Of a stretch of DNA of 64,000 bases, positions 1 through 64,000 are shown piece after piece; position 1 is the first letter of the stretch, and every line of letters begins with the position of its first letter. A program made the position numbers and the translations under genes. The DNA is from Bacteriovoracaceae bacterium. GTDB taxonomy: Bacteria; Bdellovibrionota; Bacteriovoracia; Bacteriovoracales; Bacteriovoracaceae. The notes under the pieces are model-generated. The model was not told the origin of the DNA and made no database searches. It saw nothing but the letters and a program-made list of their open reading frames with translations. The stretch is from the NCBI GenBank assembly GCA_048270185.1, contig JBLWTJ010000001.1, positions 512,001 to 576,000 of the forward strand, read 5' to 3'.

Positions 1-211
1 TTAATATTTCATCAACAGATTTCTCAATATCTGAAAACTGACTCTCCAATGGATAAGATGCATAGAAGAAAGTATCAGCATAGACGTGAGTCTCAAAGCC
101 ATGAACAAAGTGAACCTCGCTCCAATCATCCCAATTAAAGTTGGCCAATTGCTTCTTATAGGAATCAATTGATTCATTAGTTATATCGACACAAATCATT
201 AACTTACTCAT
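1..211 (-). CDS. Universal-stress-protein-like protein, N-terminal part (runs off window start)
   Basis: Not in ORF track. Manual translation MSKLMICVDITNESIDSYKKQLANFNWDDWSEVHFVHGFETHVYADTFF...; N-terminal 'KLMICVD' and 'EVHFVH' strands resemble the USP fold; AGGAG RBS upstream. Confidence 0.5.
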   Translation of the reverse strand, partial: MSKLMICVDITNESIDSYKKQLANFNWDDWSEVHFVHGFETHVYADTFFYASYPLESQFSDIEKSVDEIL

Positions 212-412
212 ACAAACTCCTTTAGTAAGCCTATTGTCTGCCTACAATTAGCTACAGTATATGACCTAAATCATATCAACAAAGACAAATGCATCACATA
301 GCAAAAGGGTAAATTTTAAAAAATTAACTATCTAAAAATATCGCTAACTTGTCCTTTACAACAAGAATTGAAAAGTTCAGAATTTAGGTATTAAACTTGT
401 AAGAGGATTTAC

Positions 413-739
413 ATGTCAGCAAACTTCATGATGAAGCACATATTTCTAATAGCTCTATTATCATTTAAGGCCAACTTATACGCCTGTGAAGTTGGACCAA
501 ATATCCAAGTCACAATCTATGATGAAATTCAGTTTTCTCCAAAAGACTGTGACTATATCGGCCAACGAATCAGTAAGTATCAAGATATATTTAAATATTC
601 AAAAAAGACCCAACAGCAGAATCAAGAAAAGTATTACTTAAGTGACCAAATCATCACAATCCAGATCCAGCAACTCAGGATTCATAATCAGGTGTATGGA
701 CAACTTATGATTGGAAAATTCGCTAAAAATACTAAGTAA
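413..739 (+). CDS. Hypothetical secreted protein
   Basis: GAGGA RBS; hydrophobic signal-peptide-like N-terminus. Confidence 0.55.
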   Translation: MSANFMMKHIFLIALLSFKANLYACEVGPNIQVTIYDEIQFSPKDCDYIGQRISKYQDIFKYSKKTQQQNQEKYYLSDQIITIQIQQLRIHNQVYGQLMIGKFAKNTK

Positions 740-820
740 ATATTATCAATAGTATTTACTTAAAAAAGAAATTTACCTATTTAGAGTTATACATTCGACT
801 TAGGGAAACGGGGGCACAAT

Positions 821-1300
821 ATGAAATTTCTTATTTCAATCATAACACTTTTATCAATCACTTCAGCTTCAGCTCAAACTGACTTTCTAACGAAGTCTGA
901 AGCAGATAAAATCAATGGTTATATGGATGATATCTGTATGGATACATATTGTGGTGGAGATATAAATTTCTACACACAAGGTATGAGTTGTTCTGGTGAT
1001 ACTTGTACGATTAAATACCTTGCAAAGACTTGGTCTGGATCAAGTGATTCATTTGATGCTGATCTTTTAAAGGCCCTTGAAGGTAAGACAAAGAAATTCT
1101 ACTCATTAAACTCAGAGCTTAAGTTTGAAAACTTTGGTCCAGATGAAGATGACACAGCTTCAGTAAATATCTCCTGTACAATGAAAAAGCTTAACGCCAA
1201 AGATCTAGCAGAGTATGACAATGACAAGCAAGAATATATGTATATGACGATCCTCGAGTCATGTATTGATCCGATTGAATCTCTAATTCTCGATTACTAA
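821..1300 (+). CDS. Hypothetical secreted Cys-containing protein
   Basis: Signal peptide ending ASA; several Cys (ICMDTYCGGD); followed by a terminator. Confidence 0.75.
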   Translation: MKFLISIITLLSITSASAQTDFLTKSEADKINGYMDDICMDTYCGGDINFYTQGMSCSGDTCTIKYLAKTWSGSSDSFDADLLKALEGKTKKFYSLNSELKFENFGPDEDDTASVNISCTMKKLNAKDLAEYDNDKQEYMYMTILESCIDPIESLILDY

Positions 1301-1322
1301 TAAAAATCAATATCCATATAAG

Positions 1323-1349
1323 AAGGCCGGCGTTATGCTGGCCTTTTTT
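1323..1349 (+). terminator. Rho-independent terminator
   Basis: AAGGCCGGC-GTTAT-GCTGGCCTT followed by T tract. Confidence 0.8.
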
Positions 1350-1564
1350 ATTTGCAGCTATATAACTTATTTAGAGTTGTGTAAGACAATATTTGATTAA
1401 CTCCTTAAACAGAGCTTTGCTTTCGTATTCTTTGCGAGGTAGATATATCTCATCGGAGGAAGTATGAAGGTTGTTGCTCTTGTTAATCTTATAATTCTAA
1501 CTGCGTTTCTATCGTTGATTTATCTTGGGGTGTGAGTACACAGTTAAAACCTCTGGAGTGCATG

Positions 1565-1609
1565 TATTTTAATAAGTTAAGTATTCAATTAAGCACATGT
1601 AAGCACGAC
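1565..1609. repeat. Copy 1 of a 45-bp imperfect direct repeat (att-arm-like)
   Basis: 38/45 identical to 3232-3276; contains tandem TAAGCACA/TAAGCACG. Confidence 0.75.
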
Positions 1610-1645
1610 GTAATTAAATTTACATTTCGATGCAAAATTAGCGTG

Positions 1646-1888
1646 TTAATCATTACTTATTTTTGATAGTATTTTTCTTCTAGCTCTTTTTAAAATCTTG
1701 TTATAATCACTTTTGAATGGTTCAACTAACTTTTCTTCAAAACTAGCTTCTAAACTCCAAATCACTCTTTTTTCAGATTCATCTAAAAATGTGTTTTCAA
1801 GTGCATCATCATTATTCACCCGTGCTAAGTACTCAAATAAAACCAATGCTTCTTCTTTACTAAATTCAATTATTACTTTGTCTTTCAT
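1646..1888 (-). CDS. Small hypothetical protein translationally coupled to the Fic gene
   Basis: ATGA overlap with the Fic stop codon; plausible 80-aa helical protein. Confidence 0.75.
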   Translation of the reverse strand: MKDKVIIEFSKEEALVLFEYLARVNNDDALENTFLDESEKRVIWSLEASFEEKLVEPFKSDYNKILKRARRKILSKISND

Positions 1889-3003
1889 TCTATAATCTCA
1901 CGATTTAGACGATAGCTTGTCGAGCGACCTGCTCCATCATTTTTCAAAATCAAACCTTTTACCAATAAATCTTTTAAGTCTCTCTTTGCACTTTCTGGAC
2001 TCGTCTTTGCCATAGCGACATATTTCTTATTAGTAAGACCTCCTTGAAAATCATTAGGAAGGTTTTCAAGTAATTTCCTCATCACCTTAAGCTGTCTCTC
2101 ATTTAAGCTCATTTCATTAATCACATCAAAGAACTTTGAAATTGAAAGTGATTTATTAATATTAGAAAGTGAAGCATTTATACTTTTGGTAATCGTCTCA
2201 AGAAACCACACTATCCACAGGGTTATATCTCCTGCGCTTTTTTGTGTTTCTTCTAAAATTTCATAATACTTTTTACGATCTGCTCTTATCTGAGAAGACA
2301 AACTGTAATAACGATTTTGCGATTGTTCGTCCTGGGCGACGGCCATATCAGTTATGCATCTAGAAATACGGCCATTACCATCTTCAAAAGGGTGAATCGT
2401 AACAAACCAGAAGTGAGCAATCGCTGCTCTTATATAACCATCGAGAGAGAGACTCTCGTCACTGCTAAACCAGTTTAAGAACTGTTGGACTTCCTGGTTT
2501 ACTTGGCCAGAAGGAGGAGCCTCATAGTGAATAATTTCACTTCCCATGCGACCTGAAATGACACGCATAGGATTAAGATTGGCTCTAAATTTTCCTACCT
2601 CTTCACTTGAGATAAATGTTTGTGAGTTTAAAAACAAAAGTTTATGCCATTCAAAAAGTCTATTTTTTGTCAGTGGTGATCTGAAATTAGTTGTTGCTTC
2701 CATAAGCATTTCAACAATACCTTCTGTATGTCTAGAAGGAGCCGGAAGGCCTGCACGTGTGAGTCCAAGTCTTTTGGCCACACTTGATCTAACATCATTA
2801 GGGTCTAAAACTTCTCCTTCAATAGAAGATGTTTCAATAACTTCTGAAGCTAGGATTTCCCCTAGATTATTTAAGTTAATTGAACCTACAACAGAAAGAA
2901 GTTGTTGTTGGGTCTGTCTTGCATTTTGAAGATATGGAGTAATCGTAGTCGCATCCCAATTGAAGTTAGGCCAACTCGAATGCTGCCAAATGTAATTTTC
3001 CAT
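1885..3003 (-). CDS. Fic family protein (DUF4172 N-terminus, Fic domain, C-terminal HTH)
   Basis: HPFEDGNGRISR catalytic motif; TSSIEG inhibitory motif; YIWQHSSWPNF N-terminus; start revised to ATG 3003 with GAGG RBS. Confidence 0.92.
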   Translation of the reverse strand: MENYIWQHSSWPNFNWDATTITPYLQNARQTQQQLLSVVGSINLNNLGEILASEVIETSSIEGEVLDPNDVRSSVAKRLGLTRAGLPAPSRHTEGIVEMLMEATTNFRSPLTKNRLFEWHKLLFLNSQTFISSEEVGKFRANLNPMRVISGRMGSEIIHYEAPPSGQVNQEVQQFLNWFSSDESLSLDGYIRAAIAHFWFVTIHPFEDGNGRISRCITDMAVAQDEQSQNRYYSLSSQIRADRKKYYEILEETQKSAGDITLWIVWFLETITKSINASLSNINKSLSISKFFDVINEMSLNERQLKVMRKLLENLPNDFQGGLTNKKYVAMAKTSPESAKRDLKDLLVKGLILKNDGAGRSTSYRLNREIIE

Positions 3004-3017
3004 AGTTACCTCATTTA

Positions 3018-3080
3018 TGACCTGATTAAAACACCTTATTCGGGTCAGATATGACCTGATTATAGCTTTTATTCGGGTCA
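3018..3080. promoter_or_regulatory. Two tandem palindromic operator-like sites upstream of fic
   Basis: TGACCTGATTA...TATTCGGGTCA at 3018-3047 and 3052-3080. Confidence 0.65.
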
Positions 3081-3162
3081 GACGCAAGATGCCTGGAATA
3101 TCCGGATTTACCCGACTCCCAAACCGGGAGAATACATGTTTAAATCGAGCTTATCTTCAGGT

Positions 3163-3202
3163 AAAAAAAGAAAACCTAGAACAAGCCTGGGTTTTTCTTT
3201 TT
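3163..3202 (-). terminator. Terminator-like hairpin flanked by A/T tracts
   Basis: AAAAAGAAAACCTAG-AACAAGC-CTGGGTTTTTCTTTTT. Confidence 0.6.
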
Positions 3203-3231
3203 GAATTTGGAGGATTCGATAGATTCTCCGA

Positions 3232-3276
3232 TATTTCAATAAGTTAGATATTCAATTAAGCACAAATTAGCACGGC
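3232..3276. repeat. Copy 2 of the 45-bp direct repeat, with IHF-like site
   Basis: 38/45 identical to 1565-1609; TTTCAATAAGTTA resembles IHF consensus WATCAANNNNTTR. Confidence 0.75.
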
Positions 3277-3374
3277 TATTACGATTTAAATTTAAGATGT
3301 TTCGATCGAATCAGTTGGGCAAGTACTCGATCGCTATAGTTTGAGTACTAGAGTCGAGAATTAAAAATGAGCTA

Positions 3375-4244
3375 TTACTTATATTCCTCTGCCTTTATAA
3401 GCTCACCGGCCTTCTTAATACCGAATTTCAGTGCCTCCAACTGACAATTATAACTGACTAATGACCGACTAGAATTAACACAGCTTAAATTGTACTCTGT
3501 AGAAAGAGAGTTATCTAAAATCGTGGATGAATAGTAAGCATGCTCATAGCTTTTCATTTTTGTCGAATCAGTATTTATCTTAGAGCTACAATTGAAATCT
3601 AGCTCATCAAACGTAGACGTCCATACTTCATTATCGTAGTCGTCTTTTGCTCTGTTGTTATTATTAACAATGTTTAACTGACCTATATAGTTGTACAACG
3701 CATTTTTAAAAAGAATGTCATCATTAAATGTAGAAGATATTCTCTCTTTCATGTTACTAAGAATTTCTTTGTTTAAAGTATTATTAAACCTTTCTTCACA
3801 TAGAACATCATATTTAATAATACTAACAAACTTTTGTTCTGACATTGTTTTATGAACTAGCTTTTTAGATAACTTCTTCATACGGCGAATATTTTCACAT
3901 GAAACTTCAGCTTTAGTCTTTAAATCATTAATCATATGAAATATTAATTTTTCACTATTATTGAGAATGATAGTTTTAAAATCATCTATTGAGTTAATAA
4001 ACGAGTTTAAAGGCCTGCAAGAGTAATCCTTTTTTTCTGTTCTTCCATCTATATCAACAAACTCAAATTCAGAAGAATACTCTAAAATACCATTTCTATT
4101 CTTTGTGAACTTAAGCTCAAACTCCTTTTTTATACTACCTATTAACAATTGCTTTGTATTTAAAGATTTCTTGTCAATGCTTGCTCTATCAACGGCATAT
4201 ACTGTTAGATTAAAAGTAATACAGATCAAAATAAGAATATTCAT
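3375..4244 (-). CDS. Hypothetical secreted protein, very AT-rich (probably acquired)
   Basis: ORF 3375..4262; likelier start MNILILICITF (4244) with GAGGA RBS and signal peptide. Confidence 0.7.
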   Translation of the reverse strand: MNILILICITFNLTVYAVDRASIDKKSLNTKQLLIGSIKKEFELKFTKNRNGILEYSSEFEFVDIDGRTEKKDYSCRPLNSFINSIDDFKTIILNNSEKLIFHMINDLKTKAEVSCENIRRMKKLSKKLVHKTMSEQKFVSIIKYDVLCEERFNNTLNKEILSNMKERISSTFNDDILFKNALYNYIGQLNIVNNNNRAKDDYDNEVWTSTFDELDFNCSSKINTDSTKMKSYEHAYYSSTILDNSLSTEYNLSCVNSSRSLVSYNCQLEALKFGIKKAGELIKAEEYK

Positions 4245-4330
4245 AAAGTCCTCAATAAACACAAGTTATTACATTAAATACATTGTTTTTATTGTATATA
4301 GAAGACAATTGTAAATATGTTAATAAAAAC

Positions 4331-4361
4331 AAAAACGCCAAGGACATAAGCCTTGGCGTTT
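4331..4361 (-). terminator. Terminator downstream of tRNA-Cys
   Basis: AAACGCCAAGG-ACATAAG-CCTTGGCGTTT; T tract on minus strand. Confidence 0.85.
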
Positions 4362-4365
4362 CTAG

Positions 4366-4442
4366 TGGAGGACGAGACCGGATTTGAACCGGTGAAAAAC
4401 AGTTTTGCAAACTGCCCTATTAGACCACTCTAGCACCCGTCC
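4366..4442 (-). tRNA. tRNA-Cys(GCA)
   Basis: Cloverleaf: GGACGGG/CTCGTCC acceptor, GCAGT-TTGCAAA-ACTGT anticodon arm, ACCGG-TTCAAAT-CCGGT T arm, U73 discriminator, encoded CCA. Confidence 0.93.
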
Positions 4443-4579
4443 GCATGAATGATTTTAGAATTCCTATAATATGGATTTTTACTGATAAGTCAACGGAAAT
4501 ACTTAGGATAAATAGCTGAAAATGTAGGCCCACTTCATAAGAAATGGACCTAGCACCAAGTATTGGATGTCAATGAGAC

Positions 4580-4885
4580 TTAAGCTTCACGAATAACGTA
4601 TTTGTCCTTACCTTCGTCAACCATCTCTCTTAGTTCTTTACCAACTTTGAAAAATGGAACTTTCTTAGGTGGAACCTTAACGACTTTACCAGTCTTAGGG
4701 TTACGTCCTTCATAAGCCTTATAATTACGATTCGCAAATGAACCGAAGCCTCTGATTTCGATTCTTTCATCATTAAATAAAGCGTTGATCATGTCATCAA
4801 AACAAATATTTACAACAGTCTCTGCCTGCTTGTGTGTAACATTCGCTTGCTTCTCGATTGCTGCAATTAAATCTGCTTTAGTCAT
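4580..4885 (-). CDS. ihfB: Integration host factor beta / HU family DNA-binding protein
   Basis: MTKADLI...RIEIRGFGSF...GRNPKTG...PFFKVGKELRE. Confidence 0.88.
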   Translation of the reverse strand: MTKADLIAAIEKQANVTHKQAETVVNICFDDMINALFNDERIEIRGFGSFANRNYKAYEGRNPKTGKVVKVPPKKVPFFKVGKELREMVDEGKDKYVIREA

Positions 4886-5113
4886 ATCTATCTCCTCTCC
4901 AATCTATGAGAATTGTATTCGAGTAAAACTCAATCCTATGATTTTTAGTTACCCACTTATCGTCCAAGTCTCTAAAAACATTAGATATATTTATAATGCC
5001 ACAAAAAATTTACTATATTTCTGAACAGTCACTATCTGCCCCATTATATAAGGTACTGAAATCACGTTAATGCGTCAATAATTTCAAGGGAATGTAAGGA
5101 ATTAACCTAAAAT

Positions 5114-5141
5114 TAAAGAAGTCTTAAGAATATGGCGATTA
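5114..5141 (+). promoter_or_regulatory. Weak sigma28 (FliA)-like promoter
   Basis: TAAA-N16-GGCGATTA versus consensus TAAA-N15-GCCGATAA. Confidence 0.3.
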
Positions 5142-5170
5142 AGTAAGTAGTATTTTAAGGAATTTGGCCA

Positions 5171-6880
5171 ATGAAGGTAATCTATTTAATTCTATTTTTG
5201 TTCATTACAAGCTCTTGTGTTCCACAAGTTGCCCGTCCAGACGGATTCTTTGACGATGTGAACGTATCTGATAGCTGTGAGGATCTCTTCTTCTTACTAA
5301 ATGAAGGAAATGTCTGTGCCAGCTCATGCAATGACGGTGAAGTTGTCGCTACAGATGAACAAGTTGAAGAAATATTAGCAAATGAAAATCTTGATGATTT
5401 CACACGCGAAAATATTCAATTATCTATTGGTGTCTGTATCACGGCCGAAGAAGAGATTGTTCGCCCAAGTGATTCCCTATTTATTGATGATAATTTCTGT
5501 ATTTGTAAGAATCAGAAAGTTGCTTCAGTTACAAGTGGTGCCGATTGTGCGGCAACATGCCAAAATAAAACAGCAACGGTGGCAACACTTTACGGTAGCG
5601 TTTCAGTAGGGGCCCTTATTCAAGGTAATGCTAATCTTGAAAACCTTTTTGGTTTCTGTAATAACGCCATTGATAATGGCGCCACAAACCCTCCATCATG
5701 CTCTCTTGTTGCAACAGATATCGATGGAAAGCGCTTTACAAGTGTGCTTAAAACTTTCCAAGGAACAAACCTTTTTGAAGCAAACCTAGAAGCAACAGGT
5801 GCAAACTTTGGAGAGGCCTATACTTTTCATATTGAAGAAACTGGCAGTGGTGTTGAATACGCAACTTCAGATCACGAGCAATTTAAATTATTTGAACCAG
5901 GTGATGATGACGAATATGATGGAAATCTAAAGATCAAACTTATTTCACAATACACTTGTATGATTCGTGCCACGGCCACTAGCTCAAATTATGATGCCAG
6001 CCAACAAATCTACCTTGATACAGTTAGAAAGCACTTCTATATGCCTGTCGATTACCCTACACCTTACCTTCCACCAGGAGTCAGTGATACAATCTTCTGT
6101 CACGACTATATTAAGACGGGACAAAATGATGACTCTCCACAATTTGCAAGACTTGAACTAACCCCAGATCATTTTTCTCTTTGGGATGTAAATGATGTTC
6201 GCTTTATCGCTGATGGTGATAACCGCACAGTCGACTTTCTTATTAAGAATAGAATGATAGAAATGGGGGCCAATATTTCAGGAACGAAGTCTTACTTCGC
6301 GCCTCTTGAAACATGTGTTGCACCAAGTGTTAGCGTTGAAGATGGTGGCTTCCCTGAAGCCTGTACATCAACTGAATCAGGCCTAATTCAATCAGGGCTC
6401 GCCCTTATGCCTTTCTTTACCGACAATAGTGGCCGTGCAATCTGTCCAGGTTATACAGAGTACAATTCGAGCAATATTGAATTTAAGGCCCTTGGAGAAA
6501 TTATTGGTGTTCCAACAGAAGGTCTCTACTTTGCTCAAGGACCACGTGAAGTAATTGAGTTAACAGATGGTACAAAGCAAGAGATCAAACCAGCTGATGT
6601 TATGTTTATTCGCGAAGGACTATTAAAGAATATCTGGTTCCACCTGACGACAGATGGAGTCCACTACAAACCAACAAATGATACAGTTTCACAACCGACC
6701 TACTTCTACTGGCCGGCCGATGTCGATGCTCCTTATGTCCAAAAGCGTGGTTATCAGAAGCTTTATCAAGTCATGCATGCATCTGAGCTTGTAAGTAGTG
6801 GGTACACATCTTCAATACCTACGACGATTAAGCCTCTTGATCGCAAGATGGGATGTATTCCGGTTACAAGTTCAAATTAA
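5171..6880 (+). CDS. Cys-rich lipoprotein of unknown function
   Basis: Lipobox-like TSSC-VPQ; many Cys; 569 aa. Confidence 0.8.
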   Translation: MKVIYLILFLFITSSCVPQVARPDGFFDDVNVSDSCEDLFFLLNEGNVCASSCNDGEVVATDEQVEEILANENLDDFTRENIQLSIGVCITAEEEIVRPSDSLFIDDNFCICKNQKVASVTSGADCAATCQNKTATVATLYGSVSVGALIQGNANLENLFGFCNNAIDNGATNPPSCSLVATDIDGKRFTSVLKTFQGTNLFEANLEATGANFGEAYTFHIEETGSGVEYATSDHEQFKLFEPGDDDEYDGNLKIKLISQYTCMIRATATSSNYDASQQIYLDTVRKHFYMPVDYPTPYLPPGVSDTIFCHDYIKTGQNDDSPQFARLELTPDHFSLWDVNDVRFIADGDNRTVDFLIKNRMIEMGANISGTKSYFAPLETCVAPSVSVEDGGFPEACTSTESGLIQSGLALMPFFTDNSGRAICPGYTEYNSSNIEFKALGEIIGVPTEGLYFAQGPREVIELTDGTKQEIKPADVMFIREGLLKNIWFHLTTDGVHYKPTNDTVSQPTYFYWPADVDAPYVQKRGYQKLYQVMHASELVSSGYTSSIPTTIKPLDRKMGCIPVTSSN

Positions 6881-6881
6881 T

Positions 6882-7583
6882 TTAGAGAACGCGTTTTTTG
6901 AAAACTTCCACAGATGGATCAAGGTAATCTTTGTATAAGATGTAGATCACGATAAGCTTTGTGGCAGTTGAAAAGAAAAAGAAGATAATCCCCTTAACAA
7001 ATCTTAAGAGAATAAAGTCGTCTTTTTTGATAAACATTTTTTTAAGAAAATACATAAGAATAAAGAGACCTATCACAACTCCAAGTGCAATTTTAAGGAT
7101 CTTCTTATCTTGAGTTAACTCAAAGAGATAAAGCATGGCCTTATCATCTTTAATGAGCCCAACAGCAAAGTTTATGGCCTTATCACTTTGCGAAATATAA
7201 TTTACGAGAGGTTTTCCCTCTAAACTTGTACGAATCATTTCCGCAACTTGATCATCAGGCATATTCTTAAACTGGGAATTTACTAATTTGATGGCCTGTC
7301 TAACCATGGCCGGATTGGCCATATTAAGATTACCTGTACCTACTTGTGAAGGATCAATATGTGCAATAGGTGCTGAATCAACGCTCCCCTCATCTTCATT
7401 AATAACATCTTCTTTAATTACATTGATTGATTCTTCAAGATCTTTGAGTTGTTCTTTGGAATTATAGGTATTATCTCGGCTATCGTAATCATCACCGTAA
7501 GCAAAAACCCTTTGTGCGCAAAGAAGCACACAAAGGGCCGATATAAACATAATTGTATTTTTTAACAATTTCGTCTTAAGCAT
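6882..7583 (-). CDS. Hypothetical membrane protein (signal peptide plus two C-terminal TM helices)
   Basis: Overlaps secF stop; hydrophobic segments. Confidence 0.75.
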   Translation of the reverse strand: MLKTKLLKNTIMFISALCVLLCAQRVFAYGDDYDSRDNTYNSKEQLKDLEESINVIKEDVINEDEGSVDSAPIAHIDPSQVGTGNLNMANPAMVRQAIKLVNSQFKNMPDDQVAEMIRTSLEGKPLVNYISQSDKAINFAVGLIKDDKAMLYLFELTQDKKILKIALGVVIGLFILMYFLKKMFIKKDDFILLRFVKGIIFFFFSTATKLIVIYILYKDYLDPSVEVFKKRVL

Positions 7584-8499
7584 TTACTGGATTTTTTACT
7601 TCATTTCCTCTGAAACGATCAAAAAGTAATACGACAGGTGCAGCAACAAAGTTTGATGAATATGTACCTACAACGACACCAAGAGTGATTGCCATAAAGA
7701 AATCACGGATTGCAAGACCACCAAGGAAGAACATCGTCGCTGAAACAAAAAGAGTTGTTCCAGAAGTTAAGATAGTTCTTGATAGTGTTTCATTAATTGC
7801 ATTATTGATGTGTTCTTTAATATCACGTCCAACAAATTTCGCTTCGTGCTCACGAACTCGGTCATAAACAATAACCGTATCGTTTACCGAGTAACCAATA
7901 ACCGCAAGGATTGCCGCAACTGTTTGTAGAGTAAACTCTGTTCCAGTAAGAGCAAATATCCCTAGGATGATTGTAACATCATGGAAAAGAGCAACAATTG
8001 CTCCTGGTGAGTATTTGAAATCAAAGCGAAGACCTACGTAAACCATAATCGCAAGAAGCGCCCATAGCATCGCTAGGAATCCAGACTTTCTAAGTTCAGC
8101 ACCGGCCTTTGGACCAACGATATCAACTTTTCTAATTTCAACACCATCAGCTTGGTACTTTGTTTGAAGAGTTTGAGATACTTTTTCAGTAACTTCATTT
8201 AAGTTCTCTTCACTAGCACTTACTTTTAGAAGGTATTCATTCTGATCGGCTTCACCGATTGTTTGGATTGTTAGCCCTGTAAATCCAGCAGTTCCCATTT
8301 CCTTTCTTAATTCATTTAAATTTTCTTTCTTTTGGAACTTTACCTGAATTTCAGCTCCACCTCTAAAGTCTACCCCGTACTGCATCTTTGTTGCGATTAA
8401 GAACAATGAGCCAATAACAAGAATTGCAGAGATGAAACCAGCGATTCCAAACTTTCCAACAAAATCGAATTTTGTATTACTTTTAATTACTTCAAACAT
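7576..8499 (-). CDS. secF: Protein translocase subunit SecF
   Basis: GVDFRGG, VGPKAGAEL, GYSVNDTVIVYDRVRE, ETLSRTILTS. Confidence 0.97.
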   Translation of the reverse strand: MFEVIKSNTKFDFVGKFGIAGFISAILVIGSLFLIATKMQYGVDFRGGAEIQVKFQKKENLNELRKEMGTAGFTGLTIQTIGEADQNEYLLKVSASEENLNEVTEKVSQTLQTKYQADGVEIRKVDIVGPKAGAELRKSGFLAMLWALLAIMVYVGLRFDFKYSPGAIVALFHDVTIILGIFALTGTEFTLQTVAAILAVIGYSVNDTVIVYDRVREHEAKFVGRDIKEHINNAINETLSRTILTSGTTLFVSATMFFLGGLAIRDFFMAITLGVVVGTYSSNFVAAPVVLLFDRFRGNEVKNPVNA

Positions 8500-8514
8500 A
8501 TCAACTCCAATACC

Positions 8515-10224
8515 TTAAATACTTAAATCCTGACCTTCAACTTTGTTCATATAGAATTCAAAGAATAACTTAGAAGCAAAGTAAGAAGTATAAACTGTTG
8601 CCATAATTCCGATTAGTAGAGTTACAGCGAAACCTCTAATTGGACCAGTACCAAAGTTTAGAAGACAAATACCAGCAAGAGCTGTCGTAATGTTAGCATC
8701 AACGATTGTCCAGAAAGCTGAATTGAAACCATTCTCAACAGCTTTATAGAACCCTACATTCTGCCTTATCTCCTCTCGAATACGCTCGTAGATGATGATA
8801 TTGGCATCAACGGCCATACCAACAGTAAGAGCGATACCTGCAATACCTGGAAGAGTAAGAGTTGCACCAAGACCAACAAGCATTGCTAAAACAATAAGAA
8901 CGTTAAGTCCTAGAGTGATAATAGCGAAAACACCTGAAACTCTATAGTAAACAAGAATGAATGCGAAAACTAGAATACAACCAATTAAAGAGGCAAAACG
9001 AGCTTTGTCAATTGAGTCAGCACCAAGTGATGGCCCTACAGTTCTTTGCTCAAGGAAATCAAGTTGAACAGGAAGAGCACCAGCACGAAGAACAAGAGCT
9101 AAGTCTTTTGCTTCCTTTAGTTGCTCATTATAACCCTTTCCTCCAAGTGAAATCGTTGCACGTCCACCGGCGATTTTTCCGTTAATACGTGGAGCTGAGT
9201 ATACATTACCATCTAACGTAATTGCCATTAAACGACCGACGTTCTCACCAGTAACGTCGGCAAAAACCTTCGCACCACGAGACTTAAAGTTAAGCCCAAC
9301 TTCTGGTTGATTATTTTGTTGTGGGTTAAATTGAACACGAGCATCTTCTAGGTCTTCACCTGTTAGTCTTGCTGTTGCTTCAATTAAGTATGGGATTAGT
9401 TGGCTAACTTCACCCTTAGCGTTAGTTACACGCTCAAATGCTAGAGTGTGACCCTTTGGAAGATCTTTAGCAACGATTTCGTTAACCTTAGAAACATAAT
9501 CAGAGAATCTCTCACCTTTCTTATAATCAATTCCTTGATCTTTAGCCTTTGCAACCCAACCTTGGATTGTTGCAGGAGCAATATCAGAATTAACCATTTT
9601 GAACTCAAGCTTTGCTGTTTTACCAATAAGCTCTTTTGCTCTTTCAATATCCTTAACACCTGGAAGCTGAACAACGATGCGATCCTGCCCCTGAGAAACG
9701 ATTTCTGGCTCAGTAACACCAAACTCGTCAATACGGTTTCTGATAACTTCGATTGATCTTTTAACAGATTGTTCTTCGATATCTGTTTTAACTTTCTTCG
9801 TTAAAGCAATTGAAATTGAAGAAGCATTTTCACTAGTGATTCTTAAAAAACCATTAAATTGATCGTGAATAACATTCTTTAGGGCCTCAACATCAGCAGC
9901 TGATGAAACGATGATCTCAATTTTTGGATCAAGCTCGTCTGTTGCATCAACGTCCCCTAGCTCAAATGAATTTCCTGTTTCATCTTTATAGCCAAATTCC
10001 ACACGGCGAGCATAACCTTTTACCTCGTCCTTGTAGACTTTCTTAAAATCAATACCAAGGATCATGTAAAGACCACCTTGAAGGTCTAGTCCTAAATTGA
10101 TCTTTGACTTAACTGGAAAGTTGTCAGTTTCTTTAAAATTAAATGCAGTAGGTACGATAGAAATACCTGAAATGATCGCTACGATAAGTAGAAATATGAA
10201 GCGATACCACCAGCCTCTTCTCAT
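8515..10224 (-). CDS. secD: Protein translocase subunit SecD
   Basis: LGLDLQGG, RNRIDEFGVTEP, VGPSLGADS, GMAVDANIIIYERIREE. Confidence 0.97.
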   Translation of the reverse strand: MRRGWWYRFIFLLIVAIISGISIVPTAFNFKETDNFPVKSKINLGLDLQGGLYMILGIDFKKVYKDEVKGYARRVEFGYKDETGNSFELGDVDATDELDPKIEIIVSSAADVEALKNVIHDQFNGFLRITSENASSISIALTKKVKTDIEEQSVKRSIEVIRNRIDEFGVTEPEIVSQGQDRIVVQLPGVKDIERAKELIGKTAKLEFKMVNSDIAPATIQGWVAKAKDQGIDYKKGERFSDYVSKVNEIVAKDLPKGHTLAFERVTNAKGEVSQLIPYLIEATARLTGEDLEDARVQFNPQQNNQPEVGLNFKSRGAKVFADVTGENVGRLMAITLDGNVYSAPRINGKIAGGRATISLGGKGYNEQLKEAKDLALVLRAGALPVQLDFLEQRTVGPSLGADSIDKARFASLIGCILVFAFILVYYRVSGVFAIITLGLNVLIVLAMLVGLGATLTLPGIAGIALTVGMAVDANIIIYERIREEIRQNVGFYKAVENGFNSAFWTIVDANITTALAGICLLNFGTGPIRGFAVTLLIGIMATVYTSYFASKLFFEFYMNKVEGQDLSI

Positions 10225-10346
10225 TAGATTCTCCTAATCCTTGGGGTTCTTTTGGTTTTCTCGATTAATTGAGTTGTATAAACTACAAAAATTATATGAG
10301 ATTAACTACTTAAAAACAATATTAAGAGAATATTAATTTCAAAAAC

Positions 10347-10631
10347 TTATGATTGAACTTCTTTGTCCGACTCTTTTACTTGGTTTTGGTTTTCTTCATC
10401 TAATTTAACTTCGGCTTTAACCGCAGTTTCAGATTCTACTTTTTGAGATGATGCATCATTTGTTTGCGCTACATCATTGACATGATCCATGAGATCATCT
10501 TTGGCCTTTTGGAACTCGCGTAACCCCTTACCTAGGCCCTTGGCCAACTCAGGAAGTTTCTTTGGCCCGATAAAGATCAGGGCAAAGACGAGAATAATAA
10601 GTAGCTCACCAGCTCCAAAACCGCCAAACAT
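10347..10631 (-). CDS. tatA: Twin-arginine translocase TatA/TatB family subunit
   Basis: MFGGFGAGELLIIL...FIGPKKLPELAKGLGKGLREFQKA. Confidence 0.88.
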   Translation of the reverse strand: MFGGFGAGELLIILVFALIFIGPKKLPELAKGLGKGLREFQKAKDDLMDHVNDVAQTNDASSQKVESETAVKAEVKLDEENQNQVKESDKEVQS

Positions 10632-10633
10632 TA

Positions 10634-10969
10634 TTAAGCCTCTTTCTTATTAGCAAGAACGCTTTCTTCTAGTCCTGCAATTTGAGAACGTAGAATTTTG
10701 ATTTTGATATTGTCTGCAACTTCAAGATCAACCACTTTTTCAGTAAGTCCTACGATTTTTCCAAAGATTCCAGCTTTTGTATAAATTCTGTCACCTTTGT
10801 TTAGGCTATCAACAATTTTCTTTTCTTCTTCAATTTGTCTCTTTTGAGGTCTAAATACTAGAAAGTAAAATACAAGAACAACAAGAATGATTGGAACAAA
10901 ATTCATTGCTGTCGGTTGTTGAGCAGCTGCTCCTTGTGCGAATACGTCTGATATAAAAAGTTTAAACAT
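10634..10969 (-). CDS. yajC: Preprotein translocase subunit YajC
   Basis: FYFLVFRPQKR...LNKGDRIYTKAGIFGKI; position between tgt and secD. Confidence 0.93.
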   Translation of the reverse strand: MFKLFISDVFAQGAAAQQPTAMNFVPIILVVLVFYFLVFRPQKRQIEEEKKIVDSLNKGDRIYTKAGIFGKIVGLTEKVVDLEVADNIKIKILRSQIAGLEESVLANKKEA

Positions 10970-10989
10970 TTATAGCTCCTAAAATTAGT

Positions 10990-12108
10990 CTATTGGCCTG
11001 CGGCCCATTTGCGTGATGTGTATCTTTTATAAAATTCTTTGTAATAAGAGTCAAACCTATCTTCTAAAATCGCTTGGCGTGCATCTTGTGTCATCTTAAT
11101 CATGAAATAAAGATTATGATAAGTGATCAAGTTACCAGAAAGGAACTCTCCAGTTGTATAAAGATGGCGAATATAAGCACGTGAATATGTTCGGCACACT
11201 TTACAATCACAACTTGGATCTGGTGCTCCTTTATCTTCTCTAAAGCGAAGGTTTTTGATATTTAGCGGTCCGTCGTGAGTTAGAAATTGTCCGTTACGCG
11301 CATTTCTAGTTGGAAGAACGCAATCAAACATATCAATACCGGCACGAATTCCATTTAAAATATCAAGTGGCTTTCCAACACCCATTAAATAGCGTGGCTT
11401 CTCTCCAGGCATTGTGTGAACAAAGTCATTTAAGAAATCAACCATCTCTTCATTCTTTTCGCCAACAGAAAGTCCACCTAGAGCAAGTCCAGGAAAATTC
11501 ATTTCTTCTAAGCGCTCCATACATTCTGTACGAAGGTCTTTATGAAGTCCTCCTTGAACAATCCCAAAGAGTTTTTGGTAGTCACGAAGTTTGTAGTCAA
11601 TACAGCGCTTTGCCCATCTTAGGGTTAGCTCCATACTTTCACGAAGCGTATCTTTTGTAGCAGGAAGTTTAGGGCACTCGTCAAAGGCCATAACAATATC
11701 TGAGCCAAGGCCCTTTTGAATCTCCATACTTTTTTCAGGAGAGATAAGATGCTTTGAACCATCAATATGTGAAGAGAAAGTAACACCTTCTTCAGTAATC
11801 TTATTAATATCTGATAAAGAGAAAACTTGAAAGCCACCAGAGTCAGTGAGAATTGGCTTATCCCAATTCATAAAACCATGAAGACCTCCACCAACTTTTT
11901 CAATAAGTTCATGACCAGGCCTTAAGTATAGGTGATAAGTATTTCCAAGAATAATTTGAGCATTCATTTCATTGAGATCTTCTTGCCACATACACTTAAC
12001 ACTTGCACGAGTACCAACAGGCATAAAGATTGGTGTTTTTATTTCACCATGTTCTGTTGTTATCGTCGTGGCACGGGCCAGTCCAGAATATCCTTCAACT
12101 TTAATCAT
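10990..12108 (-). CDS. tgt: tRNA-guanine transglycosylase
   Basis: TPIFMPVGT, NTYHLYLRPG, TDSGGFQVFSL, DMFDCVLPTRNARNG, CxCxxC zinc site. Confidence 0.97.
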   Translation of the reverse strand: MIKVEGYSGLARATTITTEHGEIKTPIFMPVGTRASVKCMWQEDLNEMNAQIILGNTYHLYLRPGHELIEKVGGGLHGFMNWDKPILTDSGGFQVFSLSDINKITEEGVTFSSHIDGSKHLISPEKSMEIQKGLGSDIVMAFDECPKLPATKDTLRESMELTLRWAKRCIDYKLRDYQKLFGIVQGGLHKDLRTECMERLEEMNFPGLALGGLSVGEKNEEMVDFLNDFVHTMPGEKPRYLMGVGKPLDILNGIRAGIDMFDCVLPTRNARNGQFLTHDGPLNIKNLRFREDKGAPDPSCDCKVCRTYSRAYIRHLYTTGEFLSGNLITYHNLYFMIKMTQDARQAILEDRFDSYYKEFYKRYTSRKWAAGQ

Positions 12109-12113
12109 AATAC

Positions 12114-13160
12114 TTACCTTAATATCAGCATCGCATCACCATATGAAAAGAAACGATACTTATTCTCTACTGCTATTTTATATAACTCTAATGTTTTTTC
12201 GCGACCGATTAATGCACTGACAAGCATAAGAAGTGTTGACTTTGGCAGGTGAAAATTAGTCACAAGGCCATCAATACTTTTAACGTCAACACCAGGGTGC
12301 AAGAAGATATCAGTGTCCTTCATTTCACCTGGTGTGTAATTTTCAACACCATTTTTCCAAATTGTTTCGAGTGTTCTTAAACTTGTCGTTCCAACGGCAA
12401 TTCTCTTTTTTGCCGATGTGATCTTTTTAAAGTTCTCACTATCAACATAGTAGTTTTCACTATGCATTTTATGATCTTCTAAATTATCGACCTTAACAGG
12501 AGCAAAAGTCCCAAGACCGACATGTAATGTAACCTTTGCGATATCATGACCGGCCTCCTTAATTTGAGAAAGAAGCTCGTCACTAAAGTGAAGTCCTGCA
12601 GTTGGTGCAGCAACACTTCCCAGTTCATTTGCAAAGACTGTTTGATAGTCTTTCTTATCCTGCTCATCTGACTCTCCCCCTCTAATATACGGAGGAATTG
12701 GAACCAGAGCATTAGCATTTAAGTAATTTATTAAATCATATCCACTTAGGCTTGGTTTGATTAAGAACTCACCATCGACATTATCGATGATTTCTATTTT
12801 AAGATTATTGGCAAATTGATAGTGATCACCAATTCGCTTCTTACCGTTTGCCTTTACAAGAGCACGGTAATTTCCGTCATCATTTGCTTCTACAGTTAAG
12901 AAGAAAACTTCAACACTTCCACCAGAATCTTTGTGTCCTTTAAGACGACATGGAAAGACCTTACTTTGATTGAGAACAAGTGTTGTTTGTGAGGGTAGAA
13001 AGTTTATTAATTCATTGAATTGATGATGTGTAACTGAATCAGTTTTACAATTATAAACCAGAAGACGTGAGTGATGGCGGCCCTCAACAGGACGCGAAGC
13101 AATCTGTTCTTTTGGAAGGTCATAATCATATGACGATAATTGTAAATCTTCTTTATTCAT
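12114..13160 (-). CDS. queA: S-adenosylmethionine:tRNA ribosyltransferase-isomerase
   Basis: PIPPYI, YQTVFA, GSVAAPTAGLHF, TLHVGLGTF, NFHLPKSTLL, YRFFSYGDAM; start likely MNKEDL. Confidence 0.96.
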   Translation of the reverse strand: MNKEDLQLSSYDYDLPKEQIASRPVEGRHHSRLLVYNCKTDSVTHHQFNELINFLPSQTTLVLNQSKVFPCRLKGHKDSGGSVEVFFLTVEANDDGNYRALVKANGKKRIGDHYQFANNLKIEIIDNVDGEFLIKPSLSGYDLINYLNANALVPIPPYIRGGESDEQDKKDYQTVFANELGSVAAPTAGLHFSDELLSQIKEAGHDIAKVTLHVGLGTFAPVKVDNLEDHKMHSENYYVDSENFKKITSAKKRIAVGTTSLRTLETIWKNGVENYTPGEMKDTDIFLHPGVDVKSIDGLVTNFHLPKSTLLMLVSALIGREKTLELYKIAVENKYRFFSYGDAMLILR

Positions 13161-13301
13161 GGGCGCGATAGTACCGTGAAATGACGACATCGTCATCATG
13201 TAAGTTTTTCAAATCACAAAAAATATATGTTCAAAAGTCGAGAATGTTGTAAAAACTTACAAATTAAAAAGATGGATATTAGAGTACAAAGAGAGGACGA
13301 T

Positions 13302-14297
13302 TTGAAGTTATCACCATTAAAAGCATTATTGCTTACATCAGCAATTTCTTTCAACACAATGGCAACAAATAAAGTTATTTACGGTGAAGATGACCGTGTC
13401 GAAGTAAGTGAGTCAAGCAAGCAATCACTAACAGACAGCGTTGCAGCAATGGTAAGTAAATACTATTTCACTTCAAATGATGCCGAAGAAAGTGAATATA
13501 AATTAGGATATTATTCAACACTAAAAAGCCACCGCGGTTATCCAACATGTGGCAATATGAGATTTAGAGAACAACCAACAATTGCAAGTTGTAGTGGATT
13601 CTTAATCGGTGAAAACCTGATGATGACAGCTGGTCACTGTGTTGTTCCTCGCGGACAAACAGTTGCCAATGCAATCACTTCGGGTTGCGCAGGTAATAAG
13701 TGGGTTTTTAATTACACTTCAAATTCAGTAGATAAAGACGGAAAACTTAGTATTGAAAAGAATGACGTCTATGGTTGTAAGAAAGTTGTTGCTGGAAGTT
13801 ACACACAAGGTCTTGATTACGCCGTTATTGAGCTTGACCGCAAGGCCGCCGATAAGAAGGTTGTTAAATTAAACCTAAAAAAGAATGCTGTGGACGTAGG
13901 AACTAAGATCTATGTAGCAGGTTACCCAACAGGACTACCTCTTAAAATTGCAGATAATGCATCAATTAAATTCAACAGCAAAGATCGTACAACAGTATCA
14001 ACTGACCTTGATACATTTGCTGGTAACTCCGGCTCACCAGTCTTTAATACTAATGATGAAGTTGTTGGTATTTTAGTTTCAGGTGAGATTGATTACGCTT
14101 ACGATTATGAGAATCAATGTTATAATGTGAATATCTGTAAAGGATATGGTAAAGAGTGTGATCGCCAAACATTTCCTTGGGGAGCAAGTGGCGAGTCTGT
14201 GACAAAGCTGTTAAGCGCATACCTTGATTACAAATTAACAGCGACACTAGGAGATTTAAGAGTTGATACAAACAAGAATAACAAAGCAGGAAATTAA
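13302..14297 (+). CDS. Secreted trypsin-like (S1) serine protease
   Basis: Catalytic triad motifs TAGHC, DYAVIEL, GNSGSP; likely TTG start at 13302 after GAGGA. Confidence 0.9.
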   Translation: MKLSPLKALLLTSAISFNTMATNKVIYGEDDRVEVSESSKQSLTDSVAAMVSKYYFTSNDAEESEYKLGYYSTLKSHRGYPTCGNMRFREQPTIASCSGFLIGENLMMTAGHCVVPRGQTVANAITSGCAGNKWVFNYTSNSVDKDGKLSIEKNDVYGCKKVVAGSYTQGLDYAVIELDRKAADKKVVKLNLKKNAVDVGTKIYVAGYPTGLPLKIADNASIKFNSKDRTTVSTDLDTFAGNSGSPVFNTNDEVVGILVSGEIDYAYDYENQCYNVNICKGYGKECDRQTFPWGASGESVTKLLSAYLDYKLTATLGDLRVDTNKNNKAGN

Positions 14298-14853
14298 CGA
14301 ATTTGATCTCATTGACTTTGAAGGCACAATTCATCTTATCGACACAGAAGAAAAATGCCAAAAAGCAAAAAAAGAATTTCTAAGTTTAACAAGTAAATAT
14401 CTTATTACTGGCCTTGATACTGAATCAAGGCCTTCTTTTAAAAAGACTGATAATTTTAAAATAAGCCTCATTCAAGTTTCATTCGATGAAGTATGCTTTC
14501 TCTTTCGTTTAAATAAGGTGAAGTGTCCTGATTACTTAGTGGATTATCTACAAAACGATAAGATCATAAAATCAGGAGTTGCAGTTAAAGACGACTGTCG
14601 TGACTTGAAAAAACAATATAAGATTGATGCAAAAGGTATAGTAGACGTTCAAGATCTTGCCAAAGCACAAGGCTATATCACTCTCGGTCTTGCCTCTCTA
14701 ACAGGAATCCTACTTAAAAGAAAGATTTCAAAGAAAGCAAAACTGACTAATTGGGAGAATAATAAATTAACTCCTGCTCAGATTAAGTATGCGGCAACTG
14801 ATGCATGGATTTCACTTAAGCTCTATGAAGCCTTAAGTGTGAAAGAATCCTAA
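14263..14853 (+). CDS. DEDDy 3'-5' exonuclease (RNase D/WRN-exo-like)
   Basis: GLDTESRP, VKDD, NWE...QIKYAATDAW. Confidence 0.9.
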   Translation: MIQTRITKQEINEFDLIDFEGTIHLIDTEEKCQKAKKEFLSLTSKYLITGLDTESRPSFKKTDNFKISLIQVSFDEVCFLFRLNKVKCPDYLVDYLQNDKIIKSGVAVKDDCRDLKKQYKIDAKGIVDVQDLAKAQGYITLGLASLTGILLKRKISKKAKLTNWENNKLTPAQIKYAATDAWISLKLYEALSVKES

Positions 14854-14898
14854 TAAATTCTGCTAAAAAAGCTCACAATCATGCCTCAAAATTGAGGG

Positions 14899-15183
14899 AT
14901 GAAAACTCTTAAAATAATTTTTACATTATTCTTGGCCTTCACAAGTCTTAGTGTCTTTGGGGCCGCACCTAGTGCTTCGGGAACAAAGAGTTACAAAATG
15001 GAAGGACTTGAATCAACCAACCCCTTCCAAGAAGCGGCCGAACCTGAGGAGAGAAAGCTTCGTAGGCCTTCATCTGAAGAAATCTATCGCAACAAATATG
15101 AACTCGATCAAGGCTCCCAATGGCAAGATATGGAGGAGCATTGCGGTGATCGTTGTATCTATCCAGACTCCAACCACAAGTAA
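14899..15183 (+). CDS. Small secreted protein (RRPSS motif)
   Basis: Signal peptide; GAGGG RBS. Confidence 0.7.
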   Translation: MKTLKIIFTLFLAFTSLSVFGAAPSASGTKSYKMEGLESTNPFQEAAEPEERKLRRPSSEEIYRNKYELDQGSQWQDMEEHCGDRCIYPDSNHK

Positions 15184-15261
15184 TATCAAAGACTTAATCT
15201 AGGTAAAATATTTCCTAACTTAAACATAGATGATTTAACCTATAATTTAGTTAGGTAAACT

Positions 15262-16764
15262 ATGTTTAAGTGGTCAATATTATTCACATTCTTAGCTCTT
15301 CTAACCTCTTGTTCTGGCGGTGCAAGTGAAGAGGAAATTGCGGCCATTCCACTAGCTCAATACCCACCAACCTCAATCACAACAGCAAGTGCCATTATCA
15401 CAGGGGCCCTACCTCAAAACGCTCCGGCAATTAATTGGACCAACCCTGCAGTTTTCGATCACATCATGTATGCCCTTGGAACAACCTCTGGTGCTCAAAA
15501 TCACACGGCCTGGAATAATATCGGTACTGTGACAAATTATACTCACTCAGCTCTTACTGGCCTAACAGAGTGTCAGGCTTACTACCCTTCAATCAAAGCA
15601 ATAAGTGCCGAGGCAGACGAATCAACAGTTTTGACTAGTACAAGTTTCTATTGGGACAATACAGCGCCGACAGGACTTGGAGTACCAGATGTATCAGCAG
15701 ATAATGCCACTAACCTTTCTTCAACGACAACCACATGGACTGCGGCCAGTGATAATTGTGTGTTAGATCACTACGAAATTGCTATTGGAACAACGGCCGG
15801 TGCTACAGATATTCAAACTTGGATTGATATTGGAAATGTCACAAGTTACAAAGTACAAAATGGGACAGATGGCGCAAGTTTCACCTTAGCTGAATCAACT
15901 AATTACTATATTACTCTTAAAGCTGTTGATGAAGCAGGATTTGAGATGATTCAAAACTCAGCGGCCTTCACTGTTTTTAATCCGGCCGTCTCACTACCAA
16001 ATATGGTTTTAAGATTAGATGCAAGTGACTTAACCTCCGTTCTCGATAATGGCGGACTCGATGCTAGTAATGGTGCATTTAATGGATCAGTTGAAGATTG
16101 GCTTGATACATCAGGGAGTGCTAATACACACCACTTCTATCGTGATACGGCCGCACCAACTTTTGATGGAGTCGACAATCACCTTGTCTTTAATGGAACA
16201 AATCAAAATCTTTCAGTGGCCAATCATGCTGAGCTAAACACAGCAACGGTTAATCAAAGAAATATCACGGCCTCTTTTCAAACATCGGCCGATACAACGA
16301 CTCTTCAAATTATCTATGAAGAAGGCGGAGCAAGTCGCGGAATGAATATTTATATCAGCGGCGGAAATCTCTACTGTGGCTTTTGGAATGTCGTTGATGA
16401 TGGTGATGGAACTCAACCATTTACTTCAGTGAGTACGGCCATTTCGGCAAATACAATTTATCATGTGACTTGGGTCTTTGATTATACGAATTACACAGGG
16501 GGCGCTGGCCCAGATGGAGACCTTACTTGTTATGTCAACGGAAGCTCAATTGGTTCAACTCCATCAACAAGTCTTCTTTACGCCCACTCAGGGGCCATCT
16601 CAATTGGATCTTACGCCAATGACTCATATGATCACACAGGAAGCCTCAGTGGTGATGGAGGCTATTTTAATGGTGATATTATGGAGGTTATGCTCTTTAA
16701 TGATCCACCAGATGCTACGACGGTGAACACAATTCATACATACCTTGAAGATAAGTGGAACTAA
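15262..16764 (+). CDS. Lipoprotein with FN3-like repeats and C-terminal LamG/concanavalin-like domain
   Basis: Lipobox LTSC; repeated 'YxIGTTxGA...W.DIG.VTSY' units; YHVTWVF, YVNG, FNGDIMEV. Confidence 0.8.
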   Translation: MFKWSILFTFLALLTSCSGGASEEEIAAIPLAQYPPTSITTASAIITGALPQNAPAINWTNPAVFDHIMYALGTTSGAQNHTAWNNIGTVTNYTHSALTGLTECQAYYPSIKAISAEADESTVLTSTSFYWDNTAPTGLGVPDVSADNATNLSSTTTTWTAASDNCVLDHYEIAIGTTAGATDIQTWIDIGNVTSYKVQNGTDGASFTLAESTNYYITLKAVDEAGFEMIQNSAAFTVFNPAVSLPNMVLRLDASDLTSVLDNGGLDASNGAFNGSVEDWLDTSGSANTHHFYRDTAAPTFDGVDNHLVFNGTNQNLSVANHAELNTATVNQRNITASFQTSADTTTLQIIYEEGGASRGMNIYISGGNLYCGFWNVVDDGDGTQPFTSVSTAISANTIYHVTWVFDYTNYTGGAGPDGDLTCYVNGSSIGSTPSTSLLYAHSGAISIGSYANDSYDHTGSLSGDGGYFNGDIMEVMLFNDPPDATTVNTIHTYLEDKWN

Positions 16765-16801
16765 TCTAGCCTAAATCGCAATCAACTGTTATAAAGTCAG
16801 C

Positions 16802-18196
16802 ATGAATTTAAGTGTTTTTGATATTTACTCGATTGGAATTGGGCCGAGTAGCTCACATACAGTGGGACCGATGAGGGCCGCACGTGACTTTTTAGATCGT
16901 CTTGAAAATCAAGACCTCATTACTTCAACAACAAAAATTTCAACTGCACTCTATGGCTCGCTTGCCTTAACAGGAAAAGGCCACGGTACAGATAAGGCCA
17001 TCATCCTAGGCCTAAGTGGACACACACCAGAAGAAATTTGTCCTGATAAGATTGATGCCATTCTTGAGCGTGCCCACAATGACAATAAACTTCATATCTT
17101 TGATCAGACTACAAAAGAAAGAATCATTGAATATTGTCCAAGAGCAGATATCAATTTTCACCGTTCAAAGACTCTCGACTTCCACTCAAATGGAATGTGC
17201 CTACAGGCCATCGACAGCAACGGAAAAGAATTATTTAAAAAGACTTATTTTTCAATCGGCGGAGGCTTCATTGTCGCTGAAGGTGAAAATAACGAAGGCG
17301 ATATTTTTTCTCAACATGAAAGCAAGGTGAAGTATCCATTCACTTGTGGTGATGAGCTTCTTGCTATTGCAAAATTTAATCAATTATCAATTTGTGACCT
17401 CATTCGTGAGAATGAAAAAACTTGGCGTAATGAAGAGCAAATCAGAGAAGGCCTAATGCAAATTTGGCAGGCCATGGATAATTGTATCGATAGGGGCCTT
17501 AAGGCCGAAGGTCAACTTCCAGGTGGACTTAAAGTTACTAAAAGAGCAAAGAAGCTTCATGCTGCACTTTTAAAGAAGGACTGTGAAAAGAACCTCGATC
17601 CATTAACTATAATGGACTGGGTAAATCTCTTTGCAATCTCTGTTAACGAAGAAAATGCTTCAGGTGGAAAAGTAGTAACAGCACCAACAAATGGAGCTGC
17701 TGGAATTATTCCTGCCGTTATCAAATACTATTTAAAATTCGTTTCCAATGCTAGCGAAGAAAAAGTCGTGGACTTCCTTCTGACAGCTGGTTGTATTGGA
17801 ATCCTTTATAAGAAAAATGCTTCAATTTCTGGAGCAGAAGTTGGATGCCAAGGTGAAGTTGGCGTCGCCTGTTCAATGGCCGCGGCAGGACTTGCACAAG
17901 TTCTTGGTGGCACTAATGAGCAAATTGAAAACGCTGCCGAAATTGCGATGGAGCACAACCTAGGTCTTACATGCGATCCAATCGGAGGCCTTGTCCAAAT
18001 TCCATGTATCGAGCGAAATGCCATGGGTGCCGTTAAGGCCATCAACGCTGCCAGAATGGCCATGCGTGGAGATGGAAGCCACTACGTCAGCCTTGATAAG
18101 GTAATCAAAACCATGAAAGATACTGGTGCAGATATGCAAACAAAGTATAAAGAAACCAGCCGTGGAGGCCTTGCGGTAAACGTGACAGAATGTTAA
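16802..18196 (+). CDS. sdaA: L-serine ammonia-lyase (Fe-S dependent)
   Basis: [49 protein letters not shown]. Confidence 0.96.
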
Positions 18197-18313
18197 TTCA
18201 GTAACTTAGACACCGTAGATCTTTCATATATCTAAAACTTAACTTTCTTTTTTACCTTCCTCAACGTACAAGAGTTCACTTTTATATTATTTAGGAATAA
18301 TCGAGGGAGACAA

Positions 18314-19363
18314 ATGAAGAACCTTTTACTACCACTTGTAGCAATTCTAATAGCTACATCGATGGCCTCTTGTAACAAACTAGAGCAGGCCATGGATATG
18401 CCACAGAAGATGGATAAGCTAGGAGAGACAACTGATGGGATGAGCGATACAACGACTCAACTCTACTCTCAACTTAGATCAGCACAATCATCAGTTGAAA
18501 GACGTGACACCATGGAACTAATTCTTGATGATAAAATTGAGATTGGGCAAAAACTGACAAATGCAGCAAAGTTCTTTATGGCCTTCGAATTCAACTTATA
18601 TACAAATCTTAAGCCTTACGACGATTTAGCAATTCGCGATATGCTATTCTTTGATGCTGTTGAGGAATTCTATAAAGATATGGCCTCAATCTATGACACA
18701 GATATCAAGGGTGAGTTCAATGTTAAAAAGGCCATCAGTAAAGATAAGATGACTCCAATCCACACTGGAAAATGGTCACTAAAAAAACGTAACTATGAAC
18801 AAGCTTTCTATGCCATAGCAGCAGCAATGCATAAGAAGCACCACCGTCAAGAATATAATGCTCAAAAGAATGGTTTCCTTGCGGTATCGATCTATACACT
18901 AATGAAAGAAGCACTTCTAAAAGATTCACAAGGTGCAACTCTGACTGAATACGAAGAATATATGGTTGCAGGAAAGAATAAAGAGATCTCGATACAACTT
19001 CTAAAGGCACGTGTAGATTTTATTCTTGCTCTTGCTGTTAATGATGCAATGGATGCTGACGAAGCATCATTTTGGCCAGGTCTTTTACATGTAGTTACTG
19101 GTGGTAAACTTGGAAAGCTTGAACTTCCATCGACATTTGAAAATTCTAATGAAGCGACAATGAAAGAAGCTAATAAGAAAATCGAAGAAGCACTAAGCTG
19201 TTACGACTTCCTACTTTCAATTGGTGTAAAACATAAGTTAGATAAGAAAGTAAAAAACATCTACAAAAATGTTGAATTACCTAAGCTTGATGATATTCAA
19301 GCACAAAATGAAAATATTCACGAGTACCGTGAGTATATCGAACAAATTCAAAAACTAGACTAA
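18314..19363 (+). CDS. Hypothetical lipoprotein
   Basis: Lipobox-like MASC; GGGAG RBS. Confidence 0.78.
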   Translation: MKNLLLPLVAILIATSMASCNKLEQAMDMPQKMDKLGETTDGMSDTTTQLYSQLRSAQSSVERRDTMELILDDKIEIGQKLTNAAKFFMAFEFNLYTNLKPYDDLAIRDMLFFDAVEEFYKDMASIYDTDIKGEFNVKKAISKDKMTPIHTGKWSLKKRNYEQAFYAIAAAMHKKHHRQEYNAQKNGFLAVSIYTLMKEALLKDSQGATLTEYEEYMVAGKNKEISIQLLKARVDFILALAVNDAMDADEASFWPGLLHVVTGGKLGKLELPSTFENSNEATMKEANKKIEEALSCYDFLLSIGVKHKLDKKVKNIYKNVELPKLDDIQAQNENIHEYREYIEQIQKLD

Positions 19364-19364
19364 T

Positions 19365-19390
19365 AAAAAAAGGCCTCAAATGAGGCCTTT
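19365..19390. terminator. Bidirectional terminator
   Basis: AAAAAAAGGCCTCA-AA-TGAGGCCTTT between convergent genes. Confidence 0.85.
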
Positions 19391-19391
19391 C

Positions 19392-19814
19392 TTATTTCTT
19401 AAAGTACTTTAAAAATTCTTCTGGTGCCTTTGCAATCTTTCTTTCATGATAATCAAAGAAAACAAGACCATTTTTTGCGTAGGCAATCTCACGCTCTCCA
19501 CAGGAAATCTTATACAAGAGATCATAACCGTAATCATTAATATCTTCCACGTACATTTCAATATTTAAGACATCACCATGAAAGGCCTCGCCGCGATAAG
19601 TATAAGCAGCATCGGCCTGAATAAGAGACTTCCCAAAGCAATCAAGCTCACTGTGCCCAATTGACTTGAGAAAACGCATACGACCTTCGTGACATAGAGT
19701 TGCCACAGCATCATTGCCCATATGGTTACCATAATTAATGAAGTTTACAGTTAACTGAATTTGAGTTGTAAAGTCAGCTTTTCGATCTGGTGTTTTTAAT
19801 TTTATACGTGCCAT
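19392..19814 (-). CDS. Acyl-CoA thioesterase (hotdog, 4HBT-like)
   Basis: INYGNHMGND...HEGRMRF...YRGEAFHGD. Confidence 0.85.
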   Translation of the reverse strand: MARIKLKTPDRKADFTTQIQLTVNFINYGNHMGNDAVATLCHEGRMRFLKSIGHSELDCFGKSLIQADAAYTYRGEAFHGDVLNIEMYVEDINDYGYDLLYKISCGEREIAYAKNGLVFFDYHERKIAKAPEEFLKYFKK

Positions 19815-19856
19815 TTAAAAATCTTAACTAAATCAAATGATGCTGAAAAGTTATTT

Positions 19857-21263
19857 TTAAATACTCTTTAAAAGATCACGCATTGTTAAACGACACCTCT
19901 TATCATTCTTATAAGCTAAGATATCAAAAGCTGTCTTATGGACACGGTGAACCTTAGTGAATTTAGTACTGATCCCGCTTTCAATAAGTACAGATAGAGA
20001 ACGACTATTACAATTAAGTGCTGCTTGATACATAAGGTTCTCGTCACGTTTTTTATCGCGATCATACATTGGATTATCTAATAAATATTGACTAATCTTA
20101 CCGGCATCACTTCTTACAACAGAATTTAAGAAATAACCATCATAGCAGGATTTAACTTTATTAAGTTTACAAAAGTACTCATCATACGAATCGATAGGAA
20201 CAGGTACTAGCTCCTTGAGTAAATCCAGTGAATCATTATCGACAATTGCGGCCATAATAAAGCGATCATCAAACCATTGATAGAGTTTATCTTGAGGCAT
20301 ACCATTGCGGTAATAAGATACGAACTCTTCAGGTTTATCATTAAGAAGTTCAATTCCATATGAAGGTTTAATAAATTTGAACTCACTTAAAACATCATAA
20401 GCACGTAAATTAACATGAATTTGACTATATACAAATATTCCTAAGAGTAGATTAAAACCAAGCAAATAAGAGTAATTAATAGCATGAACTTTTAATTGCT
20501 TACCAAGACTTGGTTGAACAAAACGATATGATGTATGTTCATTCCTTGTTCTTGAGTTTGTCATTATTCTCTTAAGAAGGAGAATATCATATACACATAT
20601 AAAAAAGACGATAAAGTTGAATGCTGAGAAATACTCACTAAAAACAGGTACAAGCGCCTTTAATGCTACAGTATCAAATAGAAAAATAATAATCATACCA
20701 AAGAAAGCAATACCATTTAAGATAATGATTTTTACATTTTCAAGACTACCGGCCTCCATAGTTGTATATCGATCGATAATATTCATCTGATGAACATGAG
20801 TAACAATGATAAACAAATGCAAACAACTTATAGCAGTGAAAACGTATAAATGCCCATAGCCGGAAAAATCGATAAAGGAAGGTGATAAAAAATAAATGTA
20901 ATAAGTTATAGGTATAACGATAAAGAAAGAATTTATCGAAGATGAGAATAGTGAAATCGTAAACTTTTGCAAGTAAGTGAGTGGTAAAGCATTATTATAT
21001 AAGAATGTTGGATTGTCTCTACGACTTAGAAGACCTGTTTTCACAACACTTGAAACTTGTTTATTGAAAAATATTGAAGAGACAAGAAGAAAGATAAAAT
21101 AAACCGGTAATGCTCTAAAGATAAAGATACGATCAAGTACATGTATAAGAAGTCCTAGAACAAGGGCCCAACATAATTGAACAAAGAATAGCTTCTTGTT
21201 TTCTCGCCATTGATTTAAAATTAATAATCTTACAATACTATGCTGCTTCATTTTGCACCTCAA
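19857..21263 (-). CDS. Polytopic membrane protein (ABC permease-like) with ankyrin-like C-terminus
   Basis: About 7-8 hydrophobic segments; LMYQAALNCN...LIESG and TAFDIL resemble ankyrin repeats; overlaps ABC ATPase gene. Confidence 0.6.
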   Translation of the reverse strand: MRCKMKQHSIVRLLILNQWRENKKLFFVQLCWALVLGLLIHVLDRIFIFRALPVYFIFLLVSSIFFNKQVSSVVKTGLLSRRDNPTFLYNNALPLTYLQKFTISLFSSSINSFFIVIPITYYIYFLSPSFIDFSGYGHLYVFTAISCLHLFIIVTHVHQMNIIDRYTTMEAGSLENVKIIILNGIAFFGMIIIFLFDTVALKALVPVFSEYFSAFNFIVFFICVYDILLLKRIMTNSRTRNEHTSYRFVQPSLGKQLKVHAINYSYLLGFNLLLGIFVYSQIHVNLRAYDVLSEFKFIKPSYGIELLNDKPEEFVSYYRNGMPQDKLYQWFDDRFIMAAIVDNDSLDLLKELVPVPIDSYDEYFCKLNKVKSCYDGYFLNSVVRSDAGKISQYLLDNPMYDRDKKRDENLMYQAALNCNSRSLSVLIESGISTKFTKVHRVHKTAFDILAYKNDKRCRLTMRDLLKSI

Positions 21264-21885
21264 GATTATTAATAGTTATCACATGTACGTCATCAAACTC
21301 AGTATCTTCAGGAATATTTGTTGCCATAAGCACGCTTCGACCTTTAGCACATTCTTCACGTAACACTGAATTGAGCTTAATTCTTGCATCACGGTCAAGT
21401 ACGGCCGTTACTTCGTCCATAAGAAGAAATGGCACTTGAGAACTAATAGCAGCGATAAACTGAATTCTAACCTTCATACCCGTTGATAATTGTGACACAT
21501 ACTTGTTTCGGTCGAGACGAAAAATTTCGAGAAGTTCTTTTTCGCGTTCTTTATCGTAATTAGCATACATTAAAGAATAGTTATCTAAAATAAAGCCAAC
21601 ACGTGAACTTGGGTCAAACATTAAGTCATGTGAATTAAAGAACATCTTTTGTAAAATTTCAGTATTTGCAGATACTGGATTCATACCAAAAATACTAATC
21701 TCTCCTTCTAGAGGATGCCTTAAACCGAGTAATAAATTAATTAAAGTACTCTTACCTGAACCATTCTTACCCAATAAGACATAGAACTTACCTTCAGAGA
21801 TCTCAAGGTTAAGGTTATGAAATATCTCCTCTCCACTTGGATAGGTATAAGATAGATTATTAATCGATAGGATATTATTACTCAT
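21238..21885 (-). CDS. ABC transporter ATP-binding protein
   Basis: GKNGSGKST, LSTGM, LLMDE. Confidence 0.9.
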   Translation of the reverse strand: MSNNILSINNLSYTYPSGEEIFHNLNLEISEGKFYVLLGKNGSGKSTLINLLLGLRHPLEGEISIFGMNPVSANTEILQKMFFNSHDLMFDPSSRVGFILDNYSLMYANYDKEREKELLEIFRLDRNKYVSQLSTGMKVRIQFIAAISSQVPFLLMDEVTAVLDRDARIKLNSVLREECAKGRSVLMATNIPEDTEFDDVHVITINNLEVQNEAA

Positions 21886-22034
21886 GACAGGCCTTTATCC
21901 GCAAAGAGTTCATTATAATAGATAATATATCTCAATAAAAAATCGGTACTTTAGAGGCTTTTCTTTAGATGATTTAGGAAAATATAGAGAATAAAAGTGG
22001 TATGTGCCCAAGATAGAACACATACCAAACTAAA

Positions 22035-23597
22035 TTATAAATTGAGAGCTTCTTGAAGCTTCTTACCTATTTCAGGGTGAGTCAGCTGGCCACTAAACTC
22101 ATTGGCCCATTCTCTTTCACCTAGAGTATAGACATGCACAGGGGCGGCCGTGTGACCACCTGTTCCCCAAACGATATTCAATTTATCAGCAATAGCATGA
22201 GTGATAAGTGCGATTCTGATATTTACGATATCGTACCAGTAGTGATCGTGATAATCATGTAATTCAGGCAGTTGTCCTTTTGAAAGGCTTAACCCTTCAC
22301 GACGCTTGTCTTCTGCTGTAGCTTTTGTAAGGATTTCACGACACTTAGACTGTTTAAGTTCGATCGAAGTGATATCCTTAACTAATTCACACAATTTTGC
22401 AGGAGTCTGTGACTTCTTTGGTAACTCAAGAAAATCAACCCATAAGTTCAAAATATTCTTCTTTTGACTGTAAAGAGTATCAAGTGAGTTATAAGCACCA
22501 TAATTGATAAGTGGCTTAAGCTCTTTTCCACCGAAACGCGAACCATTTAAAACAACACCAGGATTTTGAGTTCCAACATTATAACCAAAACCAAAACCAC
22601 CTGTTTCGTGATCGGCCGTGATAACCAAGAGTGTATCAGGATTCTTCTTCACCCAATCAGTTACCCAATTGATTGTTTCATTAAAAGATAACATTTCGTG
22701 AAGCATACTTCCTGCATCATTTTGATGACCGGCCCAATCAATCTGACCACCTTCAATCATCAGAAAAAACCCTTTTTCACTCTTTGAAAGTTTATTGATA
22801 GCAGCTTTTGACATCTCAAGAAGAGTTGGCACTTCACGCTTTGGGTCTTCTTTAATATCACGATACCAAATTGCTTCTGGCATACTTCCGTTTGTAAAGA
22901 GGCCTAAAACTTTTTTAGATGGATCTATTTTTTCTAATTCGCTACGTGAATGAATAACTTGAATTCCTTTTGCTCTTGCTTCATCAAGAAGATTTCTGTC
23001 ATCCTTTCTCTTTGACTTAAGAGTTAAGTGTGGTGCGATTTCCTTATTCATTCCCTTCGGAATAAAACGATAGGCACCACCAGAGAACATAATATCTGGT
23101 GCACTCTCAACCATTCCCGCAGCAATTTGATCTTCTGACCAACGATTAGCAACGTGGGCCGCAAAAGAAGCAGGTGTCGCATGAGTAAGTCTTGTATCAG
23201 AGACCAATCCAGTCATTAAACCTTTGTCTTGTGCTTTTTGAAGAATTGTCTTCTTAACTTCACCATTAATATCAAGTCCAATCATTTCAGACCTAGCAGG
23301 CTCTCCTGTTGCTAGTTGAGTTGCTGAACATGCAGAATCTACAACAATATTGCCATGAGGCTGGGTATTTGAAATACCAATTTGGTTTGAGTTAACTCCA
23401 TCAAAGGCAAACTTCACATTCTTCATTGCCGGGTTAGAATTGTATTTTAAATAATAGTATAAGAGAGAAACCTGCCCAGGTCCCATTCCATCCCCAATCA
23501 TTAAAATTACATTCTTTGGTTTTTTTGGTTTTGTCGACTGACAACTAGTCACTAGCAACAATGAAGTGATTGCTGCCATAAAAAATAATTTATGCAT
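22035..23597 (-). CDS. Alkaline phosphatase (PhoA family) lipoprotein
   Basis: NVILMIGDGMG, DSACSAT, THATPASF, EGGQIDWAGH, TADHETGG; lipobox VTSC. Confidence 0.93.
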   Translation of the reverse strand: MHKLFFMAAITSLLLVTSCQSTKPKKPKNVILMIGDGMGPGQVSLLYYYLKYNSNPAMKNVKFAFDGVNSNQIGISNTQPHGNIVVDSACSATQLATGEPARSEMIGLDINGEVKKTILQKAQDKGLMTGLVSDTRLTHATPASFAAHVANRWSEDQIAAGMVESAPDIMFSGGAYRFIPKGMNKEIAPHLTLKSKRKDDRNLLDEARAKGIQVIHSRSELEKIDPSKKVLGLFTNGSMPEAIWYRDIKEDPKREVPTLLEMSKAAINKLSKSEKGFFLMIEGGQIDWAGHQNDAGSMLHEMLSFNETINWVTDWVKKNPDTLLVITADHETGGFGFGYNVGTQNPGVVLNGSRFGGKELKPLINYGAYNSLDTLYSQKKNILNLWVDFLELPKKSQTPAKLCELVKDITSIELKQSKCREILTKATAEDKRREGLSLSKGQLPELHDYHDHYWYDIVNIRIALITHAIADKLNIVWGTGGHTAAPVHVYTLGEREWANEFSGQLTHPEIGKKLQEALNL

Positions 23598-23600
23598 GGA

Positions 23601-24428
23601 TTATCCTTCAATTAATAAATTTAGGTATGATTTTATCTCATCTTTGTTATTTAAGATACCTTTATAGGTCATGGTCTCAGCAGTCATTGACGCTATCGCG
23701 TCCCTGAGTAAAATAAGCTCACCAACAGGAATCTGCGAAACATTTAGAAAGTAAGTTTTTATTGTGAAAAGAAATGAATCAAGCTTAGGCAGTCCTACCA
23801 TATGTTGTTTTTCAATTCTCATATACAACTGATGTTTACCATCGTTAATAAAGTAGCGGCCCTGCCAATTCTTTTCCAGTATATCTTTTGGGGCCTCTGG
23901 GTGGTGATTAAGTCTCGTATCAGTCGCAAGTCCCCAGGCATAGCGTTTAAATGGCCCTCGTTCAATCATGGAGCGGCATAGTCGTTGAGCATTCTTTGCA
24001 ATTGGGCCAAAGTCGGCAACAGGGATATGAATGTCATTAAAGTTTTTAGAAATCTTTTCTCGAGGATCCCAATGATTTGGAAAACACAATGAAATGGCCA
24101 CGGCCTTATCCCCTTTAATAATGGCAAAGTCTTCTTGTGTATTAAGAGTTAGTTCCTCAGTATTTGCATAACTATGATTGGCACAAATATTTAAAAATTG
24201 CATATACTCTGATTCATTTTTTAAATACTCGTTATCAAGACAAAGGTACTTATTCTTATCTTCATTAAAGCAAAGTCTCTTCTGAGCTTGATAATGATCA
24301 TATCGATTGTCTCTTTCAAAAACCTCACCCTTTAAAGGAGAAAGACCCGCAATAACTTCATACTTTCCTTTTCTAAGAGGAAAGAGATTATTTGAAAATG
24401 GAAGACAATCAGCTTGAGAATATTGCAT
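23601..24428 (-). CDS. DUF3445 / heme-dependent oxidative N-demethylase alpha-like protein
   Basis: QEDFAI...LCFPNHWDPREKI...IHIPV, RIEKQ..LP, LFTIKTY; start likely MQYSQ. Confidence 0.75.
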   Translation of the reverse strand: MQYSQADCLPFSNNLFPLRKGKYEVIAGLSPLKGEVFERDNRYDHYQAQKRLCFNEDKNKYLCLDNEYLKNESEYMQFLNICANHSYANTEELTLNTQEDFAIIKGDKAVAISLCFPNHWDPREKISKNFNDIHIPVADFGPIAKNAQRLCRSMIERGPFKRYAWGLATDTRLNHHPEAPKDILEKNWQGRYFINDGKHQLYMRIEKQHMVGLPKLDSFLFTIKTYFLNVSQIPVGELILLRDAIASMTAETMTYKGILNNKDEIKSYLNLLIEG

Positions 24429-25314
24429 TAAATATTTTCTCCTTTGCATAAGTAAGTAACTTATTATTTTCAAGTAAGTAGTTAGACCAGGCATGAAAAC
24501 CATCTTTATATTCAATGAAGTGAACGTCCACACCACTACGTATTAGTTTTTCATAAAACATTACACTATCATCATAGAGAACATCTTTCTTAGCAGCATA
24601 AATAAAAGTAGCAGGCAAATGTTCAAGCTCATCACTAAAGAGTGGAAATATCTTAGGATCTTGTAAATGAACATCTCGATCACTGATAGCAAAATCTAAT
24701 AATTTTAAAAGCATTGATTTTGAAAGTCCCGACTCTTCACCACTTTGATAAGTATTGGCCGACTCCGTTTCAAAATCACTTTGAAAATGCCCCGTAATCA
24801 AGTGTAGATCCTTAATCTCAAAGTCCATTGCTTTTAACGCAATAAGAGACGCTAAATTTGCTCCGGCCGAAACACCTGTTAGACTAAAAGACTTAACGCC
24901 GTTTTGTGCAAGTTCACCCAAAAGCTCAACACCCCAATTAGCAATTTCATCAATCGTTGATTCAGGAGAAAGCGGATAACTTGGACATAGAATAGCCTGA
25001 TTTGTTTCTTTAAAGTAAGCTTCACAAAATTGCAAACTTGTCAGTTCACTACCGGTAACATAGCCTCCGGAGTGAAGGTGGATAACCAGATGATCACTAT
25101 AATCTCCCCAGAGAAAAGCTCTTCGCTTTGCCAAGACGATGGGTTCTACACTTAAAAAAGATACATTCTCTTTTTCAATGAGGTCCATCGCTCTTCGCAT
25201 TTCATCCAAAGTTATACGAGAGAATCTCTTAATTCCAACATCAAAGAATGCCTGCATCGAGGCCAGTCTTTTGATTTGAATAAACTCATTAATTTCTACT
25301 TCTGGTAATGACAT
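24409..25314 (-). CDS. Alpha/beta hydrolase (HSL-like esterase)
   Basis: HSGGY oxyanion motif, GVSAG nucleophile, DVLYDD, GFHAW. Confidence 0.85.
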   Translation of the reverse strand: MSLPEVEINEFIQIKRLASMQAFFDVGIKRFSRITLDEMRRAMDLIEKENVSFLSVEPIVLAKRRAFLWGDYSDHLVIHLHSGGYVTGSELTSLQFCEAYFKETNQAILCPSYPLSPESTIDEIANWGVELLGELAQNGVKSFSLTGVSAGANLASLIALKAMDFEIKDLHLITGHFQSDFETESANTYQSGEESGLSKSMLLKLLDFAISDRDVHLQDPKIFPLFSDELEHLPATFIYAAKKDVLYDDSVMFYEKLIRSGVDVHFIEYKDGFHAWSNYLLENNKLLTYAKEKIFNAIFSS

Positions 25315-25363
25315 AGTAACTACTTATAAACACGCGCTTCCAATGTTTTTAACTTAATATGGT

Positions 25364-25390
25364 TAAAGTATATAAATAAAAAACCGATAA
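25364..25390 (+). promoter_or_regulatory. Sigma28 (FliA)-type promoter
   Basis: TAAA-N15-ACCGATAA, one mismatch from TAAA-N15-GCCGATAA. Confidence 0.65.
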
Positions 25391-25447
25391 TTAAAGATAG
25401 ATTAAGATTAGATTAAAACAACTATAACTAGATGGAAATGCCTTCCC

Positions 25448-25741
25448 ATGAATATTACAAAATTCATTAAAGCTGTACTAACAACATTACTCGCAATGCC
25501 AGTTATGGCAGCATCTCTAGTCGCAGAGCCAGTACAAGACTACTCAGAGTACGTAGAAAACGAAGAAGAGAAGACAAAACAAACAGATCAATATGACGGA
25601 TACGACCAAAATCCTTTCTTTTCAAAGGGTCCTCGTGCAAAACTTAAGCCTGTTCACAATGTGGAAGTCGTGGACGATGACCAACATGGACCGACAATGC
25701 CAGTCAATGTTCGGGCCCAACGCTACCCGGCCAATGAATAA
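25448..25741 (+). CDS. Small secreted protein (C-terminal RYPAN)
   Basis: Signal peptide ending VMA; acidic mature region. Confidence 0.7.
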   Translation: MNITKFIKAVLTTLLAMPVMAASLVAEPVQDYSEYVENEEEKTKQTDQYDGYDQNPFFSKGPRAKLKPVHNVEVVDDDQHGPTMPVNVRAQRYPANE

Positions 25742-25858
25742 AGTAGCTGAACAGACTCGTGTGCATTATCAATTTTTTCAAACAATAAATTCATAAAAAT
25801 CACAATTTAGAGATCAATAATAGGTCCAAGTATTTAACTAACAACAAAGGTTGTAAGA

Positions 25859-26098
25859 ATGAAAACACTTGGACTAATGACTCTCTTATTTCTCTATACT
25901 CCTCATGCTTATGGTGCCGATTATGACAATCGCGATAACACGCAAGAAGTTACCTCAGAAAAGGTCAATAAAGAAGTTAACACCAAAGAGGAAGAACTAA
26001 AACAAGCTAAAAATATAGGAATGGAAGATGATAGTCGCGTACCGGCCAGTGTAGAAGATAACAAAATCTTCGAACAGCACTATCTTCACTACTACTAA
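25859..26098 (+). CDS. Small secreted protein (RVPAS motif)
   Basis: Signal peptide ending AYG/A. Confidence 0.7.
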   Translation: MKTLGLMTLLFLYTPHAYGADYDNRDNTQEVTSEKVNKEVNTKEEELKQAKNIGMEDDSRVPASVEDNKIFEQHYLHYY

Positions 26099-26099
26099 G

Positions 26100-26390
26100 A
26101 TGAAAGTACTATCAACAAACACATTTAGATTGTTACTTATTGGACCAATTATTTTACTGCCTCTATCTTTTGCACAAGAGCAAAGTACTGCAGCCATTGT
26201 CCACGACAAAGACCCGTCAGTGGAGAGATTAATCGAAAATAGTAAAGATAAACCTCCCTATACAAATGATGAAGCGACAAAGAAGGAAAAAGTAAAAGAA
26301 TCAAAAGAAAGGACACCTGCTTCAAAACAGGAGGAAATGAAATTATTTCGAAACTTAGAAAGACCTCTTTACGATCGACGATATAAATAA
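26100..26390 (+). CDS. Small secreted protein (RTPAS motif)
   Basis: Signal peptide ending SFA; starts 1 bp after previous stop. Confidence 0.7.
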   Translation: MKVLSTNTFRLLLIGPIILLPLSFAQEQSTAAIVHDKDPSVERLIENSKDKPPYTNDEATKKEKVKESKERTPASKQEEMKLFRNLERPLYDRRYK

Positions 26391-26407
26391 CATAGGTTTC
26401 TCAAAAC

Positions 26408-26433
26408 TATATTGTACACAATATAATATTGTG
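26408..26433. promoter_or_regulatory. OhrR-type operator (overlapping inverted repeats)
   Basis: TATATTGT-AC-ACAATATA and CACAATAT-A-ATATTGTG; resembles B. subtilis OhrR site TACAATT-N-AATTGTA. Confidence 0.65.
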
Positions 26434-26458
26434 CTATATTTCTACAAAAGGAGAAGCT

Positions 26459-26935
26459 ATGAGCATTTATGATTACAAAGCAGTTGATATTAGAGGCAAT
26501 GAACGTTCATTAAGTGAATTTAAAGGTAAAAGCCTACTCATCGTTAATACGGCCAGTAAATGTGGCTTTACACCGCAATATGAAGGCCTACAACAACTTT
26601 ACGATAAATATCAGGGAAAACTTGAAATACTTGCCTTCCCTTGTAATCAATTTGGAAAGCAGGAGCCAGGTAGTTCAGAAGATATCCAATCCTTTTGTGA
26701 CCTTACTTTTAAAACATCATTTCCTCTATTTGAAAAAGTCGATGTAAATGGTGACACTACTCACCCACTATTTAAATATCTAAAAGATGAACTTCCAGGA
26801 CTTCTTGGAAGTAAGAAAATAAAATGGAACTTTACTAAATTCCTCATTGATCACAATGGAAAACCAGTTAAGCGCTATGCTCCGATTGATAAGCCAGAAT
26901 CATTAGAAAAAGATATCGAGGCAAGCTTTGAGTAG
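26459..26935 (+). CDS. Glutathione peroxidase
   Basis: VNTASKCGFTPQY, FPCNQFGKQEPG, IKWNFTKFL; start MSIYDY after AGGAG. Confidence 0.95.
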   Translation: MSIYDYKAVDIRGNERSLSEFKGKSLLIVNTASKCGFTPQYEGLQQLYDKYQGKLEILAFPCNQFGKQEPGSSEDIQSFCDLTFKTSFPLFEKVDVNGDTTHPLFKYLKDELPGLLGSKKIKWNFTKFLIDHNGKPVKRYAPIDKPESLEKDIEASFE

Positions 26936-27368
26936 AATTGAACAATTGGCTTTAGACAACCAGTTCTGTTTTAGTCTTTACCGATTAAGTAAGCTTGTTA
27001 CAAATCAGTATAGGCCATACTTGGATGAGATAAATTTAACATACCCTCAGTATTTAGTAATGCTGTGTCTTTGGGAGGATGAGAAATTAAACATGTCGAC
27101 ACTAGGAGAGAAACTCTCTCTTGATAACGGAACTTTAACCCCTTTAATTAAACGTCTTATAGAGAAAGAGTTGGTGGAGAAGAAGCGCTGTGAAGAAGAT
27201 GAAAGGATTGTCTATATTACAACGACAACAACAGGAAAGAAATTAAAGAAGAAAGCATCTGGTATTGCGCAAAAGCTACTTTGTAAGCAAAATGCCGATA
27301 TTAATAAGATGTTAAAACTAAAAAAAGAGATTGATGATCTCTATGATAATTGGAGCACACATGAATAA
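26928..27368 (+). CDS. ohrR: MarR family regulator, OhrR-like
   Basis: LDNQFCFSLY redox Cys, LTYPQYLVM, LDNGTLTPLIKRL, DER. Confidence 0.85.
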   Translation: MSRIEQLALDNQFCFSLYRLSKLVTNQYRPYLDEINLTYPQYLVMLCLWEDEKLNMSTLGEKLSLDNGTLTPLIKRLIEKELVEKKRCEEDERIVYITTTTTGKKLKKKASGIAQKLLCKQNADINKMLKLKKEIDDLYDNWSTHE

Positions 27369-28002
27369 TGAAGAAATTTTGAAAGCACTAAATTGGCGAT
27401 ATGCCACAAAAGTATTTGATAAGAATAAGAAAATTTCAGAAAAAGACCTACATGTCCTAACTGAATCATTAAGATTAGCTGCAAGTTCTTTCGGGCTACA
27501 ACCTTGGAAGTTTATCTTAGTTAACGATGAAAAAACTCGTGAGGAGTTAAGAGAACATTCTTGGGGTCAATCGCAAGTTACCGATGCCTCTCATTATTTT
27601 GTCCTGGCCTATATGACGGAACTAAATGAGGATTATATTGAAAAATTTGTGCAATCAATTGCAGATCAAAGAAATGTTGAGAGAGAAAGTCTACAAGGTT
27701 ACTACGATGTAATGAAAGGTGCACTTATCGATGGGCCACGTTCAAAGGAAATTCCAGAATGGTCCCAGCGTCAAACATATATCGCGATGGGACAACTACT
27801 TGCAACAGCTGCAATTCAAGGAATAGATACGTGTGCAATTGAAGGCATCGTAAATGAAGAATATGATAAGATTCTTGGACTTGAAGGAACAAAGTATAAA
27901 ACTCTTGGTACAGTTGCCCTCGGTTATCGTTCAGATGAAGATAAGTATAAAGATCTTGAAAAGGTGCGTTTTAGTTTCGATGAAATTTTTAATGTAATAT
28001 AG
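27361..28002 (+). CDS. Nitroreductase (NfsB-like NAD(P)H oxidoreductase)
   Basis: WRYATKVFD, SSFGLQPWKF, IDTCAIEG, LGYRS. Confidence 0.9.
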   Translation: MNNEEILKALNWRYATKVFDKNKKISEKDLHVLTESLRLAASSFGLQPWKFILVNDEKTREELREHSWGQSQVTDASHYFVLAYMTELNEDYIEKFVQSIADQRNVERESLQGYYDVMKGALIDGPRSKEIPEWSQRQTYIAMGQLLATAAIQGIDTCAIEGIVNEEYDKILGLEGTKYKTLGTVALGYRSDEDKYKDLEKVRFSFDEIFNVI

Positions 28003-28016
28003 AGAATTATAAAAAA

Positions 28017-28043
28017 AGAAAGGCTCTATTAAAGGGCCTTTCT
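28017..28043 (+). terminator. Terminator
   Basis: AGAAAGGCTCT-ATTA-AAGGGCCTTTCT. Confidence 0.65.
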
Positions 28044-28060
28044 TATGTTAAAGTATTAAA

Positions 28061-28597
28061 ATGATTCTTATTCCTATTATCGCATTCTTTCTTATCATTT
28101 TTGGTTTTCTTCTTTATAAGCACTACTCTTTAAAGTTTAGCAGACAGATTGCCAAGAAAAAATTCATACAATATATTGATACTTGGAGCTCAAAGCTTAA
28201 TAGTAAAACCACTTTATTTAAAAGCTTAACAGATCAAGATCAAAAACAACTCTTAGATGCAATCCAAGTGTTTCTTAGTGAGAAGAAGTGGGACAAAACG
28301 ATCAGTGAGGATGAGAAACTTCTTACATCTTATTATGCATCTCTATTAATCTTTAAGAGAAAGACAAACTACTACCCTAATATCAAGTATATCAATCAAT
28401 TCAAACCTTTTGAATATTGGATAGAAGAGAATGAGAAACAATTTGAAATTGATTTCGGGAAAATGGCGCTAAAGGAAATGCAAGGTAATTTTGTCAAATA
28501 CACTATCGAGTACTTTGAAAATGTCGTAGCAATTAAATCAGAAAGACCAAAGATATATCAACAATTGAACTCTTATTTTAAATTTTGGCGTCAATAA
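28061..28597 (+). CDS. Truncated MtfA/peptidase M90-like membrane-anchored protein lacking HEXXH
   Basis: IQVFLSEKKW, ASLLIFKRKTNYYP and EYFE...RPKIYQQL resemble MtfA N- and C-terminal parts; no HEXXH. Confidence 0.55.
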   Translation: MILIPIIAFFLIIFGFLLYKHYSLKFSRQIAKKKFIQYIDTWSSKLNSKTTLFKSLTDQDQKQLLDAIQVFLSEKKWDKTISEDEKLLTSYYASLLIFKRKTNYYPNIKYINQFKPFEYWIEENEKQFEIDFGKMALKEMQGNFVKYTIEYFENVVAIKSERPKIYQQLNSYFKFWRQ

Positions 28598-29259
28598 AAG
28601 TCAGCATCGTTTGAGCTATATGGATGAACTCTCTTATACTGAGGACCTTGCTCAATATGGGCCTTAATATTGATTAGATTCCACTTGAAAGTATTGGTCA
28701 CACTACGCTTTGTTATGAAGCGAAAGATCTGTTGCCAGAGGAAGTATTCGAAACTTGAAGGCTTCTTTTCAAGCTCTTCTCTTTTGATATATCCTGAACG
28801 AAAAGTAAGCAGTGTCTTCTTCTCACCTAACTTCTTATAAATTTGTTCAACGAGAAACTCTCCTTTCTCATCATAGTTCATAAAATCCATGAACTCATTA
28901 AAGTTATAGGCCCTAATTTGTTTGTAGTACTCCGACTCACCTTTTTCAATTTTAGTTGTGGTCTCATCCCAGAATGTTCCTGTCTGACTCTTGCGTCTGA
29001 AACATCTGCGAGTGAAGCCAATATCACTCTCCATCAAATCTTTATTCCAAGGGCATTGCGAATCAGGACAGGCAACAATACTATAAAAGTAAGTCGACCA
29101 TTGACGGGCGTTTTCGTTAACTGAATTATAGGCCCATACTTCATCAATTGAAGCATTAATCTCAATTGAATATTCAGCGTATTCAGACGGCTTTGTGTAC
29201 TCGAAAGCAGTAGTCGATAGACTGAAGAAAATCAGAAATAGAGATAGAAGCTTTCTCAT
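28591..29259 (-). CDS. Secreted SRPBCC/START-like protein
   Basis: Signal peptide; SIEINASIDEVW, GFTRRC, NLINIKAHIE. Confidence 0.6.
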   Translation of the reverse strand: MRKLLSLFLIFFSLSTTAFEYTKPSEYAEYSIEINASIDEVWAYNSVNENARQWSTYFYSIVACPDSQCPWNKDLMESDIGFTRRCFRRKSQTGTFWDETTTKIEKGESEYYKQIRAYNFNEFMDFMNYDEKGEFLVEQIYKKLGEKKTLLTFRSGYIKREELEKKPSSFEYFLWQQIFRFITKRSVTNTFKWNLINIKAHIEQGPQYKRVHPYSSNDADFY

Positions 29260-29381
29260 TTAATAAGGATAATGGCGTATGCCTCACCGAGTCAACGACA
29301 AGCAAGATTTTTCGTTGCCAAATAATTCTTAAGTGATTAATATATCAAAAGAATTTTACGCAAATTCAGTGATTACAATGT

Positions 29382-29466
29382 GCCTAGGTGGTGAAATTGG
29401 TAAACACGCACGGTTGAGGGCCGTGTGCTTTCGAGCTTGCTGGTTCAAGTCCAGTTCTAGGCACCA
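29382..29466 (+). tRNA. tRNA-Leu(GAG)
   Basis: GCCTAGG/TCTAGGC acceptor, CACGG-TTGAGGG-CCGTG anticodon arm, long variable arm, TTCAAGT T loop, encoded CCA. Confidence 0.95.
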
Positions 29467-29629
29467 TTTCCAAAATAAATCCATATTCATTTTTGAATTT
29501 CTTAGCTGCTTAGTTAAAAGCAAGCGTAGCTTGATGGTTTAGCGCCAGGATGGCGTGTATGCCGACGAAGGCAGGAGCCGAGAGTCGGCCAAGTCCAGTT
29601 CTAGGCACCATTTCCAAAATAAATCCATA
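29446..29629 (+). mobile_element. Mini element at tRNA-Leu 3' end: 40-bp exact direct repeats (29446-29485, 29590-29629) around a 104-bp structured core
   Basis: CAAGTCCAGTTCTAGGCACCATTTCCAAAATAAATCCATA twice; three hairpins between. Confidence 0.7.
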
Positions 29630-29764
29630 CATAAAATAAAACCCAATTAAGTTAAGAGCTTACAACCAATTTCGGACTCGAAATCATGTGAACTTGGCTC
29701 AACTAATAACTATAGTTAGGTTGGACTAGTATTAAGTAGTTAGATGCCCGGGCGCTGCCTGTAA

Positions 29765-30097
29765 TTAGATCTTTCTTTTGGCTGCGCCTATATCTTCAAG
29801 GTAGAACTTGAGACGTTGCTCAATTTCTTCAAGAGCTTTGAGACGAATTTCAAGGGCCATTTGGCATGAGCGATTACCTCGAATCTCAGAGATTGCTTCA
29901 CTAGAAGGAATTGCCATAACGGGCTTCTTTTCTTTGGCCTGAACTTGTTGTTCTTCAAATTCTTCGATTAATTTACTAAGAGGAGTTACTTCTTCTTGGC
30001 GATCTTCAACTTTAGATTCGACAGGAAAATGCTTCGACGCTGGAAACATAACTAGAACGTCGTTGGCCTGATTTTCATTTTGAGTCGTTTGCTTCAT
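29765..30097 (-). CDS. Hypothetical protein
   Basis: GAGGA RBS; C-terminal coiled coil; sigma54-like promoter upstream. Confidence 0.7.
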   Translation of the reverse strand: MKQTTQNENQANDVLVMFPASKHFPVESKVEDRQEEVTPLSKLIEEFEEQQVQAKEKKPVMAIPSSEAISEIRGNRSCQMALEIRLKALEEIEQRLKFYLEDIGAAKRKI

Positions 30098-30160
30098 TTA
30101 ATTCTATTCCTCTAGGTAAATATTGATGGAGTGCAATCTTGTGATCACTCCTATATATAA

Positions 30161-30176
30161 AGCATAACTTGGGCCA
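30161..30176 (-). promoter_or_regulatory. Sigma54-type promoter
   Basis: Minus strand TGGCCCAAGTTATGCT = GG-N10-GC. Confidence 0.5.
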
Positions 30177-30320
30177 AGATATTTTGGCAGATCCATTGTA
30201 AAATTAACCTCTTACAATAAGTGAACGTCAATTTCTTATACAGCTGAAGCTAATATGGACAAAAAAATTCCTGTGATTTCAAGGGCTTGTTCATAAAATC
30301 TATTGTGTTAAAATGGAAGG

Positions 30321-30545
30321 GTGAAAAGAATCAACTGCATGCAATGCGAATATTACTATAGTACATGGGATAAATACGCACCTCGCGGGTGTCGTAAATT
30401 TGATATGAAATCCACGACAATGCCCTCAATTCTCGTAAAGCAAGAAAGTGGAAATGACTGCCAATTCTACAAACAGAAAGATCATTTCAAGAATCGAAAT
30501 AAGAAGGGAAAATTAGACGATCTCAACGATCCAAAGCTATGGTAA
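30321..30545 (+). CDS. Small four-Cys metal-binding protein of unknown function
   Basis: CMQC-x-YYSTWD...PRGC...PS...SG.DC..Y; GTG start with GGAAGG RBS. Confidence 0.7.
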   Translation: MKRINCMQCEYYYSTWDKYAPRGCRKFDMKSTTMPSILVKQESGNDCQFYKQKDHFKNRNKKGKLDDLNDPKLW

Positions 30546-31670
30546 TTGCTTAGCTTGCTCATGATAAGTCGGCCCTGACTCCTTAATCATTCCCCCACCA
30601 AGACATACCTGCTCACCTTCTAATTCAGTATAGAAGACGATTGATTGGCGCTTAGCAATTGCTCTTTGAGGAGTATCAAAGTCCACTCGAATTTCACCGT
30701 CACTTACTTCAGTGATCGTGCAATCTTGATCTTGCTGACGGTAGCGAATTTTTGCCTTAAGCTTTTGTCCTACTGTTGGCCTAAATTCTTCATCAACCCA
30801 AGATAGGTCTGTTGCCGTTAAAAAATCAGCATATAAGGCACCGTGCTTCTCACCACGCTCAACGATAACAACATTGCGCTCAGTATCTTTTCCAACGACA
30901 AACCATGGCTCTCCAGGGCCACCAAGCCCAAGGCCCTTACGTTGTCCAATTGTATAGAATGCACTTCCACTATGGGTTCCAACCTTAGTGCCATCAAGTA
31001 ATTCAAAGTCACCTGATTTAATTTGGATATAATTTGAAAGGAAATTCTTAAAGTTGCGCTCACCGATAAAGCAGATCCCAGTGGAGTCTTTCTTATCGTG
31101 TGTTATAAGGTCATATTTTTTAGCAATCTCACGTACCTGAGGCTTCTCAATTGCACCTACAGGAAAGAGAACCTTATCAAGAACTTTAGATTTAATTGTA
31201 TATAAGAAGTAAGTTTGATCTTTATTATTATCTTCGCCTTTAATTAAGCGCGACTGGCCATCAACGACTTTGGTTTGGCAGTAGTGACCAGTGGCCAGGT
31301 AATCTGCCCCAAGTTCCATGGCCTTATTAAAGAAGACTTTAAACTTAATTTCACGGTTACAAAGGATATCTGGATTTGGTGTATAGCCTTGTTCATATTC
31401 TTCAAGGAAATTAGCAAAAACATTATCGCGATACTCTTTTACGAAATCAACTGAGTAATATGGAATATCTAGCTTTTCACAAACGGCCACAACATCTTCA
31501 AATTCAAGAGATGCCTTACAATTGCCATTTTCGTCCTCTTCTTCCCAGTTTTTCATGAACATGCCAATGACGTTATAACCCTGCTCTTTTAATAAAGCAG
31601 CACATACAGAGGAATCCACACCTCCGCTCATTCCGACAATGACTGTTTTTCCATTTCCAATTTCACTCAT
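30537..31670 (-). CDS. mnmA: tRNA 2-thiouridylase MnmA
   Basis: SGGVDSS, MKNW, PNPDILCNREIKF, ATGHY, KDQTYFL, KKDSTGICFIGER. Confidence 0.97.
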   Translation of the reverse strand: MSEIGNGKTVIVGMSGGVDSSVCAALLKEQGYNVIGMFMKNWEEEDENGNCKASLEFEDVVAVCEKLDIPYYSVDFVKEYRDNVFANFLEEYEQGYTPNPDILCNREIKFKVFFNKAMELGADYLATGHYCQTKVVDGQSRLIKGEDNNKDQTYFLYTIKSKVLDKVLFPVGAIEKPQVREIAKKYDLITHDKKDSTGICFIGERNFKNFLSNYIQIKSGDFELLDGTKVGTHSGSAFYTIGQRKGLGLGGPGEPWFVVGKDTERNVVIVERGEKHGALYADFLTATDLSWVDEEFRPTVGQKLKAKIRYRQQDQDCTITEVSDGEIRVDFDTPQRAIAKRQSIVFYTELEGEQVCLGGGMIKESGPTYHEQAKQLP

Positions 31671-31695
31671 ATGCCTTATTTAGCACATTTGGGGG

Positions 31696-32829
31696 CTAGA
31701 GGTCTAGTGCCCATGAAGCAATGGCCATAGCGATGCTCTTAGTTGAGTGAGCTAAAGTCTTAATATTGAGAGAGGCCACAAAATCGGACTGTGTATGGAT
31801 ACGATTGGCATTAAAATCACTTTCCCAATTCTGAGTATAAACAAGGCTTGGTATACCAAGCTTTTGGAATGAGACATTATCGCCATTTTGGAAATCTTTT
31901 TGAGTTGGAGTGAAATCCACAGTAAAGGTACCACCAGCACTCTTTTGGTTAAATAAATTGGCCATGGCCTTTTCCTGCTTATGAAGTCTCGAACTTGCTG
32001 GAGAATAATAAAGCTTCATATTCCCTGTCTTAGCTTCCTTATCAAGATTTTGCGTATCATAACCAAGCATCAAAAGTTCAACATAAGAGGCTACATTGAT
32101 ATCTTTTTCTACACTTAAGTTTTTGGCATAATCAAAAGAGCCTAGAAAACCAATTTCACCAAAATCAAAAAAGACCACGCGAACTGTCTTTTTTAAATCG
32201 AGTTCAGATAAAATATCAATTAGGGCAAGAGCGGCCGTTACACCAGAAGCATTATTATCTGCACCAGGTTGGTTGCCACCGTGAACCATTTTTAAATTCT
32301 TCTTATCAAAAGCTGCCGTGTCATAGTGAGCACCAACGACAATAACTTCATTAGGCTTCTCAAGGCCTTTTTTTTCCCAAACAATATTATATCCATTAAT
32401 AAGTTTTAATGTATCGATATGAGCAATACGCTCTTTTGTAAATCGATCCCACTTTTTAAACTGTTGAGCGGAGAGAGTTGCGCGACTACCATTTAGATCA
32501 TCTTGAAACATTTTCTTTGCACCATCTAAATCAGGCACGAATTTAACCTTGACCATATTTGTATCTTTGGCCCTTGTTTGAGTCTTAATGTAATTTTGTA
32601 TAAATTCTTGTGCCTTTAGATTACCTGCACTACCGACATAACGGTTAGGCCTAGTTTCTTTAACAAAATTATTAATTAATTTTTGGAGATCATCTTGACG
32701 ATACTTATTAACTGAATAAAAAAGTTTTCTAAGTCTTTCTGGTGATCTTTGATTTTTTGCTAATTTAAATTCACGGCCAAATGATTGACTCGCACATAGA
32801 ACAATTAAAATAGATAAGATATAATTCAT
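31696..32829 (-). CDS. Secreted M28 peptidase-family protein, probably catalytically altered
   Basis: GAHYDT, GADNNASG, FDFGEIGFLGS, IHTQSD; signal peptide. Confidence 0.8.
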   Translation of the reverse strand: MNYILSILIVLCASQSFGREFKLAKNQRSPERLRKLFYSVNKYRQDDLQKLINNFVKETRPNRYVGSAGNLKAQEFIQNYIKTQTRAKDTNMVKVKFVPDLDGAKKMFQDDLNGSRATLSAQQFKKWDRFTKERIAHIDTLKLINGYNIVWEKKGLEKPNEVIVVGAHYDTAAFDKKNLKMVHGGNQPGADNNASGVTAALALIDILSELDLKKTVRVVFFDFGEIGFLGSFDYAKNLSVEKDINVASYVELLMLGYDTQNLDKEAKTGNMKLYYSPASSRLHKQEKAMANLFNQKSAGGTFTVDFTPTQKDFQNGDNVSFQKLGIPSLVYTQNWESDFNANRIHTQSDFVASLNIKTLAHSTKSIAMAIASWALDL

Positions 32830-34191
32830 TTAAAAACCTAATTCTCTTTTTTTCGCTTTAGTTTGATTTTCCTCTAGAAGCTCTTTTTCTTTTTTCTTAA
32901 GTGGCAAATGATAGAATTCACCATCAACAAATGATCCACTTCTAAAGACTTTTCCATGTCCGATCACTTTAGAGCCAGGGGCATGTTTAGAGTAAAAGAC
33001 AACGCTATCACCTCTAAAGACGATCCCTTGGGCCTTATCATCTAAATCAAAATAAACATTTTCATTATTTAATAGGTAGAGAACACCTTTATAAACTTCT
33101 CTTGTTGAAACAACTTGAGCATAACACTCAAGAGGCTTAGAACTATCGACAACATTAAAATTAACAAAGTGATGTGCAACAATTCGTTCAAAGCTTAGCT
33201 CTTTAGACTTAACGACATAGATTAATCCACGAGACATATGAATAGAAACAATTTTACTATCCGCAAGCTTTGGCTTTGCGTCTTTTAACTTATATTGAGT
33301 TTGTCCTAAGTGATAAATATGATGGCCATCGTGCTGACCTAATTCGCTATCGTCGTAGTACCCGTAGACATAACCTTCTTTAATAAATTTTGAAGAAATA
33401 TAGTGAGGAACAAATGAGGCAAGCTCTTCGACTTCATAAAATTTTGCACGTGCATTCTGGCGTTCTTTTAAAATTGCTCTCCCAACCGTTTTAGAGTCAA
33501 CAAGTGTTCCAATTTTATCAACTTCTGAACTTTTAAGATCAGCTAGAGGCAGTATTAATTTTGACAGAATATCCTGATCTAACTGAGACAATAAATGACA
33601 ATCATTCTTATCGAGATCATTTGAAGCATTAAGGCCATAATGACCGTGTGTCATTGATACTTTACAATAGTGTCCTGTAGCAATACGCTCGGCCTTTAAA
33701 GCAGCAAGCTTTGAGTCTAGAATTTGAAAAATTAATGTTGCACGCTCAATACTTGGATTGCACCAAATACCACCAATACGTGACTCAACTAACTTAGTCA
33801 CAACACTTTCTTCAAATAAATTACTTGCGTTGGTCACATAGAAAGGAATTCCAATAAGCCTGCAGATGTCACGGATCTTTTCCTCTGATTCACTGGCCCA
33901 AGGTTTGAATACTTCATGGTATTTTTTAAGCCAAAGAATACGCTGATATTGTTTGAATTCTTCAATGGCCTCTTCATCTTCAACAAATTTGTCGGCCAAT
34001 TGACCATCTGGACCAAGCTTTGCTTTAAATAGAGAGATGAAGCTTTCATCATCACTTGTTATCTTATCAAAGAAAGAAATATTAACGCCAATACAGTCAT
34101 GGCCCTGCTTCTTAAGCAGCAATGCAGTAACAGCTGAGTCAATACCGCCGTCCATTCCAATAATTACTCGTTCTTTCTTGATTTTTTGCAT
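32830..34191 (-). CDS. Divergent MnmA paralog lacking catalytic cysteines
   Basis: GMDGGIDSAV, IGIPFY, IATGHYC, ILPLADL, GDSVVFY align with MnmA; NPDILCN and GICF motifs lost. Confidence 0.8.
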   Translation of the reverse strand: MQKIKKERVIIGMDGGIDSAVTALLLKKQGHDCIGVNISFFDKITSDDESFISLFKAKLGPDGQLADKFVEDEEAIEEFKQYQRILWLKKYHEVFKPWASESEEKIRDICRLIGIPFYVTNASNLFEESVVTKLVESRIGGIWCNPSIERATLIFQILDSKLAALKAERIATGHYCKVSMTHGHYGLNASNDLDKNDCHLLSQLDQDILSKLILPLADLKSSEVDKIGTLVDSKTVGRAILKERQNARAKFYEVEELASFVPHYISSKFIKEGYVYGYYDDSELGQHDGHHIYHLGQTQYKLKDAKPKLADSKIVSIHMSRGLIYVVKSKELSFERIVAHHFVNFNVVDSSKPLECYAQVVSTREVYKGVLYLLNNENVYFDLDDKAQGIVFRGDSVVFYSKHAPGSKVIGHGKVFRSGSFVDGEFYHLPLKKKEKELLEENQTKAKKRELGF

Positions 34192-34278
34192 ACTTACATT
34201 ATAGGTGATTTTAAAAATTTAGGTATGTAAAAACAAAATTCTTCCCCTCTTTGCCACACTAAAAAGCTCATATATTCA

Positions 34279-34308
34279 TTGACATAACTCAACGCAAAAT
34301 CCGATAAT
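34279..34308 (+). promoter_or_regulatory. Sigma70-like promoter of the methyltransferase
   Basis: TTGACA-N18-GATAAT. Confidence 0.45.
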
Positions 34309-34350
34309 AAATACTTAGAAAATGCAACACACAAGGACGATTCAAGATTT

Positions 34351-35541
34351 ATGAAAGCAGGGAACGCAAAGAAATCTAAAAAAGTAAAAAGCTCTAATGC
34401 CAAGTTAAAATTTATTGATATCTTCTCAGGGGCCGGTGGCTTCTCATGTGGGCTTGAATTGGCAGGCCTTGAGTGTGTCATGGGAATTGATTTTAATAAG
34501 CATGCAATGGATACATTTGCGCTAAACCACAAGAGCGCCTATCCATATTGTGGAGATATCTCGAAACTAACAAATAAGAAAATCATGGAAGTATTGGGTG
34601 ATACAAAAGTAAACCTAGTTGTTGGAGGCCCTCCTTGCCAAGGTTTCTCAACTGTGGGCCCAGGTAATCCAGATGATATTCGCAATAAATTATTTCTTGA
34701 ATTCGTACGTGTAGTTAAATTAACTCAACCTGAATTCATTGTTATTGAAAATGTAACAGGAATTCTTGCAAAGAAGAACGAACTAACTCTAAAAGCAATT
34801 TTTAAACGCTTTAATAGTCTTGGCTATAATCTCGACGTAAGAGTTCTTAGTTCACAAAATTACGGAGTACCAGAAAAGAGACGTCGTACAATTTTCATTG
34901 GGACAAAAGTAAATGAAAAAGTTGAGTTCCCAAAGATTACACATGACACAATTATAGCAAAAACACACAGACCTCCAGTAACAGTAGGAGAGGCCTTAAG
35001 TGATCTTGCAACTAAATCTGGTGAAATTTACAATCACGATATTGATAGTGCGAAAATTAAATCAAAGATTGATCTAAAAAGAATCAAGAGAATTCCTGAA
35101 GGAAAAGGCATTCGCTACGAAAAAGATGAAAAGATGTATTTAACTCCATCACTTAAGCTTGGTGTCGATTGGGCCACAATAAGAGAAGGACGTTTTAGAC
35201 AAACTAAATATCAAAGACTAGATTCACAAAGCGTATCACCAACAATTATGACTCATCGTCATAGCTACTATCATCCAACAGAGCATCGCTACTTAACTCA
35301 AAGAGAAGCAGCAAAAATACAAAGTTTTCCAAATGACTTTATTTTCAGTGGACCACTTTCTGCTCAATGGAGACAAATTGGAAATGCTGTTCCGCCATTA
35401 ATGGGGAAGGCCATTGGTAGTGCTATTAAGAAAATGTATAAAGCTCACCTCAAAACTCAACATGATGGGACTGTAAAAAAGAAAACAAAAGTTAAGTCAA
35501 TCATCAATGATGTAAGAGGAGGAGCATTTGTTTACCGCTAG
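34351..35541 (+). CDS. DNA (cytosine-5) methyltransferase, orphan
   Basis: FSGAGG (I), GPPCQGFS (IV), ENV (VI), PEKRRR (VIII), REAAKIQSFP (IX), QIGNAVPP (X). Confidence 0.95.
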   Translation: MKAGNAKKSKKVKSSNAKLKFIDIFSGAGGFSCGLELAGLECVMGIDFNKHAMDTFALNHKSAYPYCGDISKLTNKKIMEVLGDTKVNLVVGGPPCQGFSTVGPGNPDDIRNKLFLEFVRVVKLTQPEFIVIENVTGILAKKNELTLKAIFKRFNSLGYNLDVRVLSSQNYGVPEKRRRTIFIGTKVNEKVEFPKITHDTIIAKTHRPPVTVGEALSDLATKSGEIYNHDIDSAKIKSKIDLKRIKRIPEGKGIRYEKDEKMYLTPSLKLGVDWATIREGRFRQTKYQRLDSQSVSPTIMTHRHSYYHPTEHRYLTQREAAKIQSFPNDFIFSGPLSAQWRQIGNAVPPLMGKAIGSAIKKMYKAHLKTQHDGTVKKKTKVKSIINDVRGGAFVYR

Positions 35542-36568
35542 AAATTTTAAAATATTCTTCTTATTTTCAATTCTTGTTTTTATTGCTTCGTGCTCGACAA
35601 CTCAAACACAAATAAGTGAAAGTTCAAATTGTCATTCAAAAAGAGCGGCCATTGACCTGGGTTCAGGATCAACTAAGCTTGTAATTGGTCTCGTTAATAC
35701 TTGTGAAAATATTGTGGAAGGAATTCTCTTTGAAGCACAAAGAGCTCTCGCACTAAAAGATCAACTTCAAAAATCAAAAGATAATAAATTTAACAAAGCG
35801 ACTATCAACAAACTTACTTCTATCTTTGAAGAATTCAAATATCTCGCACAAAACGAAGGGATAACTGAAGTAAAGGCCGTTGCAACGTCGGCCTTCAGAA
35901 CTGCAAAGAATGGGAAAGAAGCTGCAAAAAGTGTTTTTGATCACACGGGAGTTCAAATTCAAATTATCTCTCAGCAGCAAGAAGCTAAGTTTGCTTACTC
36001 TGCGGCCCTATCAAAATTAAAGAAAGATGGAAACAAGAGTACATCCCCTATCGCTGTGTGGGACATCGGTGGCGGAAGCATGCAAATTACAAAACCACTA
36101 ACAAGTGGTGAAAAGAAAGTTGCACTTCTAAAAATAGCATCTGTTACTTTTAAGAATATGGTGTTGAAAGAATTCTATCCAGAGAGTGCCATCACTCCAA
36201 ATCCGATGACAGAAGAAAGAGCACTAAAGGCGATGGATCTGGCACGAGTTACGGCCAAAGAGCAATTAAATGATTTTGGAACTCTAAAAGGCTACAGTGT
36301 TGTAGGTGTCGGCGGAGTTCACTACTTTAGCCTTGGCTCACAATTTAAAGAGTCGAATCGAGTTTATAACCAAAGTACTTTATTAAATACTTTATTAAAA
36401 AGAAGTAAGTTAAACGACCAAGAAATTGGTGGAAAGTACTCTCAAACAGATATTACAAATATTGCTCTTGTCCTTGGCTTTATGCAAACTCTTAAAGTTG
36501 ACGAAGTTAGGCCACTTAAAATTAATATGGCCCACGGGCTACTTGTTGAACCAAGCTTCTGGAACTAG
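35528..36568 (+). CDS. Ppx/GppA-family phosphatase with lipoprotein signal
   Basis: AIDLGSGS, VATSAFR, QQEA, DIGGGS; lipobox IASC; overlaps MTase stop. Confidence 0.85.
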   Translation: MFTARNFKIFFLFSILVFIASCSTTQTQISESSNCHSKRAAIDLGSGSTKLVIGLVNTCENIVEGILFEAQRALALKDQLQKSKDNKFNKATINKLTSIFEEFKYLAQNEGITEVKAVATSAFRTAKNGKEAAKSVFDHTGVQIQIISQQQEAKFAYSAALSKLKKDGNKSTSPIAVWDIGGGSMQITKPLTSGEKKVALLKIASVTFKNMVLKEFYPESAITPNPMTEERALKAMDLARVTAKEQLNDFGTLKGYSVVGVGGVHYFSLGSQFKESNRVYNQSTLLNTLLKRSKLNDQEIGGKYSQTDITNIALVLGFMQTLKVDEVRPLKINMAHGLLVEPSFWN

Positions 36569-36573
36569 TTTAA

Positions 36574-38364
36574 CTAGTGAGAAGCTTGGCTTAGATTATA
36601 GAAAATACCTTTCGACTTCATTAAATTATCAGGCGTATCAAACTCAACTAGCTTTGCATCTTTAAAGACTAAGATTCTGTCACATTCTTTAATCGTATCA
36701 AGTCTGTGAGCGATAAAGAATGAAGTCTTGCCGTCCATTACATTATGAATTCCTTCATGAAGAATCATTTCAAAATATGGATCAACATGGGCCGTTGCCT
36801 CATCTAGGATGAGAATATGAGGATTTTGCAAGCATACACGCGTGAGAGAAATAACCTGCTTCTCCCCTGCTGATAAATTTGACCCACCGTCTTTGAGAAC
36901 ACTATCCAGAGTAAGTTTAGAATAATTCATCACCTTACTCATCCCAGTCTTATCGCAAATAGATAGAATATCCTTGTCTGTTAAATCAGGATTCACTGAA
37001 AGATTCTCTCTAAGGGTTCCATCAAAGATAATAACGTCTTGTGATACAATTCCAATCTGATCACGATAATGATCGATATCAAGCTCTTTAAGATTTTGCC
37101 CATCAATTAAGACATCACCTTTTTGATAGTCATAGAGGCGTGATAAAACAGCTACGGCCGTGGTCTTTCCCGATCCAGTCGGACCGACAATACCAATCTT
37201 TTCCCCTTTATTGATCTTAAAAGAGACATCTTTTAGTGCAGTCGATATTTCATTGTAACCCATTGTCACATTTTTAAATTCAATCTCACCATTAATCTTA
37301 TGGCGTCTCTCATCTCGCTGATCAAAGACTTCCTTCTCTGTTTCAACTTCGATAAAATTTGCGACACGATTAACACTAGTAAAGGCCGTAATGATATTGG
37401 ACATCTCTCTAAAAAGAGACAGTACTGGCCAGAAGAATTTTTCACAATAGCGAAGAAGAGCAATGAAGAGAGCAAGCGATAGAGCGCCATCAAGATAGGC
37501 ATTACCTCCAAGCCATACAAGAATAAGTAGAGGCAGACCACATAGAAAAGATAGCATTGGCATCGTCAGCGCATAGAAGGTATTGGCACTTAATTGCACA
37601 ACTTGTTGCTCATTGACGGCCGACTTGAAATTATCATAAGACCAATCTTCAACACCAAAAGAGCGAATGACATGAATACCATCGATATACTCTGATAATT
37701 TTGAATTGATATTAGAAGAGTACTTACTAATGGCCCTATTAAGGGAGCCTATTTTATTTCGAGTAACTAGTAAGAAGATAATTGCAGGGATTAATCCTGA
37801 AATAACCATCAGACCAATCTTAACGTCGGTCAAAATCATTGCCGTGGCCGATGAGATAATCATTAAGACTGAAATGGCAAGACGTCCAAGAGAGCTAGTA
37901 AAGAACTTCTCTATCCCTTCTACATCGTGAGTCATACGTGTCACGATTCGGCCCTGAGGCCATGAATCAAAGAACTTTAAAGGTAAGTGAGAAAGCTTTT
38001 GAAAGAGGCGATCTCTAACATTTAAAATCACAAAGCTTGTTTGAACGATTAATAATCGACGGCCAATATAGTGAATGGCAACCCCACCAACCTCGAGGGC
38101 AAGTACATAGATGGCCCATTTCTTTGACAAGGCCCAATCAGACTTTGCAAGTCCTTCACCAACAAGCACACCAAGAGCATGTCCTGATAACATTGAAAGA
38201 ATAGTAAAAGCAATAAGCATCAAAATTGCAAAAGCAATTTGTACTCGATGGCCTTTTGCAAACTTATATAAGAAGAGCGTCGTCTTTAAGGCCGAGTGTC
38301 CCTGTGCCTTATGCTTTGATTCTTCCTGGTCATCCTGTGCAAGGAATTGCTTTGCATTACTCAC
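36574..38364 (-). CDS. ABC exporter half-transporter (TMD+NBD), consensus Walker B subunit
   Basis: GPTGSGKTT, LSAGEKQ, ILDEATAHVD, IAHRL; likely GTG start near 38364. Confidence 0.9.
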   Translation of the reverse strand: MSNAKQFLAQDDQEESKHKAQGHSALKTTLFLYKFAKGHRVQIAFAILMLIAFTILSMLSGHALGVLVGEGLAKSDWALSKKWAIYVLALEVGGVAIHYIGRRLLIVQTSFVILNVRDRLFQKLSHLPLKFFDSWPQGRIVTRMTHDVEGIEKFFTSSLGRLAISVLMIISSATAMILTDVKIGLMVISGLIPAIIFLLVTRNKIGSLNRAISKYSSNINSKLSEYIDGIHVIRSFGVEDWSYDNFKSAVNEQQVVQLSANTFYALTMPMLSFLCGLPLLILVWLGGNAYLDGALSLALFIALLRYCEKFFWPVLSLFREMSNIITAFTSVNRVANFIEVETEKEVFDQRDERRHKINGEIEFKNVTMGYNEISTALKDVSFKINKGEKIGIVGPTGSGKTTAVAVLSRLYDYQKGDVLIDGQNLKELDIDHYRDQIGIVSQDVIIFDGTLRENLSVNPDLTDKDILSICDKTGMSKVMNYSKLTLDSVLKDGGSNLSAGEKQVISLTRVCLQNPHILILDEATAHVDPYFEMILHEGIHNVMDGKTSFFIAHRLDTIKECDRILVFKDAKLVEFDTPDNLMKSKGIFYNLSQASH

Positions 38365-40057
38365 TCTTATCCCCCGCACGATCAAGATTGATTACCTTCT
38401 CACAATACTTAAGAGTTGACTCACGGTGAGCAACCCAAACCATTGTTGATTCAGGTAGAAACTTATTAATATTTGAAAGAATTGACTCTTCAGTAACTGT
38501 ATCAACGGCCGAAAGACAATCATCAAGAAGTAAGATCTTAGGCTTTCTTACGAGAGCACGAGCAAGTGTTAATCTTTGCTTTTGACCACCAGAGAGATTC
38601 ACTCCCCACTCTCCAAGTTGTGTATCTAGCCCATCATCAAAGCCTTCAACATCACCTTTAAGTCCAGCGATCTCTAGTACTTCCCATAATGTCTCATCAT
38701 CAAAATCTTGATCCATTAATATATTGTTTCGAATCGAATCCGCAAATAGAAAGGATTTTTGATGTACCATCGTAATATGAGAACGTAAGAATTTATGACT
38801 GTATTCTCCAAAATCTCGACCAAAGAACTTCACTTCACCTCTAAAGTCTCTCTCTAAACCACTTAGAATATTTAGGAGTGTCGTCTTGCCTGTTCCGATC
38901 TGACCAATAATCCCAATACGCATTCCGCGATTAATATCGAGGTTAATATCATTTAAAATATCGACACCTTCCTCGTAACGAAAACGCAGATTTTTAATTG
39001 AAAAAATACTATTACCTATTAATTCATGGTCTTCATGCTTTGAAATTAAATACTCTTCTTTCATGTGAGTATAAATTTCAGCGAGGCGTCTTAATGAAGT
39101 AAATGACTTACGCCAGTCCGAGATGATATAGCCAAGCTCCATTAATGGATCTTGTAATAAAAGAACAAGTCCTTGAATCGCCACAAATTCTCCAACAGTG
39201 ATATCACCATTCATAAGAATACTAAAACCATATGTGAAGAGAATGAGATAGGTAGCAACAGATGCCATTCCGGAGGAAGGAATATAGAGCATCGAGGTAT
39301 TATTAGCATCTAATCTCATCTTGCGATACTTCTGAGCACCAGCAAAGAGACGCTTGTACCAGAAGAAGGCCGTATTCCCTAGTTTCTGAAGCCTAACAGT
39401 TGAGATGGCCTTTGAAGTCTCATCATTAAAATATGATAAGTAGTCTTGGGCCACATCATAGCGCTCCATCTCAATTGTTGAAATATAGCGAACAAGAACG
39501 GGAACAATTAGAAGTGCTAGTGTTGAGATAATTGTAATCTTCACATTGATCATGAAAAGTGAAATCAGAGTAAAGAGTCCTAAGAAGAGAACGTCAGCTG
39601 CACCAACGAGGGTGAAACCAAAGACAAAGCGCCCTTGCCCAACATCACTATTGGCCGCACTCATAAGAATACCCTTTGGATATTTATTAACAAGGGTATT
39701 AACAGAGAAGTACTGAGCATTTTGCCAAATATCATCTTTTAGAAAACCACCTGCGTGGTGAGTTTGACGTCCTAAGAATATACGCCAACCAACTCGTCCG
39801 AAATAGAGAAAAACTCTTGAGAGTAATACGGCCGAGAATATATAGAAGAATTTATGCTTCAAATCATCGCTAACAATGAAGTAATCGATTGTCCAAGAAG
39901 GCATGGTTTTATGGGTGAAGAAATCCACCACATCCCCCATGGCACGTGAGTAAAATACCTGACAAATATTGCACACTACTATTGAAACAATCCCTAAGAA
40001 GTAAGCTGATTTTTTGCGGCGTAAATAATTCAACCAAATTTTATAATGCATACTCAT
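38357..40057 (-). CDS. ABC exporter half-transporter (TMD+NBD), degenerate Walker B subunit
   Basis: GQIGTGKTT, LSGGQKQR, LLLDDCLSAVD; heterodimer partner of previous gene. Confidence 0.9.
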   Translation of the reverse strand: MSMHYKIWLNYLRRKKSAYFLGIVSIVVCNICQVFYSRAMGDVVDFFTHKTMPSWTIDYFIVSDDLKHKFFYIFSAVLLSRVFLYFGRVGWRIFLGRQTHHAGGFLKDDIWQNAQYFSVNTLVNKYPKGILMSAANSDVGQGRFVFGFTLVGAADVLFLGLFTLISLFMINVKITIISTLALLIVPVLVRYISTIEMERYDVAQDYLSYFNDETSKAISTVRLQKLGNTAFFWYKRLFAGAQKYRKMRLDANNTSMLYIPSSGMASVATYLILFTYGFSILMNGDITVGEFVAIQGLVLLLQDPLMELGYIISDWRKSFTSLRRLAEIYTHMKEEYLISKHEDHELIGNSIFSIKNLRFRYEEGVDILNDINLDINRGMRIGIIGQIGTGKTTLLNILSGLERDFRGEVKFFGRDFGEYSHKFLRSHITMVHQKSFLFADSIRNNILMDQDFDDETLWEVLEIAGLKGDVEGFDDGLDTQLGEWGVNLSGGQKQRLTLARALVRKPKILLLDDCLSAVDTVTEESILSNINKFLPESTMVWVAHRESTLKYCEKVINLDRAGDKSE

Positions 40058-40080
40058 TGCAAAGATTATATGATTTTATT

Positions 40081-40512
40081 ATGAGATTTCATATTTTTTT
40101 ATCATTAATATTATCGATCACTTCACCAATCTACGCCCTAGATGACTTTGACTCGGGCCCAGGAAACGCCAAAATATTTCGCATCACGGCACTTGAGGAA
40201 TATGTAAAGAAAATCAAAGACGAAATTGGAAAAGTTGAAGGCAATGTCGACAAGAAGTATATGAAGGAAATCGAGGCCATCAAAAAAGAAATTGTTGAAT
40301 TAAAATCAAAAGAAGTAAATAACGATGGATTGGCCGTCTTAGAAAAGAGAATCGATAACCTCGAACTTAAGCATGCTGATGAGATGAAGAAGATGGAAGC
40401 TGAACTTCGTAACTTCAAGCAGAGTATTGATCAGTCACTTCTGGATTTATCTAATAAGATTCTGCAAAGAATTCAGATTTTTGAAAAGTATCTACAAAAG
40501 CCAGCTCCTTAA
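40081..40512 (+). CDS. Secreted coiled-coil protein
   Basis: Start revised to MRFHIFLS; signal peptide; heptad-rich mature part. Confidence 0.7.
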   Translation: MRFHIFLSLILSITSPIYALDDFDSGPGNAKIFRITALEEYVKKIKDEIGKVEGNVDKKYMKEIEAIKKEIVELKSKEVNNDGLAVLEKRIDNLELKHADEMKKMEAELRNFKQSIDQSLLDLSNKILQRIQIFEKYLQKPAP

Positions 40513-41669
40513 TGTGAACAATAGTGGTATCCACTTTTGATTCCACCAAGCTTCTTAGCTATCGTTGGCTGCGTTAAGTAGATGGCCACAAGTCTCTTAT
40601 TATTTGGGACATAAGAAGAGCCCTTCACAAGTTCCTTATCAAGACATAGCTCACTTCTAAGGTTATCAGTAGCAATTCCAGAGATCGCCACTACTTCTGC
40701 ACTAAACCAATCAGCAAAGACTTCATCCAATTGATCTTTTTGTTTCCCAGGTAGTGGGTATAGGCTTCGATTACAAGTTGGATTATCACGTAAACTTTTT
40801 GCAACTTCCGGCTTTAAAATTTGATTCTTAACTAAGAAATCAAGTTGTGAATCATCTCTGGCCAGTGCCTGAACACTTGTTGAATTTCTTAAACACAGGT
40901 GTACATTGTGAAAAGGGTTCTTTCCTTTATAAGTTGAAGAAAAGCGACAACTATCAAAAGAGTGTGCAATCTCGTGGGCCATAAGACTGACAAGAGTTGC
41001 TTTATACTTGGGATCAGCGAAATTTAATCCTTCAAGACCAATGTTAATTTCATTAGCAGTTGGATCGTAGGCAAACCCCCATTCAAGGAAGTCACGAGGA
41101 GCTTTTTCAACTTTTGTTCCTAAGACCTTACTAGGAATAAAGATCTTAAGCTCGTCAACTTTCTTTTTAATCGCTGGATAATTTGCATCTTTTCCCATTT
41201 GTAGCTTTAGAACATCAAGAGCACTGGCCTTGGCCACATTAAAGCTTAACTCTAGAAGATGAACTTTCTCTTTTGTATAAACTTCTTTAAAAACAGCACT
41301 TAAGCGTTCATCGACATATTTCTTAATTTGAGATGGACGATCTTTAAGAGAGCCAGTAGAGAGAACAATATTGTCGATATAATAGAGTCTCCACTGCTTG
41401 GCCACATTAACAGGATCACTAACATCAAGCTTTCTTCTTTTAATCCAAGAAGTCACAACGGGACTTTTCTTTGCGATGAGACTTCCTAGTGCTTCATCAG
41501 CAACGGCCGCAATAGGCTTAGAATTTGCTAGGTCGACTTTAAATTTAGAAACTGCATTGGCAAGAGTTTCATCCTTGTTAAAATCAACCCCTCGGCAATA
41601 TGACTTTGCCACAGAGTTTGCGAAAATAGAAAATGAGATAAAGAATGTGATTAGATATTTCATTGTCAT
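40509..41669 (-). CDS. Secreted zinc metallopeptidase (M13-like gluzincin)
   Basis: AHEIAHSFD and EVFADW, FAYDP...NEI; signal peptide. Confidence 0.75.
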   Translation of the reverse strand: MTMKYLITFFISFSIFANSVAKSYCRGVDFNKDETLANAVSKFKVDLANSKPIAAVADEALGSLIAKKSPVVTSWIKRRKLDVSDPVNVAKQWRLYYIDNIVLSTGSLKDRPSQIKKYVDERLSAVFKEVYTKEKVHLLELSFNVAKASALDVLKLQMGKDANYPAIKKKVDELKIFIPSKVLGTKVEKAPRDFLEWGFAYDPTANEINIGLEGLNFADPKYKATLVSLMAHEIAHSFDSCRFSSTYKGKNPFHNVHLCLRNSTSVQALARDDSQLDFLVKNQILKPEVAKSLRDNPTCNRSLYPLPGKQKDQLDEVFADWFSAEVVAISGIATDNLRSELCLDKELVKGSSYVPNNKRLVAIYLTQPTIAKKLGGIKSGYHYCSH

Positions 41670-41699
41670 ATTTTAAGTGACAATGAAATATCTTACAAA

Positions 41700-42485
41700 T
41701 TAAGTTGAAGGTGAAACAACTTCCTGATCAAAGTGGTTTGACTTCATACCACAATCCACAAGGATTCCAGTGGCATTGATCCCACTTGATGCATTTGAAA
41801 GTAAGAAGGCCACCGTATTAGCAACTTCAAGAGTCTTCAAGGCCTCTTTTCTCATAGTTAGTTTTTCTGCAAAGATATAATTATCAATATAGCCAGGAAT
41901 ACCTGCAGAAGCTGAAGTCTTTAGAGGGCCTGAGCAAACACTATTAAAGCGTACACGAGAGAATTCACTAAAACTTTTGGCCATATATGAGCAAGTTGTC
42001 TCAAGCATAGACTTGATTGGACCCATATATCCATATGAAGTCGCCTTCGTATCTGAAATTGAGATTGTCACAACAGAAGCATCAACTTCAAAATTCGAAC
42101 GAAGAGCATTTGATAACTCAACTAACGAGAATGAAGAAATTTGAGTGGCCTGCGCAAAATCTTCCCATGAAGTTTCATGAAATGGTTTTGGGTTTGCAAG
42201 ATTGGCAAAAGCAATCGAGTGAAGCATCCCAGAAAGCTTCAATTGACGATTTTTAATTTCAACAGAAAGTCTTTCAATATCGTCCTTCTTTGTAACATCA
42301 ACAATGAAACTTAAAGCTTCAGGAAAGAGCTTTTCTAACTTCTTTTGATGCTCTTCACTTTGCACAGTGAAAATACACTTTCCACCATTATCAATAATGG
42401 TCTTTGCACTAAAGTAAGCAACACTCTTCTTATTGGCCACACCAGTAATTAAATAGACCTTATCTTCAAATCCTAAAAAACTCAT
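41700..42485 (-). CDS. fabI: Enoyl-ACP reductase (FabI family)
   Basis: GVANKKSVA, HSIAFA, YGYMGPIK, GPLKTSASAGI. Confidence 0.85.
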   Translation of the reverse strand: MSFLGFEDKVYLITGVANKKSVAYFSAKTIIDNGGKCIFTVQSEEHQKKLEKLFPEALSFIVDVTKKDDIERLSVEIKNRQLKLSGMLHSIAFANLANPKPFHETSWEDFAQATQISSFSLVELSNALRSNFEVDASVVTISISDTKATSYGYMGPIKSMLETTCSYMAKSFSEFSRVRFNSVCSGPLKTSASAGIPGYIDNYIFAEKLTMRKEALKTLEVANTVAFLLSNASSGINATGILVDCGMKSNHFDQEVVSPST

Positions 42486-42488
42486 TAT

Positions 42489-42902
42489 TTAAACCTTTGC
42501 ACAAACGAAATCAATAGCAAGAACGACTTTCCCATCAACTCGTGATCTTCCTTTAAAGAAGTATCCATTTGCAAGTTGTTCAGTTAGTTCAACTTCCATC
42601 ACAAGTTCATCACCAGGGCGAACCATATTCTTAAACTTAGCACTATTAACTTTGGCGACAACACCAAGCCCAGCTTCACCTTCTCCCGTGGCCATTAAAC
42701 AGGCACCGCTTTGAAAGATTGCCTCTTGCAAGAGAACTCCGGGCATCACAGGATTACCAGGGAAGTGGCCTTTAAAGAAATCTTCATCCCCAGTAACCTG
42801 GTAACTTGTGATGATCTTCTTACCTTCTCTTTCAACAATCTTGTCCACAAAAAGAAAAGGCTCTCTTTGAGGAATTAAATCTTTAACATTTAAATCACTC
42901 AT
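42489..42902 (-). CDS. fabZ: 3-hydroxyacyl-ACP dehydratase (FabZ family)
   Basis: IPQREPFLFVD, FFKGHFPGNPVMPGVL, KFKNMVRPGD. Confidence 0.9.
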   Translation of the reverse strand: MSDLNVKDLIPQREPFLFVDKIVEREGKKIITSYQVTGDEDFFKGHFPGNPVMPGVLLQEAIFQSGACLMATGEGEAGLGVVAKVNSAKFKNMVRPGDELVMEVELTEQLANGYFFKGRSRVDGKVVLAIDFVCAKV

Positions 42903-43642
42903 TAAAGTCCACCTGTTACTTCTAAAGATGCACCAGTGATATAAGCGGCCTTATCAGAAGCGAGGAACATAACCGCATTGGCCACTTCTTCAACTTTACC
43001 AAAACGCTTAAGAGGTACTTGTTTCTTATACTCTTTAACCTGCTCAGCTGGTAAATCAGCAATCAATTCCGTTTCAATAAAACCAGGACATACGTTATTG
43101 ATTGTAATTCCTTTCTTACCAACCTCTTTAGAAATTGATTTACTCATGGCAACCTGTCCAGCTTTTGAAGCAGCATAATTTGCTTGCCCAGGAAGACCAA
43201 GGCTTCCACCAACTGAGCTCATATTGATTATTCGTCCATATCTTTTAGATAAGAAATGATTAACCGCTCTTTTAGTCATAAGAAAAGTTCCAGTAAGGTT
43301 AATATCAAGAACTCTTGACCAATCTTCATCTGGCATAATTGGCGATAAATTGTCCTTTCTTATCCCAGAGTTATTAACTAAAATATGAATTTGAGGAAAT
43401 TGCTCATTCATACGATTCCAAAAAGCTTCGACTTCACTAGCATTAGAAACATCAAAAGCTTCTAAGAAAAGTTTTTCACCAAGCTCTCCTAATTCAGCTT
43501 TAAATTCATTAGCGGCATCGTGATTTCCAGCATAAGTTGCAACAACAGTTGCACCACTTTCAAGGAATGCTTTAGCAATTCCTTTTCCAATCCCTCTTGT
43601 TCCACCAGTTACAATGGCAACTTGATCATTGAAATTAAACAT
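42902..43642 (-). CDS. fabG: 3-oxoacyl-ACP reductase
   Basis: TGGTRGIG, NNSGIRKD, GQANYAASK, PGFIET. Confidence 0.92.
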   Translation of the reverse strand: MFNFNDQVAIVTGGTRGIGKGIAKAFLESGATVVATYAGNHDAANEFKAELGELGEKLFLEAFDVSNASEVEAFWNRMNEQFPQIHILVNNSGIRKDNLSPIMPDEDWSRVLDINLTGTFLMTKRAVNHFLSKRYGRIINMSSVGGSLGLPGQANYAASKAGQVAMSKSISKEVGKKGITINNVCPGFIETELIADLPAEQVKEYKKQVPLKRFGKVEEVANAVMFLASDKAAYITGASLEVTGGL

Positions 43643-43657
43643 ATATTTCCCTTTTAA

Positions 43658-45094
43658 TTAAGCTTCAAAGCTATCTAAGTAAGTATTTAAATCGTGTGCT
43701 GTGATAACACCGTAATTTGCGGCTCCTAACCAACCAGACATAATAATTCCAACTGAACCTGAGTGATATAATCCTTCAACTTCTTTTGGCAGATTTTTAG
43801 AAACTTCTAGCCCTTCGAACTTCGTTCCAAAAGAAGACCCAAAGCGATGATGAGTATACTTCTCTACTGTTAACGGACTTGATACCGTAGCGTATTCAAC
43901 TTTATCTCTAAAGCCTGGAACTAATTTATCCATTGTTGAGATAGCGTTCTCTTTTAAGTATTCTTTTCTCTCGTTATACTCTTCTTCGCTCAAATCCTTC
44001 CAATCCTCATAGCGTGCATTAATACTTGAAACAACAGCGTACTTTTGTTTCATATGCTCACGCATGCTTGGATAGTAGATTGAAAAAGTTTGAGAGTGAG
44101 CTTTTGGAGAAAGAAGTAAATCCGTATCAAAGTGATCAGAACTTGAGTAAAAAATTAGCTCACCAATATTAGGTAGCGACTCTCCTTCTTTTAGGCCCAT
44201 AAAAACCTGACAAGAAGATGAGTTCATACGAACATTCTTTGCATTTTCAAGATACTCACTTGAGTACTTTGCATTTGGAGTCATTTTAAAAATAGTATTA
44301 TAAAGTGCTGAGTTAGAAATCACCGTCTTTGAATTAACAACTTCGTCACCAAAGCGAACCCCTGCTGCTCTACCATTTTCAATGAGAATCTCATCAACCT
44401 TTGTGTGAAGTTTGATGTCGACACCATTATTAAGTAACTCATCCTTCATCATACCGATTAACTTATCAGTACCACCTCTAAAGATATAAGCACCTTTATT
44501 CATAAAATTAGAAAAAACGATCCCAAAAGTGATGGCCTCGTCTTCAAGTGTTGAACCATTTGCATAAGCAATTGGCTCTAATAAGAAACGAACAACATCA
44601 TTTCGGCCAGGAAAGTATTTTTCAAAGAGCTGGCCATTGGTCATATTCTCATCATCATAGAAATTCATTTCACGAAGCTCTGTGAAGAAGCCTACGACAT
44701 GGTCACGATCAAGCTCAAATTTCTCAACAAGAATATTAATATAATCTTCTTTGGTAAAATCTGTATCAATTTCAAATTGTGGATTGATAAAGCGAATCTT
44801 ATCCACACGCTCAATACAGTCAGCAATTTCTTTAGACCAGTAACGACGACAAGTTTTAACCATTCCATATGGAAAGCCATGAAGAGAGATATCAAAGATA
44901 TGTCTTTCACCTTCATTTGTTGGGCGTCTAAACCAAGTAGCAAATCCACCTAATTTATTATGAGATTCAAGAAGTAGAACACTACGTCCATCTCTTGCTA
45001 ATTTATTTGCTGCCGTCATCCCAGCAAGGCCTGAGCCTACTACGATGACGTCGTATTCTTTAGTAATTAAATCTTTTTTCTTAAGTAATGCCAT
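43658..45094 (-). CDS. Phytoene desaturase-family FAD oxidoreductase
   Basis: GSGLAG FAD motif, LESHNKLGG, IFRGG, SPLTVEKYT, GLYHSG. Confidence 0.85.
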   Translation of the reverse strand: MALLKKKDLITKEYDVIVVGSGLAGMTAANKLARDGRSVLLLESHNKLGGFATWFRRPTNEGERHIFDISLHGFPYGMVKTCRRYWSKEIADCIERVDKIRFINPQFEIDTDFTKEDYINILVEKFELDRDHVVGFFTELREMNFYDDENMTNGQLFEKYFPGRNDVVRFLLEPIAYANGSTLEDEAITFGIVFSNFMNKGAYIFRGGTDKLIGMMKDELLNNGVDIKLHTKVDEILIENGRAAGVRFGDEVVNSKTVISNSALYNTIFKMTPNAKYSSEYLENAKNVRMNSSSCQVFMGLKEGESLPNIGELIFYSSSDHFDTDLLLSPKAHSQTFSIYYPSMREHMKQKYAVVSSINARYEDWKDLSEEEYNERKEYLKENAISTMDKLVPGFRDKVEYATVSSPLTVEKYTHHRFGSSFGTKFEGLEVSKNLPKEVEGLYHSGSVGIIMSGWLGAANYGVITAHDLNTYLDSFEA

Positions 45095-45096
45095 TC

Positions 45097-46248
45097 TTAT
45101 TTTGTCTTTAAAACCAGAGTTGATAATTTATTAGTTTCTTTATTTAAAACGTAAACGATAAATGCGATCGTTCCATTGTCATTGATTCTTGGAGCATGAA
45201 CAAAAGGAGATGTCGTTGCATCAACAACTTCATAGTTTTTACCAAGAGCTTCAATCTTATCACCTTCAGCAATAACTTGTGACCAAGTACCATCAACATA
45301 CTTAAAGATTGCAGCATCACCCTTCTTATTATAACCACGAATGAGAACGTCACCATTAGCATTGATTGAAGGCGCAAAAGCATCAAATTTTGTGATCATA
45401 TCACCAATAACAAGGATTGGTTTAAGGACTCCATTCTTTGAAGCGTATAAAGTGCGACCTTGTTCAGTCTGAGTCCAAACAGCAATATCACCATTAATAT
45501 TAACTGCGTATTGGTTTAGGATACTTTGAATCTTTGAAGAAGGTTGTCCATCACGATCTTGCATAACGATAGTACGAGTTCCTCTTTTAATATTGTATAG
45601 ATAGAGTCGATCAGGTTGTGACTCAGCAACACCTTTGCCCATTCTTACTTTAGTTAGAACGTAATTACCTTTTGAAGCTGGAGAGAAGATATAACCCATC
45701 TCTTTATTAAAGCTTGAAAGTATGTCCTTATCTTCACCTTCGTGCTTGATTACGACTTTTGCTTTATTCGTTCCAAATGAATGACGATAAACGAGAGTAC
45801 CTTCAGCATTCATTCCAACGCCAGAAACGCCTGTAAACATACCTTCGAAGTCTTCAATTTGAGTCTTCTCACTTGTTTCTAGATTGATTTTATAAATTCC
45901 AATGTGCTCAAAACCATTATTTGGAGCGTAAACAACATGGTCATCACCAGTAATTTCATCATTAAATAAATTAAAGCCACTTAGAGCATTATCTTTATTG
46001 GCCCCATAGAATTTGAGATCACTTCCATCATTGCCACATAGAATTCCATATTTTGAAATCCCACCGGAAGCACCACTAAAAGAAAAGCAAACCTTTCCTT
46101 TATTTGAAAGTCTAAGTGAAGTTGAAATCCAGAAAGTTTGCTCTGGAAGGTTGTATGTAAGTTCACCACTACTAGCGAGTAGTTCATAATTTGCTTGGGC
46201 GCTAACAAGTCCTAATGAGACAAGGGCCACTTTTAATAAATTTTTCAT
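45097..46248 (-). CDS. Secreted beta-propeller-like protein with NxxGxxAF-type repeats
   Basis: LSNKGKVCF, MNAEGTLVY, NINGDIAVW, INANGDVLI, INDNGTIAF; signal peptide. Confidence 0.7.
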   Translation of the reverse strand: MKNLLKVALVSLGLVSAQANYELLASSGELTYNLPEQTFWISTSLRLSNKGKVCFSFSGASGGISKYGILCGNDGSDLKFYGANKDNALSGFNLFNDEITGDDHVVYAPNNGFEHIGIYKINLETSEKTQIEDFEGMFTGVSGVGMNAEGTLVYRHSFGTNKAKVVIKHEGEDKDILSSFNKEMGYIFSPASKGNYVLTKVRMGKGVAESQPDRLYLYNIKRGTRTIVMQDRDGQPSSKIQSILNQYAVNINGDIAVWTQTEQGRTLYASKNGVLKPILVIGDMITKFDAFAPSINANGDVLIRGYNKKGDAAIFKYVDGTWSQVIAEGDKIEALGKNYEVVDATTSPFVHAPRINDNGTIAFIVYVLNKETNKLSTLVLKTK

Positions 46249-46380
46249 ATAGATTCCCCAGAAATGTATTGAAAGTGTGTGTTATTAAAGGCGTTATCAT
46301 ACCTAAAGGGCCACATTTCGGCTAGAAAATGCGATGGATTTTTTTGTGCCAAATCATTAAAAATAGGTTAGATTTATGCA

Positions 46381-48288
46381 ATGTCGATACTATGTAACCT
46401 TAAAAATATAAATCTCGCCTTTGGGCAGAAAGTCATTTTCAATAACGCACAATTCTATATTGAGCACGGCGATAAGATCGGCCTCATTGGCCTAAATGGT
46501 ATGGGAAAATCTTCTCTACTTAAGATTATAAATAACGAGATTACACCAGATTCTTCGACTCCCCCATTTACTTTTGAGAAGGCCACGGCGCAACAAGGTC
46601 CAACACTAGAATTTAGTGTGTTCAAAGTAGATCAAAACTTCTCAATTCCAAGTTCAGAGACCAGTATTGCGGATTACTTCTACTTTCAATACCAAGACTT
46701 TAAAGAGTTAAATAACAAACTCCAAAGCCTTGAGCTGACAAATGAAGCAGATCTTGAAAAGCAAAACACTATCATGGAAGAGTTAGAGCATAAGAATTAC
46801 TGGGAGCTCAAAAATAATTATGAAAGTTATATTAAGGCCTTTGGCCTAAGCGATCTCGATGCAAAAGTTGAAGGACTCTCAGGTGGAGAGCAAAAGAAAA
46901 TTCAATTAAGCCTAGGCCTAACGGCAAGAGAGAATCTTATACTATGGGATGAGCCTACAAACCACCTCGACTTTGAGACCATTGAACAATTTGAAGATGA
47001 AATCATGAAGTCAAATAAGACTCACGTCATTATCTCCCATGACCGTTATCTACTTTCTAAAGTAACAACGAAAATTTTTCATATTCACTCTGGCGTTGTC
47101 TCTCCTTTTAAAGGAACATATGCACAGTACCTCGAATTTACAGCGGCCCAAGAAGAGCTTCGCTTAAATTCTTTAACAAAGCTCCAAAACTCTCTTCGCA
47201 GAGAGACCGCTTGGATGCGCCAAGGAATCAAGGCCCGTGGTACTCGTTCAAAAAAACGAGTTGAAAATTTTAACGATCTTTCAAAAGAGGTTCAAAAACT
47301 TAAAGACCAAGCACGTAGCCAACTTGATCTTGCCATGAATGATAGCAACCGCAAGACAAAGCAACTGGTACAACTAAAAGATGTGGACTTTGGTTACGCT
47401 GATGCGACACCTCTTTTTAAGGGTGTAAATCTTTCTATCTTTAAAGGCGACAAGGTCGGTGTTCTTGGTGAAAATGGTGTTGGTAAATCGACACTGATGA
47501 AGCTTGTGGCCGATAAGCTTACAAATACGTCCGGTACAATAAAAAGAGCTGATGATCTAAAGGTTTGTCTCTTCTCACAAAAGAGAGATGAATTTGACTT
47601 ATCCAAATCACCATATGATTTATTAGGTGAAGGAGAAGATTTTATTCACTTTAAAAATGGCCGCTCAATTCATGTGGCAACTTACTTTCAAAACTTTCTC
47701 TTTGATCGCGGCGAAATGCACAGACCACTTTCAAGCTTTTCAGGAGGTGAACTTAATCGTCTCCAACTAGCTCTTAATCTCAAGAATGAAGCTGATATAT
47801 GGATTTTTGATGAGCCCACAAATGACCTCGATATTGAATCGATTGAAATCCTCGAAACGAAACTTGCGGAATTTGAAGGAACAGTTATCGTCATCTCCCA
47901 CGACCGCTCTTTCTTAGAAAATATCACTAATCGCGTCTGGCTTATCGAAGACCAACAGGTAACAAAGTTCTCAAGTGGATTTACATTTGTACGTCCATAT
48001 CTTGAAGCACGTCAAATAGAGAAAGACTTAGATAAGACGAGTAATGTCGAAGTAAAAGAAAAAGTAAAAACCGAAGTCATTGAAGTAAAGAAGCCTGCAG
48101 TTAATACTGATAAAATCGAAGAAGAAATAATGGATCTCGAGTCACAGATTGAAAAGATTGATGAACTTCTTTCACGCTTTGATTATTCAAATATGGACGA
48201 TGAAAAGAACCAGCTTATTGCAGGCCTTAATCAAAAAAAGAGTGCCTTATCTGAACAGATCGACACTCTCTTTGAAAAATTATCGTAA
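46381..48288 (+). CDS. uup: ABC-F ATPase, Uup-like
   Basis: Two NBDs (GLNGMGKS, GENGVGKST), DEPTNHLD/DEPTNDLD, WMRQGIKARGTR linker. Confidence 0.88.
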   Translation: MSILCNLKNINLAFGQKVIFNNAQFYIEHGDKIGLIGLNGMGKSSLLKIINNEITPDSSTPPFTFEKATAQQGPTLEFSVFKVDQNFSIPSSETSIADYFYFQYQDFKELNNKLQSLELTNEADLEKQNTIMEELEHKNYWELKNNYESYIKAFGLSDLDAKVEGLSGGEQKKIQLSLGLTARENLILWDEPTNHLDFETIEQFEDEIMKSNKTHVIISHDRYLLSKVTTKIFHIHSGVVSPFKGTYAQYLEFTAAQEELRLNSLTKLQNSLRRETAWMRQGIKARGTRSKKRVENFNDLSKEVQKLKDQARSQLDLAMNDSNRKTKQLVQLKDVDFGYADATPLFKGVNLSIFKGDKVGVLGENGVGKSTLMKLVADKLTNTSGTIKRADDLKVCLFSQKRDEFDLSKSPYDLLGEGEDFIHFKNGRSIHVATYFQNFLFDRGEMHRPLSSFSGGELNRLQLALNLKNEADIWIFDEPTNDLDIESIEILETKLAEFEGTVIVISHDRSFLENITNRVWLIEDQQVTKFSSGFTFVRPYLEARQIEKDLDKTSNVEVKEKVKTEVIEVKKPAVNTDKIEEEIMDLESQIEKIDELLSRFDYSNMDDEKNQLIAGLNQKKSALSEQIDTLFEKLS

Positions 48289-48297
48289 TTTATTTTT

Positions 48298-49845
48298 TTA
48301 GATATTCTTTTCTTTACGAATCATGGCCATGGCCACTTTCACACCATCAACAGCGGCAGAAGTGATTCCTCCAGCATAACCAGCACCTTCACCACATGGG
48401 TAAAGTCCTTTATGTGATTCAGATTCAAAAGTTGCACGGCTTCTCTTGATCGTTACGGGGGCAGAAGTTCTTGTCTCAGGTGCCAGTAAGATTGCATCGT
48501 TATTAACAAAGCCATCCATTTTCTTATTAAAACTCTCCAGTCCCTCTCTTAAGCCTTGAGCAATAAATTCAGGAAGAATAGTTGTTAGGTTTTCACTAAA
48601 GATACCTGACGGGCATGATGTTTTAGGAAGATCCTTTGAAAGCTTTCCAGCTAAGAAATCCTCTACTCTTTGAGTTGGGATCTCCTTACCGCTTGCGGCA
48701 GCAACAGAAGACTCAAATGCTTTCTTTTCAATATCTCTTTGAAAATAATGACCATTTAAAACATCGTCAGTAGAAAAATCTTTACCTGCCTGAACTGAAA
48801 CAACTAAGGCCGAATTCGACCATGGCGAATTACGGGCAAAGTTACTCATTCCATTAACAACGATACCATCAGCTTCTGTTCCTGAAGATAGAACATATCC
48901 ACCAGGACACATACAAAAAGAATATGTTCCCTTATCCACTTCTTTATTGTGATAAGTAAGCTTATAGCGAGCGGCACCAAGATTTTCTCGAACAAATTTT
49001 CCATACTGAAGAAAATCAATCTGACTTCTCTTATGCTCAATACGTACGCCAACAGCAAAGTCTTTTGCCTGCATACTAACTTTCTTATCTTTTAAGTGAT
49101 GATAAATATCCTTGGCCGAGTGACCTGTCGCAAGGACAACATTATTACTTAAAAGCTCACGGCCATCACTTAATTTAACTCCTGCCACCATTTGGTCATC
49201 AAAGAGAATTTCATCAACTTTGACATTGTAATGAATCTCACAGCCTTTCTCTTTTAAGTAATCAGTGATTTTCTTAATAAGGCCTCGAATTTTATTGGAA
49301 CCAAGGTGAGGGTTTGAAACATAGGCCGTCTCAGGTGGAGCACCAAAGTCGACAAATTTATTCATAACATATTGTACATATGGTGATTTAATACGAGTAA
49401 TAAGCTTTCCATCAGAGAAAAGTCCTGCCCCACCTTCACCAAAGCAAACATTGTTATCATCATCAAATTCATTGTAGCGCCAAAAACGAGCAATATGCTT
49501 CATACGATTATGAGCGCGATCACCACGTTCGATAATTGTTGAGCTAATTCCATACTCAGCAAGTCTCAGGGCACAGAATAATCCCGCCGGACCTGCTCCG
49601 ATAATAATTGGCTTCTTTGAAAACTCATCAAGGAAATTAAATTGCTCGCGGTAGGCAGCAAACTCTTCACCTGGATAAATAATTTCTACTTTATAATTAT
49701 AAATTGGCTTCTTGCCGCGGTTGGCACCACGAGCATCAAGGGCCTTATTGTGGATACGGTAATCTTCAAAACCTGGAAAATTCTTATTCAGATAGAATTC
49801 AAGATCCTGATCGTAGTCTAATTTGAAATTGGTAATTTTACTCAT
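48298..49845 (-). CDS. FAD-dependent oxidoreductase (uncharacterised dehydrogenase family)
   Basis: GAGPAG, FGEGGAGLFSDGKL, YSFCMCPGG, PETRTSAP, GEGAGYAGGITSAAVDG. Confidence 0.9.
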   Translation of the reverse strand: MSKITNFKLDYDQDLEFYLNKNFPGFEDYRIHNKALDARGANRGKKPIYNYKVEIIYPGEEFAAYREQFNFLDEFSKKPIIIGAGPAGLFCALRLAEYGISSTIIERGDRAHNRMKHIARFWRYNEFDDDNNVCFGEGGAGLFSDGKLITRIKSPYVQYVMNKFVDFGAPPETAYVSNPHLGSNKIRGLIKKITDYLKEKGCEIHYNVKVDEILFDDQMVAGVKLSDGRELLSNNVVLATGHSAKDIYHHLKDKKVSMQAKDFAVGVRIEHKRSQIDFLQYGKFVRENLGAARYKLTYHNKEVDKGTYSFCMCPGGYVLSSGTEADGIVVNGMSNFARNSPWSNSALVVSVQAGKDFSTDDVLNGHYFQRDIEKKAFESSVAAASGKEIPTQRVEDFLAGKLSKDLPKTSCPSGIFSENLTTILPEFIAQGLREGLESFNKKMDGFVNNDAILLAPETRTSAPVTIKRSRATFESESHKGLYPCGEGAGYAGGITSAAVDGVKVAMAMIRKEKNI

Positions 49846-49925
49846 TCTTCTCTACTTGTCGCAATTTATTGTGATAAAATATCAGCGTATATTATAACCT
49901 AACTTTGCCAGATTAAAGGATTAAC

Positions 49926-51170
49926 ATGGCCAAAATTTCCCAAATAATAATAGGTGATGAACTTCTTAATGCAAAAATAAATGACCTTAACTTGCAAATT
50001 CTTGCCAAACAAATTTACCCTCTCGGTTTTGACTTTAGAAAATGTACGGTCTTAGGCGATAAATTTGATCAAGTTATCAAAGAAATTCAAAATCAGGCCA
50101 AAGAGAATGACTTTCTTATCATTACAGGTGGACTTGGGCCAACAAAAGATGACTTAACAAAATCCATTGTGGCCCAAACAATCGGTGCTAAACTTGAAGA
50201 GAATGAAGAAGCACTTGCCCTAGCAATCGAGCAATACCAACGCTTCGGTCGTGAATATAACAAAGAATCTGGCCAGTACCATATGCTTCCAAGTGGTACG
50301 ACTCCCCTACCAAACCCAACGGGAATGGCCCCAGGAATTCATGGCAAGATCGGCAACTGCCAATTCTTTTGCACCCCAGGTGTTCCAAGGGAATGTGAGG
50401 CCATGATTCGTGAATCAGTCCTTCCAATAATTAAAGGGCAAGCAGGAGAGGCCCACGAGTTATTTGTGGCAAGAACTCATAGTATCCCAGAAGAGACAAT
50501 TTTCTTTAAACTATGCCCTGGACTCTGGGAGAGATTAGAAAAGTACGGAAAAGTAAGTTCCCTTCCAATTATATCAGGCGTGGATATTACAATTAATCTC
50601 AAAGAAGAGTTTCACAACGAAGAGGCCAGGGCAGAAATTCGTGCCATCATTGAATCGACTCCTCTTAAAGACAATATTTGGACATATGGCCTAAGATCCA
50701 TCGAAGAAGTCATTGTTGAAGAGGCCACTGCAAAAAATCTAACGATTGGCTTTGCCGAAAGCTGCACAGGAGGTCTTGCTAGCTCAACTATCACAGATGT
50801 CTCAGGTTCTTCAAATATCTTCCTTGGCAGTGTCGTTAGCTACGCCAATAGTGTGAAAGAGAACATCATACATGTGTCAAATGAAACCCTAAAAGAATTT
50901 GGCGCCGTTAGTATTCAAACAGCTAAAGAGATGGCCCTTGGTGCACAAAAATCACTTGCAGTTGATATCGCTATTTCTTTTACAGGAATAGCAGGTCCAG
51001 GCGGAGGAACGACGGAGAAGCCAGTCGGAACAGTTTGTATTGGTGTTGCGACGAAGGATTCAGCAAGTTCTGAACGCTATGAATTTCGCGGCAATCGCAA
51101 AAGACTTAAGAATAAATTTTGTCAGCAGGGTTTGATCCTACTATTAAATGCAATACGAAAATCTAAATAG
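49926..51170 (+). CDS. cinA: CinA / NMN deamidase (PncC domain) fusion
   Basis: IGDELL, TGGLGPTKDDLT, PGVPRE, AESCTGG, GAVS, TGIAGPGGG. Confidence 0.93.
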   Translation: MAKISQIIIGDELLNAKINDLNLQILAKQIYPLGFDFRKCTVLGDKFDQVIKEIQNQAKENDFLIITGGLGPTKDDLTKSIVAQTIGAKLEENEEALALAIEQYQRFGREYNKESGQYHMLPSGTTPLPNPTGMAPGIHGKIGNCQFFCTPGVPRECEAMIRESVLPIIKGQAGEAHELFVARTHSIPEETIFFKLCPGLWERLEKYGKVSSLPIISGVDITINLKEEFHNEEARAEIRAIIESTPLKDNIWTYGLRSIEEVIVEEATAKNLTIGFAESCTGGLASSTITDVSGSSNIFLGSVVSYANSVKENIIHVSNETLKEFGAVSIQTAKEMALGAQKSLAVDIAISFTGIAGPGGGTTEKPVGTVCIGVATKDSASSERYEFRGNRKRLKNKFCQQGLILLLNAIRKSK

Positions 51171-52087
51171 GTGCACGCAACCTTTTCAAGATTCTAATAC
51201 TTTACGTTCATGTGAAGATATTCCATTAGGTATATTGAAGTAACTTCTTTTTAAGGATCTCTTCATTATATTTGAGGCATTAGAACAAAATTGTTTTTCA
51301 TAAAAACTGACTTCATCTGTATATCTGAAATGTGGTTTAAAATTAATTAAACGCCCCTCAAAATTTGTAAAATGCAAAGAACTGTATGGATATGAAATAC
51401 AACGATCAACAATCCCTGCTCTCAATGGGTTCTGATAAATATATCGATAAACATTTTGTAGGTAATTATTATCCTGAACAATAGACCACTTATAACGATT
51501 ACTAAATTTATGATTGATAACTTTTGAATATTTAGCAATTGATTTAGAGAGTCGATGATTAAATAACATCATAAATTTATCAATATTTTCATCAGGAGTG
51601 GTAATAAGAAGATGATAATGATTATTCATTAGAACAAAACAATTAACTTCAACATCAACTCTCTCTCGCGCGTAGATTAAAGCTTGCTTAGCTATATCCC
51701 AAACATGATACAAAGGTAACGGAAATGGAACCTTGTTATTTGTTCTTGATGTAACATGATATGGATACTTACTTTGTCTTATTAATTTAGGTCTAGGCAT
51801 GTTTAGCATATCTACTAATTTATAAAATAAAGCGATGATAAAAATACAATTGGAATATACATTTCATTTTTGAAATCGGTACGCGCAACCTTTTCGTGAA
51901 ATAGATAACTTATGTAATATAGATTCTTTTCGTATCAAGAGAAATAGACAATGTAGAGCATAGTATTAATTGCGCTAATCCTAGAGAGTGATTTGTATTA
52001 AGCAGAATAATAGTTAAGTGAAGGAATTGTTATTTGTAAATAAGAATCAGTATAACTGACTTGAATCACGAAAAGGTTGCGTGCACC
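51170..52087. mobile_element. RAYT element bounded by inverted REP-like sequences
   Basis: GGTGCACGCAACCTTTTC at 51170-51187, variant at 51878-51899, inverted copy at 52066-52087; AT-rich interior. Confidence 0.8.
51186..51800 (-). CDS. REP-associated tyrosine (HUH/Y1, IS200-like) transposase
   Basis: MPR, YHVTSRTNN, LMNNHYHLL (HUH), YIYQNPLRAG (catalytic Tyr), YPYSS. Confidence 0.9.
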   Translation of the reverse strand: MPRPKLIRQSKYPYHVTSRTNNKVPFPLPLYHVWDIAKQALIYARERVDVEVNCFVLMNNHYHLLITTPDENIDKFMMLFNHRLSKSIAKYSKVINHKFSNRYKWSIVQDNNYLQNVYRYIYQNPLRAGIVDRCISYPYSSLHFTNFEGRLINFKPHFRYTDEVSFYEKQFCSNASNIMKRSLKRSYFNIPNGISSHERKVLES

Positions 52088-52094
52088 AAAAACC

Positions 52095-52126
52095 AAAAAA
52101 AGAGGCCATACAATGTATGGCCCCTT
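52095..52126 (-). terminator. Terminator of the motB-like/motA-like/cNMP operon
   Basis: GGCCATAC-AAT-GTATGGCC with T tract on minus strand. Confidence 0.8.
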
Positions 52127-52146
52127 ACCTCATCTCAGCTTATAAC

Positions 52147-52608
52147 TTAGGCAGCATTTTTATTCTCAATTTCCATGATAAGGTTTGAGATTCGTTTACC
52201 TGCGCCTTGTAAACGTCCGGCCAGTAATCTTGATAGATTGAGAATCAAGAGTGAAAATATTCGAGGATTGGTTTTATACAGGCCGAATATGTCGGAGTAG
52301 TTCATGACTAAGACGTCGGTAAAGTTATCTGATTGTACTGTCCCATAGCGGACATTTTCTTTTAAAAGAACCATTTCACCAAAGAGGTCTCCCTTTTTGA
52401 TTTTGGCTATTTCTTTATTGTCGCGATTAAAAACACGAGCGGTACCGTTTAGGATTAGATAAAGCTCTTCACCAATATCACCGTGTTTGAAAACAAAATC
52501 ATCTGGTTTAAGTGTGAGAACCTTACAGTGCTCACAGATTGTCATAATCTCGTTATCATATAAATCAAAGAATAACGGACAACCTTTAACGATTGATAAT
52601 ACACTCAT
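52147..52608 (-). CDS. Stand-alone cyclic-nucleotide-binding domain protein
   Basis: VFKHGDIGEELYLILNG, GDLFGEM, RYGTV; no HTH. Confidence 0.88.
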   Translation of the reverse strand: MSVLSIVKGCPLFFDLYDNEIMTICEHCKVLTLKPDDFVFKHGDIGEELYLILNGTARVFNRDNKEIAKIKKGDLFGEMVLLKENVRYGTVQSDNFTDVLVMNYSDIFGLYKTNPRIFSLLILNLSRLLAGRLQGAGKRISNLIMEIENKNAA

Positions 52609-52623
52609 CTTGACCGCCCCTTA

Positions 52624-53595
52624 TTAAGCTATTTTCTTTTCATCATGCTTAGCTGGTGACTGATTCAAAGTTTTCTCTTCTTTCAAGTAGCGTTCGATAC
52701 TTTGAAGAACCTTAAGTACACCTTGCATAGCAGTTTGATCTTTCGAGTTACCTTTTTGAAGGTGATACCAAAGATTCTGCATTGAAGTCTCAACCTTTTT
52801 AAAGATCTTAAAACGCTTTTCAGGTAATGGGAAAAGTGTGTTTAGAAACGTTAAAATCAGTGAGAAGAAAATCCCCGCAATCGATGTCTTCATCGAGAAG
52901 GCAACGTTAATAACGAAACGAGTAAGGTTATCTGATGACTTTTCAATATTATTGAAGTCGATGGCCGCAATCTCAGGAAGGGCCATGGCAATACCAATGA
53001 ACGTACCGAAAACCCCAAAAACGATGAAAAGGTTCGGGAGAATATCGATCATACGAGATGCACCATCAATTGGAATATGCCCATAAAGCTTCGTCCAATT
53101 TCTATCATCACTCATAATACGATCAGTAAGTTCCGTATAATTTGGAGGAACAGTTGATTTAAAAACCGAACTCTCTCCATGGATTGAAGCGATAAGACCG
53201 TGTTTTGAACCAATATATTGATTTAGTGAAATACTTGATCCTCCACCATCATCAATTTCGCGATCAATTTCACGCTGGGCCATGGCCTCTTTACCATCGT
53301 AGTAACGATTTTGAATATTTGAATTGTTGCTGAATCGAAGAGCATTGTCAGGTAGGGCGGCATTCACTCGCCCTAGAAGATTTGACATATACGAATCAAT
53401 ATCATCAATAGGAATATTTTTTTGCTTATCATCATCGATGGCAGCGTCAAGCTCTCTCGTAAATCGCGAGTAATAAGCATCATCATCTTTACTGTGACGA
53501 TAAGCTAAGTAGCGAAAGACAAGGGCACAAAGCAAAAGCCCCATCATGAATTCGATAAGATAAGTACCGAAAAAACTTAATACTAACTCAATCAT
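52624..53595 (-). CDS. MotA/TolQ/ExbB/ZorA-like ion channel subunit
   Basis: N-terminal TM; LPNLFIVFGVFGTFIGI and MKTSIAGIFFSLIL TMs with conserved Thr residues. Confidence 0.82.
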   Translation of the reverse strand: MIELVLSFFGTYLIEFMMGLLLCALVFRYLAYRHSKDDDAYYSRFTRELDAAIDDDKQKNIPIDDIDSYMSNLLGRVNAALPDNALRFSNNSNIQNRYYDGKEAMAQREIDREIDDGGGSSISLNQYIGSKHGLIASIHGESSVFKSTVPPNYTELTDRIMSDDRNWTKLYGHIPIDGASRMIDILPNLFIVFGVFGTFIGIAMALPEIAAIDFNNIEKSSDNLTRFVINVAFSMKTSIAGIFFSLILTFLNTLFPLPEKRFKIFKKVETSMQNLWYHLQKGNSKDQTAMQGVLKVLQSIERYLKEEKTLNQSPAKHDEKKIA

Positions 53596-53638
53596 ACGTA
53601 CCTCTTTGTTAGGTTACCAATCCTCGACTATTGGTCAA

Positions 53639-56600
53639 CTATTTAAGTTCAGGAGAAAGTTGTAATAATCTCTCCATCGCTTTTGGATCATCTTTTAATG
53701 TAAAGCTCAGCTCAACACGTTGTGATTGTGAACAACTAAACTCACCACACTTCATGTCTTCATTTGCAAGTGGAATTGCAAAACTAGCTGGTTTTCTTTC
53801 TTCAACAATAAACCCTTTTGGTTCAATTAATTCAGCTGCAATTGACTCACGTTCACGTTCAATTACTGTCTCAAGAGGAATCGGTCTTGAGAAACCATAA
53901 CCAATTGATTTCGTCACATTACGCATATAGAACTTATATGGGTAGTTCATGCCATCACTATAGATATAGTTAGAGATAGCAAGAGCTCTTCGTGAAGAAA
54001 GGTTTAAGTTGTAGTTATACGAGTAAGCTTCTGCCATCATTGGATCAAGGGCCTTACCACCAAAGAGTGGAGACGCGTGTCCTTCAACATTGAAGCTATC
54101 TAGTTGCTCTCTTACTGTATCATCAGCAAATAGAACTTCTGAGTACAGTGGAATAAGAGACTTAAGCTTCGTTTTTGCATGCTTACTCAGTCTTGAAGAA
54201 CCTGTTTCAAATAGTAAGTTCTTATCCATTAGAAGTGTTACGTTACCTGTTTTAGGATCAACCGCTGCATCAATATTATTATTTCTAAATTTATCAGCAA
54301 GGTTTCTCGCAATATTTGCACGTAAGTTCTTCTTCTGATCTTCTACTTTTTTAGCAATCTTCTTAACTTGCTTCATGAAATCTTTCTTATCGTTAACTTC
54401 AGCAAGACATGAATTAAGTTTCTTATTAGCACCATCAAGTCCATTACCAAGTTCAGTAACCTTCTTATTCAAGGCGCTTGAACCAGTTTCACAGGCATTT
54501 AGGTCCTCACCAAGTGACGCAATCTTACGTCCAAGACTTCCGTTTTCATCATTCTTATTAGCAAGAGCATTTTGAAGATCACTAACTTCTTTTCCAAGAC
54601 CTGCAACCTTTCCATTTAGCCCATTAACTTGATCTTTTAAGCCTTTATTTTCTTTTCCAAGACCAGCAAGTTCACCCTTAGCTTTTCCCAGAGCATCTTT
54701 AAGTCCACCGATCTCTTTCCCCATACCGGCAAGTTTACCTTGGGCCTTACCTAGGGCTTCTTTTAGGCCACCGTTCTCTTTTCCAAGACCAGCAAGTTCA
54801 CCCTTAGCTTTTCCCAGAGCATCTTTAAGTCCACCGATCTCTTTACCCATACCGGCAAGTTTACCTTGGGCCTTACCTAGAGCTTCTTTTAGGCCACCGT
54901 TCTCTTTTCCAAGACCAGCAAGCTCACCCTTAGCTTTTCCAAGAGCATCTTTAAGTCCACCGATCTCTTTACCCATACCAGCAAGTTTTCCCTTTGCTTG
55001 TCCAAGTGCTTCTTTTAGGCCACCGTTCTCTTTTCCAAGACCAGCAAGCTCACCCTTAGCTTTTCCAAGAGCATCTTTAAGTCCACCGATCTCTTTACCC
55101 ATACCAGCAAGTTTTCCCTTTGCTTGTCCAAGTGCTTCTTTTAGGCCACCGTTCTCTTTTCCAAGACCAGCAAGCTCACCCTTAGCTTTTCCAAGAGCAT
55201 CTTTAAGTCCACCGATCTCTTTACCCATACCGGCCATCTTACCTTTAGCTTGTCCGAGTGCTTCTTTTAGGCCACCGATTTCCTTACCCATTCCGGCAAG
55301 TTTTCCTTTTGCCTGTCCAAGTGCTTCTTTTAGGCCACCGTTTTCTTTTCCAAGTCCTGCAAGTTCACCCTTAGCTTTTCCAAGAGCATCTTTAAGTCCA
55401 CCGATTTCCTTACCCATACCGGCCATCTTACCTTTAGCTTGTCCAAGTGCTTCTTTAAGTCCACCGATTTCTTTACCCATACCGGCCATTTTGCCTTTTG
55501 CCTGACCAAGGGCCTTCTTTAGGCCACCGATTTCTTCGCCCATACCTTTCATCTTGCCTTGGGCCTGTCCTAGAGCTTTTTTAAGCCCACCATTTTCTTC
55601 AGACATACCTGCAAGTTTTCCTTGGGCCTGACCAAGAGCTTTCTTAAGCCCACCGATCTGTTCACCCATTCCTTTCATCTTACCTTTAGCTTCACCAAGT
55701 GCCTTTTTAAGGCCACCATTTTCTTCAGACATACCTGCAAGTTTTCCTTGAGCTTGCCCAAGTGCTTTCTTAAGTCCGCCGTTTTCTTCTGACATACCTT
55801 TAAGTTTACCTTCGGCCTGCCCTAGAGCATCCTTAAGGCCACCATTTTGTGCCATAAGAGACTTCTTATCACCTTCAAGTTTTCCAACCATCGCCTTTAA
55901 ACGATCAACCTCACCAGAAAGACCCTTATTCTTTGCGTCTCCCTGTGCAAGCTTTGATTGAAGATTTTTGATGTCACCTTTTAAACCTTGATTATTTTGC
56001 TGAGAACGCGCAAGGTTTGATTTTAAACCTTTAACGTCATCATTAAGTCCTGCGATTTTGCCATCTCTTGCAGCTACATCTGCATTAAGCTTTTTAATTT
56101 CGGAATCTTTTTGAGCAGTAAGAGAATCCATTGCTTGTGCATGCTTGCCTTTTAAATCCTTAATTTGATTATCGTAAGCAAGTTTTTGATCAGACTTACT
56201 CTTCTCATATTGTTTAGTAAGATCTGTCAGCTCTCTCTTGTGATCGGCATTTAATTTTGCAATCTGTGACTGAGCATCTTTTTTAACACCAGCAAGTTGC
56301 TTATCTTTAGATTCAAGTTCTGATTGAAACTTTTTATTTAAGTCAGCAATTTTTGATTCATAGCCTGCTTTTTGTTTCGCTTCAGATTTCTTATGCATTT
56401 TTTCTAGATCAGTGATCTTCTTTGCATGATCTGAATTAAGCTTTGCAATTGTCTCTTGTGATTTTTTAATTGTTCCAGCAAGTTGCGCATCTTTAGTATC
56501 TAGTTCCGCTTGAAACTTTTTATTTAGGTTAGCGATCTTAGATTCATAACCCATCTTGGTATCTTGTTGTTGTTTTTGATGAGATTTCGTCAAATCGTTA

Positions 56601-58936
56601 ACTTTTTTAGCGTGATCTGAGTTAAGTTTTGCAATAGTTTCTTGAGACTTCTTAATTGTACCGGCAAGTTGTTTTTCTTTTGTATCAAGCTCTGACTGGT
56701 ACTTCTTATTAAGATTTGCAATTTGAGTTTCATAACCCATTTTCGTATCTTGTTCTTTTTTCTCAAATGACTTCGTTAAATCAGCAACTTGTTTAGCGTG
56801 ATCAGAGTTCATTTTAGCAATTGTTTCTTGTGACTTCTTCTTCTGACCAGCTAATTGTTGGTCCTTAGAAGTTAGCTCTGATTGAAATTTCTTATTTAGA
56901 TTAGCAATCTGAGTCTCATAACCCATCTTTGTATCTTGTTGTTTCTTTTCATAACTCTTTGTAATAGAGTCAACTTTCTTTGCATGATCAGAGTTAAGTT
57001 TTGCAATTGTGTCTTTTGACTTCTTAATTTCACCATCTAATTGCTGCTGCTTAGCAGTTAATTCGGACTGGTGCTTCTTACTTAAATTTGCAATCTGAGT
57101 CTCATGGCCCATTTGGGTATCACGCTGCTTCTTCTCATAAGACTTTGTTAAATCGTTAACTTTCTTTGCATGATCAGTATTAAGTCGAGCTATTGTCTCT
57201 TGAGACTCTTTCTTTTGACCAGCTAATTGCTTTTCTTTAACATCGAGTTCACCCTGATACTTCTTATTAAGATTAGCGATTTGTGATTCATAACCCATTT
57301 TTGTATTTTGCTGTTGTTTCTCGTAAGTCTTTGTTAAGTCAGCAACTTTCTTTTGGTGATCTGAATTAAGTCGAGCGATTGTTTCTTGAGAATCCTTCTT
57401 TTGACCTGCAAGTTGCTTTTCTTTTGTATCAAGTTCTGATTGAAACTTTTTATTCATATCAGCGACTTGTTTTTCAAAACCAGCTTTTTGTTGTTGCTTT
57501 TGTTGCTCATAGGTCTTAGTTAAGTCAGCAACTTTATTTTGATGATCAGCATTTAAGGTCTTAATCTCATGTTCTTTTGTTGAAATAATATTTGCATACT
57601 TCTTATTTAGGTTTTCAACCTTAAGAGTATGGTCTTGATTAAGCTTTTGCACTTCTTGTTCTTGAGCTTTCTTTTGCTCAACAATTTCATTTTCTAATTT
57701 TTCTTGTGCAATAATACGCCCCTGAATCTCTCGATTGGCCTTAGCGATTGCTTCTTCATTCTTTCTCTTAACCTGCTGAAGCTCCTGAATTTTCTTTGTA
57801 TCTTCTTGTACTTTAGCCAGAGTATTAGCAAGCTTTGAGCGTACTTTTACAACTTCATTATTGATTAGATTATTTTGAGCAACTTGCTCCTTAACCTTTT
57901 CTTGTTCAACTTTAAGTTTTGATTCTAATGATTTCTTAGTTACTTCAATTTGCTTGATATCTTGAGTTTGCTTAGAAACTTGAGTTTTTAACTCTTGAAG
58001 TTTCTTTTCTTGTCTTGCTTTTACGTCATTAACATTAGAAAGAAGGTTCTCAAGATCCTTCTTCTCTTTTTCCACTTCTTTCTTCTTCTTATCTAGTTCT
58101 CCGACACGAGAAAATAAAATATTTTCCTTATCTTTAGCTTTAGCAAGCATCGAGTCACGATCTTTAATTGCTTTTTCAAGATCAATTAATGATTTCTCTT
58201 TATGCTCTAGCACAACTTTGATTTGCTTCTTCTCTTCTTCTTTCTTTTTAATTTCTTCTTTTGTTTCTTTTAGACTCTCAGAAAGCTTTTCATTTTCTTT
58301 TGACTTTTGTTTCATTTCTTTCTGAATTTGCTGAATTTTCTTTTGAAGCTCTTTTTCTTCTTTTTTCTGACGCTCCATCATTCTTGATAACTTATCAAGC
58401 TGGGCCTCTTTTGAACGAAGGTCATCGTCATTTTTACGAATCTCTTCAAGACGTTTCTTAAGCTCTTCAGCTTTCTCATTGATTTCTTTCTTTAACTGAG
58501 TATTTTCACGTGAGATTTTTTTAGATTTGTATTTTTCTTTATCAAGTTGTTGACCAACTTTTTCGACAATAGACTCTTTTTTGATTTGGTCCTTGACCAT
58601 ATCCTGCATTACTTTCTTATTTTGCTCTAATTTTTCGACAAATTTTGAAAGTTCGACCATCTTCTGGTTAATAACGTTCTTATAATCAGTGACCTCATTG
58701 ATTGATTGCTCAATCTTATTCTTGGCCTTCATCTCTTTTATTTTCTGTTCTTTAGAGACCATCCCTTGCATTTGTTCTTCGTGTTTCTTCTTTTCTTGCG
58801 CTTGCTGCAAAGACTTCACCCCGACCTTAATCATGGCGAAAACGAACATAACAAGGAATACAACGGCAACGGTTGTAAACATATCTGAGTATGAACTCCA
58901 GATTGACCCGTCGTCTTTTCTTTCTTCTCTTTTCAT
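53639..58936 (-). CDS. Giant MotB/ZorB-like protein: TM with Asp, ~1500-aa coiled coil, C-terminal OmpA-like peptidoglycan-binding domain
   Basis: IWSSYSDMFTT TM; LLFETGSS, VEGHAS, NLNLSSRRA, GYGFSRP, SQRVEL. Confidence 0.85.
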   Translation of the reverse strand: MKREERKDDGSIWSSYSDMFTTVAVVFLVMFVFAMIKVGVKSLQQAQEKKKHEEQMQGMVSKEQKIKEMKAKNKIEQSINEVTDYKNVINQKMVELSKFVEKLEQNKKVMQDMVKDQIKKESIVEKVGQQLDKEKYKSKKISRENTQLKKEINEKAEELKKRLEEIRKNDDDLRSKEAQLDKLSRMMERQKKEEKELQKKIQQIQKEMKQKSKENEKLSESLKETKEEIKKKEEEKKQIKVVLEHKEKSLIDLEKAIKDRDSMLAKAKDKENILFSRVGELDKKKKEVEKEKKDLENLLSNVNDVKARQEKKLQELKTQVSKQTQDIKQIEVTKKSLESKLKVEQEKVKEQVAQNNLINNEVVKVRSKLANTLAKVQEDTKKIQELQQVKRKNEEAIAKANREIQGRIIAQEKLENEIVEQKKAQEQEVQKLNQDHTLKVENLNKKYANIISTKEHEIKTLNADHQNKVADLTKTYEQQKQQQKAGFEKQVADMNKKFQSELDTKEKQLAGQKKDSQETIARLNSDHQKKVADLTKTYEKQQQNTKMGYESQIANLNKKYQGELDVKEKQLAGQKKESQETIARLNTDHAKKVNDLTKSYEKKQRDTQMGHETQIANLSKKHQSELTAKQQQLDGEIKKSKDTIAKLNSDHAKKVDSITKSYEKKQQDTKMGYETQIANLNKKFQSELTSKDQQLAGQKKKSQETIAKMNSDHAKQVADLTKSFEKKEQDTKMGYETQIANLNKKYQSELDTKEKQLAGTIKKSQETIAKLNSDHAKKVNDLTKSHQKQQQDTKMGYESKIANLNKKFQAELDTKDAQLAGTIKKSQETIAKLNSDHAKKITDLEKMHKKSEAKQKAGYESKIADLNKKFQSELESKDKQLAGVKKDAQSQIAKLNADHKRELTDLTKQYEKSKSDQKLAYDNQIKDLKGKHAQAMDSLTAQKDSEIKKLNADVAARDGKIAGLNDDVKGLKSNLARSQQNNQGLKGDIKNLQSKLAQGDAKNKGLSGEVDRLKAMVGKLEGDKKSLMAQNGGLKDALGQAEGKLKGMSEENGGLKKALGQAQGKLAGMSEENGGLKKALGEAKGKMKGMGEQIGGLKKALGQAQGKLAGMSEENGGLKKALGQAQGKMKGMGEEIGGLKKALGQAKGKMAGMGKEIGGLKEALGQAKGKMAGMGKEIGGLKDALGKAKGELAGLGKENGGLKEALGQAKGKLAGMGKEIGGLKEALGQAKGKMAGMGKEIGGLKDALGKAKGELAGLGKENGGLKEALGQAKGKLAGMGKEIGGLKDALGKAKGELAGLGKENGGLKEALGQAKGKLAGMGKEIGGLKDALGKAKGELAGLGKENGGLKEALGKAQGKLAGMGKEIGGLKDALGKAKGELAGLGKENGGLKEALGKAQGKLAGMGKEIGGLKDALGKAKGELAGLGKENKGLKDQVNGLNGKVAGLGKEVSDLQNALANKNDENGSLGRKIASLGEDLNACETGSSALNKKVTELGNGLDGANKKLNSCLAEVNDKKDFMKQVKKIAKKVEDQKKNLRANIARNLADKFRNNNIDAAVDPKTGNVTLLMDKNLLFETGSSRLSKHAKTKLKSLIPLYSEVLFADDTVREQLDSFNVEGHASPLFGGKALDPMMAEAYSYNYNLNLSSRRALAISNYIYSDGMNYPYKFYMRNVTKSIGYGFSRPIPLETVIERERESIAAELIEPKGFIVEERKPASFAIPLANEDMKCGEFSCSQSQRVELSFTLKDDPKAMERLLQLSPELK
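54650..55846 (-). repeat. 19 x 63-bp coding tandem repeat (21-aa Gly-rich unit) with 126-bp higher-order periodicity
   Basis: (N/I)GGLK(E/D/K)ALG(Q/K)AKG(K/E)LAG(M/L)GKE counted 19 times. Confidence 0.92.
56130..57560 (-). repeat. About 8 x 186-bp coding repeat (62-aa unit)
   Basis: LNxDH motif recurs every 186 bp (56241, 56427, 56613, 56799, 56985, 57171, 57357, 57543). Confidence 0.9.
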
Positions 58937-59060
58937 AATCCTACCCTCGAACAGTTGATAGGATAGCGATTTATAGAACTTATTAAATACTAGTTATGTT
59001 ATGGGCCTAATATTTAGAAGATTCTTCAATTATTTCATGGTGTTAATAAAGAATTCCTGT

Positions 59061-59104
59061 AATTTCATGCTATTTTCAACTTTTTTGTTGGCATGAAATT
59101 TGTG
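59061..59104. promoter_or_regulatory. Inverted repeat in divergent intergenic region, overlapping a near-sigma54 motif
   Basis: AATTTCATGC-N20-GCATGAAATT; TGGCATGAAATTTGT has -24 GG but GT at -12. Confidence 0.4.
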
Positions 59105-59261
59105 ACAAGTTTTAAAGGCATCACAATATAATATGTTGAAGCGCCAATTAAATGAGTCCTCATACCTGACATGATCATTCCACAATACCCTTCAACATAC
59201 CGTTATCTCGTAAATCCTAGAATTAACTACGGCATTTTTTAACCCTAAATTATATTAATCT

Positions 59262-59288
59262 TAAGTAGTTACGTTATTGCGACGATAA
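59262..59288 (+). promoter_or_regulatory. Sigma28 (FliA)-type promoter
   Basis: TAAG-N15-GACGATAA, 16 bp before ATG 59305. Confidence 0.55.
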
Positions 59289-59304
59289 ATACTTGGGATA
59301 CTTA

Positions 59305-62300
59305 ATGAAGATTTTTACACGCAAGTTACAATTTATATTTATATTATCGCTACTAGTAGCGCTTGCCTCTTCGTGTGTGCCCCAAGCGGCCAATAATCGT
59401 AGTGCGGCCAGTGATGAAAGTGACAGTGTCGAAACTGAAATTAATGATCCAACTTTTTCAAACGCTAAAGGCTTTATCCAATACGCAGGCAACGCCTACA
59501 CTTCACTATTTGAAATCGATAATTACTTTGATGATAATATTAGTATTCGCGGCCGTGGTATTCACAACTACGTAAAAGAAAACTTATCAAAGACATATTG
59601 TGCAATTACAAATTTCTCTGTCATAAATAGTGGAACCCCTCTTATAGCAGTAGGATTCCCTCAATATACACTAGACTCTTCTACAAATACTCGTGAGTAC
59701 TTTATTCGTTTCACGTACCGTAGTATTGATGCGGCCATTACTGAAAATTACTGTAATAATTCGGCCGTTTTAAGTTTTATGAGTGGTAAGGGACTTAATA
59801 CAGGTAATCGAAAGTATGATATTGATGATATTTGTCCTACATGTTCAAATCAAACAACATCTTCAAACGCATTATTACTGACAACAAGTTCAGGTGATGA
59901 TCTAACGACAGCACTTGGGGCAACTCTTACAGTAAAGTTATACTTCACATACACGAGTACAACAGATCCTAGTAATAACCTTTGTTCTGCTGACTCACAA
60001 TGTGCTGTCAATGGCGAAGACTTCTGTTGTCTTAATGGTCAATGTGTAAAGGATCTCTCTGAAAAAACTGATTCAATTCCAAACTCGATTTTAACAGAGG
60101 TCGCAGCTAATCCATCTAGTATTTACAACTATCCTAATTACTATAATATTTGTACTCAAGGGACTATTCCTGATGAAGGAGATAGTGATGAATACACTCC
60201 AGATGAGGAAGCGGCCATTCGTTTTAAACGCCTTAAGCAACTCTACCAATGTACAACACCATTTGATGGTGAACGTGGAATTTGTACAACAATTTATGAG
60301 GGTGCTAGGACTGACTTAGAATCAAATTATGAAACAAATATTGATGATACAAATTTTGCTTCTATCTATAAAGGGTCATACCCTCTTGCTAACTCAATAC
60401 ATGAGATACGCTATCAGAATGCAGTAATCTACAAGAATGGAGCCTCTGTTGTTCCAGGTCAAGTTACAGTCTCAGGGATAAATGATAATCTAACTGATAC
60501 AACTAAACTTGCTATCACAACACCTTATGTAGCAACAAATAAGTACAAGAACTTAGAAATTGATGCCTACACTGATGTATCTTGTACACGAATCAATAGT
60601 TTCCAGGCCCAGTGTTACAAGGTTTACAAACAAGGACAAAATGAAGGTAAGGCCACTGACCACTTCCCAGGAACACAGAGGTTTGAACTTCCATTTTACG
60701 CAAATATTAATTATAAAGTTGTTGTACTAGTTGATGATGTTGCAAGAACACAAAATACTTCTTGGACACTATCGGCAGGAGCAAGCAACGAGGTTGTCTT
60801 CAATAGCGATCATATTGTTCAAGATTCACAAGAAGTTAAGATCAACTTCTATGTCGATCTAACAACTTATCCAACTATATTAACTTCCAAAGAAGCTGCA
60901 CAACAGGAGATTGCAACTTATTGTAAGTGTAGTCTTAACCAATGTGAACTGGAAGAAGTTTTAAATACAAGTGATACAGTTGTTGATTATCAATGTCGTC
61001 TGATTCCAACTCAAAGTGAGCCACCAAAGCAACAACAACTCTACTTATCAGCAAAGACAGCACCACAACGCTACTTTGATAGTAATGGAGTTTCAAAGAA
61101 TGGACTTAGCCTATCTGATGTAATTCTAGAGCCAAATCTCGCTCAAGAAGGAACAGCATTCTCTTATATAGGTAATGATAAATCTAAGCCAAATAATGTG
61201 AACGACTATATTGGATTTAACGAAATCTACGGAAGCTTTGACTTAACAAGTAATTCAGCAAAGCCTGCCAAAGAAATTGAAGTAAAAGAAGGAACAACTT
61301 ATGATATTTTTGTATCAGGTGGTAACTACTCAAGTTGTTCAGGCTGTGGGAATGACTACTACTCTTCTTCTCTTAAAGTTTATCCAAATGAATTCGTTAA
61401 TGGTGCAGCAGGATATCAACCAGATCTAACAACTTCTAGTCGAACTAAAACTCAAAAATATCGCTCAGATGATTTTTCTTTTGGCCGTGCATGTTTTGTT
61501 CCTGCAACAATGGTTGCTTGGACTCACCAAGAATATGAAGACCAGCAAGAACAACGCCTTAATCGAATGAAGGCCCAGCACTTCTTAGTGGCAAACGGGT
61601 ACGATAGAGATTGGTATGGTTTTAACTATGGCTCAGTCATAGGATCATTCGACGGTGTGAAATGGTTTGCCGTTGGAACAAAGAGACGCATCAAAGCAAC
61701 AAGTAATAAATTATTCCTAGCAATAAATGCTAAATTATCTGACCAGACGATTGAAAATAGCTACACAGTTCTTGTTCAGGATTCAATTATTAACGGAAGT
61801 GCCGTTCTTCCAACAACAGACTACGAAACAGACGGGGCCTCTTGTCAGCAAGTACATGCCTGTAACACAGATAGTGAATGTGTTTCATCACTTGGTTGGG
61901 ACTATATGTGTGAGAATGTATCAACACTGTCATCGCCTTATCCAAACTTTGATGTTAATGGTAATGAAATACCGCAAGAGTCAGATATAGATCGAATTCT
62001 TTCTCTAAGTGGATCTTTTTCAGGTGGAGTAAAACGTTGTGTTTACCGTGGCCGTGGAGCTGCCTGTTTACCAGATTATAATAATGTCACATCAACATCG
62101 ACATCATACACTGCTGTCGGGACAAAGAGACTACATGGTTGTTCATTTAACAATCACTGTGAACCACTTGAAAGCAGTAATAATGCGAAATTTAACAATA
62201 AGATTTCAAGAAATGCTACAAGTCTAATTTTTCAAAATGGACAAGTCGATAATGAAGAAGAACTTGTCTCGACAGTAGGACTTCTTGCTCCAATTATCGG

Positions 62301-64000
62301 ACGTCCTCAGAAGTACATTGGTGATGAAGTACCAAATAACAATGCTAAGAGAAACTTAATATTAAATAATGTTGAAGGTATATGTATCCCAGGTCGTGAC
62401 GCTAATCTTGAAGACGTAGTGATCTCTATGGATCAAGGCTCCGACTTAACACCTGACTTTATTGGAAATATGGGAAATACTGTTTCCGATCTTCAGAACT
62501 CAACAAATATCAATACATTTGTCAGCTGCCCTACTTTTGATACATCAGGAGATTATGCAGCATTTAATCGCCTACAAAACGTAAGTGCAATGTCGAGTGA
62601 AATACAATTACTTTCACGCTCACAAAACTTGTCGACTTATTTTCTAGAAATATTCTCAGGCTTAACTAATGATGAGTTAACAAGAGATATTAATGACACA
62701 ACAAATACCGCTATTGAACAACTTGCCCTACCTGTTAATGCTTGTCTTAGAGCACCAGGTTCAACTTGTTTCACCGACCTCGATTGTTCGGCATCAAAGT
62801 TCATTACAGATAATACGAAAGGTGTTGATATTGAAGATTTACTTGTAGCAACAAGTAAGTATGAATTGTCATTCTGGCAGACTGAGCTTGTTTGTGCCCA
62901 ACCTGCACGTGTTGGTGATAGTGACTACGATATCAGAAATAACCGCTGTTGTTCAGAAATTGGTAACACATTTAAAGTACCAACTCTTGACTACAATACA
63001 GGTGTTCCAATTACAACTGACTCTGAAATTATCTCTACTGATTCAGTAGATCTTGAAAAAGTTCCTGGAGCAGAAATAGGCGCCAAAACAGGAACTCGCT
63101 TCTCAGGTACAGTATTAACAGAGTATGAGCGAGAAAATGGTGTTGATAACATAAAGACAATGAGAATAGCTGGTGTTGATAGTGTTACCGATGCTTCTTC
63201 AACTGTAGATGCACAATATAAATTACTTTCAACTTATGGACGAAAAATGTGCTGTAGTGAAAACTGGGTACGAAGCTTTCACAAAGAAGATAACGGTGGT
63301 GGCCATGAATGGGGACCAAATAAAATGCAGGCCCACGGACTTACATCACTAGAAGACTTTAAGTGCTATAACTATGCTGATCAAGATGCAACTAACTGTG
63401 CGGCCAATTCTGCACAAGACCCAGATGAGTGTTCACTAGTTGATATTCCAGATCCTATCGGACTTGATATCACAAAATGGCTTAGCTACTACGAACTGAC
63501 AGGTATTCCAAATATTGTCATTAGCGATCATCAAATGGGAATAACTGATGGCGATGTTCCTCTATGTTCAAAGCCAATCTATCGCTCAACTGGAGCAACA
63601 CCAGAGTATGTCAACCCTGATGGATACACTCTCCAGAATAAGAATGATTTTGATGGGACTGCAGCTGCATCATTTAAAACAGTTTTTGAAAGCGATGAAT
63701 TTGCATGTTGTATGCCTTCTGGAACACAGATGGCAGCTGGAGATGATCCAAATATGTGTTGTACAGGATACATCAATCCTCAAAATAATAAGTGCCAACT
63801 TAAAAACTTTTCAAATGTTACGGCCTATACAAATCGTTATGTTTCAAGTGAACTACAAAACCTACCAGATTCTGAATTTGAGCAGAAAACTGGAATGATG
63901 AATGATCGTGAGAAGCTAGCGGTTATTGCTTGTGAAAAGCAGATGTGTGCAGATGGTTTTGTTGCATTCGGTTTAGTACATGGACAATATGGGCTACCTG
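59305..64000 (+). CDS. Very large Cys-rich lipoprotein (>1565 aa, runs off window end)
   Basis: Absent from ORF track (no stop in window). MKIFTRKLQFIFILSLLVALASSCVPQ lipobox; no stop found in the stretches translated by hand and still open at 64000; CxxDxxC/CC clusters. Confidence 0.88.
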   Translation, partial: MKIFTRKLQFIFILSLLVALASSCVPQAANNRSAASDESDSVETEINDPTFSNAKGFIQYAGNAYTSLFEIDNYFDDNISIRGRGIHNYVKENLSKTYCAITNFSVINSGTPLIAVGFPQYTLDSSTNTREYFIRFTYRSIDAAITENYCNNSAVLSFMSGKGLNTGNRKYDIDDICPTCSNQTTSSNALLLTTSSGDDLTTALGATLTVKLYFTYTSTTDPSNNLCSADSQCAVNGEDFCCLNGQCVKDLSEKTDSIPNSILTEVAANPSSIYNYPNYYNICTQGTIPDEGDSDEYTPDEEAAIRFKRLKQLYQCTTPFDGERGICTTIYEGARTDLESNYETNIDDTNFASIYKGSYPLANSIHEIRYQNAVIYKNGASVVPGQVTVSGINDNLTDTTKLAITTPYVATNKYKNLEIDAYTDVSCTRINSFQAQCYKVYKQGQNEGKATDHFPGTQRFELPFYANINYKVVVLVDDVARTQNTSWTLSAGASNEVVFNSDHIVQDSQEVKINFYVDLTTYPTILTSKEAAQQEIATYCKCSLNQCELEEVLNTSDTVVDYQCRLIPTQSEPPKQQQLYLSAKTAPQRYFDSNGVSKNGLSLSDVILEPNLAQEGTAFSYIGNDKSKPNNVNDYIGFNEIYGSFDLTSNSAKPAKEIEVKEGTTYDIFVSGGNYSSCSGCGNDYYSSSLKVYPNEFVNGAAGYQPDLTTSSRTKTQKYRSDDFSFGRACFVPATMVAWTHQEYEDQQEQRLNRMKAQHFLVANGYDRDWYGFNYGSVIGSFDGVKWFAVGTKRRIKATSNKLFLAINAKLSDQTIENSYTVLVQDSIINGSAVLPTTDYETDGASCQQVHACNTDSECVSSLGWDYMCENVSTLSSPYPNFDVNGNEIPQESDIDRILSLSGSFSGGVKRCVYRGRGAACLPDYNNVTSTSTSYTAVGTKRLHGCSFNNHCEPLESSNNAKFNNKISRNATSLIFQNGQVDNEEELVSTVGLLAPIIGRPQKYIGDEVPNNNAKRNLILNNVEGICIPGRDANLEDVVISMDQGSDLTPDFIGNMGNTVSDLQNSTNINTFVSCPTFDTSGDYAAFNRLQNVSAMSSEIQLLSRSQNLSTYFLEIFSGLTNDELTRDINDTTNTAIEQLALPVNACLRAPGSTCFTDLDCSASKFITDNTKGVDIEDLLVATSKYELSFWQTELVCAQPARVGDSDYDIRNNRCCSEIGNTFKVPTLDYNTGVPITTDSEIISTDSVDLEKVPGAEIGAKTGTRFSGTVLTEYERENGVDNIKTMRIAGVDSVTDASSTVDAQYKLLSTYGRKMCCSENWVRSFHKEDNGGGHEWGPNKMQAHGLTSLEDFKCYNYADQDATNCAANSAQDPDECSLVDIPDPIGLDITKWLSYYELTGIPNIVISDHQMGITDGDVPLCSKPIYRSTGATPEYVNPDGYTLQNKNDFDGTAAASFKTVFESDEFACCMPSGTQMAAGDDPNMCCTGYINPQNNKCQLKNFSNVTAYTNRYVSSELQNLPDSEFEQKTGMMNDREKLAVIACEKQMCADGFVAFGLVHGQYGLP

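Follow-up and report, generated by a model that had tools for sequence, protein, structure and literature searches.

A ZorAB-like candidate ion-driven motor with a very long periplasmic axle subunit and a cyclic-nucleotide reader in a marine predatory bacterium

What kind of machine is encoded by an operon that joins a pair of predicted ion-channel subunits, one of them drawn out into a giant rod, to a cyclic-nucleotide-binding protein? The question is raised by a three-gene minus-strand operon of a marine predatory bacterium (Bacteriovoracaceae), located in a 64,000-nucleotide stretch of contig JBLWTJ010000001.1 that was analysed as a whole (the window, Table 1). The genes are arranged in the order B subunit, A subunit and cNMP-binding protein, with gaps of 43 bp (B/A) and 15 bp (A/cNMP), and 52126-52100 is the sole strong minus-strand terminator. 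The ORFs, strand, gaps and single terminator listed in an earlier note on this DNA were all reproduced. The operon is flanked by an IS200-like gene, cinA and a giant ORF without Pfam match. According to PADLOC and inspection of the neighbours, no flagellar, Tol/Ton or zorC/D/E genes adjoin it, as the same note had stated, and neither do TonB, TolA or Pal genes. For A and B, PADLOC assigned ZorA and ZorB models only, and no zorC/zorD, zorE or zorF/zorG effector gene is present in the operon.

Table 1. Features of the operon, with their positions in the window and the evidence for each.
Feature	Position	Strand	Evidence
B subunit gene, ZorB/MotB-like axle protein, 1765 aa	53639..58936	-	ORF and translation; PADLOC ZorB1 3.4e-30, residues 1525-1687
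Asp18 codon and predicted single transmembrane helix of B, residues 18-36	58829..58885	-	W-x-x-Y-S-D; one hydrophobic segment 15-33; weak MotB_plug match, residues 5-37
Rod zone 1, K/E-rich predicted heptad coiled coil, residues 45-460	57557..58804	-	Period-3.5 power 4.9 vs shuffle maximum 1.4; no proline
Rod zone 2, eight 62-aa repeats, residues 461-956	56069..57556	-	TRF 186-nt period at 56427-57454; eight repeat starts; no period-3.5 signal
Rod zone 3, 19 glycine-rich 21-aa (three-heptad) repeats, residues 1031-1430	54647..55846	-	TRF 63/126-nt array at 54651-55843
Predicted peptidoglycan-binding OmpA-like domain of B, ZorB type, residues 1521-1765	53642..54376	-	AF2 pLDDT 83.8; Foldseek ZorB; invariant C-x4-C pair
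A subunit gene, tail-less three-helix ExbB/TolQ/ZorA-type predicted channel subunit, 323 aa	52624..53595	-	PADLOC ZorA 1.9e-9; AF2 pLDDT 80.5
TM2-loop-TM3 core of A, residues 185-255	52831..53043	-	Invariant Pro187, Gly-Thr198-Phe, Ser238, Gly241, Asn252 (alignments of 11 and 35 sequences)
Soluble cNMP-binding protein gene, 153 aa	52147..52608	-	Pfam cNMP_binding 8.5e-15
Intrinsic terminator closing the operon	52100..52126	-	12-pair stem, 6 G-C, then T run

B has one N-terminal membrane helix (a single hydrophobic segment) with a conserved Asp, the feature by which B-type subunits of the 5:2 ion-driven motor superfamily (MotAB/ExbBD/TolQR/ZorAB) are recognized. This Asp18, noticed earlier in the form WSSYSD, was invariant within the W-x-x-Y-S-D motif in 16/16 aligned family members. 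Because it lies at the cytoplasmic end of the helix, the rod and the predicted wall-binding domain are placed in the periplasm. When a model of the C-terminal domain was used with Foldseek, the best match was ZorB (8vvn_B, E 1.4e-8, and also 8vvi), followed by MotB, MotS, PomB and Pal, and 45 solved chains matched at E 1e-3 or better. The N-x-x-L-S-x-x-R-A motif and the two Cys (C-x4-C) of this domain were invariant in 52 sequences, and Pfam OmpA stayed below its own cut-off in the relatives tested. The C-terminal domain is predicted from this model to have an OmpA-like/MotB-type peptidoglycan-binding fold and to bind the wall; the Foldseek match and that of PADLOC (ZorB1, 3.4e-30) bear out the OmpA-like domain first proposed for B.

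Between helix and wall-binding domain lies a rod of ~1,470 residues, enlarged by two tandem-repeat arrays, and proline is absent from residues 1 to 1560. Heptad periodicity was above all 300 shuffles only in residues 45-460 and 957-1510, with a period-3.5 power of 15.0 (shuffle maximum 1.5) in zone 3, where Gly makes up 28% of the residues; in the eight 62-aa repeats (461-956) it was not above the shuffles. By arithmetic at 0.1485 nm per residue, the rod would measure ~144 nm with no contribution from the 461-956 zone and ~218 nm with this zone as an unbroken helix. The coiled coil of ~1500 residues and 220 nm described in the earlier note thus stands as a long proline-free rod, but 220 nm is an upper bound only, residues 461-956 being without heptads. 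The copy number of the 63-nt array rests on the assembly, and short-read contigs from three DNA runs are interrupted within this array. Sister genomes carry unbroken B genes, of 1653 and 1758 aa, and the 21-aa repeat occurred 19, 14 and 19 times in three of these genomes. In an RNA-library run, near-identical contigs cover the cNMP gene, A and its junction with B, and stretches of B, a hint that the window's operon is expressed, carry-over of DNA being possible.

The A subunit contains three hydrophobic segments and only ~65 residues after TM3, which supports the view that the length of this system sits on periplasmic B rather than on cytoplasmic A. Thr198 in TM2 was invariant and Ser245 in TM3 nearly so. 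Of the channel Thr motifs initially assigned to A, the one at Thr198 was therefore confirmed, but Thr237 in TM3 was not invariant and Ser238 and Ser245 are conserved instead. By homology, the conserved Pro, Thr and Ser of A would face the Asp of B. The VIA Z of the A model was 10-12 to ZorA, ExbB and TolQ over 200-237 residues, values near background since helical proteins reach Z up to ~13, and 7.2-7.6 to MotA/PomA. The first 49 Foldseek ranks (26 rows after collapsing) were all ZorA, ExbB or TolQ, and no Foldseek match of A reached E 1e-3. By sequence, similarity to the solved ZorA and ZorB was weak (E 3e-3 and 2e-4), and A scored below the cut-offs of Pfam MotA_ExbB (14 bits vs 22.9) and of the best NCBIfam ZorA model (39.4 bits vs 100). 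These comparisons predict that A folds as a three-helix subunit of the ExbB/TolQ/ZorA type. By profile and fold, the nearest relatives of the pair appear to be Zorya ZorA/ZorB, and then ExbBD and TolQR.

The 153-aa product of the third gene reached 54.9 bits with Pfam cNMP_binding (cut-off 27.5), and its profile matched the PKG/PKA/CAP binding domains at 1e-48 to 1e-14. Gly77, Glu78 and Arg87 of the phosphate-binding cassette were invariant in 30 sequences; the residue following Arg87 is Tyr in the protein of the window and Thr or Ser in most relatives. Besides the binding domain itself the protein comprises only a helix, and it has no hydrophobic segment. As judged from its sequence, it is a soluble single-domain reader with intact ligand-contact residues, predicted to bind a cyclic nucleotide. 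The genome encodes one class III cyclase and ten cNMP domains, and at locus L041 an HD-GYP gene overlaps the cNMP gene. Complex prediction for A and the cNMP protein gave a score of 0.39 (best of 3 controls, 0.00), a mark reached by 116/157 solved complexes and 2/215 mismatched pairs, and at scores up to 0.60 by only 18 of the 157 solved complexes and both of the passing mismatches. The runs agreed in at least 79% of contacts, and partner pLDDT was at least 77. This prediction weakly suggests that the cNMP protein binds A.

The B-A pair was found in 64/201 sampled genomes, mostly of Bdellovibrionota, and also in MAGs labelled Gammaproteobacteria and Silvanigrellaceae. Operon conservation and variation in stalk length were followed across this family: the B-A order is kept, with B directly upstream of A in every locus with upstream DNA, and the 68 distinct complete B proteins span 522-1765 aa and have rods with hardly any proline. 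The system of the window is one extreme of this length-variable family and is not confined to this genome. Among the loci with a downstream ORF, A is followed by a cNMP reader in 35/63, by an FHA protein in 24/63 and by another gene in 4/63. The cNMP gene follows A in all 35 downstream ORFs scanned in the close clade and in 10/15 of a separate set of fetched loci, so that the pairing of motor and cNMP gene pointed out earlier is conserved. The A tree showed a deep split (SH-aLRT 100%) between 49 sequences (41 with a cNMP gene, 8 with neither) and 38 sequences (26 with FHA, 12 with neither), and in this quick tree neither label crosses the split. B is 534-672 aa long in 22 sequences of the FHA side and 522-1765 aa in 31 of the cNMP side. 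These data point to two deep subtypes, one with the small cNMP reader and the other with a large membrane FHA protein, as in Bd1167-Bd1169 of B. bacteriovorus; there the FHA partner, 794 aa long, combines an Ala/Glu-rich coiled coil with a single hydrophobic segment around residue 615. In the family to which the window belongs, the module is present in 18/35 genomes; those without it are 97-100% complete, and it is therefore dispensable. The next-best matches of the family HMMs in the window's genome were a canonical zorA (1.4e-7) and zorB (1.2e-5), ahead of six MotA_ExbB genes that pass the Pfam cut-off. This type I zorA-zorB pair is located elsewhere in the genome, and its ZorA has 688 aa.

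Taken together, these features are read, tentatively and as somewhat short of probable, as a 5:2 motor driven by ions, in which the axle forms a long wall tether and a second messenger does the gating from inside. Five A subunits would surround a B dimer. Every B rod of the family would, as a coiled coil, be at least ~37 nm long. This is more than the distance from inner membrane to wall, so that the rod would have to run at a slant or parallel to the membrane, anchoring the axle at a remote point of the wall. As the cNMP and FHA partners are signal readers without an enzymatic output domain, control is read as running from inside to outside, a direction argued from domain content only. Once a second messenger is bound, the reader would dock on the cytoplasmic face of A and gate ion flow or rotation, as YcgR does on MotA, and the rod would carry a mechanical effect (tension, torsion or positioning) to the envelope in free-living cells. 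A more specific and distinctly unlikely form is a proton- or sodium-driven periplasmic winch or torsion spring: the reader would hold the A ring while the B dimer twists a wall-fixed axle of 40-200 nm, pulling or bending the envelope on command of cAMP/cGMP or, in the FHA subtype, of Ser/Thr phosphorylation. Bdellovibrio-type cells might use such a pull when squeezing through the prey wall, and rod length, set by the copy number of the tandem repeats, would tune the reach. The long-reach anchor to the prey wall that the earlier note had considered is unlikely, since B is rooted in the inner membrane of the predator itself and its domain would bind the wall of the same periplasm; the pairs in MAGs labelled Gammaproteobacteria and Silvanigrellaceae also disfavour it.

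Data from B. bacteriovorus HD100 bear on the alternatives. In a proteome study, Bd1167, Bd1168 and Bd1169 are represented by 41, 16 and 52 peptides and are highest in attack phase, about one unit lower at 2-4 h (PMC12546842). In another study, Bd1167 is down-regulated at 30 min of predation (PMC2797640). The three genes were absent from three Tn-seq supplement files carrying HD100 names.

A possible but rather unlikely alternative is a Zorya-like sensor working from outside to inside, in which rod and wall domain would report deformation or damage of the envelope, the channel would open, A would turn and the cNMP or FHA protein would be signalled. The closest homologues are ZorAB, whose wall-binding domain and ion flow are reported to be needed for sensing phage attack (PMC11890865). 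A long tether would sample a larger wall area, and the Bdellovibrio proteins peak in attack phase, when prey entry stresses the envelope (PMC12546842, PMC2797640). However, the partners lack an output domain, the cNMP protein being a bare domain plus helix, no conserved effector gene stands beside the module, and a reader domain is more naturally an input.

It is also unlikely, and slightly more so, that the module is mainly structural, with B a 'periskeletal' coiled coil that links inner membrane and wall or gives the cell its shape, A no more than its socket in the membrane, and ion flow irrelevant. Bd1167 was earlier labelled 'crescentin-like' (PMC2797640), B has a weak Pfam crescentin-rod match, and rod length varies freely by gain and loss of repeats. 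In the Bdellovibrio proteome table the B value is 8.65 and the A value 6.57 (PMC12546842); this difference of about two units, read literally, would suit an abundant structural protein more than a 2:5 partner. Against this, both deep subtypes keep without exception the Asp of B and, in A's pair of inner helices, the Pro, Thr and Ser positions, which is hard to explain without an ion pathway, and B never occurred without A in the loci examined.

A new Zorya-like anti-phage system using a cyclic nucleotide is improbable. Homology to ZorAB, patchy presence within genera (g2 1/4, g5 2/4, g7 1/3), the IS200-like gene adjoining the operon and a PADLOC match of the cNMP protein to the cNMP domains of Pycsar effectors (1e-10) would agree with it. 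However, nearly all members of the family come from one phylum, whereas defence systems are as a rule widespread. None of the Zorya-defining features tested is present, the same genome encodes a canonical type I zorA-zorB pair elsewhere, and the Bdellovibrio proteins yield many peptides and follow the life cycle (PMC12546842). Nuclease, TIR, pore and cyclase genes were absent from and beside the module in all loci examined. An accessory stator for a sheathed flagellum or gliding is highly improbable: superfamily membership and the peak of the Bdellovibrio relatives in the motile attack phase described above would suit it, but motility genes are absent beside the operon, six regular MotA_ExbB genes are already present in the genome, 17/35 genomes of the same family lack the module, and A has three hydrophobic segments against the four membrane helices of flagellar MotA, aligns worse to MotA/PomA than to ExbB/TolQ/ZorA (Z 7.2-7.6 vs 10-12) and stays below the MotA_ExbB cut-off.

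To our knowledge, every characterised 5:2 motor (flagellar stators, Ton, Tol, gliding/T9SS and Zorya) powers a distinct and important envelope process. No earlier description was found of the present arrangement, with the length on the periplasmic axle, a bare A, reversed gene order and a dedicated second-messenger or phosphothreonine reader, the ion-pathway residues being kept. The proposal of an undescribed MotAB/ExbBD/ZorAB-superfamily member is supported. Asp18, Pro187, Thr198 and Ser238 are conserved, and four defining features of Zorya are missing. The functionally uncharacterised sister subtype, Bd1167-Bd1169, occurs and is well expressed in B. bacteriovorus HD100, a model open to genetics, where it might uncover a further role for motors of this type and perhaps fill a gap in the picture of predator cell mechanics. 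The range of rod lengths found in nature (B of 522-1765 aa) is a ready-made experiment on the purpose of the rod.

Among known systems, ZorA-ZorB of Zorya types I and II (PDB 8qyd, 8vvn, 8vvi) gave the best profile matches for both subunits; ZorB is also the best structural match of the wall-binding domain (E 1.4e-8), and ZorA is tied-best for A. In both systems an Asp in the B helix would face conserved Ser/Thr of A, a placement inferred here for the present pair (PMC11890865). Unlike A, ZorA has a long cytoplasmic tail, which the same source gives as required for Zorya defence (PMC11890865). Moreover, B has 250-1,500 extra residues between helix and wall-binding domain and precedes A, whereas Zorya has A then B; the partner is a cNMP or FHA reader in place of zorC/D, zorE or zorF/G; and all scores lie under the NCBIfam cut-offs (39 vs 100 bits). 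Membership of Zorya is disfavoured by four missing features, namely the long ZorA tail, the effector genes, the A-then-B order and above-cut-off scores.

ExbB-ExbD-TonB and TolQ-TolR-TolA resemble the pair in the three-helix A fold (Z 10-11 over ~200 residues, near the helical background given above) and as motors that span the periplasm via a long extended element. Here this element is fused to B and ends in a predicted wall-binding domain, whereas TonB and TolA are separate proteins reaching the outer membrane. GldL-GldM/PorL-PorM, of gliding and type 9 secretion, is a 5:2 motor whose two-copy subunit has a long periplasmic shaft that transmits work. GldM, as far as we know, has no wall-binding domain and is far shorter than B. 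No sequence relationship to this system appeared in any of the searches made here. The c-di-GMP protein YcgR brakes MotAB at the cytoplasmic face of MotA, and a small soluble second-messenger reader at this face of A is what is proposed for the cNMP protein; messenger and fold differ, the reader is encoded in the operon, and the motor is not flagellar. FlgX is a PilZ-stator example. Membership of the flagellar stator class MotAB/PomAB is disfavoured by the three hydrophobic segments of A, its MotA_ExbB score (14 vs 22.9 bits) and Z values of 7.2-7.6, below those to ExbB/ZorA. The closest counterpart in a model organism, Bd1167-Bd1168-Bd1169 of the FHA subtype, has the same B-A core and the same invariant residues, and differs in its 794-aa FHA third gene product and in a B that is short and uniform.

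The three minus-strand open reading frames (ORFs) lie head to tail and encode, in order, the axle subunit B, the channel subunit A and a cyclic-nucleotide-binding (cNMP) protein. The gaps are 43 bp between B and A and 15 bp between A and the cNMP gene, and the hairpin past the third stop codon is the sole strong minus-strand terminator within 51800-59400. In one RNA-library run, contigs with 0-1 differences span the cNMP gene (52128-52611) and cover 52924-53262, 53289-53713 (spanning the A-B junction) and three parts of B, stretches of B lacking contigs being given no weight. These contigs hint that the operon is transcribed; DNA carry-over is possible, and a single transcript is not implied by them. 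The neighbouring IS200/Y1-like ORF is missing at the corresponding site of a sister genome (locus L033), where the giant divergent ORF is matched, at the same position, by one of 1628 aa whose signal peptide is lipoprotein-like. This giant ORF is not kept beside the module in more distant genomes.

Coordinates of the features of the operon, its surroundings and the Zorya core of the same genome
Feature	Position	Strand	Remarks
B	58936-53639	-	1765 aa, ORF call
Rod zone 1 of B	residues 45-460		K/E-rich
Rod zone 2 of B	residues 461-956		eight 62-aa repeats
Rod zone 3 of B	residues ~1031-1430		nineteen 21-aa repeats, 28% glycine, hydrophobics in perfect 3-4-3-4 spacing
A	53595-52624	-	323 aa, ORF call
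cNMP protein gene	52608-52147	-	153 aa, ORF call
3' end with stop codon	52624-52632 (A), 52147-52155 (cNMP gene)	-	last codons
Terminator	52126-52100	-	12-pair hairpin plus T run, immediately past third stop codon
IS200/Y1-transposase-like ORF	51186-51809	-	Pfam Y1_Tnp 1.7e-7; between operon terminator and cinA
Giant ORF	59293-63999, open at window end	+	at least 1569 aa; divergent from operon; no Pfam match
Canonical type I Zorya core	contig C21 (5978 bp), locus L128, outside the window		A-then-B order; zorA 688 aa (PADLOC 2.9e-246), zorB 251 aa, 480-aa ORF

Residues 13-18 of B have the form W-x-x-Y-S-D and precede its sole hydrophobic segment; the Asp is invariant across all 16 members of the family that were aligned. 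At the other end, PADLOC ZorB1 matches the last ~245 residues (3.4e-30). A model of this C-terminal domain, made from 52 sequences (pLDDT 83.8), matched 45 solved chains at E <=1e-3, with ZorB at the top (8vvn_B, 1.4e-8; 8vvi next), followed by PA0833, MotB, MotS, PomB and Pal. The B family keeps the wall-contact motif N-x-x-L-S-x-x-R-A without change, as it does a C-x4-C pair. This evidence for a wall-binding domain, combined with a helix orientation of the MotB/ZorB type, places the rod and the C-terminal domain of B in what is likely the periplasm, as read from the sequence.

No proline occurs in B before residue 1561. At the DNA level, TRF reported two arrays: 56427-57454 has a period of 186 nt, and 54651-55843 one of 63/126 nt. 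Short-read DNA contigs end inside the 63-nt array and do not bridge it, so that its copy number is taken from this assembly and from sister genomes; three of the latter carry 19, 14 and 19 units of 21 aa and 8, 8 and 7 units of 62 aa. Heptad periodicity reached 4.9 in zone 1 (shuffle maximum 1.4) and 15.0 in zone 3 (shuffle maximum 1.5), exceeding all 300 shuffles in each case, and was absent from the 62-aa repeats in the same test. For this reason, the 220 nm rod of the earlier note holds only as an upper bound, the heptads alone giving ~144 nm by our arithmetic. In the ESM Atlas, the 62-aa repeat zone retrieved nothing but generic coiled-coil clusters (scores <=0.85), and matches to NCBIfam PRK09039, a coiled-coil protein that binds the wall, stayed below cut-off in this genome and in control genomes. 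Pfam matches of B to DUF2470, CENP-F, SMC and Rad50 were discarded as repeat or coiled-coil noise, being below cut-off or lacking a significant stretch. A word-indexed search with residues 1-70 against proteins of 970-3089 aa gave four candidates, none of which scored; since even known orthologues escaped it, it has no bearing on other giant B proteins. In a sister assembly (L047, 2562-7956), B is split within the repeat region, where ORFs of 1304 and 534 aa overlap; the cause is either a frameshift or misassembly of the repeats.

Subunit A, with three hydrophobic segments, gave an all-helical model (35 sequences, pLDDT 80.5). Foldseek ranks 1-49 (26 collapsed rows) were all ZorA, ExbB or TolQ, none of them reaching E 1e-3. 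With VIA-align, these three tied at Z 10-12 across 200-237 residues and PomA and MotA gave Z 7.2-7.6, on a scale where helical models can reach ~13 through arrangement alone. Profiles point the same way: PADLOC ZorA matched at 1.9e-9 and models of ZorA in NCBIfam at values as low as 3.7e-10, all far below cut-offs, and Pfam MotA_ExbB gave 14 bits only. Invariant residues are Pro187, Phe190, Gly194, Gly197, Thr198 and Phe199 in TM2, and Met235, Ser238, Gly241, Ile242 and Asn252 in TM3. Since only ~65 residues follow TM3, A is devoid of a Zorya-type tail.

Among 1.84 billion representative proteins, only 188 relatives of A were found at E <=1e-3. A one-genome-per-species scan gave 426, the best 80 of which were nearly all from Bdellovibrionota (Bacteriovoracia, Bdellovibrionia and Oligoflexia), the rest coming from a few MAGs whose labels read Gammaproteobacteria, WWE3 or Auribacterota. 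A strong family-profile match (E <=1e-56) was present in 64 of 201 sampled Bdellovibrionota genomes, including 18/35 in the window's own family and 17/20 in that of B. bacteriovorus; three more weak matches were long ZorA-like ORFs, and several other Bdellovibrionota families had no match in the genomes searched. From these counts, the module is widespread yet dispensable. Wherever upstream DNA was present, B lay directly 5' of A. The 68 distinct complete B proteins range from 522 to 1765 aa with almost proline-free rods, and the four longest (1653-1765 aa) all belong to the window's genus. Near-identical proteins carry, in public sources, names that assign the window's genome to Halobacteriovorax.

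The family falls into two subtypes according to the gene that follows A. A same-strand ORF lies just 3' of A in 63 of 80 loci; its product is a cNMP protein (~150 aa) in 35 of them, while 24 have a large FHA protein there and four another product; in 15 loci fetched earlier, the corresponding numbers were ten cNMP, four FHA and one with neither. Placed in a quick maximum-likelihood tree, 87 distinct A proteins split two ways (SH-aLRT 100%), one clade comprising 41 cNMP-linked and 8 unlinked rows and the other 26 FHA-linked and 12 unlinked rows. B is short and uniform in the FHA type (534-672 aa, n=22) and variable in the cNMP type (522-1765 aa, n=31). A lone hydrophobic segment lies ~180 residues before the C-terminus in ten of the 15 FHA proteins examined. 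The window's own genome holds the cNMP type only.

Five MAG contigs with family A genes, three labelled Gammaproteobacteria (L095, L112, L114), one 'uncultured bacterium' (L117) and L125, fall within the FHA-side clade, lack a third gene and have a different A C-terminus; the three 'Gammaproteobacteria' and L117 form a four-row clade among its 12 unlinked rows. B is directly upstream in the first three and complete in L112 (881 aa) and L114 (821 aa), the L117 contig starts at A, and L125 has a truncated A only. The core B-A pair may occur outside Bdellovibrionota.

The third protein scored 54.9 bits with Pfam cNMP_binding (cut-off 27.5), and a 30-orthologue profile matched the cyclic-nucleotide domains of PKG, PKA regulatory subunits, Epac and CAP (1e-48 to 1e-14). 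The orthologues all keep the Gly-Glu and the Arg of the phosphate-binding cassette, and neither a membrane segment nor a second domain was found in the protein. Genome-wide there is one class III cyclase, along with ten cNMP domains. Complex prediction of A with the cNMP protein gave a score of 0.39 (best of three controls 0.00), with at least 79% contact agreement between runs and a partner pLDDT of at least 77. Among solved complexes 116 of 157 reach the pass mark, and among mismatches 2 of 215; passing scores <=0.60 belong to only 18 of those 157 complexes and to both passing mismatches. The predicted complex weakly suggests that A may bind the cNMP protein.

Both A and the cNMP protein end in [K/E]-[A/V/G/S/T]-[A/S/G], typically K-A-A or K-A-S. 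In the 80 family loci L047-L126 this tripeptide closes 61 of 80 A subunits, of both subtypes, and 26 of 34 cNMP proteins, compared with 29 among the 2675 ORFs in the window's genome that are 150 aa or longer; it is absent from the FHA proteins. Candidate roles for it are docking, as a peptide common to both proteins, and tagging for degradation. In one distant member (L041), an HD-GYP-type (HD_5) phosphodiesterase gene at 7310-8494 on the minus strand shares 4 bp with the end of the cNMP gene, joining a second nucleotide-signalling gene to the module.

The FHA protein of Bdellovibrio strain Tiberius shares a 90% identity cluster with the HD100 'Large Ala/Glu-rich protein', listed as Bd1169 in the available part of a proteome supplement (PMC12546842). 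Gene order assigns B to Bd1167 ('microtubule binding protein') and A to Bd1168. In file 3 of that supplement, as far as available, all three proteins were found, Bd1167 by 41 unique peptides, Bd1168 by 16 and Bd1169 by 52. Their values, in the units tabulated, peak in attack phase and are about one unit lower at 2-4 h (Bd1167: 8.65, 7.47, then 8.37). The trio is absent from three files with HD100 names among the B. bacteriovorus 109J Tn-seq supplements (PMC6561027), where the one candidate 'FHA domain' locus, EP01_RS11970, has neighbours that are unrelated; nor is the trio mentioned in the supplements of a polar-hub proximity paper (PMC11025332). Literature outside subscription-only papers yielded no functional study of the module. 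The family is open to experiment in the model predator Bdellovibrio.

The earlier note's observation of a giant-stalk motor operon was borne out with two corrections, and its interpretation is supported in part. The architecture alone, with the parts as described here, is very probably correct. As to mechanism, A and B would assemble as A5B2, with ion flow past Asp18 driving their relative rotation. The shortest rods in the family (~250 residues, ~37 nm if coiled coil) would exceed the membrane-to-wall distance, so that the rod would have to run obliquely or along the membrane, acting as a tether that attaches the axle to a distant point of the wall. Inside-out control is favoured because the partners, in either subtype, are reader domains and nothing else: cyclic nucleotide binding would let the cNMP reader engage A and gate the motor, a phosphothreonine mark would play the same part in the sister type, and the motor's work would pass through the rod to the envelope. 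This whole reading, an A5B2 ion-driven motor with a rod tether and inside-out gating by readers, is tentative, and we consider it slightly more doubtful than probable, with rival readings sharing the rest of the weight.

The next-best matches of the family HMMs in the window's genome are the zorA and zorB of a canonical type I system on a small contig, which serves as an internal contrast to the operon. This choice by the HMMs makes ZorAB the nearest known relative of the family. A MotAB survey (PMC12505986) leaves ZorAB out of its trees, and its available passages do not describe the family. Zorya is recognized, in the available passages of PMC11890865, by a long ZorA tail, a wall-binding domain placed directly on the helices and effector genes. 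In contrast, the operon has neither the long A tail nor the domain directly on the helices, it lacks effector genes, and its family-model scores are below cut-offs. Filing it as Zorya was therefore rejected, since every one of these defining features and the above-cut-off scores are missing. The operon represents a conserved branch of the ZorAB/ExbBD motor lineage, one that has two subtypes and is uncharacterised.
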